Shown here one piece after another: positions 1 to 64,000 of a DNA stretch of 64,000 nucleotides (positions within the stretch are counted from its first letter, which is position 1; every line of letters starts with the position of its first letter). Source of the stretch: a virus (lineage: Duplodnaviria; Caudoviricetes). The stretch is taken from the IMG/VR virus record IMGVR_UViG_3300008116_000002; one strand, given 5' to 3'. The notes beneath the pieces are model-generated. The model ran no database searches and was not told the DNA's origin. It saw only the letters and a list, made by a program, of their open reading frames with translations. The position numbers and the translations under genes were made by a program.

Positions 1-177
1 AGACACGTAGAAATACATTTGGATATTAACCCAGATGAAAAACATAACAGTAGTATTGTGATTCAGCAAGCAGTTGGTTATATCAAAGGTATGTGTAATG
101 TGGTACCTATGGTTAAACCAAAAGCATTTGCCGCAAGTTATGCAGCAGATAGACTTAAAGAATTGCTTGCAGCATGA
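1..177 (+). CDS. 3' end of a YkuK/DUF458-like (RNase H-like) protein, truncated by window edge
   Basis: Frame 1 open to TGA 175-177: RHVEIHLDINPDEKHNSSIVIQQAVGYIKG...KPKAFAASYAAD, resembling the EIHxDI...KP...AAD C-terminus of YkuK-like proteins. Confidence 0.55.
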   Translation, partial: RHVEIHLDINPDEKHNSSIVIQQAVGYIKGMCNVVPMVKPKAFAASYAADRLKELLAA

Positions 178-182
178 AATTC

Positions 183-256
183 GCCCTCTTAGTTAAATGG
201 TATAACAGTTGATTTGTAATCATCTATTGGCAGTTCGATTCTGTCAGAGGGCACCA
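183..256 (+). tRNA. tRNA-Thr(UGU)
   Basis: Acceptor GCCCTCT/AGAGGGC, anticodon loop TT-TGT-AA, T-loop GTTCGATT, encoded CCA. Confidence 0.93.
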
Positions 257-272
257 TTTTAGAAAGGTCGGT

Positions 273-473
273 ATGTTAGGATTGGAACAGGCAGGTGTAT
301 TTTTAGGAGCAACAATTCTTATTGGCTTTGGTATAGCATTTATTGGAATGGTTGTGATTTTTCTTAATAACATGATTCATAGATTTTGGAAGCCGTTAAA
401 CTGGTTCGGAAAGTATTTTAACTTTAACGAGCCAACCAACCCTGAGCCTCCAAAAACTAAACCTTCATTATAA
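273..473 (+). CDS. small membrane protein
   Basis: 66 aa ORF with RBS (GAAAGG) and one long hydrophobic helix. Confidence 0.6.
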   Translation: MLGLEQAGVFLGATILIGFGIAFIGMVVIFLNNMIHRFWKPLNWFGKYFNFNEPTNPEPPKTKPSL

Positions 474-482
474 GGAGTTTGT

Positions 483-635
483 ATGCAAAAGGAATTACTA
501 AAAGAAAATGGACCTAAGTGTGGTTGTGGTCGTAGCCCAAGTGGGTATTGCATTGGTTGGCATGGACTTTCTGAATCGGAATATAAAGAGCGTTTGGAAC
601 AATACAAGCAAGATCTAGGCGAGAACGACAAATAA
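483..635 (+). CDS. CDGSH-like iron-sulfur mini-protein (50 aa, not in ORF track)
   Basis: RBS TAAGGAG; MQKELLKENGPKCGCGRSPSGYCIGWHGLSESEYKERLEQYKQDLGENDK carries a C-x-C-x2-S-x4-C-x-G-x-H motif. Confidence 0.65.
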   Translation: MQKELLKENGPKCGCGRSPSGYCIGWHGLSESEYKERLEQYKQDLGENDK

Positions 636-645
636 ATAGTTACAT

Positions 646-719
646 GCGGGATTAGTTTAATGGTAAAACGAAAGCCTTCCAAGCTCTAATCATCGGTTCG
701 ATTCCGATATCCCGCTCCA
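646..719 (+). tRNA. tRNA-Gly(UCC)
   Basis: Acceptor GCGGGAT/ATCCCGC, anticodon loop CT-TCC-AA, GTTCGATT, CCA end. Confidence 0.93.
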
Positions 720-723
720 TAAT

Positions 724-1011
724 ATGCGTATTCAAAAAGATGAGACTTACGAGCAATGGTCAGAAAAGGTTCGTCTTTTTGAATATGGAGTTGCACTGCA
801 AAGAATTGCTAAAGGCGACGATATAGATATTGTTTTGGAGTCTATGTCGAAAAAAATTAATCAAAAACTTTTGCATCCTTTGATCGAAAGCATCAAACAA
901 TCATGTCAAATAGATTATGATCCTTTGATCGCAAGAAAAAATTACGAAGAAAATTACTTAGGAAAAGCAAATCCTGTAGCAGATCATATGAATGATGTAG
1001 ACTTCTATTAA
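724..1011 (+). CDS. stand-alone protein resembling the glutamyl-tRNA reductase (HemA) C-terminal dimerisation domain
   Basis: VRLFEYGVALQRIAKGDDIDIVLESMSKKINQKLLHP resembles the HemA C-terminal VR..E..AL..L..G.D...L...L.NKLLH pattern; no catalytic or NADPH domains. Confidence 0.6.
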   Translation: MRIQKDETYEQWSEKVRLFEYGVALQRIAKGDDIDIVLESMSKKINQKLLHPLIESIKQSCQIDYDPLIARKNYEENYLGKANPVADHMNDVDFY

Positions 1012-1041
1012 TCACAAAGACCCCCTTAAACTTTGTGTCTA

Positions 1042-1049
1042 TATAAATA
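1042..1049 (+). promoter_or_regulatory. T4-type late promoter (TATAAATA)
   Basis: Exact TATAAATA 18 nt upstream of the HNH gene start. Confidence 0.65.
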
Positions 1050-1066
1050 GATATAAAGGAGGGTCT

Positions 1067-1495
1067 ATGATAGATATTAATGAATTCATTAAAACTAGTA
1101 AACAAGAACGGCAATCTCATTTATTATTATCTGAAAAATGTATTGAACGTGGGGGAAATTCGACCAATCACAAGGGGGTATTAGCTCAGTATTTGAATAC
1201 CTCTATCCCTTCGGGTAGAATACTTTTATGCCATGCGTGCAACAATGAAAAATGTAGTAATCCAAAACATTTATATTGGGGTACAGACAAAGAAAATATT
1301 ACTGAAGATAATAAAAAATGGAAATCTGTTTGGGAAAGAACCATTGAAAAATATGGATATGAGGAAGCCTGCAGGATAAATTCTCGTAAGCAAATTGGAA
1401 ACAAAAATGGTTCGGGCAATAAAGGTAAATCTAAAACTGAAGAACATAAAAAAAAGATAGCAAAGTCTATTAAAAGCAATTATAATAAGATGTGA
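1067..1495 (+). CDS. HNH (His-Me finger) homing endonuclease with NUMOD3-like tail
   Basis: LCHACNNEKCSNPKHLYWGTDKEN motif; C-terminal KGKSKTEEHKKKIAKS; free-standing between tRNA genes. Confidence 0.8.
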   Translation: MIDINEFIKTSKQERQSHLLLSEKCIERGGNSTNHKGVLAQYLNTSIPSGRILLCHACNNEKCSNPKHLYWGTDKENITEDNKKWKSVWERTIEKYGYEEACRINSRKQIGNKNGSGNKGKSKTEEHKKKIAKSIKSNYNKM

Positions 1496-1505
1496 TGTAT
1501 TTAAT

Positions 1506-1591
1506 GCGAGTGTGGTGGAACGGTATACACTTTGGACTTAAAATCCAACGCCCGTAAGGGATTGAGGGTTCAAATCCCTCCACTCGTACCA
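1506..1591 (+). tRNA. tRNA-Leu(UAA)
   Basis: Acceptor GCGAGTG/CACTCGT, anticodon arm TTGGA-CTTAAAA-TCCAA, long variable arm, CCA. Confidence 0.93.
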
Positions 1592-1622
1592 GTGTTTTAT
1601 ATTTTTATTTTAAGGAGATTGA

Positions 1623-2159
1623 ATGAAAACAGTAGGTGATAAACTTGAATCATTTTCAGTTACCGGTGTTAATCCCGGTAAGGATGATTTCTTTACTATT
1701 ACAGAAAAATCTTTTGAAGGTAAGTGGAAAGTAATTGTTTACTATCCAAAAGATTTTACATTCGTATGCCCAACAGAAATCGTAGCATATGATAAATTGT
1801 TCCAAGACTTTGCAGATCGTGATGCAGTATTGTTGACAGGTTCAACAGATAATGAATTCTGCAAACTAGCATGGCAACGTAGTCATGAAGATCTTTCAAA
1901 GATCAAGCATATTCAATTTGCTGACACCGCACGTGAATGGGGCGTATCTTTGATCGAGCAATTGGGTGTGTTCTACGCACCGGCAGGCGCAGCACTTCGT
2001 GCAACCTTTATCGTTGATCCAGAGAACACCATTCAGCACGTTACCGTAAACAACTTGAACGTTGGTCGTAGCCCAGAAGAAACACTTCGTATTCTTGATG
2101 CGCTACAAACTGGTGAACTATGTGCATGCAATCGCACAATCGGCGGAGAGACTCTATAA
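1623..2159 (+). CDS. ahpC: alkyl hydroperoxide reductase C (2-Cys peroxiredoxin)
   Basis: YPKDFTFVCPTEI peroxidatic motif; ALRATFIVDP; C-terminal GELCACN. Confidence 0.95.
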   Translation: MKTVGDKLESFSVTGVNPGKDDFFTITEKSFEGKWKVIVYYPKDFTFVCPTEIVAYDKLFQDFADRDAVLLTGSTDNEFCKLAWQRSHEDLSKIKHIQFADTAREWGVSLIEQLGVFYAPAGAALRATFIVDPENTIQHVTVNNLNVGRSPEETLRILDALQTGELCACNRTIGGETL

Positions 2160-2677
2160 TGACTGCTTGGGTAGATACACTAAAAGAAGTAAGTATTCCT
2201 GAGTATGCCAAGGATACTAAACTTAATTTAGATGCGGTTATCAAACGTAGTTCACTACCCGCAGAAGAGGCGGAGGCAATTGCTCTTGCAGCTGCCTTTG
2301 CTACAGGTAATAGTAAACTATGGACATGGCTTCACGATCAACTTACAGATCGTAAAGAGGCAGATGCCGCTCTTACCGCAGGCGCAATCATGGCACAAAA
2401 TAATGTATGGTATCCATATGTTGAAATGGCAGATGATGCGAACCTAAAAGGTCTTCCTGCTCAACTTCGTATGAATGCAATTGCAAGCCATGGTGGTACA
2501 ACAAAGGCAAGGTTTGAAGCATATAGTCTTGCAGCAAGTATTGTGGGCAAGTGTCATTTTTGTGTAAAAGCGCATTACGAAACTTTGAAGCAAGAAGGTT
2601 ATACTGTAGAACAATTACGAGACATTGGTCGTATTGCTGCAGTAATGAAAAGTGTTGCAAGTGTTTTAGCTAATTAA
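2159..2677 (+). CDS. ahpD: alkyl hydroperoxide reductase D
   Basis: IPEYAKDTKLNL N-terminus, ASIVGKCHFCVKAH CxxC-x3-H motif; ATG overlaps ahpC stop (TAATG), so start set at 2159. Confidence 0.92.
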   Translation: MTAWVDTLKEVSIPEYAKDTKLNLDAVIKRSSLPAEEAEAIALAAAFATGNSKLWTWLHDQLTDRKEADAALTAGAIMAQNNVWYPYVEMADDANLKGLPAQLRMNAIASHGGTTKARFEAYSLAASIVGKCHFCVKAHYETLKQEGYTVEQLRDIGRIAAVMKSVASVLAN

Positions 2678-2684
2678 AGCACAA

Positions 2685-2761
2685 GGGCCGGAAGCTTAAT
2701 TGGTATAAGCGTCCGACTCATAATCGGGGGACAGTGAGTTCGAGTCTCACCCGGCCCACCA
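2685..2761 (+). tRNA. tRNA with CAU anticodon (probably Ile2, possibly elongator Met)
   Basis: Acceptor GGGCCGG/CCGGCCC, anticodon arm TCCGA-CTCATAA-TCGGG, CCA; paired 1:72 argues against initiator. Confidence 0.88.
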
Positions 2762-2775
2762 TTTAAGGAGAAGTT

Positions 2776-3036
2776 ATGCTAGGTATTATAGAAAATGATC
2801 GTGTAGATAAAGGTAGATATACCTCGCAAGAAGCAGCAAATAAAGTAGGTGGCATTTATAATTTGGTTTTAATTGCAAGTGCCAGAGCACGAGAACTAAA
2901 AAAACATCAATCCGCAGATACTGCAAGAACTATGATTGTTGCGGCACTCGCAGATGTTGAAGATGGTAAGGTAGGTGCAGATTATCTGCGTAGGCATCAA
3001 AAAGATATTGACAAACAATATCGCAAAAGCAAATGA
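2776..3036 (+). CDS. rpoZ: RNA polymerase omega subunit homolog
   Basis: RYTSQEAANKVGGIYNLVLIASARARELK...IVAALADVEDGKVG matches the omega pattern RVTVEDA..KI.NRFDLVL.AA.RARQL...ALREI..G. Confidence 0.8.
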   Translation: MLGIIENDRVDKGRYTSQEAANKVGGIYNLVLIASARARELKKHQSADTARTMIVAALADVEDGKVGADYLRRHQKDIDKQYRKSK

Positions 3037-3047
3037 ACAACTTGTGA

Positions 3048-3076
3048 TAGACTTTTTCCGAAAAGTATATTATAAT
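3048..3076 (+). promoter_or_regulatory. sigma70-type promoter with inverted repeat in spacer
   Basis: TAGACT-N17-TATAAT; ACTTTT-tccg-AAAAGT at 3051-3066. Confidence 0.6.
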
Positions 3077-3123
3077 TGTACTGTAGTTAAATGCTACATT
3101 TTTTTATTTTAATGGAGATCAAT

Positions 3124-3375
3124 ATGTTGAAAGAACGTATTTTGAAAGTACTTAAGTCTGGTCGCCAATACACTCCTGCTCAACTCGCAGGTTTGACTGG
3201 CACTTCTGAGGATTCTATTCGTCCTCGTATCAGCGAGCTTCGTTCTGAAGGCTTCGCAATCTACACTAACAGCACCAAGAATGGCAAGACTGCATATCGC
3301 CTAGGCACTCCTAGTCGTAAGATGGTTGCTGCTGCTTATCATCTTTATGGCAGCGAGGCATTTGCTCGGGTATAA
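3124..3375 (+). CDS. winged helix-turn-helix DNA-binding protein
   Basis: RILKVLKSGRQYTPAQLAGLTGTSEDSIRPRISELRSEGFAI HTH pattern; RBS GGAGA before ATG 3124. Confidence 0.75.
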   Translation: MLKERILKVLKSGRQYTPAQLAGLTGTSEDSIRPRISELRSEGFAIYTNSTKNGKTAYRLGTPSRKMVAAAYHLYGSEAFARV

Positions 3376-3403
3376 TCTAATCCTTATTGCCTAAACTTAT
3401 ATT

Positions 3404-3952
3404 ATGAATATCAATTTTTCCGATCCTTCAGTTAAGAAAGAGATGAACAAACTAGTCGCTGCCAAGCGCAGTGGTCTAGTCAAGTTGACGCAAGATCAGC
3501 TTGAGAGTATCGCCCAATACTCTAAGTGGAAATATGAAGAGAAGAAGGCTTCTTTATCTCCTCAAAAGAAAGCAGCTCTTCGCAAAAAGACTCGTGCAGC
3601 TCACAGAGCTAAAAAAGCAGACCCATCTAAATTCGGAAAGACCGAATACACCGCTCTAAAGACCAGAGCGAAAGAAAAGAATCTGCCATTTGATCTAACT
3701 CCAAGCTTTTTGCAGGATCTCTTTGATACGACAAACGGTGTTTGTCAACAAACAGGTATTCCTTTTGATATGACTTTAGGCACTAAAAAGAATAGAAACC
3801 CGTTGCGGCCTAGCATTGATCGTATATCCTCAGATGGCGGATATACTCAGGACAATGTGCGAGTAGTCCTTACACTGGTAAATATTGCGAAAGCTGATTT
3901 TTCAGATGACGTAGTAAATCTGGTAATTAAGGCCTGGGCTGAAAAAATTTAG
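3404..3952 (+). CDS. putative His-Me finger-type endonuclease
   Basis: C-terminal CQQTGIPF...PSIDRISSDGGYTQDNVRVV...VN typical of phage SIDR-type HNH-like proteins. Confidence 0.55.
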   Translation: MNINFSDPSVKKEMNKLVAAKRSGLVKLTQDQLESIAQYSKWKYEEKKASLSPQKKAALRKKTRAAHRAKKADPSKFGKTEYTALKTRAKEKNLPFDLTPSFLQDLFDTTNGVCQQTGIPFDMTLGTKKNRNPLRPSIDRISSDGGYTQDNVRVVLTLVNIAKADFSDDVVNLVIKAWAEKI

Positions 3953-3967
3953 AGTTAGATCCCCTTG

Positions 3968-3992
3968 GGGCGACGAAAGTCGCCCTTTTTTT
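3968..3992 (+). terminator. intrinsic terminator
   Basis: GGGCGAC-GAAA-GTCGCCC followed by T7. Confidence 0.85.
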
Positions 3993-4009
3993 GTCTCGTA
4001 TTTTCTAGA

Positions 4010-4017
4010 TATAAATA
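4010..4017 (+). promoter_or_regulatory. T4-type late promoter (TATAAATA)
   Basis: Exact motif directly after the terminator, heading the internal-protein-like cluster. Confidence 0.75.
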
Positions 4018-4045
4018 TTATTAAATTAATATTTGGATGGAACTT

Positions 4046-5062
4046 ATGATTCAAGCATTTAAAGAATTCCTCACAGAAGCCAGAGAAACCGGCAAAGCCT
4101 CAGACGCAGAGGGCAAATTGCATGAACTTCTAACCGGTTTTCATTTCAATAAAAAGAAACACGTAGAATCATATCGTGAAGAAGGTCAAACACCTCAAGA
4201 AGTTCACGATAGATTAAAGTCCGAAGTTAGTGCTGCAACTTATGATAGAATTCATAAGCATGCTAATGAAATGGCTAATCATCTACATAACTTTATTAAA
4301 GCATCGGGCTTTAAAGGTAAAGTAGGTAAAACAGCCTGGACATCTCAGACATCGGACATTGAGCATTTTACGGGAAAGAAAGATCCGAATAATGAATCAG
4401 ATCTGATGACTACTTTGGTTCACGGAAAAGGCTCTACTAAACCTGAAGGCACCACTGAGCATATTGGCTTTAGTATGAAATATGCAGATAATGCTCCAAC
4501 ATTAAAAAATAAAACTCCAAAGACAATGGCTGAAAGCTATAACATGGATCATAAAACCTTAGCTGAACCTCACGAAGAACATATGAAAAATGTTAGAGTT
4601 CATCTTCGTGCAGGCGAAAAAACTTCTGCGGCAGAAATGCATAAGAAGTTTAAAGAATTAAAAGGTACAGATAAAGGTAATGCGATAGAAAAAACTTCTA
4701 ACTCTTCTCGTATTGAGATGATCGGTAGACTTCATGATCACCTTGCTAAAATGAATCCGCAAGAATTGCACGATCATATATTGAATCATATTGCAGGACC
4801 AACCAACTCTACTGTTATTATGGCAAGTACCTCAAGCGAAGGTAAACATCATATTCTTGATACCAGAGAGCACTACAAAAAAATATTAGCAGAACATAAA
4901 GATAGTTTATCTGTTAAAAAGGGTACAGGTACAACGATGTCTATTATCGGAAAAGAAGGTAAGCCATTACTAAATTTCCAAGCTGTTAATAAAGGCAGAC
5001 CAACTAAGACACCTGAGTTTATTGCTAAACCTGGTGCAGCTCTAATGAAAACCTCAGTATGA
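4046..5062 (+). CDS. putative internal head protein with PD-(D/E)xK-like nuclease motif
   Basis: Starts MIQAFKEFLTE (alternative ATG 4037); NESDL...IGFSMKY resembles the SD...SxK variant of the PD-(D/E)xK motif. Confidence 0.45.
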   Translation: MIQAFKEFLTEARETGKASDAEGKLHELLTGFHFNKKKHVESYREEGQTPQEVHDRLKSEVSAATYDRIHKHANEMANHLHNFIKASGFKGKVGKTAWTSQTSDIEHFTGKKDPNNESDLMTTLVHGKGSTKPEGTTEHIGFSMKYADNAPTLKNKTPKTMAESYNMDHKTLAEPHEEHMKNVRVHLRAGEKTSAAEMHKKFKELKGTDKGNAIEKTSNSSRIEMIGRLHDHLAKMNPQELHDHILNHIAGPTNSTVIMASTSSEGKHHILDTREHYKKILAEHKDSLSVKKGTGTTMSIIGKEGKPLLNFQAVNKGRPTKTPEFIAKPGAALMKTSV

Positions 5063-6234
5063 AAAACTTTTTATCCTTCCTAGCAGAACAAGTTGCACCC
5101 GAAAAGTCTAAAGCGGTTAAACACCTTTCGCATTTGGGAGGTGAAGCTCATTTCAATAGTAAAGAAGAATCTGAAGCTGATCTAAAACGATTAGAAGATC
5201 TGCACAAATATCTAAAGGGCGACCAATCTACAACTAAAAGTGTGGTGATTAAAGCAGACGGTTCACCTTCATTTGAAATGGGGCATGTCAAAAATCCTGA
5301 AACAGGACAAAGAGAATTTGGTGTAGCATATAAAGGTGCTTCTAAAGGATATGCCTTCAATCAGAAAGACATAGATGAGAAGTTTGGACACTCTGAAGGT
5401 TTACATTCTAAGATGTCTCAGCTATTAGAACACGGCAAAAAAGTTTTAAGTCCATTACATGGAGTCTATCAAGGCGACTTCATGGGCAGTTCTAAGGATG
5501 GTACGATTAAAAAAGAAGGCGATGAGATTACTCATAAAGAGAATTTAATTAAGTATCATTACCCTGCAAATTCAGAAGAAGGTAAGGCAGTAAAGCGAGC
5601 AAAAATTAGTCTATCTTTACACACTCGTATAGATAAAGAACAGCCTGAATATGAAGTAGACACATCTAAATTTTATTCTCATCCTGATGTTCATATCTTC
5701 AATAACAAATTGAACAAAAGAAATCTTAACTATAATTTAGATGATAGAAAAGATTTCGAAAAGCATTACACCAAGGCGATGCAGCATTTTGCCAACATAG
5801 ATAACCATGATGAGTTAATACAAGGTCACAGTCAGCATCTACACACATATATTAATAAAACAGTTAGAACGGGAACCGCACCTTCGCCTGCAGGCTATAA
5901 GAAACATTTAGATACTGTGCTACAAAAAGAAGTAGAAAAAGTAAAGAAGCCTGAGACTAAGATGAAAAAGTTCAACGATAAATTAGCAATGATGCATCAT
6001 GTGGAAACCAATAAACAACAATTCGGCGAACTGTTTAATGCTCACAGAAGTCTTGATAGAGCAAAAAATATTTTGTTAAAGACTTTAGAAAACTCTGGGC
6101 AAAATCAAAAACATACTATTGATGGCCAACATACTAACCCAGAAGGATTTGTTGTTGCATATAAAGATGGCTCTGTAGCAAAGGTGGTAAATAGAAGTAA
6201 AGAAGGATTTTCAGGAAAGAATTTAAATAAATGA
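5059..6234 (+). CDS. putative internal head protein, ATP-dependent ligase-like nucleotidyltransferase
   Basis: Starts MKNFLSFLAE; motifs IKADGSP (I), YQGDFM (III), PEGFVV (IV), AKVVNR (V). Confidence 0.55.
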   Translation: MKNFLSFLAEQVAPEKSKAVKHLSHLGGEAHFNSKEESEADLKRLEDLHKYLKGDQSTTKSVVIKADGSPSFEMGHVKNPETGQREFGVAYKGASKGYAFNQKDIDEKFGHSEGLHSKMSQLLEHGKKVLSPLHGVYQGDFMGSSKDGTIKKEGDEITHKENLIKYHYPANSEEGKAVKRAKISLSLHTRIDKEQPEYEVDTSKFYSHPDVHIFNNKLNKRNLNYNLDDRKDFEKHYTKAMQHFANIDNHDELIQGHSQHLHTYINKTVRTGTAPSPAGYKKHLDTVLQKEVEKVKKPETKMKKFNDKLAMMHHVETNKQQFGELFNAHRSLDRAKNILLKTLENSGQNQKHTIDGQHTNPEGFVVAYKDGSVAKVVNRSKEGFSGKNLNK

Positions 6235-7004
6235 TAAGTTTCAAATCCTACTTAGCTGAAGATACTACCAAGCATACACTTCATGTCTTTGATATAGACG
6301 ACACGCTGTTACATACGACTGCCAAAATACACGTAAGAAATAAAGAAGGTAAAGTAGTAGACACTCTTACCAACCAACAGTTCAACGATCACAAATTGCC
6401 TGCAGGACATAGTTATGACTTTAGTGAATTTAGAAATGCTGCAAAGTTTAGAAAAGAATCTAAACCTATTCATTCTATGATTAACAAAGTTAAGTCCGTA
6501 GCAAGCAAACCCGGTCACCATGTTATATTCAATACCGCAAGAGCAAACTTTGATGATAAGAATACCTTCTTAGGTGCCTTCAAAGATCACGGCATACCTA
6601 TGCATAAAATCCATGTTATCAGAGCAGGCAACATTAATATGGAAGGCCCTCCCGCGGAAAAGAAAGCCGTAGTTATTCATGGCTATATAAAGAAACATAA
6701 GTACAATGATGTACACATGTATGACGATAGCAAAACGAATTTAAGATCGTTTCTATCTTTAAGAAATAAACATCCGAATACAAACTTCCATGCACATCAC
6801 ATTGTTGGTTCGGATGCTAAACGCTTTGTGAATGAAAACTTTGCTGATGGTCGTAACCCAGAAGACAAGGGTGACAGCAAACGCTACAAAGTACCTACTA
6901 AAGCTAGTATTACAACCTTGCGTCGTGTTGCTAAAGAAGGAGGACGTAGAGGACAATTAGCGCATTGGATGGCTAATATGAAGAGCGGTAAACGTAAAGC
7001 CTAG
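6231..7004 (+). CDS. putative internal head protein, HAD-superfamily phosphatase
   Basis: Starts MISFKSYLAE; HVFDIDDTL (DxD motif I), FNTAR (II), MYDDSKTN (IV). Confidence 0.7.
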   Translation: MISFKSYLAEDTTKHTLHVFDIDDTLLHTTAKIHVRNKEGKVVDTLTNQQFNDHKLPAGHSYDFSEFRNAAKFRKESKPIHSMINKVKSVASKPGHHVIFNTARANFDDKNTFLGAFKDHGIPMHKIHVIRAGNINMEGPPAEKKAVVIHGYIKKHKYNDVHMYDDSKTNLRSFLSLRNKHPNTNFHAHHIVGSDAKRFVNENFADGRNPEDKGDSKRYKVPTKASITTLRRVAKEGGRRGQLAHWMANMKSGKRKA

Positions 7005-7056
7005 CATTATTAATAGGGTACATAGCAAAGTATAATTTCGTGTCAATGGAAAGTCA

Positions 7057-7857
7057 ATGAAAAGTATTAAAGAAAAGCAAAATTTGGTCAACTTGGCTAA
7101 AGCATTGGGTCAGAATGCTGACCCTACTTTGGTTAAAGAACTTGCTGCTTTCAATGCCATTAAGCAAGACGCTCATGCATCAATTAAAAAAACTGCGTTG
7201 AAAGATCTGACGGAGGCATTTAAAAAAGTAGATTTGGAAAAAGAAATACAACAGGTTATCGAATATCCTGTTCCTCCAACTTTAGATGAGGTGTTACAAA
7301 CTTTAAAAGAAGAGGATAACACAAATGAGCTGGTACAACCACAAACCGAAGAAGCACCCATCCGAGAATCAGAAACAACCGACCCCGAACCAACCCTCGC
7401 CGAAAGAGCCGCAAAGGTAATTAGCGAAGCTCCGAAAAAAGATAGCTTTCAACAACCTGATCCTGATCCAGTAGAAAAGAATTTTAGAGATGTACAATTA
7501 AAATTAAAATTCTTAGAACAAGCTATTGGTAAAATTGCAGCATATGGACCAGGCGGCGGTGCGGGCGATACAACATCAATTACATCGTATACGAAGTTAG
7601 TAACCTCTTCTACTTATGTGGTTAGTAGAAAAGATTACTATGTAGGAATAAATTACTCGGGTGCTACTACTATAACTCTACCTTCTATAAATGTGGAGAA
7701 TGGTAGACAGTTGGTAATTAAAGATGAATCTGGTAATGCAAGTTTAAATCCAATTACTGTTTTGGGTAATGTAGACAATGATCCGAATGGATTTATTATA
7801 AAAATAAACAATGGCGGAATACAATTAATTTATAGAAATGGTTGGAGAATAATATGA
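7057..7857 (+). CDS. hypothetical virion-associated protein
   Basis: 266 aa ORF; helical N-terminus, GPGGG linker, beta-rich C-terminus (DYYVGIN...TITLP...VIKDESG) seen in phage structural proteins. Confidence 0.55.
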   Translation: MKSIKEKQNLVNLAKALGQNADPTLVKELAAFNAIKQDAHASIKKTALKDLTEAFKKVDLEKEIQQVIEYPVPPTLDEVLQTLKEEDNTNELVQPQTEEAPIRESETTDPEPTLAERAAKVISEAPKKDSFQQPDPDPVEKNFRDVQLKLKFLEQAIGKIAAYGPGGGAGDTTSITSYTKLVTSSTYVVSRKDYYVGINYSGATTITLPSINVENGRQLVIKDESGNASLNPITVLGNVDNDPNGFIIKINNGGIQLIYRNGWRII

Positions 7858-9215
7858 CATATCTTTTTAGTAATACCGTCATTGTTGCTAATGAAGTGGA
7901 AATAAAAAATGATGCAGCTAACACTTTACCTATAAGTATAATACATGAGGGAAATGTTGTAAATCATTATAATGAGCTTCCTGTAACATTGTCAGCAGGT
8001 GCATCTGACGCATTTGGTAGATTGAGAATTAGTAATCCTTACACATTGGGAGATTACAAACACTTATATGGCATCGATCCCAATTTTATAGATAAACTTG
8101 ATAACGGCGGAACCATTGCGTTCGTTAGAAATCAAGCATGCGCAAAGCTAGCCACAAATGCACACCCCCATAGTAATGTTATACATCAAACTAAAATGTA
8201 TCATCATTATATGCCGGGCAAGAGTCAGTTAATAAAAAGCACCTTTAATTTTTATTCTAACACCACAAACGTAATTAAACGTACCGGATATTTTGACGAG
8301 TATAATGGTATTTATTTTGAACAAGATGGCAATGGAGTTCTAAGTTTTTGTATAAGAACAGATGTATCTGGTTCAGCAAGTGATGCTAGAAAGATACCAC
8401 AAAGTCAATGGAATGTAGACAAATGTGATGGTACGGGACCTTCAAAGTTTAACCTAGATATCACAAAGACACAAATTCTTTTTATAGATTTTCAGTGGTT
8501 AGGCGTTGGTAGAGTACGCTGTGGATTTGTGCATGATGGTATTTTTATATCCGCCCATGAATTTTATAACAGTAATAACTTAGATGTAGTTTATATGAGT
8601 AATCCTAATCTACCAGTTAGATGTGAGATTAGAAATGTTGGTGCTACCACCGGAGCGAATCTAGATCAAATTTGTTCTACTGTAATTAGTGAAGGCGGTT
8701 ATGTGGAATCGGGACAGGATTGGGGGGTAACTAGTCCTAGTTCCCGTTCGCTAAATTCTGGTAATACTTTACCAATTATGGCAATTAAACTAGCACCAAC
8801 TCTGCGAGGATATCCGAATCGAGAAACCGTAAGAATGGGGCAAATAAGTTTATACAGTTCTGCTAGTACAATTAAATATAAACTGATAAAGCTTCCAAAC
8901 GAAGGTTTTTTAATAGGTGGCGACTGGGCAAATGTTAATATAGAAAGCGGAGTTTTATATAACTCAAATGCGACTCTGTCTATTGATGGCGAAGAAATTG
9001 ATAATGGGTTCATAACCGCAACTGCTGGTTCGGGGTCATCGGGTAAAGCGACTGCGGGAACTGCAACACCAAATGCCCCAAGTGTTGCTAAGAAAAATTT
9101 CATTACGCAGAATTACTTCAATTCTAATAGCGAAGTTTTTGTAGTAGTCGTTACCAATATTGGGCCAGATCCAACAACTGTGGAAGCTGGGGTGCAATGG
9201 CGTGAGATTTACTGA
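7854..9215 (+). CDS. hypothetical structural protein
   Basis: ATGA overlap with the previous gene; DAFGRLRIS and W.GVG.VR.G motifs; beta-rich. Confidence 0.6.
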   Translation: MTYLFSNTVIVANEVEIKNDAANTLPISIIHEGNVVNHYNELPVTLSAGASDAFGRLRISNPYTLGDYKHLYGIDPNFIDKLDNGGTIAFVRNQACAKLATNAHPHSNVIHQTKMYHHYMPGKSQLIKSTFNFYSNTTNVIKRTGYFDEYNGIYFEQDGNGVLSFCIRTDVSGSASDARKIPQSQWNVDKCDGTGPSKFNLDITKTQILFIDFQWLGVGRVRCGFVHDGIFISAHEFYNSNNLDVVYMSNPNLPVRCEIRNVGATTGANLDQICSTVISEGGYVESGQDWGVTSPSSRSLNSGNTLPIMAIKLAPTLRGYPNRETVRMGQISLYSSASTIKYKLIKLPNEGFLIGGDWANVNIESGVLYNSNATLSIDGEEIDNGFITATAGSGSSGKATAGTATPNAPSVAKKNFITQNYFNSNSEVFVVVVTNIGPDPTTVEAGVQWREIY

Positions 9216-9231
9216 TCCAAATATCAAAACA

Positions 9232-9239
9232 TATAAATA
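9232..9239 (+). promoter_or_regulatory. T4-type late promoter (TATAAATA)
   Basis: Exact motif upstream of 9266. Confidence 0.7.
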
Positions 9240-9265
9240 ATAAGAATTATATTCTGATAGAGCTC

Positions 9266-11101
9266 ATGAAATTTAAAGATTACATCCGAGAAGAAGCCAG
9301 CAAACCTGATACCATAGTAGTCCTTAATGGCCGCATGAATCCAATGACTCGTGGCCACGAGGAAAATATAAATGGTATGCTAAAATTTGCCAAAAATCAC
9401 AAAGCTGATCATTTGGTAATCGCTTCCCATTCTCATGATAGTAAGAAAAATCCATTAACTCCAGAACAAAAATTAAAGCATCTTAAAAGAGCTTTTCCCG
9501 GGGTTAATATAAAAACGTCATCTAAAGAACATCCTACAATATTTCATCAGCTATCTCAGGTACATTCTCAGGGGTATTCCCATGTGGTATTGCCCTCCGG
9601 TTCCGACCGCACTGAGGATTATGATAGAATAAAAGAATATAATGGTAAGCATGGCAAACATGGTTACTATAACTTTAAGACAATTACAACTGCCAGCACC
9701 GGAGAAAGACAAGAAGGTATCTCAGGAACAGACATGAGAAATCATGTTACTAATAATAATTTTAAAAAGTTCAGAGAAAATCTTCCTTCTAAATTATCTG
9801 CAAATGAACAGCATGCCAGAGAAGTGTTTAATGATGTAAAGACTGGGCTGACACCAAAGAAAAAAGTTACCGAGGATTATGAAAATCCAAATCGCTTTGA
9901 TTGGGGCACTCCTGGCGGTACTAAGTATATGCAGAAAATGACTCCGAATAAACCTATTGAGTGCGTAACGCCCAATGAGGTCTGGAGCGAAAAGATGGGA
10001 ATGTGTGTTCCTATTAGAGAAGCATATATTAATAATGAAATTTTTAAATTGGATGAAATCGTTGAAGCAAAAAATGGTGACAAAGGTCCTATCGTATTTC
10101 GAGGATCAACCTATGTTACTATAAAATTAAACGAAGGTGTTACTGTTAAGCACTGGCTTAAAGATATTAAAGAGTCAACCGGCAAACTTGTTGAAAAGAA
10201 AACTACTGAGCCTGTTGTAACTTATAAGAAAAGATTTAGCGAAAAGAGAATACCTGCCTTATTAATGACTAAGGAACAACTTGTAGAAATGAATAAAGAA
10301 AATTCTCAAATTACCTACATGGGATATAAGACAGAGCATTTTGATATGTGCCCCTCTGCACATGCTTTATTCACCAAATTAATGACTTTAGATAAATTAA
10401 ATCCTAAGTACATTCTTCAAGCAATGCAGGCAACAGATCACTATTTGGGTATAGAAAAAAATGCACAGGCGAAAGGATTCGCTAACGAACAAATGGTACA
10501 TGACTTTAATATGAAATTTGCTATTGCACATGACACCTTAAATATGTTATACGTTGAAGATAAAGATTTAGAATTCATGCAAGATCATCTTAAGATTATG
10601 TCTGATTTAAGTATGCATAGAGACGGAACCTTTGCGAATGAACCTTTAGGTACAGTAACTGTACAAGGTACAAGTATGGAAGAAAGTTCAGACAGCGCTG
10701 ATTATAAAATTGTTATAGAACCCGGCGGTAGAAAACGTAAAGTTCGTATGTTTAAAGAACAAAGAAAGACAATAACTATGAATAACAAATATTCTAATCT
10801 TCGTAAAAGAATTCAAGAACTTTACGAACCAGATGCTCCTACCCATAACCGAGACATTAATTTCTCAAACGAAAAAGATGTGTTCCATGGTATAGATCAC
10901 CCAATTGCTGACCAACACGTAGATGGAAAAGCTGTTGGAATGGTATCTTTTAAATCTTTTATGAATGATCCTGTTAATCAAAGGGTGGCAGCAGAGCACG
11001 AGAAAGATAGACAAGATGTGCATAGAGCTCAAACTCAATTAGGATTGAATCCAAGCCCTGCATATAAGCAGATGAAAAAAGTAAAACAACTGGAGCCATA
11101 G
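9266..11101 (+). CDS. putative internal head protein with N-terminal HxGH-type (cytidylyltransferase-like) nucleotidyltransferase
   Basis: Starts MKFKDYIREE; NGRMNPMTRGH, KNPLTPEQKLKHLK, SGSDR, ISGTDMR motifs of the phage cytidylyltransferase-like family; long C-terminal extension. Confidence 0.7.
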   Translation: MKFKDYIREEASKPDTIVVLNGRMNPMTRGHEENINGMLKFAKNHKADHLVIASHSHDSKKNPLTPEQKLKHLKRAFPGVNIKTSSKEHPTIFHQLSQVHSQGYSHVVLPSGSDRTEDYDRIKEYNGKHGKHGYYNFKTITTASTGERQEGISGTDMRNHVTNNNFKKFRENLPSKLSANEQHAREVFNDVKTGLTPKKKVTEDYENPNRFDWGTPGGTKYMQKMTPNKPIECVTPNEVWSEKMGMCVPIREAYINNEIFKLDEIVEAKNGDKGPIVFRGSTYVTIKLNEGVTVKHWLKDIKESTGKLVEKKTTEPVVTYKKRFSEKRIPALLMTKEQLVEMNKENSQITYMGYKTEHFDMCPSAHALFTKLMTLDKLNPKYILQAMQATDHYLGIEKNAQAKGFANEQMVHDFNMKFAIAHDTLNMLYVEDKDLEFMQDHLKIMSDLSMHRDGTFANEPLGTVTVQGTSMEESSDSADYKIVIEPGGRKRKVRMFKEQRKTITMNNKYSNLRKRIQELYEPDAPTHNRDINFSNEKDVFHGIDHPIADQHVDGKAVGMVSFKSFMNDPVNQRVAAEHEKDRQDVHRAQTQLGLNPSPAYKQMKKVKQLEP

Positions 11102-11102
11102 A

Positions 11103-11537
11103 ATGGATGAATTGAAAACAGCGTTAACTAAAGTTTTAGCAAATACTTTCGTTATGTACTTTAAAGCACATGCATATCATTGGAATGTAGAGGGAATGTT
11201 TTTCCCCCAGTTCCATGAATTTTTCGGAAACCTATACGAAGAACTACACGGTGCAGTCGATCCTATTGCTGAACACATTAGAGCAATTGACGGTTACGCT
11301 CCAGCATCCTTATCAGATATAAAGTCTGCTTCTGTGATAGCAGAAAGTATGCTCATAACAGAACCTAAACAAATGATTAGTAATTTAATTTCTGATAATA
11401 ATTTAGTTATTATTTCTTTAATGCAAGCGTATCAGGAAGCAGAAAAGGTTTCGGAAATAGGGTTGGCAAATTTCCTACAAGACAGAATCGACATTCATCA
11501 AAAACATGGTTGGATGCTAAAGGCTAGTGCAAAATGA
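11103..11537 (+). CDS. dps: Dps/ferritin-like DNA-protecting protein
   Basis: KAHAYHWNVEG..F.QFHEFFGNLYEE...D.IAEHIR ferroxidase signature; HQKHGWML. Confidence 0.9.
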   Translation: MDELKTALTKVLANTFVMYFKAHAYHWNVEGMFFPQFHEFFGNLYEELHGAVDPIAEHIRAIDGYAPASLSDIKSASVIAESMLITEPKQMISNLISDNNLVIISLMQAYQEAEKVSEIGLANFLQDRIDIHQKHGWMLKASAK

Positions 11538-11977
11538 TTACATTTAAAAATTTTACTCAGGAAATTTCAGAAGAAGATATCGATAATCTAATCGAATCTT
11601 TAGAATGGGAAGATGTCATTGAGCTTTTTGATGAGGAAAATTTTATATTAGACGAGGCTATCTCCGCAACTGAAAGACTTAAGCGTGGGCAAAAGATGCG
11701 CTCAAGAAAAGAGATGCTTAAGATTGCAAGAAATATTAAGTTAAAAAGAGCTGCAAATACAGATGTTTTAAAAAGAAGATCTAAAGTGTCTGCAAGAAAA
11801 CTTCTTATGAGAAAGTTTCTGAAGGGAAGAAGCAAGTCTGATCTTTCCGCAGGAGAAAAAAGTGCGTTGGAAGCTAGAATTTCTGCAGCGCTAAAAATGG
11901 CGAAAAATCTTCCAGATAGATTAATGCCAAAGGTTAGAGATATTGAAAGAAAACGTTTGCATAGTAGGGGAAAATGA
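11534..11977 (+). CDS. putative internal head protein, basic DNA-binding C-terminus
   Basis: Starts MITFKNFTQE; acidic N-half, highly Lys/Arg-rich C-half. Confidence 0.6.
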   Translation: MITFKNFTQEISEEDIDNLIESLEWEDVIELFDEENFILDEAISATERLKRGQKMRSRKEMLKIARNIKLKRAANTDVLKRRSKVSARKLLMRKFLKGRSKSDLSAGEKSALEARISAALKMAKNLPDRLMPKVRDIERKRLHSRGK

Positions 11978-12798
11978 GCATGAAGTTTAAAGAACTCAGA
12001 GAAAGTATTACCTCTAGAATGATATCCATGGCGGTGAAACATACTACACCAAAGAAAAAATCCATGGTGAAAGAAGGTGAGGCAGAGGATTCTTTAGCTA
12101 AATCGGATAAAGACAAGTTTAAGTCCAAATCTTATATGGATAATGATGGCGGTGCGGCGGTACCAAAGAACTTTAATGGTGCTGACAAATATATGGATAA
12201 AGGCCCTGCTAGCGGTACTGTAAAGAAAACTTATATGGATAAAGGCCCGGCTACTCCTCCTGTAGTAAAAGAGGAATATCCGCAAATAGGAGATGGAATT
12301 TATCTAGAATTAGATGATGTTTTAATTGAAACAGAAATTATAGATGAAACCGAAGATGGTTTTATTATTTACATGGATGAGCAAAGTGAAACTTTAGTAT
12401 CAAAAATTCCTGAGTTTATTTTTGGGAAAGATACTGTTGATTCTTTGAAAAGAATTAAAGATAGGGATCGTGAAAATCAGGATCCTATGAAGAAAACTGC
12501 AGCTGCTGCAGATTTTTGGAGTAAAAGATTAAACAATCCTACAGGAAAAAATGTTAATGAAGCAGAGTATCAGGGTCGGGATGTTTCATTAAATAAACCA
12601 ATGGCGGGCGATGTAGCTAAATCAAAAGTTTATGTTAAGGGGCCCAGCGGAAGAGTAGTGAAAGTAAATTTCGGTGATAAAAATCTTAGTATTAAAAAGC
12701 ATATTCCTGCCAGAAGAAAATCTTTTAGAGCAAGGCACAAATGCGAAACCCCTGGACCAAAACACAAAGCAAGGTATTGGTCGTGTAAAGCTTGGTAA
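11974..12798 (+). CDS. conserved T4-like phage hypothetical (head-associated)
   Basis: MSMKFKELRES start; C-terminal KVYVKGPSGRVVKVNFG...RRKSFRARHKC..PGPK.KARYWSCKAW domain. Confidence 0.65.
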   Translation: MSMKFKELRESITSRMISMAVKHTTPKKKSMVKEGEAEDSLAKSDKDKFKSKSYMDNDGGAAVPKNFNGADKYMDKGPASGTVKKTYMDKGPATPPVVKEEYPQIGDGIYLELDDVLIETEIIDETEDGFIIYMDEQSETLVSKIPEFIFGKDTVDSLKRIKDRDRENQDPMKKTAAAADFWSKRLNNPTGKNVNEAEYQGRDVSLNKPMAGDVAKSKVYVKGPSGRVVKVNFGDKNLSIKKHIPARRKSFRARHKCETPGPKHKARYWSCKAW

Positions 12799-12852
12799 TA
12801 GGCATCATTTTTTAATAATAAATAATTTAAGTAACATTAAAAGGAAATAAAA

Positions 12853-14157
12853 ATGGCACGTATAACAAACAACTTATTTGAATCAATTCAAAAAGTGACT
12901 GCCGGCGAAGTCGTAGAAAGTTCGGTAGATAAAGCTCATTACTGCGCTACACACGTAGAACACGCTCTTTTGGGCTATGGACAATGTATTTCAGAACAAC
13001 ATGCTGAACCAGATGAGAATGGCGATATTGCATGGTATACTGTTCAATTCCCAACGGGAACTCATAAAATTTCTACAAACCAACTTAGAGTTGTAGAAGG
13101 CAAATCTCATATGCATTCTAAGAAGATGGCTGAAGATACCGAAGCCATCGAGGAAGCTGAAGGCGGAATTCCAAAGACCGACAGACATAAAAAATTAGCA
13201 TCGCATTATGGCGATCCAAATCGCATTACCAGAGGCGATGTCATCACTGCTGCTAAAAAGAATGCAATGAAGGAAGCTAAAGATGTAAGCGCTTTCGATT
13301 GGAAGAGTAAATCTAAGGCACCTGAAAGTAAATTTTCGGCTAAGAAAACTGCTTCCGGAACCATTTATACTAAAAAGTATAAAGAGGAAAAGGATGATGA
13401 TGATTTAAAATCACCTTCAAGAAGAGCTAGAGATTCTGCAGCAGTTCTCGGTAAAGGTGAAGTAAGAAAACAAAAATCCATGAAAGAGGGAACCATGCAA
13501 ACAGTTATTAACCATAATGACTTCGTATTAGAAGTCACAGACAATCCTACGTTTAAAGATTATTTTGCAGCAATGCAAGCAATTGTTCCTTCTCTTGACG
13601 AGAACGTACAACAAGAAATGATTACAATTGCGACTGAAGCCTACAAAGAAGGTTACATTGACGTAATCTTAGAATCAATGGCAAAACAGGCATTTACTGA
13701 TAGGATAAATAATTATAGAAAAGCAGGCTATGAAGTATATAATGAAAAGTATGTAGTGAATTCTGGCGATCCATACGTAGAATATACTGTAGAAAAGAAC
13801 GGCGAAGTAACGAAGTATGTACATACCGGTGTTGCTATGCAAGTTAGTGAAGAAGATGAGATTCAGACTTCTGTAGATTCTCAGGGTCGTATTCGTTATA
13901 TGAAAGATCCAAAGAATCCTAGTCCACAAAAATCATCTGTAGATGATAAAGGTAGACTACAATATAAGGATACAGACAGACCAAATTCTTCTTCCGTAGA
14001 TGATCAAGGTCGTATTCAGTATATGAGAGATCCAAATAATCCTACTCCTCAGTATTCTTCAGTTGATTCTAAGGGTAGACTACAGTACAAGGGACCTACT
14101 GCTGGTCCTCAGCAAACTACTGTAGATGACAAAGATAGAATTATCTTCCGTAAGTAA
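12853..14157 (+). CDS. multidomain hypothetical head/prohead-core-like protein
   Basis: 434 aa; LFESIQKV N-terminus, CATHVEH domain, C-terminal repeats. Confidence 0.55.
   Translation: MARITNNLFESIQKVTAGEVVESSVDKAHYCATHVEHALLGYGQCISEQHAEPDENGDIAWYTVQFPTGTHKISTNQLRVVEGKSHMHSKKMAEDTEAIEEAEGGIPKTDRHKKLASHYGDPNRITRGDVITAAKKNAMKEAKDVSAFDWKSKSKAPESKFSAKKTASGTIYTKKYKEEKDDDDLKSPSRRARDSAAVLGKGEVRKQKSMKEGTMQTVINHNDFVLEVTDNPTFKDYFAAMQAIVPSLDENVQQEMITIATEAYKEGYIDVILESMAKQAFTDRINNYRKAGYEVYNEKYVVNSGDPYVEYTVEKNGEVTKYVHTGVAMQVSEEDEIQTSVDSQGRIRYMKDPKNPSPQKSSVDDKGRLQYKDTDRPNSSSVDDQGRIQYMRDPNNPTPQYSSVDSKGRLQYKGPTAGPQQTTVDDKDRIIFRK
13864..14154 (+). repeat. five imperfect SVDxxGR(I/L)xY peptide repeats
   Basis: SVDSQGRIRY, SVDDKGRLQY, SVDDQGRIQY, SVDSKGRLQY, TVDDKDRIIF; 123-bp higher-order period (13873 to 13996). 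Confidence 0.85.
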
Positions 14158-14217
14158 TGGCGTAAGCCCGACAGGTCGGGGTCGTTAGCCCGATCAAAAA
14201 ATAATAAGGAGAGCAAA

Positions 14218-15072
14218 ATGTCTCAATGGGGCAATTTAGATTACAAAGAATTGTTGGGAACCGCGGCAGTAGTTGAGGGCGCAACTAACGTAACAACAAC
14301 AATCGGTAGCTTTACTACAGCTAACGTAAGACCAGGAGACGCTCTTCTGATTTCGAACGTTAAGTATAGAGTAGCAGCTATTACTTCTAATACAACTTTA
14401 ACACTAAGTAATGCCTATACTGCAGCAACAGGTGCAGGCAGGGCAATGGCTATACAACAATCGCCTAAAGATCTTCTAACCTATGGTTGGACGTCAAACG
14501 TTAATTACGATAACCTAGTAGGTAAGCGTAATGTATTTGGTGTAGATAAATTAGAAGTTCAAAATCCTGATGTAAAAGCCAAAGGTATTAACTCACCAGG
14601 CTGGGTGCATTATAAGACTTGGACAAACACTCAGGGCTCTACTCGTCACAGAGCAGAAACTTTAGTTGCAATGTCGAAGAACTTTAATAGTAATGCTATT
14701 CCTTCACTGCAACTTGATGCACCAGATGATGCAACAATTCCTGATTATGGTGTAACCGTTTCAACAGTTAGTGCAACTAAGACAGGTACTGCGGCATCAC
14801 CAAGTGCAATTTATGCGGCAACAGGAACAGTTATTCCTTCAGGTCCGACCCCAACATATACATGGCAGTTCTCGCCAAATAATATCGTTTGGGTAGGTCT
14901 ATTGAACAACGATGGTCCGGTAAACACAGGAAATGCTACATCGTCAATAACTCTATCTAATATCTACGCAACACCTAATGTTATTAGTGGTTATGTAAGA
15001 GTTGTAGTTGGTGCAGCAGGAACAACTGATACAGCAACATCTGCAGCATTCCAGATTGTAGCAGGTTCCTAA
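14218..15072 (+). CDS. virion structural protein
   Basis: RBS TAAGGAG; MSQWG start, PGWVHYKTW...RHRAETLVAMS motif, Ig-like C-terminus. Confidence 0.6.
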   Translation: MSQWGNLDYKELLGTAAVVEGATNVTTTIGSFTTANVRPGDALLISNVKYRVAAITSNTTLTLSNAYTAATGAGRAMAIQQSPKDLLTYGWTSNVNYDNLVGKRNVFGVDKLEVQNPDVKAKGINSPGWVHYKTWTNTQGSTRHRAETLVAMSKNFNSNAIPSLQLDAPDDATIPDYGVTVSTVSATKTGTAASPSAIYAATGTVIPSGPTPTYTWQFSPNNIVWVGLLNNDGPVNTGNATSSITLSNIYATPNVISGYVRVVVGAAGTTDTATSAAFQIVAGS

Positions 15073-15098
15073 TTAGTGAAATAAATTAAAAGAAAATA

Positions 15099-18002
15099 AT
15101 GGCAGATCTAAAATTATCTGATTTACTTGCCGCGACCGCTATATCTGAAGATACCTTCATTTATGGTATTCAAAACGGCATAAGTAAAAAGATTGGTTCA
15201 AATGTTTTATTCCAAAATCTAACCGACCCTATTCTTAAAGGTAGGGTCGTTTTAGATGGTGTGCAATTAATTAAGGGAACCGATACTAATCAAACTATTA
15301 GTGTAACTAAATCAAGAACTGAATTTAGTACAGGTTCTCTTGTGATGTACCCTAGTCTGCCAGAACCTTCTATTGATGGCGTTATTAAAATTCTAACCTT
15401 GGCAAATACGCAAGGTGGCAGAGTTGAAATAACTACAGCAAATTCTAGAATATTTCCTAATGTCTCAATTACTATGGATAAGCGTGGCGAGAGCCTTATG
15501 CTTATCTATAGTAGTAATTCTTATTCTAATGGCTGGGTTATCTTAGGAACAACACCTGGTCTGAAAACAAGTTTAGAATTACCTGAAGCAAATATTAGTG
15601 ATCAAAGAATTCGTAGAGCTATTAGTGCGGGCAACGAAACTATAATTTATGATGAAGCTAACGGTAAAATTCGCATAGGCGATCTTTCTAATACTGTAGC
15701 GCAAATTAGTTTAGCCAATGTAACAACTGACGATTTACGTGAAGGTAACATCAACTTATACTTCACAAATAATAGAGCAGTAACTGCTCTAATTCCGGAT
15801 TTAAATCAACTTAGAAAACCTAACGCAAATGTAATATACGTTTCAGTAAATGGTGATGACCGTTTAGACGGTTTAACAATGCCGAATGCTATTGCAAATA
15901 TTCATGTTGCATTAAGTAGAGTTAACGCATATTGGACTGTTAAAGTTTTCCCAGGCGTTTATACGTTATATGGAAATCCTGTTACTATTCCAAGAAAAGT
16001 TTCTTTGATCGGTAATGATTTAAGAACTTGTGATATCTATCCTGAGAATCAAACCGAAGACATGTTCTATATGAACAACGGAGCATATGTCAATGGGTTT
16101 ACATTCAGAGGGCATAGAGCAGCAAATCCGAATGATATTAAAAACGGATCTGCAGTATTCTCCTACAATCCCGATGGGTCTGCAGGAAATATTACAACCA
16201 GTCCATATATTCAGAATTGTTCGTCTATTACCACTACCGGCACTGGCGTAAGAGTAAATGGTAATTACGTGGGCGGACTACGTTCAATGGTTCTTGATGC
16301 CTATACGCAGTTTAATCAGGGTGGCATAGGTGTACACCTGTTGAACAAGGGATATATGCAGTTAGTATCTCTATTCACAATTTGCTGCGAATATTCCGTT
16401 CTTGCAGAACATGGTGGTTTTGGTTCCATTACTAACTCTAATAGCTCATTTGGTAATTTTGGTTTAGTTGCAGATGGTGCAAGTGAAACTTTATATTCTG
16501 CAAAAATAATTAGGCAAATTTCAAGTAGAGCAGTTGAAATAGAAACAACAGTTAAGCCAAATATTCAAGATAGATTATTAATGGCTAACTATAATCAAGA
16601 AAAATGTTTTAGAGACACTGGTCTAATTGTAGATTCCTTAGCGTTAGATTTAGCATATCAATCAAATACTCAGTCAAGATTCGCAGGATTACAGTACTGG
16701 GCACAGAGCGTATCTAAAGTATTAGATCAAAAAAATGAAGTTTCATCTACACTTAGATATCTAAAGACCTTAGCTACGAACGTAGTAATTAACAGTACTA
16801 ACTGGGATAATGCTGCCAATGTACCTTTTCAGGGAACAAATACACAAGTTATTTTGGGCGCCGCTCCCGGCGATGGCAACACTTCTAATTTGGTTGCAGG
16901 TGCGTTTGATTTATTTTTAGATGTTTATGAAAATGGTTTATTTGGCGTTACTGACAGGATAATACCTAATTCATATCCCGCAAATTCAAATCCAGTCATT
17001 CAAAATACTGCAAATTTACTTATTGCAAATAAGAACTTCATGCAGTCTGAAGCGCAGGCATTTTTGACAACAAATTTTCCATACGCGACATATATTCCCG
17101 GAACAAGTATGTTCCTAGATGCGGGTAAACTTATAGATGCTATAACTTTTGATGTTTTACATGGCGGTAATAGACAAACTATTACCAGGGCAATATTATA
17201 TTATGATTATATACAGGATTCAACCGCAGTTAGAAATCAAAGGGTTCAAACCAGCGGAGCTTTCTCCTTTATTAAAACCTTTATAGACGATATTCTAACT
17301 CTAACGCCTATTGCAAATACTTATCAAACTACTTATACTCAAAATACTACTATAGGTAATGCAGTAACCAGTAGCGAAGTTTTATATGTAAGAAATAGGA
17401 TTGATGACATAACAAATATTATTGATAACGGTCCTGATTATGAAAATGTTCAATATAATATTGAACCGATCTCGCTTACCGCAAATACTAACCCCAATGT
17501 AGTTCTCGCCACTCAGATTATTCTGGCAAACAGAGATTTTATTAGAGCAGAAGTACTTGAGTATGTAAATCAAAATTGGAAAGATTTAAGTAATGGTACA
17601 AGAAACTTCTATACAGTAAACGAATCAACTGACGTATCTTCTAACCTTTGCATTGTTACTTTTGATGAGAAAATTCTTGCCGTAGATAGACCTTTGGCAA
17701 ATAATAGAATTAGTTTTTATCAGGGAAGTTACATATCAGGTTCTAGTCATACTTTTGAATATGTAGGTGCGGGAACTCAATTATTGCCTGCCTTACCAAT
17801 GAATGGCGGCATACCTGTACAAGACCATGAAGTTGTTGAAACTCGTGGAGGTTCAGTATACTATACAAGTACAGACCATAAGGGTGATTTTAGAATTGGT
17901 AACGAACTACTAATTAATAGAGCAACTGGTACGATCAACGGTAGAACATTTAATAAGAGCTTGTTCGCGGTTATGACCCCGTACATTTTGGCATTACAAT
18001 AA
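15099..18002 (+). CDS. large tail/virion structural protein with beta-helix-like region
   Basis: 967 aa; YVSVNGDD, SPYIQNCSSI, C-terminal STDHKGDFRIG...MTPYILAL; paralog of 25591. Confidence 0.65.
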   Translation: MADLKLSDLLAATAISEDTFIYGIQNGISKKIGSNVLFQNLTDPILKGRVVLDGVQLIKGTDTNQTISVTKSRTEFSTGSLVMYPSLPEPSIDGVIKILTLANTQGGRVEITTANSRIFPNVSITMDKRGESLMLIYSSNSYSNGWVILGTTPGLKTSLELPEANISDQRIRRAISAGNETIIYDEANGKIRIGDLSNTVAQISLANVTTDDLREGNINLYFTNNRAVTALIPDLNQLRKPNANVIYVSVNGDDRLDGLTMPNAIANIHVALSRVNAYWTVKVFPGVYTLYGNPVTIPRKVSLIGNDLRTCDIYPENQTEDMFYMNNGAYVNGFTFRGHRAANPNDIKNGSAVFSYNPDGSAGNITTSPYIQNCSSITTTGTGVRVNGNYVGGLRSMVLDAYTQFNQGGIGVHLLNKGYMQLVSLFTICCEYSVLAEHGGFGSITNSNSSFGNFGLVADGASETLYSAKIIRQISSRAVEIETTVKPNIQDRLLMANYNQEKCFRDTGLIVDSLALDLAYQSNTQSRFAGLQYWAQSVSKVLDQKNEVSSTLRYLKTLATNVVINSTNWDNAANVPFQGTNTQVILGAAPGDGNTSNLVAGAFDLFLDVYENGLFGVTDRIIPNSYPANSNPVIQNTANLLIANKNFMQSEAQAFLTTNFPYATYIPGTSMFLDAGKLIDAITFDVLHGGNRQTITRAILYYDYIQDSTAVRNQRVQTSGAFSFIKTFIDDILTLTPIANTYQTTYTQNTTIGNAVTSSEVLYVRNRIDDITNIIDNGPDYENVQYNIEPISLTANTNPNVVLATQIILANRDFIRAEVLEYVNQNWKDLSNGTRNFYTVNESTDVSSNLCIVTFDEKILAVDRPLANNRISFYQGSYISGSSHTFEYVGAGTQLLPALPMNGGIPVQDHEVVETRGGSVYYTSTDHKGDFRIGNELLINRATGTINGRTFNKSLFAVMTPYILALQ

Positions 18003-18012
18003 AGGATTAAAA

Positions 18013-18375
18013 ATGGCAACGTTAGTTCCCTTAAATACTTTTAAAACAATTGCGGCAAATATTACTACGAATCAAACATTACTCTATACTACTCCTGAAG
18101 AAGTCGCAACAATTATTCTTACAGCTCAGGTAAGTAATACGGGAAGCGCCGACGCTAATGTTACATTTATTCATAGATCCAATGTATTAGTAGGTGGCAC
18201 TAGAGTAATTACTGATACAGAATTGGTTAAAGATTTTGACATCCCTACAAAAGATGCATCATCAGTTATTGTAGGTAAAATTGTTTTAGAAGAAAATCAG
18301 GCAGTTCTGGTTAGAGGTAGCGCAAATGCTACTCTAAAAATTCTTTTAAGCTTGTTAGAAACTTCATTAGTATAA
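18013..18375 (+). CDS. small beta-rich structural protein
   Basis: LLYTTP...IILTAQVSN...KIVLEENQ; paralog of 29743 and 61657. Confidence 0.6.
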
Positions 18376-18379
18376 AAAA

Positions 18380-20149
18380 ATGTCCTTAAAAAGTCTAAGC
18401 GGAAGAGTAAGGGTAAAAAACCCGGCAAGTGCGGATCCGGCACGATATAGCTATTTAAACGTAGAAAATGCGGAACCTAATTTAGGGTTACCGGATGCAG
18501 ATGGCTACATTTTAAAGGGTGATGTAAACGGAAGACGATATTGGACTGCAGGTGCTGCCAACGTAAGACCTTCTCTTAGATATGACTACATTGCAAGCGA
18601 AGGGCAAAATGTTTTTAGTAATACTACCGTAAGTTTAACAGGTAGATCTTTATTCTTTGCAAATACAGATGTAGTTTTAGTTCATATCAACGGGGTATTA
18701 CTTTCTCCAACTGGTAATGTTCTTTTAGGTGCAGAACAGATACCTGACTACACCTTGGGCGATAGTTCTATAACATTGTCCGAAGCTGCATCCGCAGGCG
18801 ATATTGTTACAATTATGCCTGTTCTTGGTGGGTCTAGTGGAGATCGAGGACCAGCTGGACCAACAGGCCCGCAGGGTGCTACGGGTGCAACTCTTTTAGT
18901 TGGTGGACCTACAGGTGCAACCGGAGTTCGAGGAGCAACAGGTGCCACTGGTGCAACAGGACCTACGGGACCGCAAGGCTCTACAGGATTAGGTGCCACA
19001 GGCGCAACAGGGCCAACCGGTCCGACGGGACCTACGGGGCCTACAGGCCCCGCAGCAGCGACAGGTGCAGAAGGTTCGACCGGAGCCACAGGCCCAACCG
19101 GTGCTACGGGAATTGGTGCAACAGGTCCAACAGGTGCCACGGGTGCGACAGGTCCTAGCGGCCCATCGGGATTTATAGGACCATCTGGGCCTTCGGGTCC
19201 TACAGGATCTACAGGTTCGACCGGAGCCACCGGACCTACGGGACCAACAGGGCCTTCGGGACCAACAGGACCATCTGGACCCACTGGCCCATCGGGATTT
19301 ATCGGACCTACCGGACCAAGCGGACCTACCGGACCTAGTGGGCCGACGGGACCAACAGGGCCTTCGGGACCAACCGGACCAAGCGGACCTACGGGAGTCT
19401 CGGGGCCTAGTGGCCCTTCAGGGCCTTCCGGACCTAGTGGAGCAAGAGGACTTCAAGGACTTCAAGGAATACAAGGAATACAAGGATTGCAAGGAAATCC
19501 TGGCTCCCAAGGTATTCAAGGGCCAACAGGACCTACTGGGCCCACTGGGCTTACTCCCGCAATAGGCGGATCGACTACGCATATACAGTACAATAACAAC
19601 GGATCCCTATCCGGAGATTCAAACTTAACATGGACGGCTAGCGGATCAGGTAGAAATTTAATAGTTGGTGGATCAGATGGCACAGCAAATCATGGAATAG
19701 TTTCTAGATTCTTTAATTTCAATTCTTCCGGCACGACGATATATTATAACGTCGCATCGACTTGGATTTCTTTTGATATTGCAAGTGGGCAAAAATTCCG
19801 AATCGCAAACAACGGAGACGTAACTGCGGCGGGTGACGTTATTGCGTATGGTGTATCTGATATTAGACTAAAGAATAATATTAAGGTTATAGACAAGGCG
19901 TTAAATAAAGTATTACAGCTAGAAGGTATAACTTATAATTGGAACAATATTGCTGCTGAAAAAATAGAAAAATCTACAACAGAAAGAGAATCTGGTATTA
20001 TTGCACAACAAGTTAAAGAAGTTTTGCCTGAGGCTGTTTCTGAAAGAGCAGATGGTTATTTAGGAGTACGTTACGAAAAACTAATACCTCTTTTAGTTCA
20101 AGCAATTAAGGAGTTGAAGGAAGAAGTAGAAGAACTTAAAAATCGTTAA
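18380..20149 (+). CDS. collagen-like tail fibre with C-terminal intramolecular chaperone (peptidase S74)
   Basis: Long Gly-X-Y tract; SDIRLKNNI...GIIAQQV...[16 protein letters not shown]. Confidence 0.85.
18839..19556 (+). repeat. collagen Gly-X-Y repeat (GPT/GAT/GPS-rich, ending in GIQ/GLQ)
   Basis: Translated triplets visible directly. Confidence 0.95.
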
Positions 20150-20167
20150 TTTTATTGAAAGTATATT

Positions 20168-21853
20168 ATGAGATTTCATATTTTGGGAATACCTCATACG
20201 GTAACATCTAAAGAATATAATGCCTGCGCATATACGCAAAAGGTTGTTAAATTTGGTAAGATGATGACACAGAGAGGGCATACTGTTATTCATTATGGGC
20301 ATGAAGATTCTGATCTTATTTGTTCTGAACACGTTAGTGTAATTACAAACAAAGATTTAGAAATTGCATATGGTAATTATGATTGGAGAAAAAACTTTTT
20401 TAAGTTTGACGTAAATGATCATGCTTATCAAACATTCTACAAAAATGCAATTGCTGAAGTAGGTAAAAGAAAGCAAAAGAATGATTTTATTTTACCTTTT
20501 TGGGGGCATGGTGTAAGACCTATTTGCGACGCTCATCAGCATGATATGATTGTAGTTGAGCCAGGTATAGGATACGCCGGCGGACATTGGGCAAGATGGA
20601 AAGTATTTGAATCCTATTCTATAATGCACGCATTTTATGGAATGCAGGGAGTCGGGCATTGTCAGTCTGATTGGTATGATGTAGTTATACCAAATTACTT
20701 TGACGAAGAAGATTTTATTTATTCTGAGGAAAAAGAAGATTATATTTTGTTTTTGAGCAGGGTGTACGAAGGCAAGGGTATTCATATTGCAGTACAAGCA
20801 GCACAAGCAGCGGGAGTTAAGTTAATTGTTGCAGGTCAAAATCCAGACAATCTTCAATTCCCTGATAATGTTACTTACGTTGGTTATGCAGATGTAGAAA
20901 CAAGAAAAAGATTGATGGCAAAAGCCAAAGGATTAATTGTAGCATCGTTGTATATGGAACCATTTGGTGGTGTGCAAATAGAAAGTTTATTATCCGGAAC
21001 ACCGACTATTACTACAGATTGGGGCGCATTTACAGAAAATAATATACAAGGTGTTACTGGATATAGATGCAGAACATTTGCAGATTTTGTAAACGCAATG
21101 AAAAATGTGGACAAAATCAAATCATCGGATTGTAGAAAACAAGGGGAAAGATTTTTACTTCAGAATGTTGCCCCAATGTATGAGAAGTATTTTCAAGATG
21201 TGCTAAATGTATATACCGGAAAAGGCTGGTATGAAATTAAAAAGAAAAAGGAACCAAAAAAAATTTTTATAGACTGCGGAACACATATGTTCCAAGGATT
21301 TGAGAAACACAGATTAAATTTAAACATAGATAATAAATGGGTAATACATGGGTTTGAAGCTAATCCATATGTTTACGAAGCAGCAAAAGATTTAAGAAAA
21401 AATTACATATCTGAAGGTTTAAATTTTAATCATCATAATCTAGCGGTAGGAACTAAAACTAAATCATCCACAGTTAATTGTGCTTGGGCAGGATATTTGG
21501 GAGGGTTTTTGCACGTTGGATCCAACACGTTAAAAAATCCTCCAGCAGTTGATACAGTTTTTGGTGAGAATTTTGATTATGTGGAAAAAAGAATACATGA
21601 AATTAATTTTTCAGACTTTGTTAAAAACATATGTGATGACGAAGATTATTCAATTTTAAAAATGGATATTGAGGGTTCGGAATTTGAGGTTTTGGATCAT
21701 ATGATATTAACGGGCGCTATTAAATTATTCAAAGAGGTTTATATAGAATTTCATCAAAGATTTTTTGATAATCCCTCTTTTTATGAACAAAAAATTCTAA
21801 AGTATAAAGAATTTTTTAAAGAAAATAATATAATTCTAAGGGAAGATGGATAA
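20168..21853 (+). CDS. GT4-type glycosyltransferase fused to FkbM-family methyltransferase
   Basis: N-part: LFLSRVYEGKG, YMEPFGGVQIESLLSGTP; C-part: FIDCGTH, GFEANP, LKMDIEGSEF. Confidence 0.85.
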   Translation: MRFHILGIPHTVTSKEYNACAYTQKVVKFGKMMTQRGHTVIHYGHEDSDLICSEHVSVITNKDLEIAYGNYDWRKNFFKFDVNDHAYQTFYKNAIAEVGKRKQKNDFILPFWGHGVRPICDAHQHDMIVVEPGIGYAGGHWARWKVFESYSIMHAFYGMQGVGHCQSDWYDVVIPNYFDEEDFIYSEEKEDYILFLSRVYEGKGIHIAVQAAQAAGVKLIVAGQNPDNLQFPDNVTYVGYADVETRKRLMAKAKGLIVASLYMEPFGGVQIESLLSGTPTITTDWGAFTENNIQGVTGYRCRTFADFVNAMKNVDKIKSSDCRKQGERFLLQNVAPMYEKYFQDVLNVYTGKGWYEIKKKKEPKKIFIDCGTHMFQGFEKHRLNLNIDNKWVIHGFEANPYVYEAAKDLRKNYISEGLNFNHHNLAVGTKTKSSTVNCAWAGYLGGFLHVGSNTLKNPPAVDTVFGENFDYVEKRIHEINFSDFVKNICDDEDYSILKMDIEGSEFEVLDHMILTGAIKLFKEVYIEFHQRFFDNPSFYEQKILKYKEFFKENNIILREDG

Positions 21854-21940
21854 CAATTGAGATATAATTTTGGCGAGTAACCTATAGTAATTGAATTCTT
21901 TTTTTCATGAAATGCTATCTACTATCCAATTTTGGATTAA

Positions 21941-21948
21941 TATAAATA
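21941..21948 (+). promoter_or_regulatory. T4-type late promoter (TATAAATA)
   Basis: Exact motif followed by ATAGAG, as at 53597. Confidence 0.75.
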
Positions 21949-21972
21949 ATAGAGAAAAGTCTTGGAAAAAGA

Positions 21973-24900
21973 ATGACAAGAGCACGAGTATTTTCAAAAG
22001 GTTTGGGTGGCGGAGGCGGAGCAAATGCTAATATAAATTTAGCAGATGTCCTACCTCTTCTTACTACTGCTAATGTAATTGAGATTTTCCCAAATGTTTA
22101 CTACAGTAATGCTAGAGTATTTGCAAATATTAATCTTGCAAGTCTAGATGATCTGTTTGATGTAGGAAATACTACTGGTAAGGTCGCAGGACAAGGGCTA
22201 GTTTGGAATGGAAATGTTTGGACATTTGGTAACATTTCTGCAAATTTAAGTCTATTTACTACTGACGATTTACCTCAGGGCAATACCAATTTTTACTTCT
22301 CTAATGCTCTGGCTAGACGAGCATTTACTGCAGGAACCCCTTCAATTGTAATCGACTGGAATCTAGGTACCATTTCGGCTAACCTAGAAGCAGTTGCTGC
22401 GTCTGCAAATACAACTGATACATTACCAGAAGGCGCTGTTAATCTTTACTATAGAGACTCGAGAGCGCACGCTAATTTAAAATTAGCTAGACTTTCTGAT
22501 TTAAGTGATGTATATACAAAAGGTGATATCCTACCAACAGGTCATCCTGGGGCAGGAACTCCCTTAACTCAAGTAAATACCGGATATACTTTAGTTTGGC
22601 ATGAAGAATCTAATTCATGGATTGCCGGCAGAGTAGTATCTGAAGAATCAAATGTTGCTAATTCTGCAATAGAAGCCAATACTGTATTAAGTCTTGGTAA
22701 TCTTACAACAAATGATTTAGCTGAAGGCAATGTAAATTTCTATTTTACCAATGCTCGTGTTTTAGCCAATGTAGAAAGAATGAGTATCAACGTATTGGCA
22801 GATGTCAATACTTCAGATAGTCAAGAAGGTTACATACTTACTTACATTGGATCTACTTGGGTTGCAAGATCTCTAGGTAATATCTCAAATATTGATATTG
22901 TAGTATCCACAAACTTCGCAAACACCGCAGGGTTAGCTAATGTTGCTCTAATAGCCAATACTGCAAATTTAGCTTTAGTAGCTAGTGTTGCAAACTTAGC
23001 CCTTAATACCCAATTAGCTAATTCTGCGACCTTCGCATTTACTGCAAACGTTGCGAACCTTGCGTTAGTAGCATTGACTGCTTTAACAACAAATGCGGCA
23101 ACACAGGTTCAGAATTTAAATAATTTTACTACTGCTAATTTAGCAGAAGGTGTAAATCTTTACTATACAAATGCAAGAGTTCTATCTAATGTAGAACAAA
23201 TGAGTATTAATGTATTGGCAGATGTCAATACAACAAATGTTTCCGTTGGTACAGGCATTGGCTATGTTTTAACTTGGACAGGTTCAGAATGGGCGCCTAA
23301 TGCCTTGCCCGGTGCAAGCGATACTTCAGGTTTTGCAGAAAGATCCAATGTAGCTAACGTAGCGTTGTCCGCAGTATCTACAGAAAGAGCTAATGTAGCA
23401 AATACTGTTTTAACGCTAAGTAATTTTACAACTGCGGATTTACGCGAATCTTTTAGCAATCTTTATTACACATCTCAAAGAGTACGAGATGATATTCAAA
23501 ATGCTATTCTCAATAAAGATATTGAGATAGGCGATGCAATTGTTAATGGTAATCTTAATGTTAGGGGAAATTTAACATTACTAAATAGCGATAATGTTTT
23601 AGTTAAAGCCAGAAGAATAACTTTAGCTTCACAGGCATCTGGAGTATCCCAGGCAGAAGGCGCTGGCATCTATATTGAAGGTGCCAATGTAGCATTCGCA
23701 TATAGTCAGACAAATGATGGTTGGGGTTTAGATAAAAATCTAACCATCAATGGTAACCTATTACCTGCAGTAAATGGACAATATAACTTAGGTCAACCCG
23801 GAAAGTTATGGAGAGGCGTTTATATTGGCGCCCAAACCATCTTCTTAGGCAATACCTCTATTGGTGAAAATCCAACGGGCGGATTAATCGTTCAAGATCA
23901 GTTTGGTAATCCTGCAGGAATTGATTTATCTAATATTGTTGGTACCGAATATGTTTCGATTAACAGATTAATAGGTAATACAAACCCCGAAATAGAAAAT
24001 CAAGCCTATATCGGCGGTAATGTTAAGCAATTCACATCCGGCAAGACGGGTAATATTTACTTTGGTATTTTAAAGGATGGAACTGTTAACGAATTCGCAG
24101 GTATGCGAGTTATTGAAGCCAATATTGATGGTAATGTAAGAAGTGATGTTCTATTCTACAATGATTATGAAAATAGAAATAATTCTACAATTAGATTGGG
24201 ATTATATGGTGATGGTAATATTGGTTTAACAAGTAATCTTGTTATATTCAATAACATTAATTTAATTGATAGATTTGGTAATTTTGTAGGTAACGCATTC
24301 TTAGGTACTACAGACGTAGCAATAGAAAAAGGCGGCACCGGCGCTAACACCCGACCAAATGCAAGAAGAAATCTATTCTCAGATTTCTCGGGCGGCCTTG
24401 TAGCTAAGATTGGCGGAGCAACAAATACACTTGTAGCAACATCTATTGTTGCAGGTACAGGTGTTTATGTAACGGATGGTGATGCACAGAATGGTAGTCC
24501 AACTATTGCTATTGGTCAGAACGTACATCCTACTGCATCAGTTATATTTAGTAACGTTACTGTTAATGGACAATTAAACAGCGATGACATTACTGCGGCA
24601 GTTATTACCGCAAGAACAGATTTAATTGTTCAAGGTAATTTGACAATTCGTGGTAATATTACTACAATTAATTCTACCACAGTAGTAATTGATGATAAGA
24701 ATTTAGTACTTGCGAATAATGCGATCGATGCATCGCAAGCGGATGGTGCGGGCATTACAATTAATGGTGCCAATGCTACAATTAATTACGCAAGTGGCGG
24801 CGACAAGTTTGTAGTAAATAAAGCATTAGAAGTACAAGGCAATTTAACTTTAGGTTCGTATTCTGTTACCGCAGAACAAGTTAATGTTACTGGCGATAAA

Positions 24901-25587
24901 GTAATTCTTCTTTCATCGGTTGCAGGATCACCAACTTCCAATGCAAGCTTAGTAGTAAATAGAGGATCCAGTCCAGATGTAGATTTAAAATGGAATGAAT
25001 CTACTGATCGTTGGGAATTTACTAACGACGGCACAAACTATTTTGTTTTACCCAGACCAGAAGAATATGACAATGTAATATATGATGTTTCAATACAGAG
25101 TGGAACCACTCCTGCTCTAAGTGCTAATTTAATTCTAAATGGAAGAAAATCTGGTAATGTAATTTCTACAGATAGAATTGAAATTGTTGGTTCTGGTTTA
25201 GTAAAAGTAACAAGAACAAATGATGACAAGTTAAATATTGCAGCAGGCGTTGGTACAATTACAGTAACAAATATTGATAATGCCGGAAATTATGTTCTAG
25301 ATCAATTTCCGCTAGGAACCTATAGATCAGCAAAGTACGTTTATAGTGCTTTAACGACATCATATATTTCTGGCGGCCCACATCACGCAACAGGAGAAAT
25401 TTTAGTATTGCATGATGGTGCAAATGCGTATATTACTCAGTATGCAATGTTGACGTCTACAGACGATGATGTAATTAATTTGGACGCCGACATAAATAGT
25501 GGGAACCTAAGATTGTTAGCAACTGCAACGTCGGGTGGTCATTTGGTTACCTTAAAATTAACTGGTATAACTTATACTGAAATATAA
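21973..25587 (+). CDS. long tail-fibre-like structural protein
   Basis: 1204 aa, Asn/Ala/Thr-rich, recurring TxxLxEGxxNLY(F/Y)TNxR and IDDKNLVLAN...ADGAGITI modules. Confidence 0.65.
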   Translation: MTRARVFSKGLGGGGGANANINLADVLPLLTTANVIEIFPNVYYSNARVFANINLASLDDLFDVGNTTGKVAGQGLVWNGNVWTFGNISANLSLFTTDDLPQGNTNFYFSNALARRAFTAGTPSIVIDWNLGTISANLEAVAASANTTDTLPEGAVNLYYRDSRAHANLKLARLSDLSDVYTKGDILPTGHPGAGTPLTQVNTGYTLVWHEESNSWIAGRVVSEESNVANSAIEANTVLSLGNLTTNDLAEGNVNFYFTNARVLANVERMSINVLADVNTSDSQEGYILTYIGSTWVARSLGNISNIDIVVSTNFANTAGLANVALIANTANLALVASVANLALNTQLANSATFAFTANVANLALVALTALTTNAATQVQNLNNFTTANLAEGVNLYYTNARVLSNVEQMSINVLADVNTTNVSVGTGIGYVLTWTGSEWAPNALPGASDTSGFAERSNVANVALSAVSTERANVANTVLTLSNFTTADLRESFSNLYYTSQRVRDDIQNAILNKDIEIGDAIVNGNLNVRGNLTLLNSDNVLVKARRITLASQASGVSQAEGAGIYIEGANVAFAYSQTNDGWGLDKNLTINGNLLPAVNGQYNLGQPGKLWRGVYIGAQTIFLGNTSIGENPTGGLIVQDQFGNPAGIDLSNIVGTEYVSINRLIGNTNPEIENQAYIGGNVKQFTSGKTGNIYFGILKDGTVNEFAGMRVIEANIDGNVRSDVLFYNDYENRNNSTIRLGLYGDGNIGLTSNLVIFNNINLIDRFGNFVGNAFLGTTDVAIEKGGTGANTRPNARRNLFSDFSGGLVAKIGGATNTLVATSIVAGTGVYVTDGDAQNGSPTIAIGQNVHPTASVIFSNVTVNGQLNSDDITAAVITARTDLIVQGNLTIRGNITTINSTTVVIDDKNLVLANNAIDASQADGAGITINGANATINYASGGDKFVVNKALEVQGNLTLGSYSVTAEQVNVTGDKVILLSSVAGSPTSNASLVVNRGSSPDVDLKWNESTDRWEFTNDGTNYFVLPRPEEYDNVIYDVSIQSGTTPALSANLILNGRKSGNVISTDRIEIVGSGLVKVTRTNDDKLNIAAGVGTITVTNIDNAGNYVLDQFPLGTYRSAKYVYSALTTSYISGGPHHATGEILVLHDGANAYITQYAMLTSTDDDVINLDADINSGNLRLLATATSGGHLVTLKLTGITYTEI

Positions 25588-25590
25588 TAA

Positions 25591-28500
25591 ATGCAAGATT
25601 TTAGAGTAAAATCCGGACTAAGAGTCGATGGTAATGTATATGGCGTTACCAATTTAACCGTTACCTATAGCGGTTCCTTTGGTAATATTAGAGTTACCGG
25701 AGATATTGTAGGTAATGTTGTTGGCACAGTTAGTAGCTTAGCCAATCATACTACATCAAATCTTGCAGAGGGTAACAATCTATATTATACAAATGCCAGA
25801 GCATACGCTAATTTAACTTTAGCCAGTATCAATGCTCTGGCGGATGTTGATACTGTTAATGTTTCTCCGCTATTAGGATATGGATTACTTTGGGACGGTT
25901 CAAAATGGGCGCCAAACGTAATCACAGTTTCAGATACAGAATTAGCGAATGTTGCTAATAGTGTTCTTGGTATTGTACAACAATCTATTTCATCATTCCA
26001 AGCAAATGCTGCTCTCGTATCGGAAGAAGCAAACGTTGCTAATGTTGTTAGAACTTTAGCGAATTTCACTACTGCAAACTTAGCAGAAGGTACTAATCTT
26101 TACTTTACTTCTGAAAGAGTGCTAGATGCCTTAGAAGGCAATAATGTTACAGTTAATAATTTAACTGTATCTGGTGATTTAGAAGTACAAGGAAATATTG
26201 TAACTATTAATACTGCAACACTAGTTGTAGAAGATAAAAATATTCTTCTTGCGAACGGTGCAATTAATGCCGGCCAAGCTAACGGTGCAGGTATTACCAT
26301 TGCGGGTGCAAATGCATCCATTACATATGATTCAGCCAACGATCAATTTGAAACTAATAAAGATTTAGAAGTACAAGGTAATGTAAATATTGCCGCAGCA
26401 ACTGAAGCAGCAAATGGATCGACTACTGGCGCACTAACAGTTACAGGTGGCGCATATATTGCTGGTAATTTGAATGTTGCTGGTGCAATATTCTCAGAAG
26501 CAGAGCCGGTAATTAATTTAAGTGCAATGAATCAGAGCTTGGCGGTATTAAGATCGCAAGTTCTCGCACCTTCAAGTAACGTATTATATGTAAATGGCAA
26601 CGGTGATGATGCAAACGATGGTTTCTCATATGCAAACGCTCTTGCTAATATTCACACTGCATTAAATCGCGCACAACCTTGGACAACAGTTTTTGTTAAG
26701 AGCGGCGATTATGTACTTTATAATCAGCCAGTAACAATTAAGCAAAGAGTTGGTTTGGTTGGTGATAACTTAAGAACAACAACTGTTAGACCAAGTCAAG
26801 CAAACGTAGATATGTTCTACGTTGAAAACGCATCATATGTAACAGGAATTACATTTAGAGATCATATTGCACCTGCTGCAGTATTCTCATATAATCCAGA
26901 TGGTTCCGCTGGAACTATTGTAACAAGCCCGTACATCCAAAATTGCTCATCCATTACAACTACCGGTACAGGTATGCGTGTAAATGGTAATTATGTAAGC
27001 GGATTACGTTCAATGGTTTGTGATTCTTATACCAATACTAATGAAGGTGGTATAGGAATTCATATGTTGAACAGAGGCTATACTCAGTTAGTTTCTGTAT
27101 TTACTATTTGCTGTGATATTGCTGTACTTTGCGAGGATGGAGGTTTCTGTTCTATCACAAACTCCAACGCATCGTTTGGTAGATTGGGTCTATTAGCAAG
27201 AGGTGTTAGCCAGCCGCTAAACTTCGGAAAGTTCGATTCAATCGTAGATACGGATGAAGGAACCAAATATTTAATTAAGGATTTGAATTCAAGACCGAAC
27301 TATGGTGACGCAGTTCTGTTTGCCAATTACAATCAAGAAAAATGTTCTAGAGACACAGGTTTAATTGTAGATTCATTGGCATTTGATTTGGCATATCAGT
27401 CAAATACACAATCTGCTTTCTCTGGTTTACAATATTGGGCACAAGCAGAATCTGCTATTCCAAACCAGGCAGAGGAAACAATTGCCGCATTTAATTATGC
27501 TAAAGATTTAGCAACGAATGTTGCATTAAATATTACCATTACATCTCCAAGACAAGCAAATGTTACCCAAACATCTGGCACTGCTGGGGCATGGGTATCG
27601 AGAATTTCTGACGGATTTGATTTAGTTGCAAATATTATTACCGGCGGAACGATAGGTGTAACTGATAGAATTATTCCAAATGGATTCCCTGCAAATACAA
27701 ATGTAGCTGTTAATGATGCAGCCAATTTAGTTCTTCTGAACAAGTCATTTATTCAGAAAGAAGTAATTGCATTTGTTAATCAAGAATATCCAGGATTCTT
27801 TAGTAATGCAAGTAATTTTATTGATGCAGCAAATGCTGCATCAAAATGCGAAAGAGATACAGGTTACTTACTTGATAGTATAGTATTTGACTTCCTACAT
27901 AATGGTAATAGACAAGCTATTACTTCGGGTGTATATTATTATAATAATGATTTCAATACTACACAAATTGCCAATCAAATTCCGCAAACAACTGCGGCAT
28001 ATGATTTTATTGGATCCATAGTTGATGATATTGTAAGAAATAAAAAGGTTGCGGCATATAATCAAGAAAAATGTGAAAGAGATACTGGTCTAATCGTAGA
28101 TTCTCTAGCATTTGATTTAGCTTATAATAGTAATACGCAATCCAACTTCGCAGGTTTACAATACTGGTCTCAGACATCTTCGGCAATCCCTAACCAGTCT
28201 GAAGAAACTGTGGCAGCAATTAATCATGCCAAAGTATTAGCTGCAAATGTTGCACAAAATATTACTATTGCTTCTCCAAAGCAAGCTAATATTCTGCAAG
28301 TATCTGGTACAGGTGGTAGCGCACTAGAGTCAAATACAATTACTAATAATTATAACTTAATTATTGATATTATTAATAATGGAACTGTTGGTGTAACTGA
28401 TAGAATTGTTCCTAACAGATTCCCCGCTAATTCTGATGTAAATGTTAATAATGCTGCGAATTTAATTCTTTTGAATAGATCATTTATCCAGGCAGAAACA

Positions 28501-29736
28501 ATTGCGTATATAAATCAAACATACCCAGGATTCTTTGCTAACGCTAATAACTTTATTGATCCTGTAAATGCAGAAGCAAAATGTTCAAGAGACGTTGGAT
28601 TCATTTTAGATAGCGTAGCTTTTGATTTAAGACATGATGGTAATAGACAATCGATTCAATCGGGTGTGTTCTACTATAACTTCAGTGCAAACACAACTCA
28701 AATTAATGATCAGATTGTACAGACCGGCGCAGCATATAATTTTATTGGTAGTATCATAGATGAGGTTGTAAGAGGAGTTCCTGTAGCAAATGTAAGGCAA
28801 AATGTCTATACTCAAAATACTACAGCAGCGACTGCCGCAACCTTTGAAGAAGCAAACATTGTTCTGCAGAAAATTAGTTTAATTAATAATATTATTACTA
28901 GTGGGCCAAATGTTGCTCTGGCCAAAACATCATTAAGCGGAAATGTTATTACAATCTCCACAAATGTGTCAAATGCAGTTAAATTAATTTTAGCAAACAA
29001 AGATTTTATTAGAGCAGAGACAATTGAATTTGTAAATGCTACATTGTTCGATCCTCCGTATCAGTCTGTTTATAGACAAAATACTACAGCTTTCCCTGCG
29101 GCAAGTTTAACCGAAGCAAACTTAGTATTAAATAATATAGATCTAATTACAAATATTATTGAGAATGGTGCAAATGCTGCTCCTGCTAGAAGACCAATAT
29201 CTTATAGTACGTTAAGTAATGACTCAAATGTAATTAATGCAGCTAAAATTATTCTATCTAATAGAGACTTTATTGTTGCAGAAGTAAATGGATACATTAA
29301 TAGAAATTGGGCAAATATTAGTAATGGAACAGTTGCTTTCTATACAGTAGCTAACAGCACACCGCTTGTAGGAAATACTTCGTTAGTTACTTTCCTTGAG
29401 GGTGCGATAGAAGATATTACTCCGATAGCAAATTCTACAGTGAGTTTCCATCAACCAAGTTATATTTCTGCGTTGGGTTACACATTTGAATATATTGGTT
29501 CGGGCACTAATTTACAAACGGCATTACCGTATAATGGCGGATTCCCGATTCAAGAAAATGAAGTTACTGAAGAAAAAGGCGGAAGAGTTTATTTCACAAG
29601 TACAGACCAACAGGGCGACTTTAGAATTGGTACAGAACTAGTTTTCAATAGAGTAGATGGAACAATTTCAGGTAGAACATTTACCAAGGCATTGTTCTCA
29701 GTTATGACACCATATATATTAGCAGTCGAAGGATAA
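25591..29736 (+). CDS. large structural protein, paralog of 15099, with four KCxRDxG helical repeats
   Basis: 1381 aa; shares SPYIQNCSSITTTGTG and GDFRIG...MTPYILA with 15099; internal duplication of YNQEKCxRDTGLIVDSLAFDLAY. Confidence 0.65.
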   Translation: MQDFRVKSGLRVDGNVYGVTNLTVTYSGSFGNIRVTGDIVGNVVGTVSSLANHTTSNLAEGNNLYYTNARAYANLTLASINALADVDTVNVSPLLGYGLLWDGSKWAPNVITVSDTELANVANSVLGIVQQSISSFQANAALVSEEANVANVVRTLANFTTANLAEGTNLYFTSERVLDALEGNNVTVNNLTVSGDLEVQGNIVTINTATLVVEDKNILLANGAINAGQANGAGITIAGANASITYDSANDQFETNKDLEVQGNVNIAAATEAANGSTTGALTVTGGAYIAGNLNVAGAIFSEAEPVINLSAMNQSLAVLRSQVLAPSSNVLYVNGNGDDANDGFSYANALANIHTALNRAQPWTTVFVKSGDYVLYNQPVTIKQRVGLVGDNLRTTTVRPSQANVDMFYVENASYVTGITFRDHIAPAAVFSYNPDGSAGTIVTSPYIQNCSSITTTGTGMRVNGNYVSGLRSMVCDSYTNTNEGGIGIHMLNRGYTQLVSVFTICCDIAVLCEDGGFCSITNSNASFGRLGLLARGVSQPLNFGKFDSIVDTDEGTKYLIKDLNSRPNYGDAVLFANYNQEKCSRDTGLIVDSLAFDLAYQSNTQSAFSGLQYWAQAESAIPNQAEETIAAFNYAKDLATNVALNITITSPRQANVTQTSGTAGAWVSRISDGFDLVANIITGGTIGVTDRIIPNGFPANTNVAVNDAANLVLLNKSFIQKEVIAFVNQEYPGFFSNASNFIDAANAASKCERDTGYLLDSIVFDFLHNGNRQAITSGVYYYNNDFNTTQIANQIPQTTAAYDFIGSIVDDIVRNKKVAAYNQEKCERDTGLIVDSLAFDLAYNSNTQSNFAGLQYWSQTSSAIPNQSEETVAAINHAKVLAANVAQNITIASPKQANILQVSGTGGSALESNTITNNYNLIIDIINNGTVGVTDRIVPNRFPANSDVNVNNAANLILLNRSFIQAETIAYINQTYPGFFANANNFIDPVNAEAKCSRDVGFILDSVAFDLRHDGNRQSIQSGVFYYNFSANTTQINDQIVQTGAAYNFIGSIIDEVVRGVPVANVRQNVYTQNTTAATAATFEEANIVLQKISLINNIITSGPNVALAKTSLSGNVITISTNVSNAVKLILANKDFIRAETIEFVNATLFDPPYQSVYRQNTTAFPAASLTEANLVLNNIDLITNIIENGANAAPARRPISYSTLSNDSNVINAAKIILSNRDFIVAEVNGYINRNWANISNGTVAFYTVANSTPLVGNTSLVTFLEGAIEDITPIANSTVSFHQPSYISALGYTFEYIGSGTNLQTALPYNGGFPIQENEVTEEKGGRVYFTSTDQQGDFRIGTELVFNRVDGTISGRTFTKALFSVMTPYILAVEG

Positions 29737-29742
29737 AATCAA

Positions 29743-30084
29743 ATGGCAACCGCATTAAACGTATTCAGAACAGTTACAGCAGACCTTACAACCGAAGATA
29801 AGTTGTTATATACTGCACCAAGCAGAAAAACATCTATTTTCCTTTCGGTTCAGGCTACTAATCTAACTAATAATACTGTTCAAGTATCTTTTTATCATGG
29901 ATCAACTGCAAATGTAAAGACTGCTCTTGCTAAAAACTTCAAAATTCCAACAGGCGATTCTATGGCAGTTATCAGCGCGGGTGCTAAGTTGGTGTTAGAA
30001 ACAGGACAAAAAGTATATTCAAGCGCAAGCGCAAACAATTCAGTTCAATTAGTAATGAGCGTACTAGAATCAGCAAATGACTAA
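29743..30084 (+). CDS. small beta-rich structural protein
   Basis: MATALNVFRTV...LLYTAP...KLVLETGQ; paralog of 18013. Confidence 0.6.
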   Translation: MATALNVFRTVTADLTTEDKLLYTAPSRKTSIFLSVQATNLTNNTVQVSFYHGSTANVKTALAKNFKIPTGDSMAVISAGAKLVLETGQKVYSSASANNSVQLVMSVLESAND

Positions 30085-33000
30085 ACTAATATCGGGAAGA
30101 ATTGCTAAAGTAGACAGCGCTAATGTCAGTGCTGATCGTTATCAATTCATAGAGCTTTCAGAAACAGAACCAGATTTAGGCCTACCTTCTGAGTTAGGTC
30201 AAATATTCACCTCAGACTTATCCGGTAACAGATATTGGGTTCGTTTAGATACTGCAAACGTAACAGAACTTAATAATCTATATTTTACCAATACTAGAGT
30301 TATAAGTGCTCTTGTTGGTGCAAATGTATCTTTAAATAATTTAATTGTATCCGGTGATCTAGAAGTACAAGGCAATCTTGTAACTTTAAATGTGGTTTCC
30401 GTTTCAATTGAAGATAAGAATTTATTACTGGCAAATGGTGCCACTAATTCAGCCGCAGCAGATGGCGCAGGAATCACTATTGCGGGTGCTAATGCTGAAA
30501 TAACATATCAAAATACCGGCGATAGAATTAATTTCAACAAACCGGTTAATGTTCAAGGCAATTTAACGATCGATGGTTCGTTTGTTGGCAATGGCTTAAT
30601 AATTAGAAACATTGCTGTTACTGATGAAATATTAACAGGAAATATTTTAGGTCAAGGGTTTACATCTAATACAATTGTTGTATCCGAAACCTTAACTGGT
30701 AATATAATCACTGCAAATGTAGTAACTTCAAAAGAATGGTATGGCATTTATACTGCCAACGTACTAGAAACTTCGGGCAACCTGTACTATACAAATGATA
30801 GAGTATTCTCATTTGTAACAGGAATGTCTATAGGTGACCTTGTAGATGTTGCAAATATCTATACCCACAATGGCGGAGCTTATGTAGGTATACAGGAAGG
30901 ACAAGCTTTAGTTTGGGATGGTAATGTATTTATTCCAGTATTCGTTAATAGTGAAGTTGCAAACGTAGCAGATCTTGCTGTTAAGGTTCTAAATTTAGAA
31001 AATCAAACTACTGCCAATGTCCGTGAAGCAGCATCCAATCTATACTTTACAAATACTAGAGTATTAGATGCGATTTCACTTGCAACTATTAATCCAAATA
31101 ATATTAACGCAAATAATATTGTTGTAGATAGTATTACTGCAAATATTTGGAACAGAATATATACGGCAAATGTAATTGAAACTGCAGGTAATTTATATTT
31201 TACCACACAAAGAGCTAGAAGTTCCGTTTCAAACAGTACAGGTGTTTATTATAGTTCAGACAATGGGGTGTTCTCAATTGGACAAGATGTTGCAATAACA
31301 TCCGATGTTCAATTTAGAGATTTAACACTATCAGGTAATTTATTCATATTAGGTAATGTCGCAATTATTGCAGCCAATACCTTAGAAATTAATGATCCGA
31401 TTATACATCTTGGTTTAGGTAATCCAGGTGATCAGTGGGATATTGGATTCGTTGGGCATTATGTAGACGCCGGGGACAGACACACAGGTCTCTTTAGAGA
31501 TGCAACTGATAAGAAATTTAAATTTTTCAGCAATACAACTGTAGATCCTAGTAATGTAAATTATATCGATACTACTGAAGATTCATTTAGATTAGCTTCA
31601 GTTGTTGCAGAGACATTTGAAGGTAATGTAATTGGTACTGTAAGCAGTATCGCCAATCATAATACTGATGCTCTTGCTGAAGGCGTAAATAACCTTTACT
31701 ATACCAATGCAAGAACTGTCCAAACAGTAACACCATTATTAACTACTGCAAATGTAGTAGAATTAACTAATCAATATTTTACTAACGTTAGAGTTCTACA
31801 AGCAGTAGAACCAAGATTAACTACTGCAAATGTAGTAGAATTAACTAATCAATATTTTACTAACGTTAGAGTTCTACAAGCAGTAGAACCAAGATTAACT
31901 ACTGCTAATGTAACAGAACTAGATAATCTATATTTTACCAATGCTCGTGTTCTAGCTAATGTAGAACAAATGAGTGTTAATGTGTTTGCTGATGTTGATA
32001 TTTCAGGTGTTGCTGTAAATGCAACATTAGTTTGGGATGGTACGAAGTTTGTTCCAGGTTCTACAGATACGTCTTTAAGATCTAACTTCGCAAATGCTGC
32101 AACTTTTGCTAACATTGCAGGATCATCTAATGTTGCCCTACTTGCAGACTTAGCTAATTTAGTATCTTCGTTAAGTAATCATAATACTTCGAATCTTGCT
32201 GAAGGTACTAACTTATATTATACAAATAGTAGAGTTTTATCAGCATTAGTTTTTGCAAATGTTTTAGTTGCGGATTTAACAGCAGCAGGTAATCTTGTTG
32301 CAAATGGTCTAATCATCCGCGGTATTAATGTTAATGATAATTTTCTGACGGGCAATATTAACATTACGAATATTGCCGCAGCAAATGTAATTAATGCAAA
32401 TATTATTTCTGCGCAGCAATGGCAAGGAATTTATACTGCCAATGTAATTGAATCGCCAACAAATTTATACTTTACTAATACCAGAGCAATTTCTGTAGTA
32501 ACGCCTTTATTAACTACGGCGAATGTAAATGAATTTGGATCGAATCTTTACTTTACACCTGAAAGAGTAGTTCAGACAGTAACGCCTTTATTAACTACGG
32601 CGAATGTAAATGAATTTGGATCGAATCTTTACTTTACACCTGAAAGAGTAGTTCAGACAGTAACGCCTTTATTAACTACAGCAAACGTAAATGAAACAGG
32701 TGCAAATCTATATTTTACCCCTACAAGAGTAGTTCAAACAGTAACGCCTCTATTAACTACAGCAAACGTAAATGAAACAGGTGCAAATCTATATTTTACA
32801 AATGCGAGAGTTTTAGCTTCTCTTGTTAATGCAAATGTTCTAGTTGCAGATTTAACAGCAGCAGGTAATTTAGTAGCAAATGGTTTAATTATTCGCGGTA
32901 TTAATGTTACTGATGCTGTACTAACAGGCAATCTTACCGTTACTAATATTACAAATGGTAATGTAATTATTGCGAATGTTATTTCTTCACAAGTTTGGCA

Positions 33001-34483
33001 GAATTTATATTCCGGCAACATAATTGAATCCACAAATCTATTCTTCTCAAATGCAAGAGTAAATGTAGCAGTTCGTCCGATGATGACGACTGCAAATGTG
33101 GTAGAAAAGGATAACCTATATTTTACAATTCAACGAGTATTTGATACCTTATCATATGCAAATTTAGGATTAAACAATCTAACAGTTATCGGTGATTTAG
33201 AAGTACTTGGGAATACCGTTACTCTAAATACCGGTATTCTTACTGTTGAAGATAAAAACATTACGCTGGCAAATGGATCTACTTCTGCTGCGGTAGCAGA
33301 TGGTGCAGGTATTCATGTCGCCGGCGCCGGCGCCAATATCATTTATGAAGTCGCAGGTGATGTTTGGGGCTTTAATAAAGATATTAGAGTTACCGGCAAT
33401 ATAATTGCAACCGCAAACTTAATTGCGAATGGCTTAATAATCAGAAACATTAACGTATCTGATACTGTTCTTGCAGGTAACGTAACAGGTACGGCTGTTA
33501 CTGGAGCAAATTTATTAGCTGATAGTGTAACAGCTAATATTTGGAATAGATTATATACTGCAAATGTAATTGAAACTGCAGGTAATTTATATTTCACAAC
33601 TGCAAGGGCAAGAGCATCCTTTACTGCTGGCGAAAATGTTACGATTACTGATGGTGAAATTTCAGCACAATTAGGATCTACAGTTGTAGTTAATGATAGC
33701 ACAACAGTTGTGGCTGCAGCAAATACTTTAACCTATTCAATGGGTAGAAATATAACTGATCCAAGAAACGTATTAGTTATTATCGAAGGTTTATTGCAGA
33801 TACCTACAACAGATTATACTGTTAGTGGTTCTAGTTTAACATTAACCTCGCAGCCTCCGGTTGGTACTAGTATTGAAATAAGATTCTTTGGTACTGAGGC
33901 ATTTAGATCTACTACACCATCAACACTTGCTACAGTTAATACATTTGTTGGTAACGGAGCAAATTCTAGTTTCAATTTAACAGTTAGTCCTCCAAGTAAA
34001 TCATATGTTACCGTAGTTATTGACGGTGTTACGCAATTAGCTGAAGCATATGAAATAGTAGGTACAACTTTAATTTTAGATGAAGCACCAGATAATTCTG
34101 CAAATATTGATGTAAGAATTATAACCGGTGTTGGTACAGGTGCATTCAACACCAGAACATTTAATGGCGACGGTGCCAATACTAATTTTACAATTACTTC
34201 AGGGTTTTCCAACGATACTATACTTGTATTTGAGAATGGTGTTGCGCAGGTACCTGTTACCGATTATAATGTTTCAGGAACCACATTACAATTTACAACA
34301 GCACCCGCACCAAATGTAATTGTTCAAATTAGGGAATTAGGAGTGGTTCCGAACGTAAGTCAACAATCTAATAATTTAGTTTTTGTTATGGCAAATTCAT
34401 TACATTGGCAAGGCGAAACTATTACAACAGTTTCTGCAGCATTAAATCAATTAGCAGCTAGACTATACACCGCAGGTTATTAA
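30077..34483 (+). CDS. long repeat-rich tail-fibre-like protein
   Basis: 1468 aa; about 17 TANVxExxNLYFTxxR repeats; three C-terminal F.GDGA.T.F/VxxDGVxQ beta modules. Confidence 0.65.
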   Translation: MTKLISGRIAKVDSANVSADRYQFIELSETEPDLGLPSELGQIFTSDLSGNRYWVRLDTANVTELNNLYFTNTRVISALVGANVSLNNLIVSGDLEVQGNLVTLNVVSVSIEDKNLLLANGATNSAAADGAGITIAGANAEITYQNTGDRINFNKPVNVQGNLTIDGSFVGNGLIIRNIAVTDEILTGNILGQGFTSNTIVVSETLTGNIITANVVTSKEWYGIYTANVLETSGNLYYTNDRVFSFVTGMSIGDLVDVANIYTHNGGAYVGIQEGQALVWDGNVFIPVFVNSEVANVADLAVKVLNLENQTTANVREAASNLYFTNTRVLDAISLATINPNNINANNIVVDSITANIWNRIYTANVIETAGNLYFTTQRARSSVSNSTGVYYSSDNGVFSIGQDVAITSDVQFRDLTLSGNLFILGNVAIIAANTLEINDPIIHLGLGNPGDQWDIGFVGHYVDAGDRHTGLFRDATDKKFKFFSNTTVDPSNVNYIDTTEDSFRLASVVAETFEGNVIGTVSSIANHNTDALAEGVNNLYYTNARTVQTVTPLLTTANVVELTNQYFTNVRVLQAVEPRLTTANVVELTNQYFTNVRVLQAVEPRLTTANVTELDNLYFTNARVLANVEQMSVNVFADVDISGVAVNATLVWDGTKFVPGSTDTSLRSNFANAATFANIAGSSNVALLADLANLVSSLSNHNTSNLAEGTNLYYTNSRVLSALVFANVLVADLTAAGNLVANGLIIRGINVNDNFLTGNINITNIAAANVINANIISAQQWQGIYTANVIESPTNLYFTNTRAISVVTPLLTTANVNEFGSNLYFTPERVVQTVTPLLTTANVNEFGSNLYFTPERVVQTVTPLLTTANVNETGANLYFTPTRVVQTVTPLLTTANVNETGANLYFTNARVLASLVNANVLVADLTAAGNLVANGLIIRGINVTDAVLTGNLTVTNITNGNVIIANVISSQVWQNLYSGNIIESTNLFFSNARVNVAVRPMMTTANVVEKDNLYFTIQRVFDTLSYANLGLNNLTVIGDLEVLGNTVTLNTGILTVEDKNITLANGSTSAAVADGAGIHVAGAGANIIYEVAGDVWGFNKDIRVTGNIIATANLIANGLIIRNINVSDTVLAGNVTGTAVTGANLLADSVTANIWNRLYTANVIETAGNLYFTTARARASFTAGENVTITDGEISAQLGSTVVVNDSTTVVAAANTLTYSMGRNITDPRNVLVIIEGLLQIPTTDYTVSGSSLTLTSQPPVGTSIEIRFFGTEAFRSTTPSTLATVNTFVGNGANSSFNLTVSPPSKSYVTVVIDGVTQLAEAYEIVGTTLILDEAPDNSANIDVRIITGVGTGAFNTRTFNGDGANTNFTITSGFSNDTILVFENGVAQVPVTDYNVSGTTLQFTTAPAPNVIVQIRELGVVPNVSQQSNNLVFVMANSLHWQGETITTVSAALNQLAARLYTAGY
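31739..31905 (+). repeat. exact 78-bp tandem duplication (about 2.1 copies), in frame
   Basis: TTAACTACTGCAAATGTAGTAGAA...GAACCAAGA at 31739 and 31817. Confidence 0.9.
32498..32800 (+). repeat. 81-bp tandem repeat, about 4 copies in A-A-B-B pattern
   Basis: Units start at 32498, 32579, 32660, 32741 (VTPLLTTANVNE...NLYFT). Confidence 0.9.
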
Positions 34484-34498
34484 ACATAAATAATTTAT

Positions 34499-34909
34499 AT
34501 GGCAAGAAGAATAAGCAGATTACAAATAGAAACAAGTGCAGCTAGTAACAATGACATACTGGTTGTGGAGGCTGGCGACTTTGTTTTTAAGAATCTTGCC
34601 AATGTCTACGCTGGCATTAGTCCAAATTCAAATGTGGAAGGTAATATTAGATTTACCGGTTCGGTAACTGCTAATTCTTTTGCTTCTGCAGGCACGGGTA
34701 CTCCCACAGTAAGTTCTGAAACAAGTATTAATCTAAGTGCTAATGGTGCAAATGGTGGCGCAGTAGTAGTACAAAATTCAGCCTTAAGATTAAGATCATA
34801 TTCTACTGGAAATTTATCCTCTCTTACTGCAGTTGAGGGAGATCTAGTTTACAATAATACAACTAAAACTCTCCAATTTTATAATGGTACAGTTTGGGCA
34901 AACGTCTAA
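34499..34909 (+). CDS. short fibre-associated protein
   Basis: C-terminal GDLVYNNTTKTLQFYNGTVW, same module family as the 54-61 kb genes. Confidence 0.6.
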   Translation: MARRISRLQIETSAASNNDILVVEAGDFVFKNLANVYAGISPNSNVEGNIRFTGSVTANSFASAGTGTPTVSSETSINLSANGANGGAVVVQNSALRLRSYSTGNLSSLTAVEGDLVYNNTTKTLQFYNGTVWANV

Positions 34910-34928
34910 GAATTAGATAAAGAATCAA

Positions 34929-38170
<3,242 letters not shown>

Positions 38171-38171
<1 letters not shown>

Positions 38172-39241
38172 TGGCTCTTTTAAATGACGGAGAAATTAGT
38201 CTAGGTGGTAGTTCTACAGGTAGATCTATAAATTTAGAATTAAGCAAATTACCCGCAGCCATAGTTAGTCTTAATGATTCGGATGTACGAAGTCTAGCCG
38301 GCATTCTATCCGGCACTATTTCCCTAGAAAATTTTTACGGTAAATCTGTCTACATATATGGGCAGGAAGAATTTACCTCGGCTGGAACCTACACCTGGGT
38401 TTGTCCAGAAGGAGTTACCGCAGTATCTGTTTTATGCATAGGCGGTGGCGGCGGCGGTGATGCAGGTTCTGATCTTATTGGCGTAGGTGGAGGCGGCGGT
38501 GGCGGCGGTCTTGCCTACAGAAATAATATTTCCGTTATACCAGGACAAAGCTATACCATAGTTGTAGGTGCAGGCGGATTCGGTCAGATTACAGTGAATA
38601 GAGTAACTACACAAGTAAGTACAGATGGTGGACAATCTAGCGCATTTTCCTGCATTGCGACGGGCGGGGCAAAAGGTGCCAGAACTGCTGCCACAGTCGT
38701 AATTGGTTCAACCGCGGATGGCGATGGTGGGGGAAGATCGGGAGTATTTAATGGTGGGGCATCAGGCGGAGTAGGTGGTTCAATCGACACTTCCGTTTTA
38801 GGATTTAGAGGACCTGGGGGTGGCGGAGCTGCAGGTTATACTGGCACAGGAGGCTATGGCGCACGTGGTCAAAGGGCATCTGGCACACCAACTTCTGCTG
38901 CAGGATTTGCTGGAGGACCAGGAGCAGGTGGCGGCGCAGGCGGTGGAGGCTCAGCTTTTAGAAGCGATGTTGTTAGAGTAGCCACCGGAGCAGGTGGAGG
39001 TGGTGTAGGAATTTATGGCGCAGGTCCCAATGGCGCAGGTGGCACGGGTGGTTCCTCAACCGTAGCTGCGGTGGATGGTGGTGATGGTTCAAGTGGTTCT
39101 TTTGGCTATTATGGTGCAGGTGGAGGTGGAGGAGTAGGTGGAGATTCTAGATCAGCACAGGACGGAAAAAACGGTGCGGTAAGAATTATTTGGCCTGGTC
39201 AATTAAGAGCATTCCCACAAACAATTACAGAAAATGTATAA
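38171..39241 (+). CDS. glycine-rich fibre-tip/adhesin-like protein (gp38-like arrangement)
   Basis: Overlaps the fibre stop; N-terminal GEISL...SLAG..SGTISLENFYGKS adaptor-like segment, then many poly-Gly runs. Confidence 0.6.
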
Positions 39242-40823
39242 AGAATATATTGTTAGCTTAAATCGAGGTGTGGATTACGACGCTTTCTGGAATCAAATAG
39301 AAAACGAGAGCGAAAACGATTCCTTTGTACCATCTAGACGAGTAGAAATAATTAATAATAGAGATGGTAGCTCACGTAGTTGCCATTATTCTTTAACAGA
39401 TGAAGAAGCGGCAAACTTAAAAAATGATTCTAGAGTTTATTCGGTTGAAATTCCCCCTGATCAAAGAGACGATGTAAAAATTGGTCTAAGAGCTTTTCAG
39501 GTAGGAGACTTTTCAAAAGGAAATTCTTCTTCGGGTGACAGAAGAAACTGGGGATTAAAAAGGATAAACGAAGCAACAAATGTCTATGGCACAGGTAATA
39601 CTGCAAATGATATTTACAAGTATATCTTAGATGGCACAGGCGTAGATGTAGTTATACAAGATAGCGGTATTGAAGTTGCTCATCCTGAATTTAAAGATGA
39701 TGCGGGCAGCTCAAGAGTACAACAAATAAATTGGTATACTGAAAGTGGCTTAGGTGGAACACAGAATGCAAATCATTACAGAGATTTTGATGGCCATGGA
39801 ACTCACGTAGCAGGAATTGTTGCAGGCAAAACTTTTGGTTGGGCAAAAAATGCAAGAATATATTCCCTGAAGGTTAATGGTCTTGAGGGAGCAGGCGATA
39901 CTAACACAGGTATTTCCATTACAGATTGCTTTGATGTAATTAAACTTTGGCATAGAAGAAAACCAATAGATCCTAAAACAGGATTTAGAAGACCAACCAT
40001 TGTTAATATGAGTTGGGGATATAGTTTAACATATTCAAGTGTATCATCTGTAACCTATAGAGGAACAACTTACACTGACGGAAGTACTACAGGAGATGCT
40101 GCATACCGCTGGACAAATTATGGCTTAGTTAATTTGACCAGTGGAGGAAACTTTGTAACTAATTTTAGATTGGGTTCTGTTGATACAGATATACAAGAAT
40201 TAATAGATGAGGGAATACATGTTGTAATTGCGGGTGGAAATAATTATCATAAAATAGATGTACCATCAGGAGTAGATTATAATAATAGTTTTGTAACTGG
40301 TGGTTCCACATATGAATATCATAGGGGGTCTAGTCCGTATGATGATGAGGCATTAAAGGTTGGAAATATTGATACCATCACTTTTAACGCAGTACAAGAC
40401 CAAAAAGCACATTCAAGTGAAACAGGGCCAGGTATAGATATTTGGGCACCGGGTGCAAACGTAGTAAGTGCAACAAGTAACATTAATGAATATAGCAATG
40501 TTTCATATAATTTAGATTCAGGTTTTAAGCAAATTAATTTAAGCGGTACATCTATGGCAGCCCCGCAGGTATGCGGAGTAGGCGCACTTGTTTTACAATT
40601 AAATCCAGGATTAACCCCTGCAAATTTAAAGAACTGGTTTGTTACAAAAGCAGTAAGTAATTCGGTTATATATACTTCGAATGTCAACAATGATTACACT
40701 AATACAAGATCGTTGTTAGGCGGAAATAATAGATTTTTATATAATCCATTTGGTATAGAATCAGATTGTAATTTAGTTGGTCCTGTAACCATTACCAATG
40801 GAGCATTTACTTTAGAAAAATAA
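39234..40823 (+). CDS. subtilisin-like serine protease (S8)
   Basis: Catalytic motifs VVIQDSG, HGTHVAG, GTSMAAP; N-terminal propeptide-like region. Confidence 0.92.
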   Translation: MYKEYIVSLNRGVDYDAFWNQIENESENDSFVPSRRVEIINNRDGSSRSCHYSLTDEEAANLKNDSRVYSVEIPPDQRDDVKIGLRAFQVGDFSKGNSSSGDRRNWGLKRINEATNVYGTGNTANDIYKYILDGTGVDVVIQDSGIEVAHPEFKDDAGSSRVQQINWYTESGLGGTQNANHYRDFDGHGTHVAGIVAGKTFGWAKNARIYSLKVNGLEGAGDTNTGISITDCFDVIKLWHRRKPIDPKTGFRRPTIVNMSWGYSLTYSSVSSVTYRGTTYTDGSTTGDAAYRWTNYGLVNLTSGGNFVTNFRLGSVDTDIQELIDEGIHVVIAGGNNYHKIDVPSGVDYNNSFVTGGSTYEYHRGSSPYDDEALKVGNIDTITFNAVQDQKAHSSETGPGIDIWAPGANVVSATSNINEYSNVSYNLDSGFKQINLSGTSMAAPQVCGVGALVLQLNPGLTPANLKNWFVTKAVSNSVIYTSNVNNDYTNTRSLLGGNNRFLYNPFGIESDCNLVGPVTITNGAFTLEK

Positions 40824-40824
40824 T

Positions 40825-41214
40825 ATGCAATTTGAATTGACTGAAGATAATTTTATTATGTTTGCGGTAAAAAATTACGATAATCCTGGTTGTGTGGGGA
40901 TGGATGAATTTTATGATGACTTAAAAAGATTTAAGTATATAAAAAGATTACTTAGAAAACATAATGTTGGTAAAGATTTAAAAGAAAGATTAATTTTAAA
41001 TCACATTATAGTTCTTGGTAATTTGTTTGGGGTTGAAGCCACAACTAAAATGTTATTTTTTAAACTTGAGAAAAAGTTTTGGCCTCAGATAAAAACCTTT
41101 TTAGTATTTCTAAATTATATGCCATTAAAAGTTATAGTATCACCGGGTGTGGAAATTTTAGATATAGACATACCGATCGACGAAAAAATTTTTGAAACTT
41201 TAAAGACAATCTAA
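40825..41214 (+). CDS. conserved T4-like phage hypothetical protein
   Basis: FAVKNYDNP...EFYDDLKRFKYIKRLL...RLILNHII. Confidence 0.7.
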   Translation: MQFELTEDNFIMFAVKNYDNPGCVGMDEFYDDLKRFKYIKRLLRKHNVGKDLKERLILNHIIVLGNLFGVEATTKMLFFKLEKKFWPQIKTFLVFLNYMPLKVIVSPGVEILDIDIPIDEKIFETLKTI

Positions 41215-41215
41215 T

Positions 41216-41785
41216 ATGGGACGATTTGTAGATTCAATTATTGCTTATAGAATTTTAACATTATTAGTTACTCCTTTTGAAAATACTGAGGCATTTCGTC
41301 GCGGAATAATTGATACCAAAGGCAAAGAATTAAAAAAGATGAGCGATCTTAAATCTGTTGAAGATAGAGACGCTTATACTTTATTACATAGATTAGTATA
41401 TAGAATAAAAAGAATAATAGAGAAAGTGCCCATTGATAATAAAAAGATTGTATCTTTAGCTGCGGCATATTCTCTAATTAAAGAACATCTGAATAATAAT
41501 AAAGAACCAATAAATTTAGAAGAACAATATCTTAAAAGACTAGATACTAATCTTAACGAAGAAGTTGCTTATTTAGAAACACTTATGGAAAAGAACAAGA
41601 TGTTTACGTTTAAGCAATTTACTGAGGAAAATGGTCCAGTCGCAGCAGCTCCCGCAAATAACGCAGCAGCTACACCTGGCATTGCAGGTTTAGGAAAAGA
41701 TGTACCTGTTAGTGTAAAAGCGCAAAAAAGATATACCTCTAAAAATTCTAAATTTATGTTTAGACGAGGAAAAGTAAATGGCTGA
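41216..41785 (+). CDS. conserved T4-like phage hypothetical protein
   Basis: AYRILTLLVTPFENTEAF..GIID..G motif. Confidence 0.65.
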   Translation: MGRFVDSIIAYRILTLLVTPFENTEAFRRGIIDTKGKELKKMSDLKSVEDRDAYTLLHRLVYRIKRIIEKVPIDNKKIVSLAAAYSLIKEHLNNNKEPINLEEQYLKRLDTNLNEEVAYLETLMEKNKMFTFKQFTEENGPVAAAPANNAAATPGIAGLGKDVPVSVKAQKRYTSKNSKFMFRRGKVNG

Positions 41786-42119
41786 GCAAAAGATTAGAGA
41801 TCTAGATACAGATATTAGAGTGTCTGTTTTAGAAACTCAGGTTAATTCGTTAACTCATGATCTTGAGAAAATAGAAAAGAAAATTGATGATAACTATTCA
41901 GTTCTCCACACCAGAATAAATGAATTGGATGAGGCGTTTGAAATAAAAAATGAAAAGATATTGAAAAAGATAGATGACCATAGTTTGGCAAGCACCCAAC
42001 ACACCAGAGAACTTTTGGATAAGATTAATAAAATCGAAAAATGGAGATGGATGATTATGGGCGGGGCCTTGGTTGCTGGTTATGTTCTGGCACATATTAG
42101 AATGGAAAATCTATTTTAA
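41778..42119 (+). CDS. coiled-coil protein with C-terminal transmembrane helix (holin/XhlA-like)
   Basis: Heptad-rich body, KWRWMIMGGALVAGYVL tail. Confidence 0.5.
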   Translation: MAEQKIRDLDTDIRVSVLETQVNSLTHDLEKIEKKIDDNYSVLHTRINELDEAFEIKNEKILKKIDDHSLASTQHTRELLDKINKIEKWRWMIMGGALVAGYVLAHIRMENLF

Positions 42120-42122
42120 CAC

Positions 42123-42151
42123 TTGACATTCTACCTGTGATATAATATAAT
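42123..42151 (+). promoter_or_regulatory. consensus sigma70 promoter
   Basis: TTGACA-N17-TATAAT upstream of primase. Confidence 0.85.
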
Positions 42152-42173
42152 TTAGGCTTATATAGGAGCCTAA

Positions 42174-43196
42174 ATGTCTTTATTTGTCGATCTAAAATAT
42201 TTAAAATTAGTTAGTTCACAACTGCCCCTTTTTAAACAAAAGGGCGATCATCTATATAATTGCAGATGTATCATCTGTGGTGATTCTTCCAAAAAGAAAA
42301 ATAGAGCAAGGGGATACTTTTACTCATCGAAGAACGAACTGTATTATAAGTGTCACAATTGCAGCGCTTCTATGCACTTTGGTTCATTTCTAAAACAGTT
42401 TTTTAATGTACAATATAATCATTATGCTTTAGAAAGATATGGTCAAGGAATTCCAAAAAATAAACCTCATCAAAGTGTTGAGGAAAAATTTAAAATGGCT
42501 GAACCTGTTTTTGAAAAGAAAACCGAAAGACTTATTGATAAAATTTTAGATAGAGTAGATACCTTACCCGAGGATCATATTGCAGTAAAGTTTTGCGAAA
42601 AAAGAAAAATTCCTGTAGAAAAGTATGAGGATATATACTTCATTGATAATGTTAAAAACATAGAACAACTAAGTGAAAAATATAAAAACAAAATAGAAAC
42701 AAGTGAGCCTAGACTCGTACTTCCTTTTTATGACAGAGATGGGCAAATGACGGGAGTTACTTGCAGGGCATTAGGAAAAGAAACTCTAAGATATTTGACT
42801 ATTAAAGTTAAAGAAGATGAAATACTCGCATTTAATTTAGATAAGGTAAATACTGAAAAAGATATTTTTGTAGTTGAAGGTCCTATTGATAGTTTGTTTT
42901 TGCCTAACGCTATTGCAGTAGCAGGAACAGCATTTGTTAAACTTAACACACTTGATTTGCCTAAAGATAAATTAACAGTTATTTTAGATAATCAACCTCG
43001 CAATAAAGATGTTTGTAAAATAATAGATAAAATGATCGACGGCGGATATAAAGTAGTTATCTGGCCTCAGTCATTGGTGGAAAAAGATATTAATGACATG
43101 GTGCTTGCTGGTAAGAAACCATTAGATATAATTAAAAAGAGTACATATCAGGGACTTGAAGCAAAAATTAAATTCACTGAATGGAAGAGGTGCTAA
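42174..43196 (+). CDS. DNA primase (T4 gp61-like)
   Basis: Zn finger CRCIICGDS...CHNC; TOPRIM VVEGPIDSLF, DNQPRN, KDINDM. Confidence 0.92.
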   Translation: MSLFVDLKYLKLVSSQLPLFKQKGDHLYNCRCIICGDSSKKKNRARGYFYSSKNELYYKCHNCSASMHFGSFLKQFFNVQYNHYALERYGQGIPKNKPHQSVEEKFKMAEPVFEKKTERLIDKILDRVDTLPEDHIAVKFCEKRKIPVEKYEDIYFIDNVKNIEQLSEKYKNKIETSEPRLVLPFYDRDGQMTGVTCRALGKETLRYLTIKVKEDEILAFNLDKVNTEKDIFVVEGPIDSLFLPNAIAVAGTAFVKLNTLDLPKDKLTVILDNQPRNKDVCKIIDKMIDGGYKVVIWPQSLVEKDINDMVLAGKKPLDIIKKSTYQGLEAKIKFTEWKRC

Positions 43197-43904
43197 ATGA
43201 AGGTTTACATTAACAAATACAAAGATCATTGGATAAGTCCATATACAGTAATTGATCGCATTTTCTTCTGGACTGAATGGTCCAAGTGCAGTCGTGATCG
43301 TAGTGCTATTATTGATGATGCCAAATATGTCGAGCATCCTGAATGGGTAGATAAACTAGCAGACTTTTTAAATCCAATTTCTGTAGCTATTCAATCGGTG
43401 TTAGATAAAATTGATCGCAAGATTGATTATGTTAAAATTGATCGTTGGGATACTTGGAGTATGGACAATACTTTAAGTCATATTGTTCTACCTATGCTAA
43501 AACAACTAAAAGAAACTAAGCATGGTTCTCCCTATGTAGACGATGATGACGTACCAGAAGAATTAAGATCAACGTCTGCTCCTCCTAGAAAAAATGAATG
43601 GGATACAGATGATAATCATTTTAAGCGTTGGGATTATGTTCTTGATGAGATGATCTTTGCCTTTGAGCATAAAGTTAGTGATGATTGGCAAGATAATTTC
43701 CGTTCCGGTGAAATTGATATGATCTGGACACCCGTTGATGCGGATGGTAAAGAAGTACCAAAGGGAGAGCATAAATTTTATACGATGAAAGATGGACCTA
43801 AGCACACATATGTTTGTGACTATGATGGAATAAAGGCGATCGAAGATCGTATGCAGAATGGTTTTAGACTTTTCGGAAAATACTATCAAGGATTGTGGGA
43901 CTAG
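43197..43904 (+). CDS. conserved phage hypothetical protein
   Basis: DTWSMDNTL..I.LPMLKQLKETKHGSP; WDYVLDEMIFAFE. Confidence 0.7.
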   Translation: MKVYINKYKDHWISPYTVIDRIFFWTEWSKCSRDRSAIIDDAKYVEHPEWVDKLADFLNPISVAIQSVLDKIDRKIDYVKIDRWDTWSMDNTLSHIVLPMLKQLKETKHGSPYVDDDDVPEELRSTSAPPRKNEWDTDDNHFKRWDYVLDEMIFAFEHKVSDDWQDNFRSGEIDMIWTPVDADGKEVPKGEHKFYTMKDGPKHTYVCDYDGIKAIEDRMQNGFRLFGKYYQGLWD

Positions 43905-43906
43905 AA

Positions 43907-44074
43907 ATGACGATAGAACAAGAAAGAGCGTTTAACGATTGGTGGAATAAGTACTATAAATCTTCCAGCGATATACAAATAAAAGAAGCTGCAAAAGAAG
44001 CTTGGATTGCGGCAGTAGAATACTCAGAAAATAAAAGTGATAGAAATTTTAGATGGGATGGTATTATTAAATGA
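43907..44074 (+). CDS. small hypothetical protein (55 aa, not in ORF track)
   Basis: MTIEQERAFNDWWNKYY...; fills the gap and overlaps thyX start by ATGA. Confidence 0.55.
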   Translation: MTIEQERAFNDWWNKYYKSSSDIQIKEAAKEAWIAAVEYSENKSDRNFRWDGIIK

Positions 44075-44739
44075 AAGTAAATTTGATTAGCTATTCCGAA
44101 CCTGCAGGAACAATGCCGGCGGATATTGATAACATGCAAGACTTGGTGGCATATTGTGCAAGAGTTTCAAATCCATCAAACCAACTTAATACGGAAACTT
44201 CTGAAAAATTAATCAGATATCTAATTAAAAATCAGCACTGGTCTCCATTGGAAATGGTGAGTGTTTGTCTTGAGATAATAACCACACGAGATATTGCTAG
44301 ACAAATGCTTAGACACAGAAGTTTTAGTTTTCAAGAGTTTAGCCAAAGATATGCAGACCCCGTACAGGAGTTAGAATTTGTAACTCGTGAAGCAAGATTG
44401 CAGGATACGAAAAATCGTCAGAACAGCATAGAGATGAATTTTTCTAATACTGAACATAGAGAAATCTCAAGGCTCTGGCAAGAAAAACAACAAGAAATTA
44501 TCAGATTGGCCAAGGAAAATTACGTTTGGGCCATAAATAATGGTATAGCTAAAGAACAGGCCAGGGCTGTTCTGCCCGAAGGCCTTACTACTAGCCGACT
44601 GTATATGTCCGGAACTCTACGGAGCTGGATACATTATATACAACTTAGGTCGGAAAACGGAACACAAAAAGAACACGCGGAAATAGCAAAGGCTTGTGCC
44701 GAAGTCATTTCCTCTATTTTCCCAATGATTAAAGAGTAA
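44071..44739 (+). CDS. thyX: flavin-dependent thymidylate synthase
   Basis: HWSPLE, RHRSFSFQEFSQRY ThyX motif, TQKEH. Confidence 0.95.
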   Translation: MKVNLISYSEPAGTMPADIDNMQDLVAYCARVSNPSNQLNTETSEKLIRYLIKNQHWSPLEMVSVCLEIITTRDIARQMLRHRSFSFQEFSQRYADPVQELEFVTREARLQDTKNRQNSIEMNFSNTEHREISRLWQEKQQEIIRLAKENYVWAINNGIAKEQARAVLPEGLTTSRLYMSGTLRSWIHYIQLRSENGTQKEHAEIAKACAEVISSIFPMIKE

Positions 44740-44745
44740 ACTATT

Positions 44746-45207
44746 ATGTGGATACTTAATTTCTTACCCGATTCTTTTCTGGTACTTGTAGTACATGCAA
44801 TCACGCTGTTAGGTATTATTGGTCTTACCGTCGGATTTTTCCTAGGGTTTATACCATTAATCAGAACATATTCTAAAACAATTAAAATCGCAAGCACGGT
44901 TATTCTTCTAGCAGGTGTTTATCTGCAAGGGGGTCTTGATACTGAAATGGAATGGAGACAACGTGTTGCTGAGATGGAAGAAAAAGTTAAAGTTGTAGAA
45001 AAGAAAGTCGAAGTAACAAACACTAAAATTAAAACTAAAATTGTAACAGTCAATAAACTTATTGAGAAAAAGGGACAAAAGACTGTAGAATATATCGATA
45101 GAGAAGTTGTAAAGTATGATAACAGTTGCGTCATTCCAAAAGAATTTGTAAGAGCTGTTAATGACGCTGCAGCAAAAGTAGACGTAAAAGAAGGAGAAGG
45201 ACAATGA
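44746..45207 (+). CDS. putative inner-membrane spanin (Rz-like)
   Basis: N-terminal TM helices then periplasmic coiled coil with one Cys; followed by a lipoprotein. Confidence 0.55.
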   Translation: MWILNFLPDSFLVLVVHAITLLGIIGLTVGFFLGFIPLIRTYSKTIKIASTVILLAGVYLQGGLDTEMEWRQRVAEMEEKVKVVEKKVEVTNTKIKTKIVTVNKLIEKKGQKTVEYIDREVVKYDNSCVIPKEFVRAVNDAAAKVDVKEGEGQ

Positions 45208-45470
45208 ACAAAATTTTTCTATTTTTAACTTCTCTGTTTCTGGTTGGTTGCTCAACCACAGTACCTGTAGTTATGAAGTTCCCCGCAGCACCCGAAGAAC
45301 TAAGACAACCGTGTCAGGATTTATCTGTCTTGAATGAGGAAGCAAAACTTAGTGATGTAGCGAAATCAGTTTCTTCAAATTATACACTTTATCATAAATG
45401 TGCAAGCAAAGTAGATCTATGGAATGAATGGTATACTGAACAAAAGAAAAATTTCGAATCTTTAAAATAA
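45204..45470 (+). CDS. putative outer-membrane spanin lipoprotein (Rz1-like)
   Basis: Signal peptide with lipobox LVGC; Pro-rich PVVMKFPAAPEELRQPC. Confidence 0.6.
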   Translation: MNKIFLFLTSLFLVGCSTTVPVVMKFPAAPEELRQPCQDLSVLNEEAKLSDVAKSVSSNYTLYHKCASKVDLWNEWYTEQKKNFESLK

Positions 45471-45488
45471 TAATAACCGGAGTAAAGA

Positions 45489-47288
45489 ATGGCAGAAAAT
45501 ATGGTACATGGGATTGTTGTCGATTATTCTAGAGACACACTATTCGATGAGTTGGGTATTAAAAGACTAAAAGATAGTTACATGAAGGAAGAAGAACAAT
45601 CTCCTCAAGAAAGGTTTGCCTATGTTTCAAAAGCTTTCGGATCTAACAAAGACCATGCTCAGCGCCTTTACGATTACAGCTCTAGGCACTGGCTTTCTTA
45701 TTCTACTCCTATTCTTTCTTTTGGGCGTAGTAAGCGTGGCCTTCCTATTAGTTGCTTTCTTCCCTATCTGGATGATAGCGCAGAAGGTCTTGTCAACACA
45801 CTTTCGGAAGTCAACTGGCTTTCGATGCTAGGTGGAGGAGTTGGAATTGGACTGGGTATTCGTTCTGCTGATGACAAGTCAGTTGGCATTATGCCTCATC
45901 TTCGAACGTATGATGCATCCTCGCTTGCGTATAGACAAGGTCGCACTCGTCGCGGCAGTTATGCTACATATCTTGACATTAACCATCCTGACATATTACT
46001 TTATCTAGAGATGAGAAAGCCCACAGGCGATCCTAATATGCGGGCGTTGAATTTACATCACGGAATCAACATTACAGATGATTTCATGAATTTGGTAGAG
46101 AAGTGTATGATTGATTCTCAGGCAGATGATACCTGGGAATTGAGAGATCCTCATTCTGGAGAGGTTCGAGATACAATTTCTGCCAGAGAACTTTGGCAGC
46201 GCATTCTCGAAATTAGAATGATGACGGGTGAACCATATCTACATTTTATTGATACAAGTAACAGGCACATGCCAAAGTTCCAAAAAGAACTGGGACTTAG
46301 TATTAGACAATCTAATTTGTGTTCTGAAATTATTTTACCTACAGATAAGAAACGTACTGCAGTTTGTTGCCTTTCGTCTGTTAATTTGGAGTATTATGAT
46401 GAGTGGAAAGATAACAAACTTTTTCTTCGGGACGTCGCGGAGATGCTGGATAACGTACTTCAGTATTTTATTGACAATGCTCCTGATGCTATTTCTAGAG
46501 CCAGGTTCTCTGCTGAGCAAGAGCGCAGCATTGGTGTGGGGGCTCTTGGCTTCCATGCTTATTTACAGAAGAATAATATTGCCTTCGAAAGCCCGATGGC
46601 GATAGGAAGAAATAAACAAATCTTCAAACACATCAGGGGAAAATTAAATGAAGCGAATATTGCCTTGGCGAAAGAACGAGGTGAAGCTCCGGATGCTACA
46701 GGTACTGGTAACCGCTTCAGCCATCTCATGGCTATTGCACCCAATGCTAGCTCTTCTATCATCATGGGCAACACTAGCCCTAGCGTTGAACCTTATCGAG
46801 CAAATGCATATAGACAAGATACGCTCAGCGGATCATCTTTAAATAAAAACAAGTATTTAGATTCAATTATTCGCAAAGAAGCAGAATCTCATAAGGATGG
46901 TTGGTATGAGGAAGTCTGGTCAAGTATTATCGCAAATGATGGTTCGGTGCAACATCTAGAATGGATGGATGGATGGACAAAAGATGTATTCAAAACATCT
47001 ATGGAAATAGATCAGCGCTGGATCATTGAACACGCTGCAAATAGACAGGAATATATAGATCAAGCACAATCTATTAATCTTTTCTTCAGACCAGATGCAA
47101 ACGTAAAATATCTACATGCAGTACATTTTATGGCATGGAAGTTAGGTCTAAAAACTCTTTACTATTGCCGCTCCGAAAAGATTGGTAAAGCGGATAAAGT
47201 ATCAAAGAGAATTGAAAGAGAAGTCATTAAAGAAATTGATATGAAAGCTATGATCGAAGGAGATGCTTGTTTAGCCTGCGAGGGATAA
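45489..47288 (+). CDS. nrdA: ribonucleoside-diphosphate reductase alpha subunit (class Ia, no ATP cone)
   Basis: LPISCF, SNLCSEI, AIAPNASSS, KTLYY, C-terminal CLACEG. Confidence 0.95.
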   Translation: MAENMVHGIVVDYSRDTLFDELGIKRLKDSYMKEEEQSPQERFAYVSKAFGSNKDHAQRLYDYSSRHWLSYSTPILSFGRSKRGLPISCFLPYLDDSAEGLVNTLSEVNWLSMLGGGVGIGLGIRSADDKSVGIMPHLRTYDASSLAYRQGRTRRGSYATYLDINHPDILLYLEMRKPTGDPNMRALNLHHGINITDDFMNLVEKCMIDSQADDTWELRDPHSGEVRDTISARELWQRILEIRMMTGEPYLHFIDTSNRHMPKFQKELGLSIRQSNLCSEIILPTDKKRTAVCCLSSVNLEYYDEWKDNKLFLRDVAEMLDNVLQYFIDNAPDAISRARFSAEQERSIGVGALGFHAYLQKNNIAFESPMAIGRNKQIFKHIRGKLNEANIALAKERGEAPDATGTGNRFSHLMAIAPNASSSIIMGNTSPSVEPYRANAYRQDTLSGSSLNKNKYLDSIIRKEAESHKDGWYEEVWSSIIANDGSVQHLEWMDGWTKDVFKTSMEIDQRWIIEHAANRQEYIDQAQSINLFFRPDANVKYLHAVHFMAWKLGLKTLYYCRSEKIGKADKVSKRIEREVIKEIDMKAMIEGDACLACEG

Positions 47289-47289
47289 A

Positions 47290-47928
47290 ATGAAAGGCAC
47301 CATAGCCTTATTTTTAAATCATCCAAAGTGTTCTGTACAATCAGGCAATGGTATTATCAAGGCATTAGATCCTTATTATCATTTTAAGATTTTTACAAAG
47401 CATGATATAGAAAGTAAATTCTTTGATGATGTGGATATGGTTTGCTTTCCTGGGGGAGTCGGTGACATGACTTCCTTCTCGTCTATGCATCCTGAGACAA
47501 AGAAACTAGTTAGAAACTATGTTAGACGAGGCGGAAAGTATCTTGGTATTTGCATGGGTGCCTATTGGGCAGATTCAAAGTTTTTTAATATTCTTGATGA
47601 TGTGAGAGTGGTACAATATATTAAACAACCCAATGTAAATACCAGGAGACCTCATGCAAAGGCAATGCCGGTAACATGGCGAGGTGTTGAAGATAAAATA
47701 TTCTTTTTTGATGGTTGTACCTACGTAGGAAATAAGTTTAAAACCATTGCTAAGTATGAAACAGGCCACCCAATGGCTATTATACAAAACAATGTTGGTC
47801 TAATAGCATGTCATCTTGAAAGTGAAAAATATTGGTATGATGATTATTCTTGGATGCCGAAACACTGGCATAATTACAGACATCAAAAATTATTAGTTGA
47901 TTTTGTAGATACACTATACAGGAGTTAG
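47290..47928 (+). CDS. class I glutamine amidotransferase-like (BPL_N-type) protein
   Basis: FPGG oxyanion strand, YLGICMGAY nucleophile elbow, CHLE His-x-Glu. Confidence 0.75.
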   Translation: MKGTIALFLNHPKCSVQSGNGIIKALDPYYHFKIFTKHDIESKFFDDVDMVCFPGGVGDMTSFSSMHPETKKLVRNYVRRGGKYLGICMGAYWADSKFFNILDDVRVVQYIKQPNVNTRRPHAKAMPVTWRGVEDKIFFFDGCTYVGNKFKTIAKYETGHPMAIIQNNVGLIACHLESEKYWYDDYSWMPKHWHNYRHQKLLVDFVDTLYRS

Positions 47929-47929
47929 A

Positions 47930-48118
47930 ATGGTGGGTGAAATTTTAGTATGGGGATTCTTTTCTGCTTTTGGTTGGATGGCGGCAAATTGGACAGCTGA
48001 TAAAATTATACCAGAAAAACCTAAGCAGGAGGTTCAAGTTTGTACTGCCTGGGAGGAAAAAGATAATGGTGATGGTACAAGAACAAGATCAAGAACCTGC
48101 AATTTTTTAAAGGAGTAG
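47930..48118 (+). CDS. small membrane-anchored protein
   Basis: N-terminal hydrophobic segment; two Cys. Confidence 0.5.
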   Translation: MVGEILVWGFFSAFGWMAANWTADKIIPEKPKQEVQVCTAWEEKDNGDGTRTRSRTCNFLKE

Positions 48119-48123
48119 CATGA

Positions 48124-48450
48124 ATGCTTAGTATTTCAGAATCAGCTACCAAAAAAATTAAAGAAATAATTGACGAAGAGAGCAACCCGGATTTAAAATT
48201 AAGAATATTTGTGCAGGGTGGCGGTTGCTCAGGATTTCAATATGGGTTTACCTTAGATGAAAAAACTGAAGAGGATGATTTTTCTTTTGAGAAAAACGGA
48301 GTACAAGTGTTAGTAGATTCTATAAGTATGCAGTATTTGAATGAAGCGGAAATAGATTATGAAAAGACTTTGACTTCTGCAGAATTTAAAATTAAAAATC
48401 CAAACGTAAAGGCAACCTGCGGTTGCGGGTCAAGTTTCACTATAGATTAA
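48124..48450 (+). CDS. erpA: A-type Fe-S carrier (ErpA/IscA/HesB family)
   Basis: [17 protein letters not shown] and [14 protein letters not shown]. Confidence 0.9.
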
Positions 48451-48489
48451 GAAACGGAAAAATCTCATGTTAGAACCATAATCTAAAGG

Positions 48490-48517
48490 TAGACTTAACC
48501 CTCACTGGAATTATAAT
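48490..48517 (+). promoter_or_regulatory. possible sigma70 promoter for nrdB
   Basis: TAGACT-N16-TATAAT. Confidence 0.45.
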
Positions 48518-48536
48518 AGAAAGGCAAAACCGTAAA

Positions 48537-49532
48537 ATGAATGAAGCTCACAAAAAATTAAAACTTACAGATGAAAGATCATATTTTAAGCCCTTTAAAT
48601 ATCCTCAATTCTATGATGCCTGGCTAAAACATGAACAAAGCCATTGGCTGCATACAGAAGTCCCTATGTTAGAAGATGTAAAGGATTGGAAGAAAAAATT
48701 AACAGATGCAGAAAAACAATTTTTAACTAATATTTTTAGATTTTTTACTCAGGGCGATGTTGATGTTGCCGGAGGATATGTAAAGAACTATCTTCCTCAC
48801 TTCCCACAACCTGAAGTAAGAATGATGTTAGCAGGATTTGCAGCAAGAGAAGCATTACATATTGCCGCATATTCTCATTTAATTGAAACACTTGGCATGC
48901 CCGAGTCTACGTATAATGATTTTTTAGAATATCAGGAGATGAGAGATAAACATGATTACGTTCTTGGTATTAGCTCACAGAATGGCGATGCTGCTAGTAC
49001 TGCTACTCATATTGCAGTATTCAGTGCTTTCACCGAAGGGATGCAATTATTCAGTTCCTTTATCATGTTACTTAACTTTCCTAGACATGGAAAGATGAAG
49101 GGCATGGGGCAGATTGTTACCTGGTCTATTGTGGATGAAACACAGCACGCCGAGGCAATGATTAAGCTATTCCGAACATATATAGAAGAAAACAAGGAGA
49201 TCTGGAACGATGAGCTTAAAGGGAAGATTTACACGATTGCGGAGAAGATGGTGGATCTTGAAGATAAGTTTATTGAACTTGCTTTTCGATCTGGCGCAAT
49301 CGAAGGTTTAACTGAAAATGAAGTAAAAGAATATATTCGTTATATTGCGGATAGACGTCTTATTAGTTTAGGATTAAAAGGTATCTTTAAACGTAAAAAG
49401 AATCCTTTACCCTGGGTTGAGGAAATGATCAACGCACCAACGCATACTAACTTCTTTGAAAACAGAGCGACAGATTATGCTAAAGGTGCACTAAGTGGAA
49501 ATTGGAATGATGTATGGGGCAAGGCGGCGTGA
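48537..49532 (+). CDS. nrdB: ribonucleoside-diphosphate reductase beta subunit
   Basis: FFTQGD, REALHIAAYSH, FTEGMQLFSSF, VDETQH, NFFE. Confidence 0.95.
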   Translation: MNEAHKKLKLTDERSYFKPFKYPQFYDAWLKHEQSHWLHTEVPMLEDVKDWKKKLTDAEKQFLTNIFRFFTQGDVDVAGGYVKNYLPHFPQPEVRMMLAGFAAREALHIAAYSHLIETLGMPESTYNDFLEYQEMRDKHDYVLGISSQNGDAASTATHIAVFSAFTEGMQLFSSFIMLLNFPRHGKMKGMGQIVTWSIVDETQHAEAMIKLFRTYIEENKEIWNDELKGKIYTIAEKMVDLEDKFIELAFRSGAIEGLTENEVKEYIRYIADRRLISLGLKGIFKRKKNPLPWVEEMINAPTHTNFFENRATDYAKGALSGNWNDVWGKAA

Positions 49533-49708
49533 AGGAAGTGCCTATTCATTTTGTGGATAGGCGCAGACAAATTTGTACTTCATGTGAGCATTTGACTACC
49601 ATTATTGGAGTTAAAAGTTGTAATGTATGCGGATGTGCTATCTGGGCTAAAACTATGCTCAGGGGCACATCTTGCCCAGAAGGAAAATGGAATGCCGAAC
49701 AGGATTGA
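49529..49708 (+). CDS. small Cys-rich metal-binding protein
   Basis: RRQICTSCE...CNVCGC...SCPEGKW; GTG start overlapping the nrdB stop. Confidence 0.6.
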   Translation: MKEVPIHFVDRRRQICTSCEHLTTIIGVKSCNVCGCAIWAKTMLRGTSCPEGKWNAEQD

Positions 49709-50123
49709 TTATGCACATATGAAAACGGCAGAGAACTATGCCGAACTATCATATGCAAGAAGATTGAAGGTAGGTGCAATCGTAACCAAAGATGATAGAG
49801 TAATATCTATTGGTTATAATGGCACACCGAAAGGATGGGACAATAATTGCGAGGATGAGATTCGCACACCATCATTCTTAGAAAAACAACTAAAAACCAA
49901 ACCTGAAGTAATACATGCAGAAGCCAATGCTATCGCAAAACTAGCAAGAAGTAAGGAATCTGGAGAAAATGCGTCGATGTACATTACCCATGCTCCTTGC
50001 TTCGATTGTGCAAAGCTTATATATACTGCAGGCATTAAGAAAGTTTTTTATCGTGAACACTATAGAAGTGAGCAAGGTATAAAATTTTTACATAAATGTG
50101 GAATAGAAGTGGAGAAAATATAA
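49692..50123 (+). CDS. dCMP deaminase
   Basis: GYNGTPKG, HAEANAI, PCFDCAK zinc motifs. Confidence 0.92.
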   Translation: MPNRIDYAHMKTAENYAELSYARRLKVGAIVTKDDRVISIGYNGTPKGWDNNCEDEIRTPSFLEKQLKTKPEVIHAEANAIAKLARSKESGENASMYITHAPCFDCAKLIYTAGIKKVFYREHYRSEQGIKFLHKCGIEVEKI

Positions 50124-50146
50124 GATAACCTGTAGAACATTTGCTT

Positions 50147-50154
50147 TATAAATA
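50147..50154 (+). promoter_or_regulatory. T4-type late promoter (TATAAATA)
   Basis: Exact motif upstream of the GIY-YIG endonuclease. Confidence 0.6.
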
Positions 50155-50173
50155 TTTGTATTTAGGAGCAGAT

Positions 50174-50851
50174 ATGTTTGGATATATCTATATCGTTGAA
50201 AATACATTAAATGGTAAAAAATACATAGGAAAAAAGACTGGTAAATTCGATAAAAACTATTATGGATCCGGCATTATAATTACACAAGCAATAAAAAAAT
50301 ATGGTGAAAAATTCTTTTCCTTAAAAGTTTTAAAATATTGCGATTGTCAAGAAACACTGAATCTGCTTGAAAAATATTTTATAAAAAAATTTAAACCAAA
50401 ATATAATATAGCTTCAGGTGGAGATGGGGGACATGTATTAAAATATGCAGATAAAGATTATATTAGATCTATATATTTTAAACGAAGTAAAACTATGAGT
50501 AATACATGGAAAAACTTATCTGCAGAAAAAAGAAAAGAGTGGGGGGAAAATATTAGTAAGTCTCGTAAAGGAAGTAATGGTAGAATTGGATCTAAACATA
50601 GTCAAGTGACGAAGGATAAAATAAGAGAATCTAATAAAATTGCAGCAAAAAACCGTTCGCCTTCTTGGTATGAAAATCACAAAAAAGCTTCGGAAAGAAG
50701 AAAAGGGAAATCTAATACCGCATGCAATAAAATCATATTTGTTGATGGTGTACAATATGAATCTGTAAAAAGCGCAACTAATTTGTTAAAAATATCTAGA
50801 CCAAAGCTTATGAATTATGTTAAAAATGGAAGGGCATATTATGGAAAGTGA
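50174..50851 (+). CDS. GIY-YIG (Seg-like) homing endonuclease with NUMOD-like repeats
   Basis: GYIYIVEN..NGKKYIG, YYGSG, LEKYFI, YNIASGG; KHSQVTKDKIRES; RBS AGGAG before ATG 50174. Confidence 0.85.
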   Translation: MFGYIYIVENTLNGKKYIGKKTGKFDKNYYGSGIIITQAIKKYGEKFFSLKVLKYCDCQETLNLLEKYFIKKFKPKYNIASGGDGGHVLKYADKDYIRSIYFKRSKTMSNTWKNLSAEKRKEWGENISKSRKGSNGRIGSKHSQVTKDKIRESNKIAAKNRSPSWYENHKKASERRKGKSNTACNKIIFVDGVQYESVKSATNLLKISRPKLMNYVKNGRAYYGK

Positions 50852-51344
50852 AAAAATCAAAAACAAATCTGTAGGATTCACAGCATCCGCATTTGATTTA
50901 TTCCACGCAGGACATATTGTTATGCTTGAGGAGGCGAAACGACAGTGTGATTATTTAATTGTAGGTATTCAAATTGATCCTACTCTAGATAGATCAACAA
51001 AAAACAAACCGGTGCAATCTATAATTGAAAGACAACTTCAAGTAAAAGCCTGTAAATATGTAGATGAGGTTATTCTATATAGTACAGAAAAAGAACTAGA
51101 AGATATACTGATGACCTTACCTATTAATGTTAGAATCTTAGGTGAGGAGTATATGGACAAAGAATTTACAGGAAAAGATATTTGTCTGAAGCGAGGGATT
51201 AAACTGCACTATAATAAGAGAGATCATTATTTTAGCTCTACAGACCTTCGTAAGCGGGTGTTTGAGGCTGAGGCAAAAAGAAAGGGAATTTCATGGCAAG
51301 AAAACACTACGAGTGCTTCGAATGTGACGCAGTCTTCAAGATAA
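50841..51344 (+). CDS. cytidylyltransferase (TagD/glycerol-3-phosphate CT-like)
   Basis: GFTASAFDLFHAGH, ER..QVKACKYVDEV, SSTDLR. Confidence 0.85.
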   Translation: MESEKIKNKSVGFTASAFDLFHAGHIVMLEEAKRQCDYLIVGIQIDPTLDRSTKNKPVQSIIERQLQVKACKYVDEVILYSTEKELEDILMTLPINVRILGEEYMDKEFTGKDICLKRGIKLHYNKRDHYFSSTDLRKRVFEAEAKRKGISWQENTTSASNVTQSSR

Positions 51345-51460
51345 ATCATGACCTAGACGAAAATTACTATAAAGTAATACACTGTCCTTTCTGTGGTACG
51401 GAGATGGATGGAGAGGATGATCGTTACGAAGAAGAAGGGTATGACGAAGACTTGTCCTAA
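51293..51460 (+). CDS. small zinc-ribbon protein with acidic tail (55 aa, not in ORF track)
   Basis: MARKHYECFECDAVF...HCPFCG followed by an Asp/Glu-rich tail. Confidence 0.65.
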   Translation: MARKHYECFECDAVFKINHDLDENYYKVIHCPFCGTEMDGEDDRYEEEGYDEDLS

Positions 51461-51794
51461 ATGCGGAACTGAGCACAAGAAACGCGGGGCATTTTGCAGC
51501 AGACCTTGTGCTAACTCTCGTCAATGGACAGAAGAACAGAAGCAGGTATTTTCAAAGAAGCAAAAAGAATATATGGCCAAGGATGAGTCCGAAGGTCATA
51601 GGTATAAAAAGTCTATTCAGACTACAATGCTACATAAAACTGGTCAAATGGGTAGGGGTATTGCAACTGAAAGAATTGAAGATGTGATGACCGACCCAGA
51701 TGACTATTTTCTTGTCCCGCCTTCACAGGACATAAATCATTTTGTCGAGGATGGGGATTACTGGGAGGTGGTAGATGACCATAATAAATACTGA
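51441..51794 (+). CDS. hypothetical zinc-binding protein
   Basis: KTCPKCG...FCSRPCAN. Confidence 0.6.
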   Translation: MTKTCPKCGTEHKKRGAFCSRPCANSRQWTEEQKQVFSKKQKEYMAKDESEGHRYKKSIQTTMLHKTGQMGRGIATERIEDVMTDPDDYFLVPPSQDINHFVEDGDYWEVVDDHNKY

Positions 51795-51812
51795 TTTAGA
51801 TATGGTATTATT

Positions 51813-52208
51813 ATGTGGTTATATAAAGATGTTCCCTTAGAGGAAATTCCTGAAAATGCATATGGATATGTTTATTTGATAACAAACAATGTTACGGGTA
51901 AAAAATACATAGGTAAAAAATTGTTTTGGTTTAAAAAAACTAAAACGGTTAAAGGCAAAAAGAAAAGATTAAAAGCAGAATCTGATTGGAGAGAATATTG
52001 GTCTTCATCTGATGATGTAAAGAAAGATGTAGAGACCTACGGTAAAGATAATTTCATTCGAGAAATTCTTCATATCTGCCCTAATAAAGGATCATGTAAT
52101 TATTTAGAAGCACGAGAACAAATGGATAGAAGAGTTCTTGAAACGGATGAATATTATAATGGTCAGATTCAATGCAGAGTACATAGAACACATATTAAGG
52201 TAAAATAA
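51813..52208 (+). CDS. short GIY-YIG-like nuclease conserved in T4-like phages
   Basis: GYVYLITN..GKKYIGKK, SDWREYWSS, YLEA, YYNG.I. Confidence 0.75.
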   Translation: MWLYKDVPLEEIPENAYGYVYLITNNVTGKKYIGKKLFWFKKTKTVKGKKKRLKAESDWREYWSSSDDVKKDVETYGKDNFIREILHICPNKGSCNYLEAREQMDRRVLETDEYYNGQIQCRVHRTHIKVK

Positions 52209-52212
52209 TATT

Positions 52213-52845
52213 ATGTCATTTTTAGTTGCGAACACGCCACCTGTTCATTGTTATATTCGTAAAGAATTTCTCTATGATTTTGAAAAAGGACACGGGGAAT
52301 TTGAACCTTGTGTCTGGGTATCAATAAAAAGTATACGAGGACAAGCATTTAGAATAGAAGCATATTTACCTAATTACGGAGCTTTATATGATAAATTACC
52401 TTTACACGCTTTCGTTAGTAGAACAGAAAATCTACCTGGAGAATTTTTACCGCTAGACACTCTGCAAATTTGGGATTGCTTTGATTATGATATTGCGATC
52501 ATACAAAAGGCATTTCTAAGTAATTTAAGTTGCAAATTCTATGCGAAAGATAAAAATTTCTACACAGGTAACTATCTGTTTACCGTCGACAATGCACATC
52601 CTGATAGAAATATAATCGACATGGGATACAGCGAATGGCCAGAGGATCATAAAAGCTTTAACTTTATTGAATTGGATAATGGTCAATACGCAGCACAACC
52701 TAATAATCGTTGTTTATTCTTCGATGCAGCAAGCAATCCAAAAGAATTAAAATTCCCAGACTTTAAAGTGTGTACTAAGAAATATATTGTAGAGCAAAAT
52801 CCTAAATGGTCGTTGGGGGATTCAACAACAGTAATGTATGAATAA
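52213..52845 (+). CDS. conserved hypothetical protein
   Basis: VANTPP...YGALYDKLPLHAF...GQYAAQPNNR. Confidence 0.7.
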   Translation: MSFLVANTPPVHCYIRKEFLYDFEKGHGEFEPCVWVSIKSIRGQAFRIEAYLPNYGALYDKLPLHAFVSRTENLPGEFLPLDTLQIWDCFDYDIAIIQKAFLSNLSCKFYAKDKNFYTGNYLFTVDNAHPDRNIIDMGYSEWPEDHKSFNFIELDNGQYAAQPNNRCLFFDAASNPKELKFPDFKVCTKKYIVEQNPKWSLGDSTTVMYE

Positions 52846-53596
52846 TGATAGATTGTTCACATACCTTCTTCTTTTAACCGCATTGAGTATTTCTGCAGTA
52901 GCAGGATATTTCTCAATCGTTGGTCTGACTCTAATCTTCTCCGCGGCATTTTGGCCTATCGTAACGATGGGTGTGGTACTTGAACTAGGTAAACTTGTTA
53001 CCGCCTCCTTTATCTACAGAATGTGGACAAAGGTAAATTGGTTAATGAAGTTCTATTTCATTATCAGTGTTATTATTCTATCCGCAATTACTTCTTTAGG
53101 TATCTTTGGATATCTGTCTAAATCATATACATCTGACTCAGCGGTTTTATATGATAACGAAACCAAAATAGCAACGAACAAAGACATACTGGAAGTCGAA
53201 AGAAGAAGATTGGATAATCTGCTGGTTCAGCTTGAGAAAAGAGACAAAGGTAATTCTCGTATAGAGAAAGATATCAAGCAAACGCAGGATAAAATATCTC
53301 AGTTGACACGAGAGATTGGCGAGTATCAGAAAGAGAAAAACAAACAGAATTCTGAAATAGGACCGATACGATATATTACAGAGTTGTTCTATAGTAAGAA
53401 CGATCTGGAGACAATAGATAAAGCTGTCAGAATGATCATTGTTATACTGGTATTTGTATTTGATCCGCTGGCTATTCTGTTGGTCGTTGCAGCAAATATG
53501 CTTCTCGGGCAAAAACCTAAGGTTAAAAAGTCCAAATATTCGATAGAAATCGAAAAAGATGCGGTTTTTAGCATCAAAAATAAAGACTTAGGATAA
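52838..53596 (+). CDS. membrane protein with coiled-coil domain
   Basis: Three N-terminal TM segments, coiled coil, C-terminal IFVFDPLAILL-type TM. Confidence 0.7.
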   Translation: MNNDRLFTYLLLLTALSISAVAGYFSIVGLTLIFSAAFWPIVTMGVVLELGKLVTASFIYRMWTKVNWLMKFYFIISVIILSAITSLGIFGYLSKSYTSDSAVLYDNETKIATNKDILEVERRRLDNLLVQLEKRDKGNSRIEKDIKQTQDKISQLTREIGEYQKEKNKQNSEIGPIRYITELFYSKNDLETIDKAVRMIIVILVFVFDPLAILLVVAANMLLGQKPKVKKSKYSIEIEKDAVFSIKNKDLG

Positions 53597-53604
53597 TATA
53601 AATA
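53597..53604 (+). promoter_or_regulatory. T4-type late promoter (TATAAATA)
   Basis: Exact motif heading the fibre-tip gene array. Confidence 0.75.
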
Positions 53605-53627
53605 ATAGAGTTCATAAGGAATCTACA

Positions 53628-54029
53628 ATGGCTTTAACACGAATTAAATCTTCAGGTCTTGCTCCGAATTCTATTACCAGTTCTCAGCTTACTGGTAATA
53701 CATTAGCAAGCATCTTAATTGCTGGAGATAACATTTCCATTGCTGCAAATGGTAGAATATCATCTACAACTAGTTTAACAAGTGAAACTGTAGCCAATGT
53801 GCTAATTGCTGGCGACAATATTACTATCGCTGCAAATGGTAGAATATCATCTACAGCTACTGGTGGCGGTGGCGGTGGCGGATCTGGAGTAATTCTTTTT
53901 TCCAATACGACGATAAGTTCAAATATCACAATTCCTGCGGGGCAAAATGGATTATCTGTAGGTCCAGTTACAATTACTGATGGTTCAAACGTAACTATTA
54001 CAACTGGACAAAGGTGGCTGATACTATGA
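53628..54029 (+). CDS. small structural protein with internal duplication
   Basis: LIAGDNIxIAANGRISST twice; C-terminal NITIPAGQNGLSVGPVTI...WLIL. Confidence 0.6.
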   Translation: MALTRIKSSGLAPNSITSSQLTGNTLASILIAGDNISIAANGRISSTTSLTSETVANVLIAGDNITIAANGRISSTATGGGGGGGSGVILFSNTTISSNITIPAGQNGLSVGPVTITDGSNVTITTGQRWLIL

Positions 54030-54238
54030 GTATTACCATTGACGGCGATTTAAATACAATTTCAGCAAATGGTACGGTATTGTCATTTTCCTCGAGATCT
54101 ATAACTATACCTTCTGGTAACACATTACAAAGACCACAAACACCAGTTCAGGGCATGCTTAGATTTAATACACAAATACTTGAACTTGAAGGATATAACG
54201 GTAATACATGGAGTAACATAAGGGTCAACTTAATATGA
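54026..54238 (+). CDS. mini fibre-module protein
   Basis: ATGA-coupled; PSGNTLQRP...GMLRFNT...EGYNGNTW. Confidence 0.6.
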   Translation: MSITIDGDLNTISANGTVLSFSSRSITIPSGNTLQRPQTPVQGMLRFNTQILELEGYNGNTWSNIRVNLI

Positions 54239-55299
54239 CAATTTCTATTTTAGGCGGTGGAGAAATAGTAACTGAGGAAACTTCCTTAAAATTATCCGGA
54301 AGTTCAATTATAATTCCTAAGGGCAATACCGCAGATAGACCATCTGTACCAGTCACTGGTATGATCAGATTTAATGAAGAAACTAGAGTTTTTGAATTAT
54401 ACTCAGGTAATAGTTGGCTAAACGTTACTCAGCCCGCAAACGTTACTTTAAACTTATTAGTAGTTGCAGGTGGCGGTGGGGGTGGACCTTCTCAGGTGTC
54501 GGATATGCCAAGACAAGCTGGGGGTGGAGGTGGAGGAGCAATTGTTGGAAATATTAGTCTTGGAGTTATAACATCTATTTCAGTATTTTCTATAGGTGCA
54601 GGCGGGTTAAATGGTGCACCGTCGTTAAGCGCAAGTACTCGAGGGTCTAATACTGTTATAACCTTAGTTGGAAAAAATAATTCAATTCGTATGACTTCTT
54701 TTGGTGGGGGCATTGGCGGCGCAGTTGCAGGTCCTGCAGGTCAATTTAACCCTGATAGTGATGGTGGTTGCGGTGGCGGAAGAGGAGGATATTCCCCCCC
54801 TGCATCTAATAATGGCGTAGAAGGTTTTGGGGGTAATGCGATTACTGGGCCAAGTGCAATTGGTTCCGGTGTACAAGGATTTTCTGGTGGCGCATCTATA
54901 CAAGCCCCAGGGGCCCTCGGCGCAGGCGGCGGTGGCGCAGGTCAAAGAGGAGGTAACGCATCAGTAGGAGGTTGGGGAGGTAATGGTTATCTTTGGTTAA
55001 ATGGTAAATATTATTCCGGCGGTGGTGGGCGCACCGGCGCAATTGGAGGATTGGGTGGCGGTGGATATGGCAACGGAACATCTGCTACTGCATTTACTGG
55101 AGGAGGTGGAGGTGCCGGTTCACCTGGACCAGGTGGTGTTGGCGCTGGAGGATCCGGAATAATACTTCTTTCTCATTCTAACATTATTTCAAACGCTGTT
55201 ATTTCTGAGGGATTGACGGTTACGGTAAATACGACTGTAATTCCTGGATCCTTTGTATACGAAATCACTGCAGGTACAGGCTCATTAAGTTGGGTATAA
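54235..55299 (+). CDS. fibre module plus glycine-rich domain (putative receptor-binding tip)
   Basis: PKGNTADRP...GMIRFN module, then LLVVAGGGGGG...GGSGIILL. Confidence 0.65.
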   Translation: MTISILGGGEIVTEETSLKLSGSSIIIPKGNTADRPSVPVTGMIRFNEETRVFELYSGNSWLNVTQPANVTLNLLVVAGGGGGGPSQVSDMPRQAGGGGGGAIVGNISLGVITSISVFSIGAGGLNGAPSLSASTRGSNTVITLVGKNNSIRMTSFGGGIGGAVAGPAGQFNPDSDGGCGGGRGGYSPPASNNGVEGFGGNAITGPSAIGSGVQGFSGGASIQAPGALGAGGGGAGQRGGNASVGGWGGNGYLWLNGKYYSGGGGRTGAIGGLGGGGYGNGTSATAFTGGGGGAGSPGPGGVGAGGSGIILLSHSNIISNAVISEGLTVTVNTTVIPGSFVYEITAGTGSLSWV

Positions 55300-55314
55300 C
55301 TAAAAGAAAAATAT

Positions 55315-56412
55315 ATGCCAGCAATAATTAATTCTGATAGCGGAGTAATAACAGGTTCCGCTGGTTTAAAAATTCATGGTAATTCAGATGGTATTCTTGA
55401 AATACAGAACAATGGTGTGACTTCCTTAGTTGTTGCCAATAATTATATACGAGTACCTGTAGGAAATACTGCGACCAGGCCAACTGCAACTAGTGCCGGT
55501 ATGCTTCGTTTCAATACTGATGGTAATTCCTTTGAGGCATATAATGGAACTCAATGGTTTAATTTAGCATATAGTTATTCGTTTAATTTAGAATATTTGG
55601 TTGTAGGGGGCGGCGGTGGCGGTGGATCTTTACGAGGTGGCGGCGGTGGCGCAGGCGGTTTTAGAACCGGCAATATCACTGCAGTTTCAAACTCACCAAG
55701 CATTCCTACATCCTATACTGTAACGGTCGGCGCAGGTGGCGCAGGGTCGCCATCTGGACCAAGGGGCCAAGGATCAAATGGTTCTGTATCAAGCTTTTCT
55801 ACCATTCTTTCAGAGGGCGGCGGTGGTGGAGGCGGAGACAGTATTCAACCTGGAGGTTCTGGAGGTTCTGGTGGAGGATCTGCTAGAGGATCACCGGCTG
55901 GTTCAGGAAATTCCCCTCCGGTTTCACCTAGTCAAGGCAATCCTGGAGGGCAAGGAAGTAATTCAGGTCCGGCATATGGCGGCGGGGGAGGAGGAGGTGC
56001 TTCCCAAGCTGGTGCTGCCGGTACAAGTGCAGCTGCAGGTAAAGGAGGAGATGGTAGCCCATCCTTAATTACCGGAGCTAATGTAATTTATGCTGGCGGT
56101 GGGGGTGGAGCATCTGGACCAGGACCCGGAGCTGCAGGTGGCAATGGCGGTGGCGGAGCAGGCGGTTCTGCACCAACACAAACTGGCGTCTCTGCCAATA
56201 TTAATTCTGGCGGTGGAGGAGGTGGTGGCGGATTTCCACCAGAAGGAGCAGGTGGTTCGGGGGGAACAGGTGTAATTATACTTGCGCACTCAAATACTTA
56301 TCCAAATGCTATAGTAACTGCTGGATTAACTTACACATTAAACACTATATCAAGACCAGGATTTTTCGTTTATACATTTACCGCCGGTACGGGCACAATT
56401 ACATGGAATTAA
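55315..56412 (+). CDS. fibre module plus glycine-rich domain (putative receptor-binding tip)
   Basis: PVGNTATRP...GMLRFNT, YLVVGGGGGGG...GGTGVIIL. Confidence 0.65.
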   Translation: MPAIINSDSGVITGSAGLKIHGNSDGILEIQNNGVTSLVVANNYIRVPVGNTATRPTATSAGMLRFNTDGNSFEAYNGTQWFNLAYSYSFNLEYLVVGGGGGGGSLRGGGGGAGGFRTGNITAVSNSPSIPTSYTVTVGAGGAGSPSGPRGQGSNGSVSSFSTILSEGGGGGGGDSIQPGGSGGSGGGSARGSPAGSGNSPPVSPSQGNPGGQGSNSGPAYGGGGGGGASQAGAAGTSAAAGKGGDGSPSLITGANVIYAGGGGGASGPGPGAAGGNGGGGAGGSAPTQTGVSANINSGGGGGGGGFPPEGAGGSGGTGVIILAHSNTYPNAIVTAGLTYTLNTISRPGFFVYTFTAGTGTITWN

Positions 56413-56413
56413 A

Positions 56414-56641
56414 ATGCCGAAAAGTATAGCTATAGAAAATTCAGTATTGAAGTTTACTAATTCTGAAGATTCGGATTTAAATCTATTTGGTTTAGTTTTA
56501 GATCATAATCATATGGATATACCAGCGGGAAACACGGCTCAAAGACCAAGTTCTCCGGTTGTAGGTATGATAAGATTTAATACACAAACAAATGTCCTCG
56601 AAGGATATAACGGGGCAAGTTGGGCAACGATAAGTCAATGA
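56414..56641 (+). CDS. mini fibre-module protein
   Basis: PAGNTAQRP...GMIRFNT...EGYNGASW. Confidence 0.6.
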   Translation: MPKSIAIENSVLKFTNSEDSDLNLFGLVLDHNHMDIPAGNTAQRPSSPVVGMIRFNTQTNVLEGYNGASWATISQ

Positions 56642-57819
56642 GCACTATAAGAGCAGGTAGAACAAAAAGTACAAGTTTATCGATAGAATCTGACGGTGCT
56701 GATTCTATCGTCTTTATGTCTAGTAATAATAGAATAGTAACGATAGACAATACAGGTGTTACTGTAAATGCAAATTCTTTAGTTCTACCAACAGGTAATA
56801 CTGCAACAAGACCAGCAAATCCAATAACCGGCGAAATTAGATATAATACTACTACAAGCTCGTTTGAAGTTTATACCGGTACTATCTGGGATGGATTAAC
56901 TACCAGAACCACCTCAGTAGCAGGTACTTTTATTCCTGCAGATTACCTCATAGTTGCAGGTGGCGGAGGCGGCGGAGGATGGTTAGGAGGGGGTGGCGCA
57001 GGTGGAGGTGTTCTATATGCATCAGATAATTCCTTATTTTCACCAAATGTATTATATACTATAACTATTGGTGCAGGTGCAGTAGGTAAAAATTCGGCAG
57101 GTGGCGCACCTTCGGATGGGTCCAATACAAGTATATCAGGTTTAGGTATAGCGGATGGTAGTTTAACTGCAATAGGCGGAGGTGGCGGCGGAACATATGC
57201 TCCCCCATTTAACCCAACAGGTGCAGGTGGTAGAGGAGGTTCGGGTGGCGGCGGCAGTGCAGGGGGTTCAGGCACACCAGCAGCATCTGCTGCAGGAGGA
57301 GAATTTTGGAGATCGGCATATGGGCCTTTGGTGAATTTTAGACAGGGATACATGGGAGGATTCGGCCAAAGATCAGACGGAAGCAGATCCTCGGGCGCGG
57401 GTGGTGGTGCAGGACAAGCAGGAGCTAACGCAACAAGTACTACTTCTTTCAACAATGGTGGAAATGGTTATTCTTGGTTGAACGGAGTTTTCTATGGTGG
57501 GGGTGGCGGTGGAACAGGCATTCTTCCAACCGGTTCAGGACCAGGTGGTCTTGGTGGAGGCGGGGCGGCAGCTGCCAATATAGGTGTCTCAGGAACAGTG
57601 AATACTGGGGGTGGAGGTGGCGGTTGTATTAATGAGGGCGGCCCTGCAGGATTCCCACTAGGAAATACCGGAGGAGCGGGCGGTTCAGGTGTTGTTATAA
57701 TTAGATATCTAAACTCGTTTGCTTATATATCAAATACTACAGGAAACGTTTTAACAACCAATGTAGATGGATTTATATACCAAACGTTTTATGGTTCAGG
57801 TACTATAATTTGGAGTTAA
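56638..57819 (+). CDS. fibre module plus glycine-rich domain (putative receptor-binding tip)
   Basis: ATGA-coupled start 56638; PTGNTATRP...GEIRYNT, YLIVAGGGGGG...GGSGVVIIRY. Confidence 0.65.
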   Translation: MSTIRAGRTKSTSLSIESDGADSIVFMSSNNRIVTIDNTGVTVNANSLVLPTGNTATRPANPITGEIRYNTTTSSFEVYTGTIWDGLTTRTTSVAGTFIPADYLIVAGGGGGGGWLGGGGAGGGVLYASDNSLFSPNVLYTITIGAGAVGKNSAGGAPSDGSNTSISGLGIADGSLTAIGGGGGGTYAPPFNPTGAGGRGGSGGGGSAGGSGTPAASAAGGEFWRSAYGPLVNFRQGYMGGFGQRSDGSRSSGAGGGAGQAGANATSTTSFNNGGNGYSWLNGVFYGGGGGGTGILPTGSGPGGLGGGGAAAANIGVSGTVNTGGGGGGCINEGGPAGFPLGNTGGAGGSGVVIIRYLNSFAYISNTTGNVLTTNVDGFIYQTFYGSGTIIWS

Positions 57820-57822
57820 TGA

Positions 57823-58080
57823 ATGACTGTACTTAGATCCAATGCTACAATTGGTTTAAATATTGAACCCGATAGAGCAGGAAATATCGTTTTAATTTCT
57901 AATAATATTACTTGCTTTAGAGTAGAATCTACGGAGATATCCTTTCCTTCAAGATTTTCTATTCCCGTGGGAAGTACGGCGCAGAGGCCAACCTCTCCTA
58001 CATCTGGAGAAATAAGATTTAATACCACCACTTTATCCGTAGAAGGATATGATGGTACTCAATGGGTTAATTTAAGCTGA
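57823..58080 (+). CDS. mini fibre-module protein
   Basis: PVGSTAQRP...GEIRFNT...EGYDGTQW. Confidence 0.6.
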   Translation: MTVLRSNATIGLNIEPDRAGNIVLISNNITCFRVESTEISFPSRFSIPVGSTAQRPTSPTSGEIRFNTTTLSVEGYDGTQWVNLS

Positions 58081-58081
58081 T

Positions 58082-61000
58082 ATGCCAACTATTAGATCAA
58101 GTGCACAGACAGGATTGAAAATAGATTCCGATCTATCTTCCAACGTCTTTTTTTCGACAGGTTCTAGTAATACTGCTTTGAAAGTATACGATACTGGTGC
58201 AGTAGAAGTACCTACAAAACTTGTTTTGCCTAAGATTAGTACATCCACACGACCAACCTCTCCCAGAGAAGGCGTGGTAGTATTCAATACCGATCTAAAT
58301 GTTTTTGAAACATATGGTTCTAGAGGCTGGGAACCTTTTCCTACTAAGGATACATTATATGTAGATACTATTCTACACTTAGCAGGAGATGGTGCAAACA
58401 ATGCTAATAATAATGTTATTGTTGATAGTACTAGCGGAGCCTATGCTTTAAATAAATTTGGTAATCCTCAAATAGGTTCCTTCAATCCTTCGCAACCAGG
58501 GTGGAGTGCATATTTTGACGGGCAGGGTGATTTCATTAGTAACACCGCCTCATCAAGATTTAATGTTTCTACTAATGGTTTTTATGATTTTACTATTGAA
58601 GCTTGGGTATATCAAACATTTAGATCGCCGATTACGCCAAATGGAGGTAGAGATATCATTTGGGATCCAAGATCGGCTGAAGATTCTAGCGGACCTATAT
58701 TTGCAATAACAGGAACCACGGGACAACTAGAAATATCATCAAACACCCAAGCACAATCTGCAGCAAGACATAGATCTAATTCCATAATAGATTTAAATAC
58801 ATGGAATCATATTGCCTTTGTTAGACAAAGTAATGTATTATACTATTATATAAATGGTGTTAAAGATGCAAACACCTTCCTGTTAAATATTCCCTATAGC
58901 GCACAAACTCCTAAAATAGGAGGCACTAGCATCGGGACAGCTAATAATTTTAATTTTCAAGGATTTATATCTAACTTTAGATTTACTAAAGATGCAGTAT
59001 ATTCAAATAATTTTGTAGTACCGAGTACACCTTTAACGGTACTAGCAAACACTGCAATTTTAACTTGCAATAGACCTTATATTGTAGATGATAGTAATTC
59101 TACAAATGATTTGGTAAAAAATGGAGAAGTAACGATAACATCCTTCTCACCATTTTCATCCAATCTTTACTATAATAAAAATACTAATGGCGGTTCGGCT
59201 CTGTTTAATCATGATGGGTCTGCATTAACTGGAGATTATTTTACTGTTCCATATATAGATACAAGATTTAACATTGCCGGCGGCGCATCAGCAGGAGCTA
59301 GTTCTGAAGATTTCACTTTAGAAACGTGTTTTTATTCTACAGATCTTCTTTTATTGGCCACACCAAAAACCATAATAGATACTTCGGGAAAATCTGCAGG
59401 CAACAACGTCAACGGAATTGAAATAAGAATAGTGCAGGTTGGGGGTATTCCTGTTATAGCTTTAGGTAACATTTCTAACAGTACGTATCTTACAGGAAAA
59501 TCTAAAATTCTTCCTTCTCAATGGAATCATGTTGCGGTAACTAGATTTTCAGGTAATACTAGAGTTTTTGTTAACGGAAAATTAGAAGCAAATACTGCTT
59601 CACATACAAGTTCATTCTCCACGGGCATCGGGGGAGTTTACATAGGAAAAGACGGGGCTAACGTTGCGCAATCTTTCAACGGATATATTGGGTTTGTACA
59701 CTTGTTGGGGGGAAATGCAAAATATACTACGACATTTACTCCCTCTTTTGTAATACCAACTGCAACTGCAAATACTAAATTTTTAGTTGGTTTTCAGAAT
59801 GCAGGTATCTTCGATAGCACTCAGGAAAATACTATAGATAGTGTGGGTAACGTTAGAATTTTAGGACCTATTGCTACTCCGTATAACTACGCAAATAGTG
59901 CAATATATTTTACGGGCGATGATTATTTGAATATAGCGGATAAATCAGAACAATTATTTGGAATATCTAATTTAACTTTAGAAGCATGGATTTATAGACT
60001 AAATTCAAATACTCATACTATCTTTAACAAGGGAAATATTTTTACGCAGGTATTGCAATTATCCATAACCTCAGGAAATATACTTGTTTTATCTGAAGGT
60101 GCGAACTCTTTTGTATCATCTAAAGATTCATATGCAGGAATTTTTCCGGGGAAAGGATCGGGCTCTAATGGGGATTACTTATCATATACTGGAAATATAA
60201 GACATGCATTCCAAGCTAATAATTTTACCATAGAATGCTGGGTATATCCGCAAAACTCGGGGGTAGATAGAGGAATTGTTAATACTTGGCAAACTGGAGG
60301 AGCGTGGAATTTAAATGTTTTCGCAAATAGTCAAATAGCATTTGCACATAATATTACTCCTGGATCTACAGGTCAAAGAGGAATAGGATCGGGTTCCTCA
60401 GTTTTACAATCTAATGTATGGTCTCATATAGCAATTTCAAAAGAATGGACCAGTAATACATCAGGTAATCTAAGAATTTTTATCAATGGTTCATTGGTTG
60501 GGGCAAATACAGCTCATATAGATAGAGTTGACTTTTTTGGAAATACTATTAAAAATGTTAGGGTTGGTATTGGTAACGATTTAGCAAACCCATTTAACGG
60601 TAGAATAGCTGGTCTTCGTATAATAAACGGCACTGCATTATATACTGCCAATTTTACGCTTCCTACGACTACTCTTCCTCTGGTTTCGAATACTGTATTA
60701 CTATCTTTGCAGAGCGGTGATTCTATTGATAGAAGTACTATGGCTAACCCTGTTTTTAGATCAGGCAATGTTTATGTAGATATTCTTGGTCCATATGCGA
60801 ATGCGAACGTGGTTACTGTTCCGGTTGGACAATGGACACATATTGCTGCAGTGAGAACAGGCAATACAACAGATCAAGTAAGGTTATATATAAATGGTAA
60901 TGTCTCCGGAATAGGTACAATCAGTACTAACTTCATAACTCCAAATGCTGCAATTATCATAGGCGAGAATGAAATTCTGGCCAATGGCTTTGTTGGATAT

Positions 61001-61084
61001 ATGCGAGATTTAAGAGTAACACGAAAAGCTAGATACACTAGTAATTTTAAGCCGTTAGGTAGATTTCCGGAGAGAGGTAATTAG
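58082..61084 (+). CDS. fibre module plus multiple LamG/concanavalin A-like lectin domains
   Basis: Repeated FTIE(A/C)W.Y, W.HIA.VR, .ING, FxG.I..LR motifs. Confidence 0.8.
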   Translation: MPTIRSSAQTGLKIDSDLSSNVFFSTGSSNTALKVYDTGAVEVPTKLVLPKISTSTRPTSPREGVVVFNTDLNVFETYGSRGWEPFPTKDTLYVDTILHLAGDGANNANNNVIVDSTSGAYALNKFGNPQIGSFNPSQPGWSAYFDGQGDFISNTASSRFNVSTNGFYDFTIEAWVYQTFRSPITPNGGRDIIWDPRSAEDSSGPIFAITGTTGQLEISSNTQAQSAARHRSNSIIDLNTWNHIAFVRQSNVLYYYINGVKDANTFLLNIPYSAQTPKIGGTSIGTANNFNFQGFISNFRFTKDAVYSNNFVVPSTPLTVLANTAILTCNRPYIVDDSNSTNDLVKNGEVTITSFSPFSSNLYYNKNTNGGSALFNHDGSALTGDYFTVPYIDTRFNIAGGASAGASSEDFTLETCFYSTDLLLLATPKTIIDTSGKSAGNNVNGIEIRIVQVGGIPVIALGNISNSTYLTGKSKILPSQWNHVAVTRFSGNTRVFVNGKLEANTASHTSSFSTGIGGVYIGKDGANVAQSFNGYIGFVHLLGGNAKYTTTFTPSFVIPTATANTKFLVGFQNAGIFDSTQENTIDSVGNVRILGPIATPYNYANSAIYFTGDDYLNIADKSEQLFGISNLTLEAWIYRLNSNTHTIFNKGNIFTQVLQLSITSGNILVLSEGANSFVSSKDSYAGIFPGKGSGSNGDYLSYTGNIRHAFQANNFTIECWVYPQNSGVDRGIVNTWQTGGAWNLNVFANSQIAFAHNITPGSTGQRGIGSGSSVLQSNVWSHIAISKEWTSNTSGNLRIFINGSLVGANTAHIDRVDFFGNTIKNVRVGIGNDLANPFNGRIAGLRIINGTALYTANFTLPTTTLPLVSNTVLLSLQSGDSIDRSTMANPVFRSGNVYVDILGPYANANVVTVPVGQWTHIAAVRTGNTTDQVRLYINGNVSGIGTISTNFITPNAAIIIGENEILANGFVGYMRDLRVTRKARYTSNFKPLGRFPERGN

Positions 61085-61092
61085 GAGAACAT

Positions 61093-61461
61093 ATGGCACA
61101 TTATGCTTTTTTAGATGGAAATAACGTAGTAACAGAAGTTATTGTAGGTAAAGACGAGAACGAAGATGGCATTCTTTGGGAATTGCATTATGGTGCATTT
61201 AGAAACCAAGTTTGCAAAAGAACATCATACAATACCAGAGGTGGAGTACATACATCAGGTGGTACACCATACAGAAAAAATTATGCCGGTATAGGTTATA
61301 CATATGATGAGAGCAGAGACGCTTTCATTCCACCTAAGCCATTTAATTCTTGGGTATTGAATGAAACGTCTTGTCTTTGGGATGCTCCCGTAGCTATGCC
61401 AGATGACGGCAAACCATACTACTGGAACGAAGACACAACTAGCTGGGTAGAAGTAACATGA
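61093..61461 (+). CDS. fibre-associated (tail-fibre assembly-like) small protein
   Basis: MAHYA...TSYN...RKNYAGIGYTYD..RDAFIPPKP..SW.L....C.W.AP..MP. Confidence 0.65.
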   Translation: MAHYAFLDGNNVVTEVIVGKDENEDGILWELHYGAFRNQVCKRTSYNTRGGVHTSGGTPYRKNYAGIGYTYDESRDAFIPPKPFNSWVLNETSCLWDAPVAMPDDGKPYYWNEDTTSWVEVT

Positions 61462-61649
61462 CAACAAAAATAGCATTATCGCAAATAAATACCGGCACTA
61501 CTGCGAATTTGGTAGTGTCCAATCTTCCGCAAGGAGCAACATTTACTGCCGGGGACAATATCTCTATTTCTGAAAATGGCGAAATTTCTTCTAGTGCCGC
61601 GGGCGGATCAGAATTAAGTTTAGTAAATCACATGTTATCATTAATTTAG
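61458..61649 (+). CDS. small structural protein
   Basis: TAGDNISISENGEISS shared with 53628. Confidence 0.5.
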   Translation: MTTKIALSQINTGTTANLVVSNLPQGATFTAGDNISISENGEISSSAAGGSELSLVNHMLSLI

Positions 61650-61656
61650 GAAAAAT

Positions 61657-61986
61657 ATGGCAACAAATTTTAAAGTCCTAGGTCAAATACAATCAGTAGC
61701 AAATACATTACAAGATGTTTATGTCGTTCCTAATAATGCAAATACTATTGTTTCTACGATAAATGTTTGCAATCAGGCGAGCACTTCTGATATATTCAGA
61801 GTTGCTATTAGACCCGGCAATGCTACAATTCAATCAAAACATTATATAGCATTTAATACTACTGTACCGCCAAACGACACTGTAAGTTTAAGTTTAGGGT
61901 TAGGTCTAGGACAAACCGACGTTATTACGGTAATGGCTAATACATCTTCAGTAAGTTTTGGTATATTTGGTACAGAGATTAGTTAA
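61657..61986 (+). CDS. small beta-rich structural protein
   Basis: MATNFKVLGQ...VYVVP...IVSTINVCN; related to 18013/29743. Confidence 0.6.
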   Translation: MATNFKVLGQIQSVANTLQDVYVVPNNANTIVSTINVCNQASTSDIFRVAIRPGNATIQSKHYIAFNTTVPPNDTVSLSLGLGLGQTDVITVMANTSSVSFGIFGTEIS

Positions 61987-62837
61987 TGTCTAAAAAACTT
62001 CTATCGAAATCTAGTTTAGTTCAGGTAAACACCGGAACATCGATAACTGGAGGCAATGTTATACGTGCCGGTGGCTATACTATTCATAAATTTGAAACGT
62101 CTGGATTCATAACATTCCCGACACCCGCTGTTGTGGACGTTCTTATAGTTGCGGGTGGAGGTGGTGGAGGACAAAATTCAGGGGGCGGAGGTGGGGGAGG
62201 CAATGCACTTTCGTATCCAGGCATTAGAGTAGATGCAGGAAGTCACAAAGTAACAGTCGGTGCCGGAGGAGCAGGGTCAGGCACACCACCTGCCAGAGGT
62301 TCTGTAGGTGAGCCTAGTGTTTTTTATGATAAAATTGCAGTAGGCGGAGGCGGCGGTGGTAGTGAATCTAATATCCCTGGCGGAACCGGAGGAAGCGGTG
62401 GCGGAGGAGATGCAAATGCAACAGCTGGGGGATCAGGCGCAACCGGGGTATTGGGGGGATTTTCTGGAGGATCGGGTTCTGTTTTTATCTCACCTTCAGT
62501 AAGTTATAGAGCAGGTGGCGGTGGAGGACAAGGGGGAGCAGGTGTAAGTGGCCCAGCCGGAGGGACAGGTGGAGCAGGAATAAGTAGTACATATTCTGGT
62601 GTTACTACAACGTATGGTGGCGGTGGGGGTGGCGGAGGATTTAATCCTGTAGCATTTCCAGTTGCTGCAGGCACAGATGGCGGCGGGAATGGATCGAATT
62701 TTACTCCTACTAATCAAGTAAACGGATCCAATGGTGCAACTAATCGAGGCGGCGGTGGCGGCGGAGGTGGAGGCACAGGAGGAAACGGCGGTTCTGGTTT
62801 CGTAGTTATACGCTATCCGAATTCATATTCCAAATAA
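61986..62837 (+). CDS. glycine-rich domain protein (putative fibre tip)
   Basis: GGYTIHKFETSG, VLIVAGGGGGG...GGSGFVVIRY. Confidence 0.65.
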   Translation: MSKKLLSKSSLVQVNTGTSITGGNVIRAGGYTIHKFETSGFITFPTPAVVDVLIVAGGGGGGQNSGGGGGGGNALSYPGIRVDAGSHKVTVGAGGAGSGTPPARGSVGEPSVFYDKIAVGGGGGGSESNIPGGTGGSGGGGDANATAGGSGATGVLGGFSGGSGSVFISPSVSYRAGGGGGQGGAGVSGPAGGTGGAGISSTYSGVTTTYGGGGGGGGFNPVAFPVAAGTDGGGNGSNFTPTNQVNGSNGATNRGGGGGGGGGTGGNGGSGFVVIRYPNSYSK

Positions 62838-63029
62838 ATGAATATGCAGACAACAATCGCAGATTTTGTTTTAAGTAATCCCGCTAATCAAGATGTGGAT
62901 AAAACTACTTTTGAAACGGGATTGGATTTTGATAGTATCATAACTGACGCTGAGCCAACGTTAGTTTATGTTAAAAATAACATTGCAATAGCTTGGTATG
63001 AGCAAAACGCAATGGTTGGTTTTAAATAA
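62838..63029 (+). CDS. small hypothetical protein
   Basis: 63 aa ORF filling the gap in a co-oriented cluster. Confidence 0.45.
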   Translation: MNMQTTIADFVLSNPANQDVDKTTFETGLDFDSIITDAEPTLVYVKNNIAIAWYEQNAMVGFK

Positions 63030-63038
63030 GGAGATAAA

Positions 63039-63375
63039 ATGAGTCATTTTGCTAAAGTAGAAAACGGTATTGTAACTCAAGTTATTGTTGCGGAACAAGA
63101 TTTTATTAATTCCGGAGCAGTCGGTGATCCATCGACATGGGTTCAAACCAGTTACACCATTACGTAAGAACTATGCCGGTATTGGTATGGTTTACGATTC
63201 GGTGCGAGACGCCTTCTATGCACCTCAACCATTCCCAAGTTGGGTATTGGATGACACAACCTGCATTTGGAATGCACCTGTTCCAATGCCTGCAGACGCT
63301 GGTCAAGGTGATCCACCAAAAGCGTATAACTGGGACGAAGCTACAACGAGCTGGGTCGAAGTTACACCGCAGTAA
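63039..63375 (+). pseudogene. frameshifted paralog of 61093
   Basis: RBS TAAGGAG and MSHFAKVENGIVTQVIVAEQ...WVQTSY stop at TAA 63165-63167; the C-half TPLRKNYAGIG... continues in the +1 frame to 63375. Confidence 0.75.
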
Positions 63376-63382
63376 TAATGGA

Positions 63383-63414
63383 CAAGCCCCCGTTTGCGGG
63401 GCTTGACTTCTTCC
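63383..63414 (+). terminator. probable intrinsic terminator overlapping the next -35 box
   Basis: CAAGCCCCCG-TTTG-CGGGGCTTG hairpin then a T-rich run. Confidence 0.55.
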
Positions 63415-63431
63415 ATTTTAGAATATATAAT
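63403..63431 (+). promoter_or_regulatory. sigma70-type promoter
   Basis: TTGACT-N17-TATAAT. Confidence 0.75.
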
Positions 63432-63477
63432 TGCTCTGTGAATAGGTAACCTTAACCTATTTTCTAAAAGGTAAATT

Positions 63478-63915
63478 ATGAAACTGCAAAAATCTATAGC
63501 CTTAGGCGCACTTTTTCTTTGCAATCTTGCATTGGCAGATACTGCTGTCATTGTACAGAGCACTCCGGTATATCAAACCATTTCTACAACTCAAAATCGT
63601 TGCACAGTAGAAAGAGGTAGACTAAAAGATAATACGAGAGAGATTGGAATTGGTTCGTTAATAGGAGCAGCAATCGGTGCACAACATGATACTGCCTCTG
63701 CAATTGCAGGTTTATTAATTGGTGGATTTATTGCTGATAAAGCTTCGGAGGGACCTAGAGATTATGAAAAGTGTGTTCCTGAAACAAGATATACTCAGAC
63801 AGTAATAGGATATGATGTAAAGTACGTATTCAATAATAGAGAGTATGTGCAAAGATTAGATTATGATCCCGGCGTAGGTACCAGAGTGGAGGTGCGTACA
63901 ACCATCGGGAGATGA
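63478..63915 (+). CDS. secreted glycine-zipper protein (YcfJ-like)
   Basis: Signal peptide, IGSLIGAAIG...AGLLIGG zipper, VIGYDVKY...RLDYDPG. Confidence 0.7.
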   Translation: MKLQKSIALGALFLCNLALADTAVIVQSTPVYQTISTTQNRCTVERGRLKDNTREIGIGSLIGAAIGAQHDTASAIAGLLIGGFIADKASEGPRDYEKCVPETRYTQTVIGYDVKYVFNNREYVQRLDYDPGVGTRVEVRTTIGR

Positions 63916-63941
63916 GCGTGTTTAACAACCAGGAGAGTTAG

Positions 63942-64000
63942 ATGGAAATAAGTTTGAAGAAAACAGCCGCAAATGCTGCTAGCTTCACGACGAAGTTCAT
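63942..64000 (+). CDS. 5' end of a gene truncated by window edge
   Basis: RBS AGGAG then ATG MEISLKKTAANAASFTTKF. Confidence 0.45.
   Translation, partial: MEISLKKTAANAASFTTKF

Follow-up and report, generated by a model that had tools for sequence, protein, structure and literature searches.

The BclA glycan of Bacillus anthracis and Bacillus cereus includes methylated sugars, and glycosylation of phage virions is, to our knowledge, documented for mycobacteriophages only (Freeman et al. 2023, Cell Host Microbe), where its targets are reportedly the C-termini of capsid and tail-tube proteins, not collagen repeats. Transfer of sugar to collagen threonine has been characterised in Clostridioides difficile, whose SgtA, a GT-A fold with TPR, puts GlcNAc on Thr of the BclA3 collagen repeats, in vitro on peptides (PMC7157674). 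In chlorovirus PBCV-1 a single GT-GT-methyltransferase protein, A064R, assembles the capsid glycan and afterwards methylates its terminal sugar, and the mimivirus collagen lysyl hydroxylase-glucosyltransferase L230 glycosylates viral collagen (both PMC9614988). Reviews describe prokaryotic collagen-like proteins as mostly free of modification, and Thr is common at the Y position of their Gly-X-Y triplets (48% in Gram-positives, 32% across all bacteria; PMC8968730).

The locus considered here lies in a 64,000-nucleotide stretch of DNA, analysed as a whole and called the window below; its source phage is T4-like and freshwater. The interval 18380-21853 consists of exactly two co-oriented ORFs, a collagen-like fibre gene and the gene of a glycosyltransferase-methyltransferase fusion (Table 1). 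As in SgtA/BclA3, a glycosyltransferase gene adjoins a co-oriented Thr-rich collagen-like gene, here at 18 nt and in a pattern that recurs in 51 loci; the difference is that a spore coat is concerned there and a phage tail fibre here, where a methyltransferase is also fused to the transferase. The analogy with BclA drawn in the original prediction holds at the level of function and fails at the level of the enzyme, for the characterised collagen-Thr enzyme is GT-A with TPR (PMC7157674), whereas the phage protein is GT-B/GT4 and TPR is absent, which makes it an analogue of SgtA and not a homologue. A064R likewise carries glycosyltransferase and SAM methyltransferase domains on one viral polypeptide, but its first domain is GT-A, its methyltransferase belongs to class I and not to the FkbM family, and its product is an N-linked capsid glycan of a eukaryotic virus. 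L230 acts on hydroxylysine, whereas the collagens considered here have almost no Lys at Y and the window has no hydroxylase. Mycobacteriophage glycosyltransferases encoded in or near structural genes reportedly modify virion proteins, in other hosts and phage types and with no methyltransferase fusion known to be involved.

Table 1. Positions in the window of the fibre and enzyme genes, their parts and the nearby transcription signals.
Feature	Position	Strand	Basis or remark
Late-promoter-like AATAAATA	12817..12824	+	36 nt before ORF 12853
Collagen-like tail fibre, 589 aa	18380..20149	+	Pfam Collagen + Peptidase_S74; many tail-fibre PHROGs
Collagen repeat region of first fibre (GPT, GAT, GPS triplets)	18830..19555	+	Triplet counts
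Gap between fibre stop and enzyme start, 18 nt	20150..20167	+	Terminator + promoter-motif scans
Glycosyltransferase-methyltransferase fusion, 561 aa	20168..21853	+	Pfam, PHROG
GT-B/GT4 domain (predicted retaining-type), aa 1-358, compact, soluble	20168..21241	+	Pfam, PHROG, AF2, Foldseek
FkbM-family SAM-dependent methyltransferase domain, aa 369-536	21272..21775	+	Pfam PF05050, alignments
T4-type late-promoter motif TATAAATA	21941..21948	+	32 nt before next fibre gene (21973)
Second collagen-like fibre, 1080 aa, S74 chaperone	34929..38171	+	Pfam; triplet counts

The first fibre begins with a non-collagen N-terminal domain (aa 1-150), continues with Gly-X-Y repeats at approximately aa 151-392 and ends in a C-terminal domain, with Pfam matches to Collagen (PF01391; E 1.3e-30, 105 bits against a cut-off of 27.2) and to Peptidase_S74 (PF13884; E 7.3e-17, 61.8 bits against 22, residues 493-553). 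In endosialidase chaperones a Ser...Lys motif serves autocleavage; the S74 intramolecular chaperone of this fibre has it as SDIRLK, and cleavage is predicted. The original prediction noted Thr and Ser at most Y positions of both fibres, and the triplet counts, taken over runs of at least six triplets only, bear this out: the first fibre has 72 triplets with Thr at 38 and Ser at 17 Y positions (76%) and Pro at 41 X positions, and in the second Thr fills 83 of the Y positions of 112 triplets (74%). Each chain of the first fibre's repeat region thus presents some 55 Thr/Ser hydroxyls at Y, where Lys and Pro are absent; within it, positions 18960-19121 are replaced in strain variants (loose ends, three runs). 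A megablast search of 17000-23000 against phage genomes returned zero matches. A Thr-rich Y position does not of itself point to glycosylation, because prokaryotic collagens normally have Thr there, glycosylated or not, and Thr/Ser content at Y was dropped as a discriminator (PMC8968730). Judged from sequence and position, the first fibre is the most likely substrate of the adjoining enzyme, and the second may possibly be a further one.

The N-terminal domain of the enzyme is matched by Pfam Glycos_transf_1 (54.9 bits against a cut-off of 26.4, residues 185-307), by Glyco_trans_1_4 (47 bits against 27) and, over residues 1-358, by phrog_3408 'glycosyltransferase' (E 7e-194); in a search with the enzyme, not one NCBIfam model exceeded its cut-off. 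An EX7E motif is present as E264-x7-E272 (EPFGGVQIE), in a region that aligns with the TeGSS motif, and the Lys/Arg phosphate-binding residues of GT4 are kept in the C-terminal half of the domain, features of a putatively retaining enzyme. Across the family alignment K203, G204 and E272 are invariant, and R198 and E264 are conserved in at least 90% of sequences. The AF2 model (pLDDT 94.4) is a GT-B fold of two Rossmann domains, with at least 500 GT-B matches in Foldseek that include a GT4 protein O-GlcNAc transferase (GtfA, 5e9t) and reach TM 0.77-0.81 to glucosylsucrose synthase (8x3q/7fga), which is also among the best PDB matches (profile E 3.5e-39). The fold and profile searches of the PDB nevertheless lead to generic soluble GT4 enzymes and single out no acceptor. 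More than 5000 homologues of this uncharacterised domain family occur in metagenomes.

The nearest solved structures, the Thermosynechococcus glucosylsucrose synthase Tll1591 (7fg9, 8x3q) and cyanobacterial tetrahydrobiopterin glucosyltransferases (5ze7, 9v0l), are compact soluble GT4 proteins of ~350 aa, as is the phage glycosyltransferase domain, with which they have the EX7E region in common; they are retaining enzymes, as is predicted for the phage domain. They differ from it in acting on small molecules and in sharing only ~21% identity, and we know of no collagen context for them; BshA and MshA, also with small-molecule acceptors, are among the closest solved structures too. That the best PDB matches are a cyanobacterial glucosylsucrose synthase and tetrahydrobiopterin glucosyltransferases raises the possibility that the protein serves auxiliary metabolism and makes a soluble methylated glycoside, for instance of a pterin or as a compatible solute. 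We think this decidedly unlikely: the low identity goes with a match strongest in the donor-binding half, pterin and sugar-metabolism genes are absent nearby, and the coupling to collagen genes described below would go unexplained. For the same reasons of identity and coupling, a pterin-glycoside or cyanopterin-like product, suggested by the BGluT matches, was retained as a minor rival only.

The C-terminal domain is matched by Methyltransf_21/FkbM (PF05050; 54.0 bits against a cut-off of 22.7, residues 369-536), and NCBIfam TIGR01444 falls below its cut-off (31.3 against 37.7). The methyltransferase motifs are intact, both the Gly-rich SAM loop (DCGTHMFQG) and the D-x-E-G-x-E strand (LKMDIEGSEF), and G20, D149, E151 and G152 are invariant in the domain alignment (A4). 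Its AF2 model has a pLDDT of 86, and the sole PDB match at E<=0.001 is an uncharacterised FkbM protein (2py6), at a TM of just 0.44 over 159 columns. Across the family, the partners that the glycosyltransferase has by fusion or adjacency include methyltransferases from at least six Pfam families, GT2, GT25 and GT32 domains and sulfotransferases, and the recurrence of methyltransferases in fusion or adjacency supports a methylated glycan as the predicted product. In the cultured relatives S-CAM7 and ACG-2014f a 2OG-Fe(II) oxygenase gene follows one or two genes after the glycosyltransferase.

Fibre and enzyme genes appear to be transcribed together. Scans of the + strand gave no terminator call from 17059 to 24036 and no late-promoter motif in the 18-nt gap, and the nearest intergenic late-promoter-like motif upstream of both genes is AATAAATA. 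Exact late-promoter motifs occur six times in the window, five of them 25-34 nt upstream of an ORF start, and the one past the enzyme gene would mark where a further late transcription unit begins. Four freshwater metatranscriptome studies supply RNA-library contigs for parts of this region, from which neither strand nor transcript ends can be read and whose uncovered stretches carry no meaning; one (20109-20279) spans the fibre/enzyme gap and may be DNA carry-over. The original prediction placed the fusion directly after the first collagen fibre, as the only non-structural gene of the 14-39 kb block, and both points stand: it follows at 18 nt with both Pfam domains above cut-off, and the other ORFs of the block have tail-fibre or structural PHROG matches or are small ORFs of unknown function, with no Pfam enzyme domain in the block outside ORF 20168-21853. 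The next enzyme after the fibre block is a subtilase (39234-40823).

This setting bears on two other acceptors. The DNA arabinosyl and glucosyl transferases of phages DLP3 and RL38J1 are GT4-like and share their nearest PDB folds with this enzyme (PMC13326640), so the protein might add or extend sugars on modified bases of phage DNA. That is the least credible of the alternatives and very improbable, since the gene sits in a late fibre block and bacterial homologues form modules with collagen genes. Beside it are fibre genes and no genes for modifiable bases (hmC, 5hoC, hmU synthase, deazaguanine), and only thyX and RNR turn up, 22-27 kb further downstream. A second alternative is that the enzyme remodels a host envelope glycan, be it the LPS O-chain, the capsule or the S-layer, and so blocks superinfection or the re-adsorption of progeny to debris. 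This is the usual published reading of glycosyltransferases in the fibre regions of cyanophages and pelagimyophages, although in those papers it is speculation (PMC7029224, PMC12801897); GT4 enzymes often serve LPS or polysaccharide synthesis, PimA, WaaG-like proteins and PglA are among the fold and profile matches, and fusion partners in the family include GT25 'LPS biosynthesis' and capsule-synthesis domains. We nonetheless consider it unlikely, given that the enzyme has no hydrophobic segment in a hydropathy scan (maximum KD19 1.36) that could hold it in a membrane, that its gene belongs to the late structural operon and not to the early genes, and that the bacterial homologues checked stand in collagen modules or alone, not inside polysaccharide clusters.

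The bacterial homologues were surveyed with a profile of the glycosyltransferase domain, one genome per species, which gave 80 loci; a collagen-like ORF counted as adjacent at no more than 400 nt on the same strand, and loci were assigned from a tblastn-anchored table and the glycosyltransferase tree. A collagen-like neighbour, with 12-142 triplets, is present at 36 of the 62 loci with enough flanking sequence. In the tree, a collagen-linked clade draws its members from Bacillota, Chitinophaga, Cyclobacteriaceae, Chloroflexota and Beijerinckiaceae; there 34 loci are adjacent and eight are not (34/42), a further eight being uninformative. Five adjacency genomes of 3.2-11.3 Mb hold just ~1-5 collagen genes each, and in the complete 5.1-Mb genome of Anaeromicropila herbilytica the sole collagen gene is the neighbour of the glycosyltransferase. 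Strain TB5 of that species and Chitinophaga jiangningensis DSM 27406 are culturable bacteria that carry the gene pair. Genes flanking such pairs include those for seryl-tRNA synthetase and a TonB receptor, so the pairs are chromosomal two-gene modules and not only prophages. A second bacterial clade (clade B; Stellaceae, Mycobacterium), the one placed closest to the phage clade, has the glycosyltransferase alone among unrelated metabolic genes with no collagen link, which suggests non-protein acceptors for some family members and counts towards the soluble-glycoside alternative.

Phages show the same coupling less consistently. Collagen genes of at least six groups with non-homologous proteins adjoin the glycosyltransferase (S-CAM7 gp015-gp016; L005-9; L016/17/27/28; L021/L041 with the window; L022; L046/75), the collagen proteins encoded beside it in S-CAM7 being gp014/gp015. 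All nine sizeable glycosyltransferase-bearing phage records checked encode collagen genes, a 9/9 that has no base rate because the marine phages described next yielded no control set of relatives lacking the glycosyltransferase. In the phage clade of the tree, 16 loci are adjacent to a collagen gene, three are near one and 41 have none within their flanks. In a marine lineage of phages of 50-70 kb, the glycosyltransferase has a constant place after the gene for the small terminase, and the collagen genes lie ~40 kb off; every relative of that terminase with enough downstream DNA has the glycosyltransferase. In T4-like aquatic phages the fibre block is a known hot spot where unrelated genes gather, glycosyltransferases included, and adjacency there is for this reason weaker evidence than in a bacterial chromosome (PMC7029224).

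A further alternative is that the collagen gene is a mere neighbour within the block and that the enzyme glycosylates and methylates different virion proteins, for example head or tail proteins or the giant non-collagen fibres encoded just downstream. In the window's nearest relative (L003/L004) the genes after the fusion are homologous to those of the 1204-aa and 1468-aa fibres of the window, and the fusion has no collagen neighbour, the only collagen gene lying at a distance of ~15 kb on the assumption of a circularly permuted genome; at L038, L042, L055, L069 and L082 the glycosyltransferase adjoins non-collagen fibre-like genes; and mycobacteriophage glycosyltransferases modify capsid and tail proteins, according to work cited in PMC12801897. 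We regard an acceptor of this kind as improbable, for it explains neither the bacterial modules nor the fact that the partner proteins resemble each other in their repeats only. Sorted on their non-collagen parts, the 51 partner collagens form 18 groups, so that the Gly-X-Y repeat is all they have in common; the median share of Thr at Y is 0.57-0.62 and that of Lys is near zero, which leaves Thr and Ser as their sole abundant acceptors. In 45 of the 51 loci the collagen gene comes first and the glycosyltransferase second.

The best reading is that the enzyme O-glycosylates the phage's own collagen fibre on Thr/Ser, because the glycosyltransferase family repeatedly adjoins collagen genes in bacteria and phages alike, and on the sequence evidence we consider it reasonably probable. 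The claim that the phage decorates its fibre with a methylated glycan gains from the coupling of the glycosyltransferase to both collagen and methyltransferase genes, and is tempered by a collagen link that is not universal. The domain identities with their intact motifs, the gene arrangement and the family-wide coupling to collagen and methyltransferase genes are observed; in the scheme that follows, we infer the acceptor, the reaction order, the sugar and any benefit to the phage, for which the original prediction offered stability, camouflage or adhesion as candidates. The 561-aa protein would be a cytoplasmic, late-expressed tailoring enzyme for the collagen-like fibre, whose GT4 domain would move a sugar from a nucleotide sugar to the Thr/Ser hydroxyls at Y of Gly-X-Y, probably while the chains are still unfolded, ahead of triple-helix closure. 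The FkbM domain would then O-methylate the added sugar with SAM, and the product would be a fibre shaft bearing short methyl-capped O-glycans. More tentatively, and with rather less confidence than for the single fibre, we propose that this GT4 subfamily may be a dedicated O-glycosyltransferase for Thr/Ser of collagen repeats, the first of GT-B type, that would serve surface and spore collagens in at least five bacterial phyla and fibres in many aquatic phages, usually together with a methyl-capping methyltransferase.

If this is true, glycosylated, methyl-capped collagen fibres would be a common and overlooked trait of aquatic phage virions, given the abundance of homologues in metagenomes, and the many glycosyltransferases read as 'LPS-type' in marine and freshwater phage fibre regions would need another interpretation. 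It would also have relevance for the design of stable recombinant collagens free of hydroxyproline and, for the phages themselves, for fibre stability, host recognition and antigenicity.

Two neighbouring genes in the window, 18 nt apart and in the same orientation (18380-21853), encode a collagen-like fibre and a fusion of a glycosyltransferase (GT) with a methyltransferase. The fibre opens with an N-terminal non-collagen domain, continues through ~240 residues of Gly-X-Y repeats and closes with a C-terminal part ending in a Peptidase_S74 intramolecular chaperone (Pfam Collagen, E 1.3e-30; S74, E 7.3e-17), and matches many tail-fibre families among the PHROGs. Counting only runs of at least six triplets, it holds 72, with Thr at 38 and Ser at 17 of the Y (third) positions and Pro at 41 of the X (second) positions. 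The original prediction of Thr/Ser-rich collagen fibres, the first directly followed by a GT4-FkbM fusion as the only non-structural gene between 14 and 39 kb, holds throughout: the second collagen fibre is likewise Thr-rich, Pfam and PHROG matches identify the domains of the fusion, and the remaining ORFs of the block, fibre-like or small unknowns, have no enzyme domains. We consider it reasonably probable that the enzyme modifies the phage's own fibre, whereby Thr and Ser of the collagen repeats would be O-glycosylated and the attached sugar would then be methylated by the same protein.

Features of the fibre-enzyme region
Feature	Position	Strand	Remarks
Late-promoter-like AATAAATA	before ORF 12853		
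Collagen-like fibre ORF	18380-20149	+	589 aa
GT-FkbM fusion ORF	20168-21853	+	561 aa
Late-promoter motif TATAAATA	21941	+	after enzyme gene, before next fibre gene
Second collagen fibre	34929-38171	+	112 triplets; Thr = 74% of Y

Elsewhere in this region one module occurs twice (15099-18375 and 25591-30084), namely a large fibre protein of a single family (967 aa and 1381 aa; phrog_17885/5342) with a ~115-aa phrog_1276 protein immediately after it, which may represent a fibre with its assembly factor; two IMG/VR loci (L019, L037) carry homologues of both on the flanks of the GT. Two genes come after the second collagen fibre (38171-40823): one for a Gly_rich_2 protein of 356 aa, then one for a subtilase (Peptidase_S8, E 1.8e-36), its start overlapping the stop of the gene before it; a secreted-type protease closing a fibre block is unusual. 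Beyond the structural block, 44071-49532 encodes ThyX, both ribonucleotide reductase subunits and a biotin-protein-ligase-N-like protein, with no sugar-nucleotide or hydroxylase genes found there.

Residues 1-358 of the enzyme match phrog_3408 ('glycosyltransferase', E 7e-194) and Pfam Glycos_transf_1, and residues 369-536 match the FkbM methyltransferase family, with FkbM motifs intact. The AlphaFold model of residues 1-358 (pLDDT 94.4) has a compact GT-B fold, closest among solved structures to glucosylsucrose synthase Tll1591 (TM 0.77-0.81); fold and profile searches of the PDB add tetrahydrobiopterin glucosyltransferases, AviGT4, BshA and MshA. The EX7E motif (E264-E272) and donor-site Lys/Gly/Arg are kept across 48 diverse homologues of the GT domain, and for the methyltransferase domain the PDB offers one match only with E<=0.001, namely 2py6, an FkbM structure that is itself uncharacterised. 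No NCBIfam model attains its cut-off on the enzyme, which thus belongs to an uncharacterised GT4 subfamily; the literature search found no paper on this subfamily or on its link with collagen genes. The modelled fold by itself gives no indication of the acceptor. In sequence, the GT domain shares 71-75% identity with those of S-CAM7 and ACG-2014f, Synechococcus phages of the Kyanoviridae, and megablast of 17000-23000 against phage genomes gave no match. The stretch was found in freshwater and lake metagenomes, and the identical enzyme protein on 21 contigs, the longest of 213 kb.

Homologues of the GT domain gave 5099 matches in a word-indexed search (900 clusters at 50% identity, E<=1e-30), and occur as GT alone (~360-380 aa), GT+FkbM (~570 aa), GT with one class I methyltransferase (~552 aa) or two methyltransferases (~740 aa), and longer proteins with GT2, GT25 or GT32 domains or sulfotransferases. 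Unfused GTs have a methyltransferase (FkbM or class I) downstream, often with a second transferase of ~300 aa. As the methyltransferase is either fused to the GT or follows it, the constant association is GT plus methyltransferase, a gene pairing that points to a methylated glycan as the likely product.

The T4-type late-promoter motif (TATAAATA) has six exact copies in the window; every one is on the + strand, and five sit 25-34 nt upstream of an ORF. Because one follows the enzyme gene, and neither such a motif nor a terminator was found between fibre and enzyme genes, late production of the enzyme along with the fibre is most likely. Four freshwater metatranscriptome studies supplied contigs that match this region at >=99%; one (20109-20279) bridges the fibre/enzyme junction, weak support since DNA carry-over is possible. 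RNA-library contigs of three freshwater runs depart from the window at 18960 and rejoin it at 19121 with different collagen-coding letters between; this mid-repeat stretch would be a hypervariable shaft segment, apparently exchanged among co-occurring strains. Host envelope glycans are the usual published guess for such phage genes (PMC7029224, PMC12801897), but action on them is unlikely, fitting poorly with a late structural operon, with an enzyme in which hydropathy finds no hydrophobic segment, and with the bacterial modules described next. The same three observations sit poorly with modification of DNA, which we regard as very improbable, although phage DNA sugar transferases are reported to share the enzyme's PDB neighbours (PMC13326640).

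A GT-domain profile run against one genome per prokaryotic species yielded 80 bacterial loci, in 36 of which a collagen-like ORF (12-142 triplets; Pfam-confirmed in three loci) lies on the same strand within 400 nt of the GT. In a FastTree phylogeny of 162 GT domains, the clade of Bacillota, Chitinophaga, Cyclobacteriaceae, Chloroflexota and Beijerinckiaceae has collagen adjacent in 34 cases, not adjacent in 8 and uninformative in 8, and that of Stellaceae, Mycobacterium and other Actinomycetota in 1 of 15 informative cases, the GT standing alone among unrelated metabolic genes. Flanking genes of the bacterial modules include seryl-tRNA synthetase and a TonB-dependent receptor, which places these two-gene modules in chromosomes proper and not just in prophages; L144 (7057-9137), L151 (4382-7367) and L126 (8001-10457) are examples in ordinary chromosomal surroundings. 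Five module-bearing genomes of 3.2-11.3 Mb hold ~1-5 collagen genes each, chance adjacency being of the order of 0.04-0.25% per genome, and Anaeromicropila herbilytica (complete genome, 5.1 Mb) has a single collagen gene, the one beside the GT. The 51 partner proteins, encoded beside a GT homologue, fall into 18 groups by their unrelated non-collagen parts, leaving the repeat as their common feature; collagen precedes the GT in 45 of the 51, median Thr at Y is 0.57-0.62 and Lys at Y is close to zero. A soluble glycoside as product agrees poorly with these modules and is decidedly unlikely. The lone homologues of the Actinomycetota and Stellaceae (for example L105 7989-9173 and L106 7968-9173; 50-56% identical) neighbour lipid and central-metabolism genes (wax ester synthase, esterase, PrpD, MFS transporter), and their acceptor is probably something other than collagen.

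In the set of 80 IMG/VR loci plus two isolates, and with the window included, 15 phage loci have a collagen-like gene no more than 400 nt from the GT, nearly always upstream on the same strand; these partners form at least six groups with unrelated non-collagen parts. In S-CAM7 the order is collagen gp015, GT gp016, a second GT-like gp017, a 2OG-Fe(II) oxygenase and a tail fibre. This oxygenase (gp018; L001 13978-14574) and that of ACG-2014f (L002 13073-13666) follow the GT or GT pair, between collagen and tail fibre genes, and may provide a prolyl-hydroxylase-type second tailoring step, absent from the window. The GT-collagen link in phages is not universal: in the phage clade of the tree, which includes the window, a collagen gene is adjacent in 16 cases, near in 3 and absent from the flanks in 41, with 30 uninformative. 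In the relative closest to the window (77% identity; genome of 222 kb), homologues of the window's giant fibres come after the GT fusion, which has no collagen neighbour; the one collagen gene of that genome lies ~15 kb from the GT if the genome is circularly permuted. In marine 50-70 kb phages the GT is fixed immediately after the small terminase, followed by methyltransferase, MazG and dCMP deaminase, with collagen genes ~40 kb away. That lineage comprises L065 (8573-13050) and 50 further loci (L180-L234), CheckV 94-100% complete; its terminase is Sf6-type, and the gene after the GT encodes a class I methyltransferase-like protein with an LDIGGGP motif, missed by Pfam. Collagen genes are encoded in all nine sizeable GT-bearing phage records examined, a figure that stands without a base rate. 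The proposed decoration of fibres with methylated glycans is thus partly supported, being favoured by the bacterial modules and the GT-methyltransferase association, and weakened by the nearest relative and marine phages, whose GT lies away from collagen. Modification of other virion proteins is an unlikely alternative target for the enzyme, on a par with host glycans.

Freeman et al. (2023) are cited as reporting mycobacteriophage virions glycosylated by phage enzymes. Functionally closest to the collagen-directed activity we favour is Clostridioides difficile SgtA, encoded next to the BclA3 collagen gene, which adds GlcNAc to Thr of the repeats (PMC7157674); in both, the transferase gene adjoins a collagen gene. 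SgtA is a GT-A plus TPR protein (PMC7157674) whereas the phage enzyme is GT-B/GT4, and SgtA is therefore an analogue, not a family member. PBCV-1 A064R likewise fuses transferase and methyltransferase domains in one virus protein and acts on a virion glycan, and with mimivirus L230 a viral collagen is glycosylated, via hydroxylysine (both PMC9614988). The proposed fibre glycosylation is directly testable with two genes.
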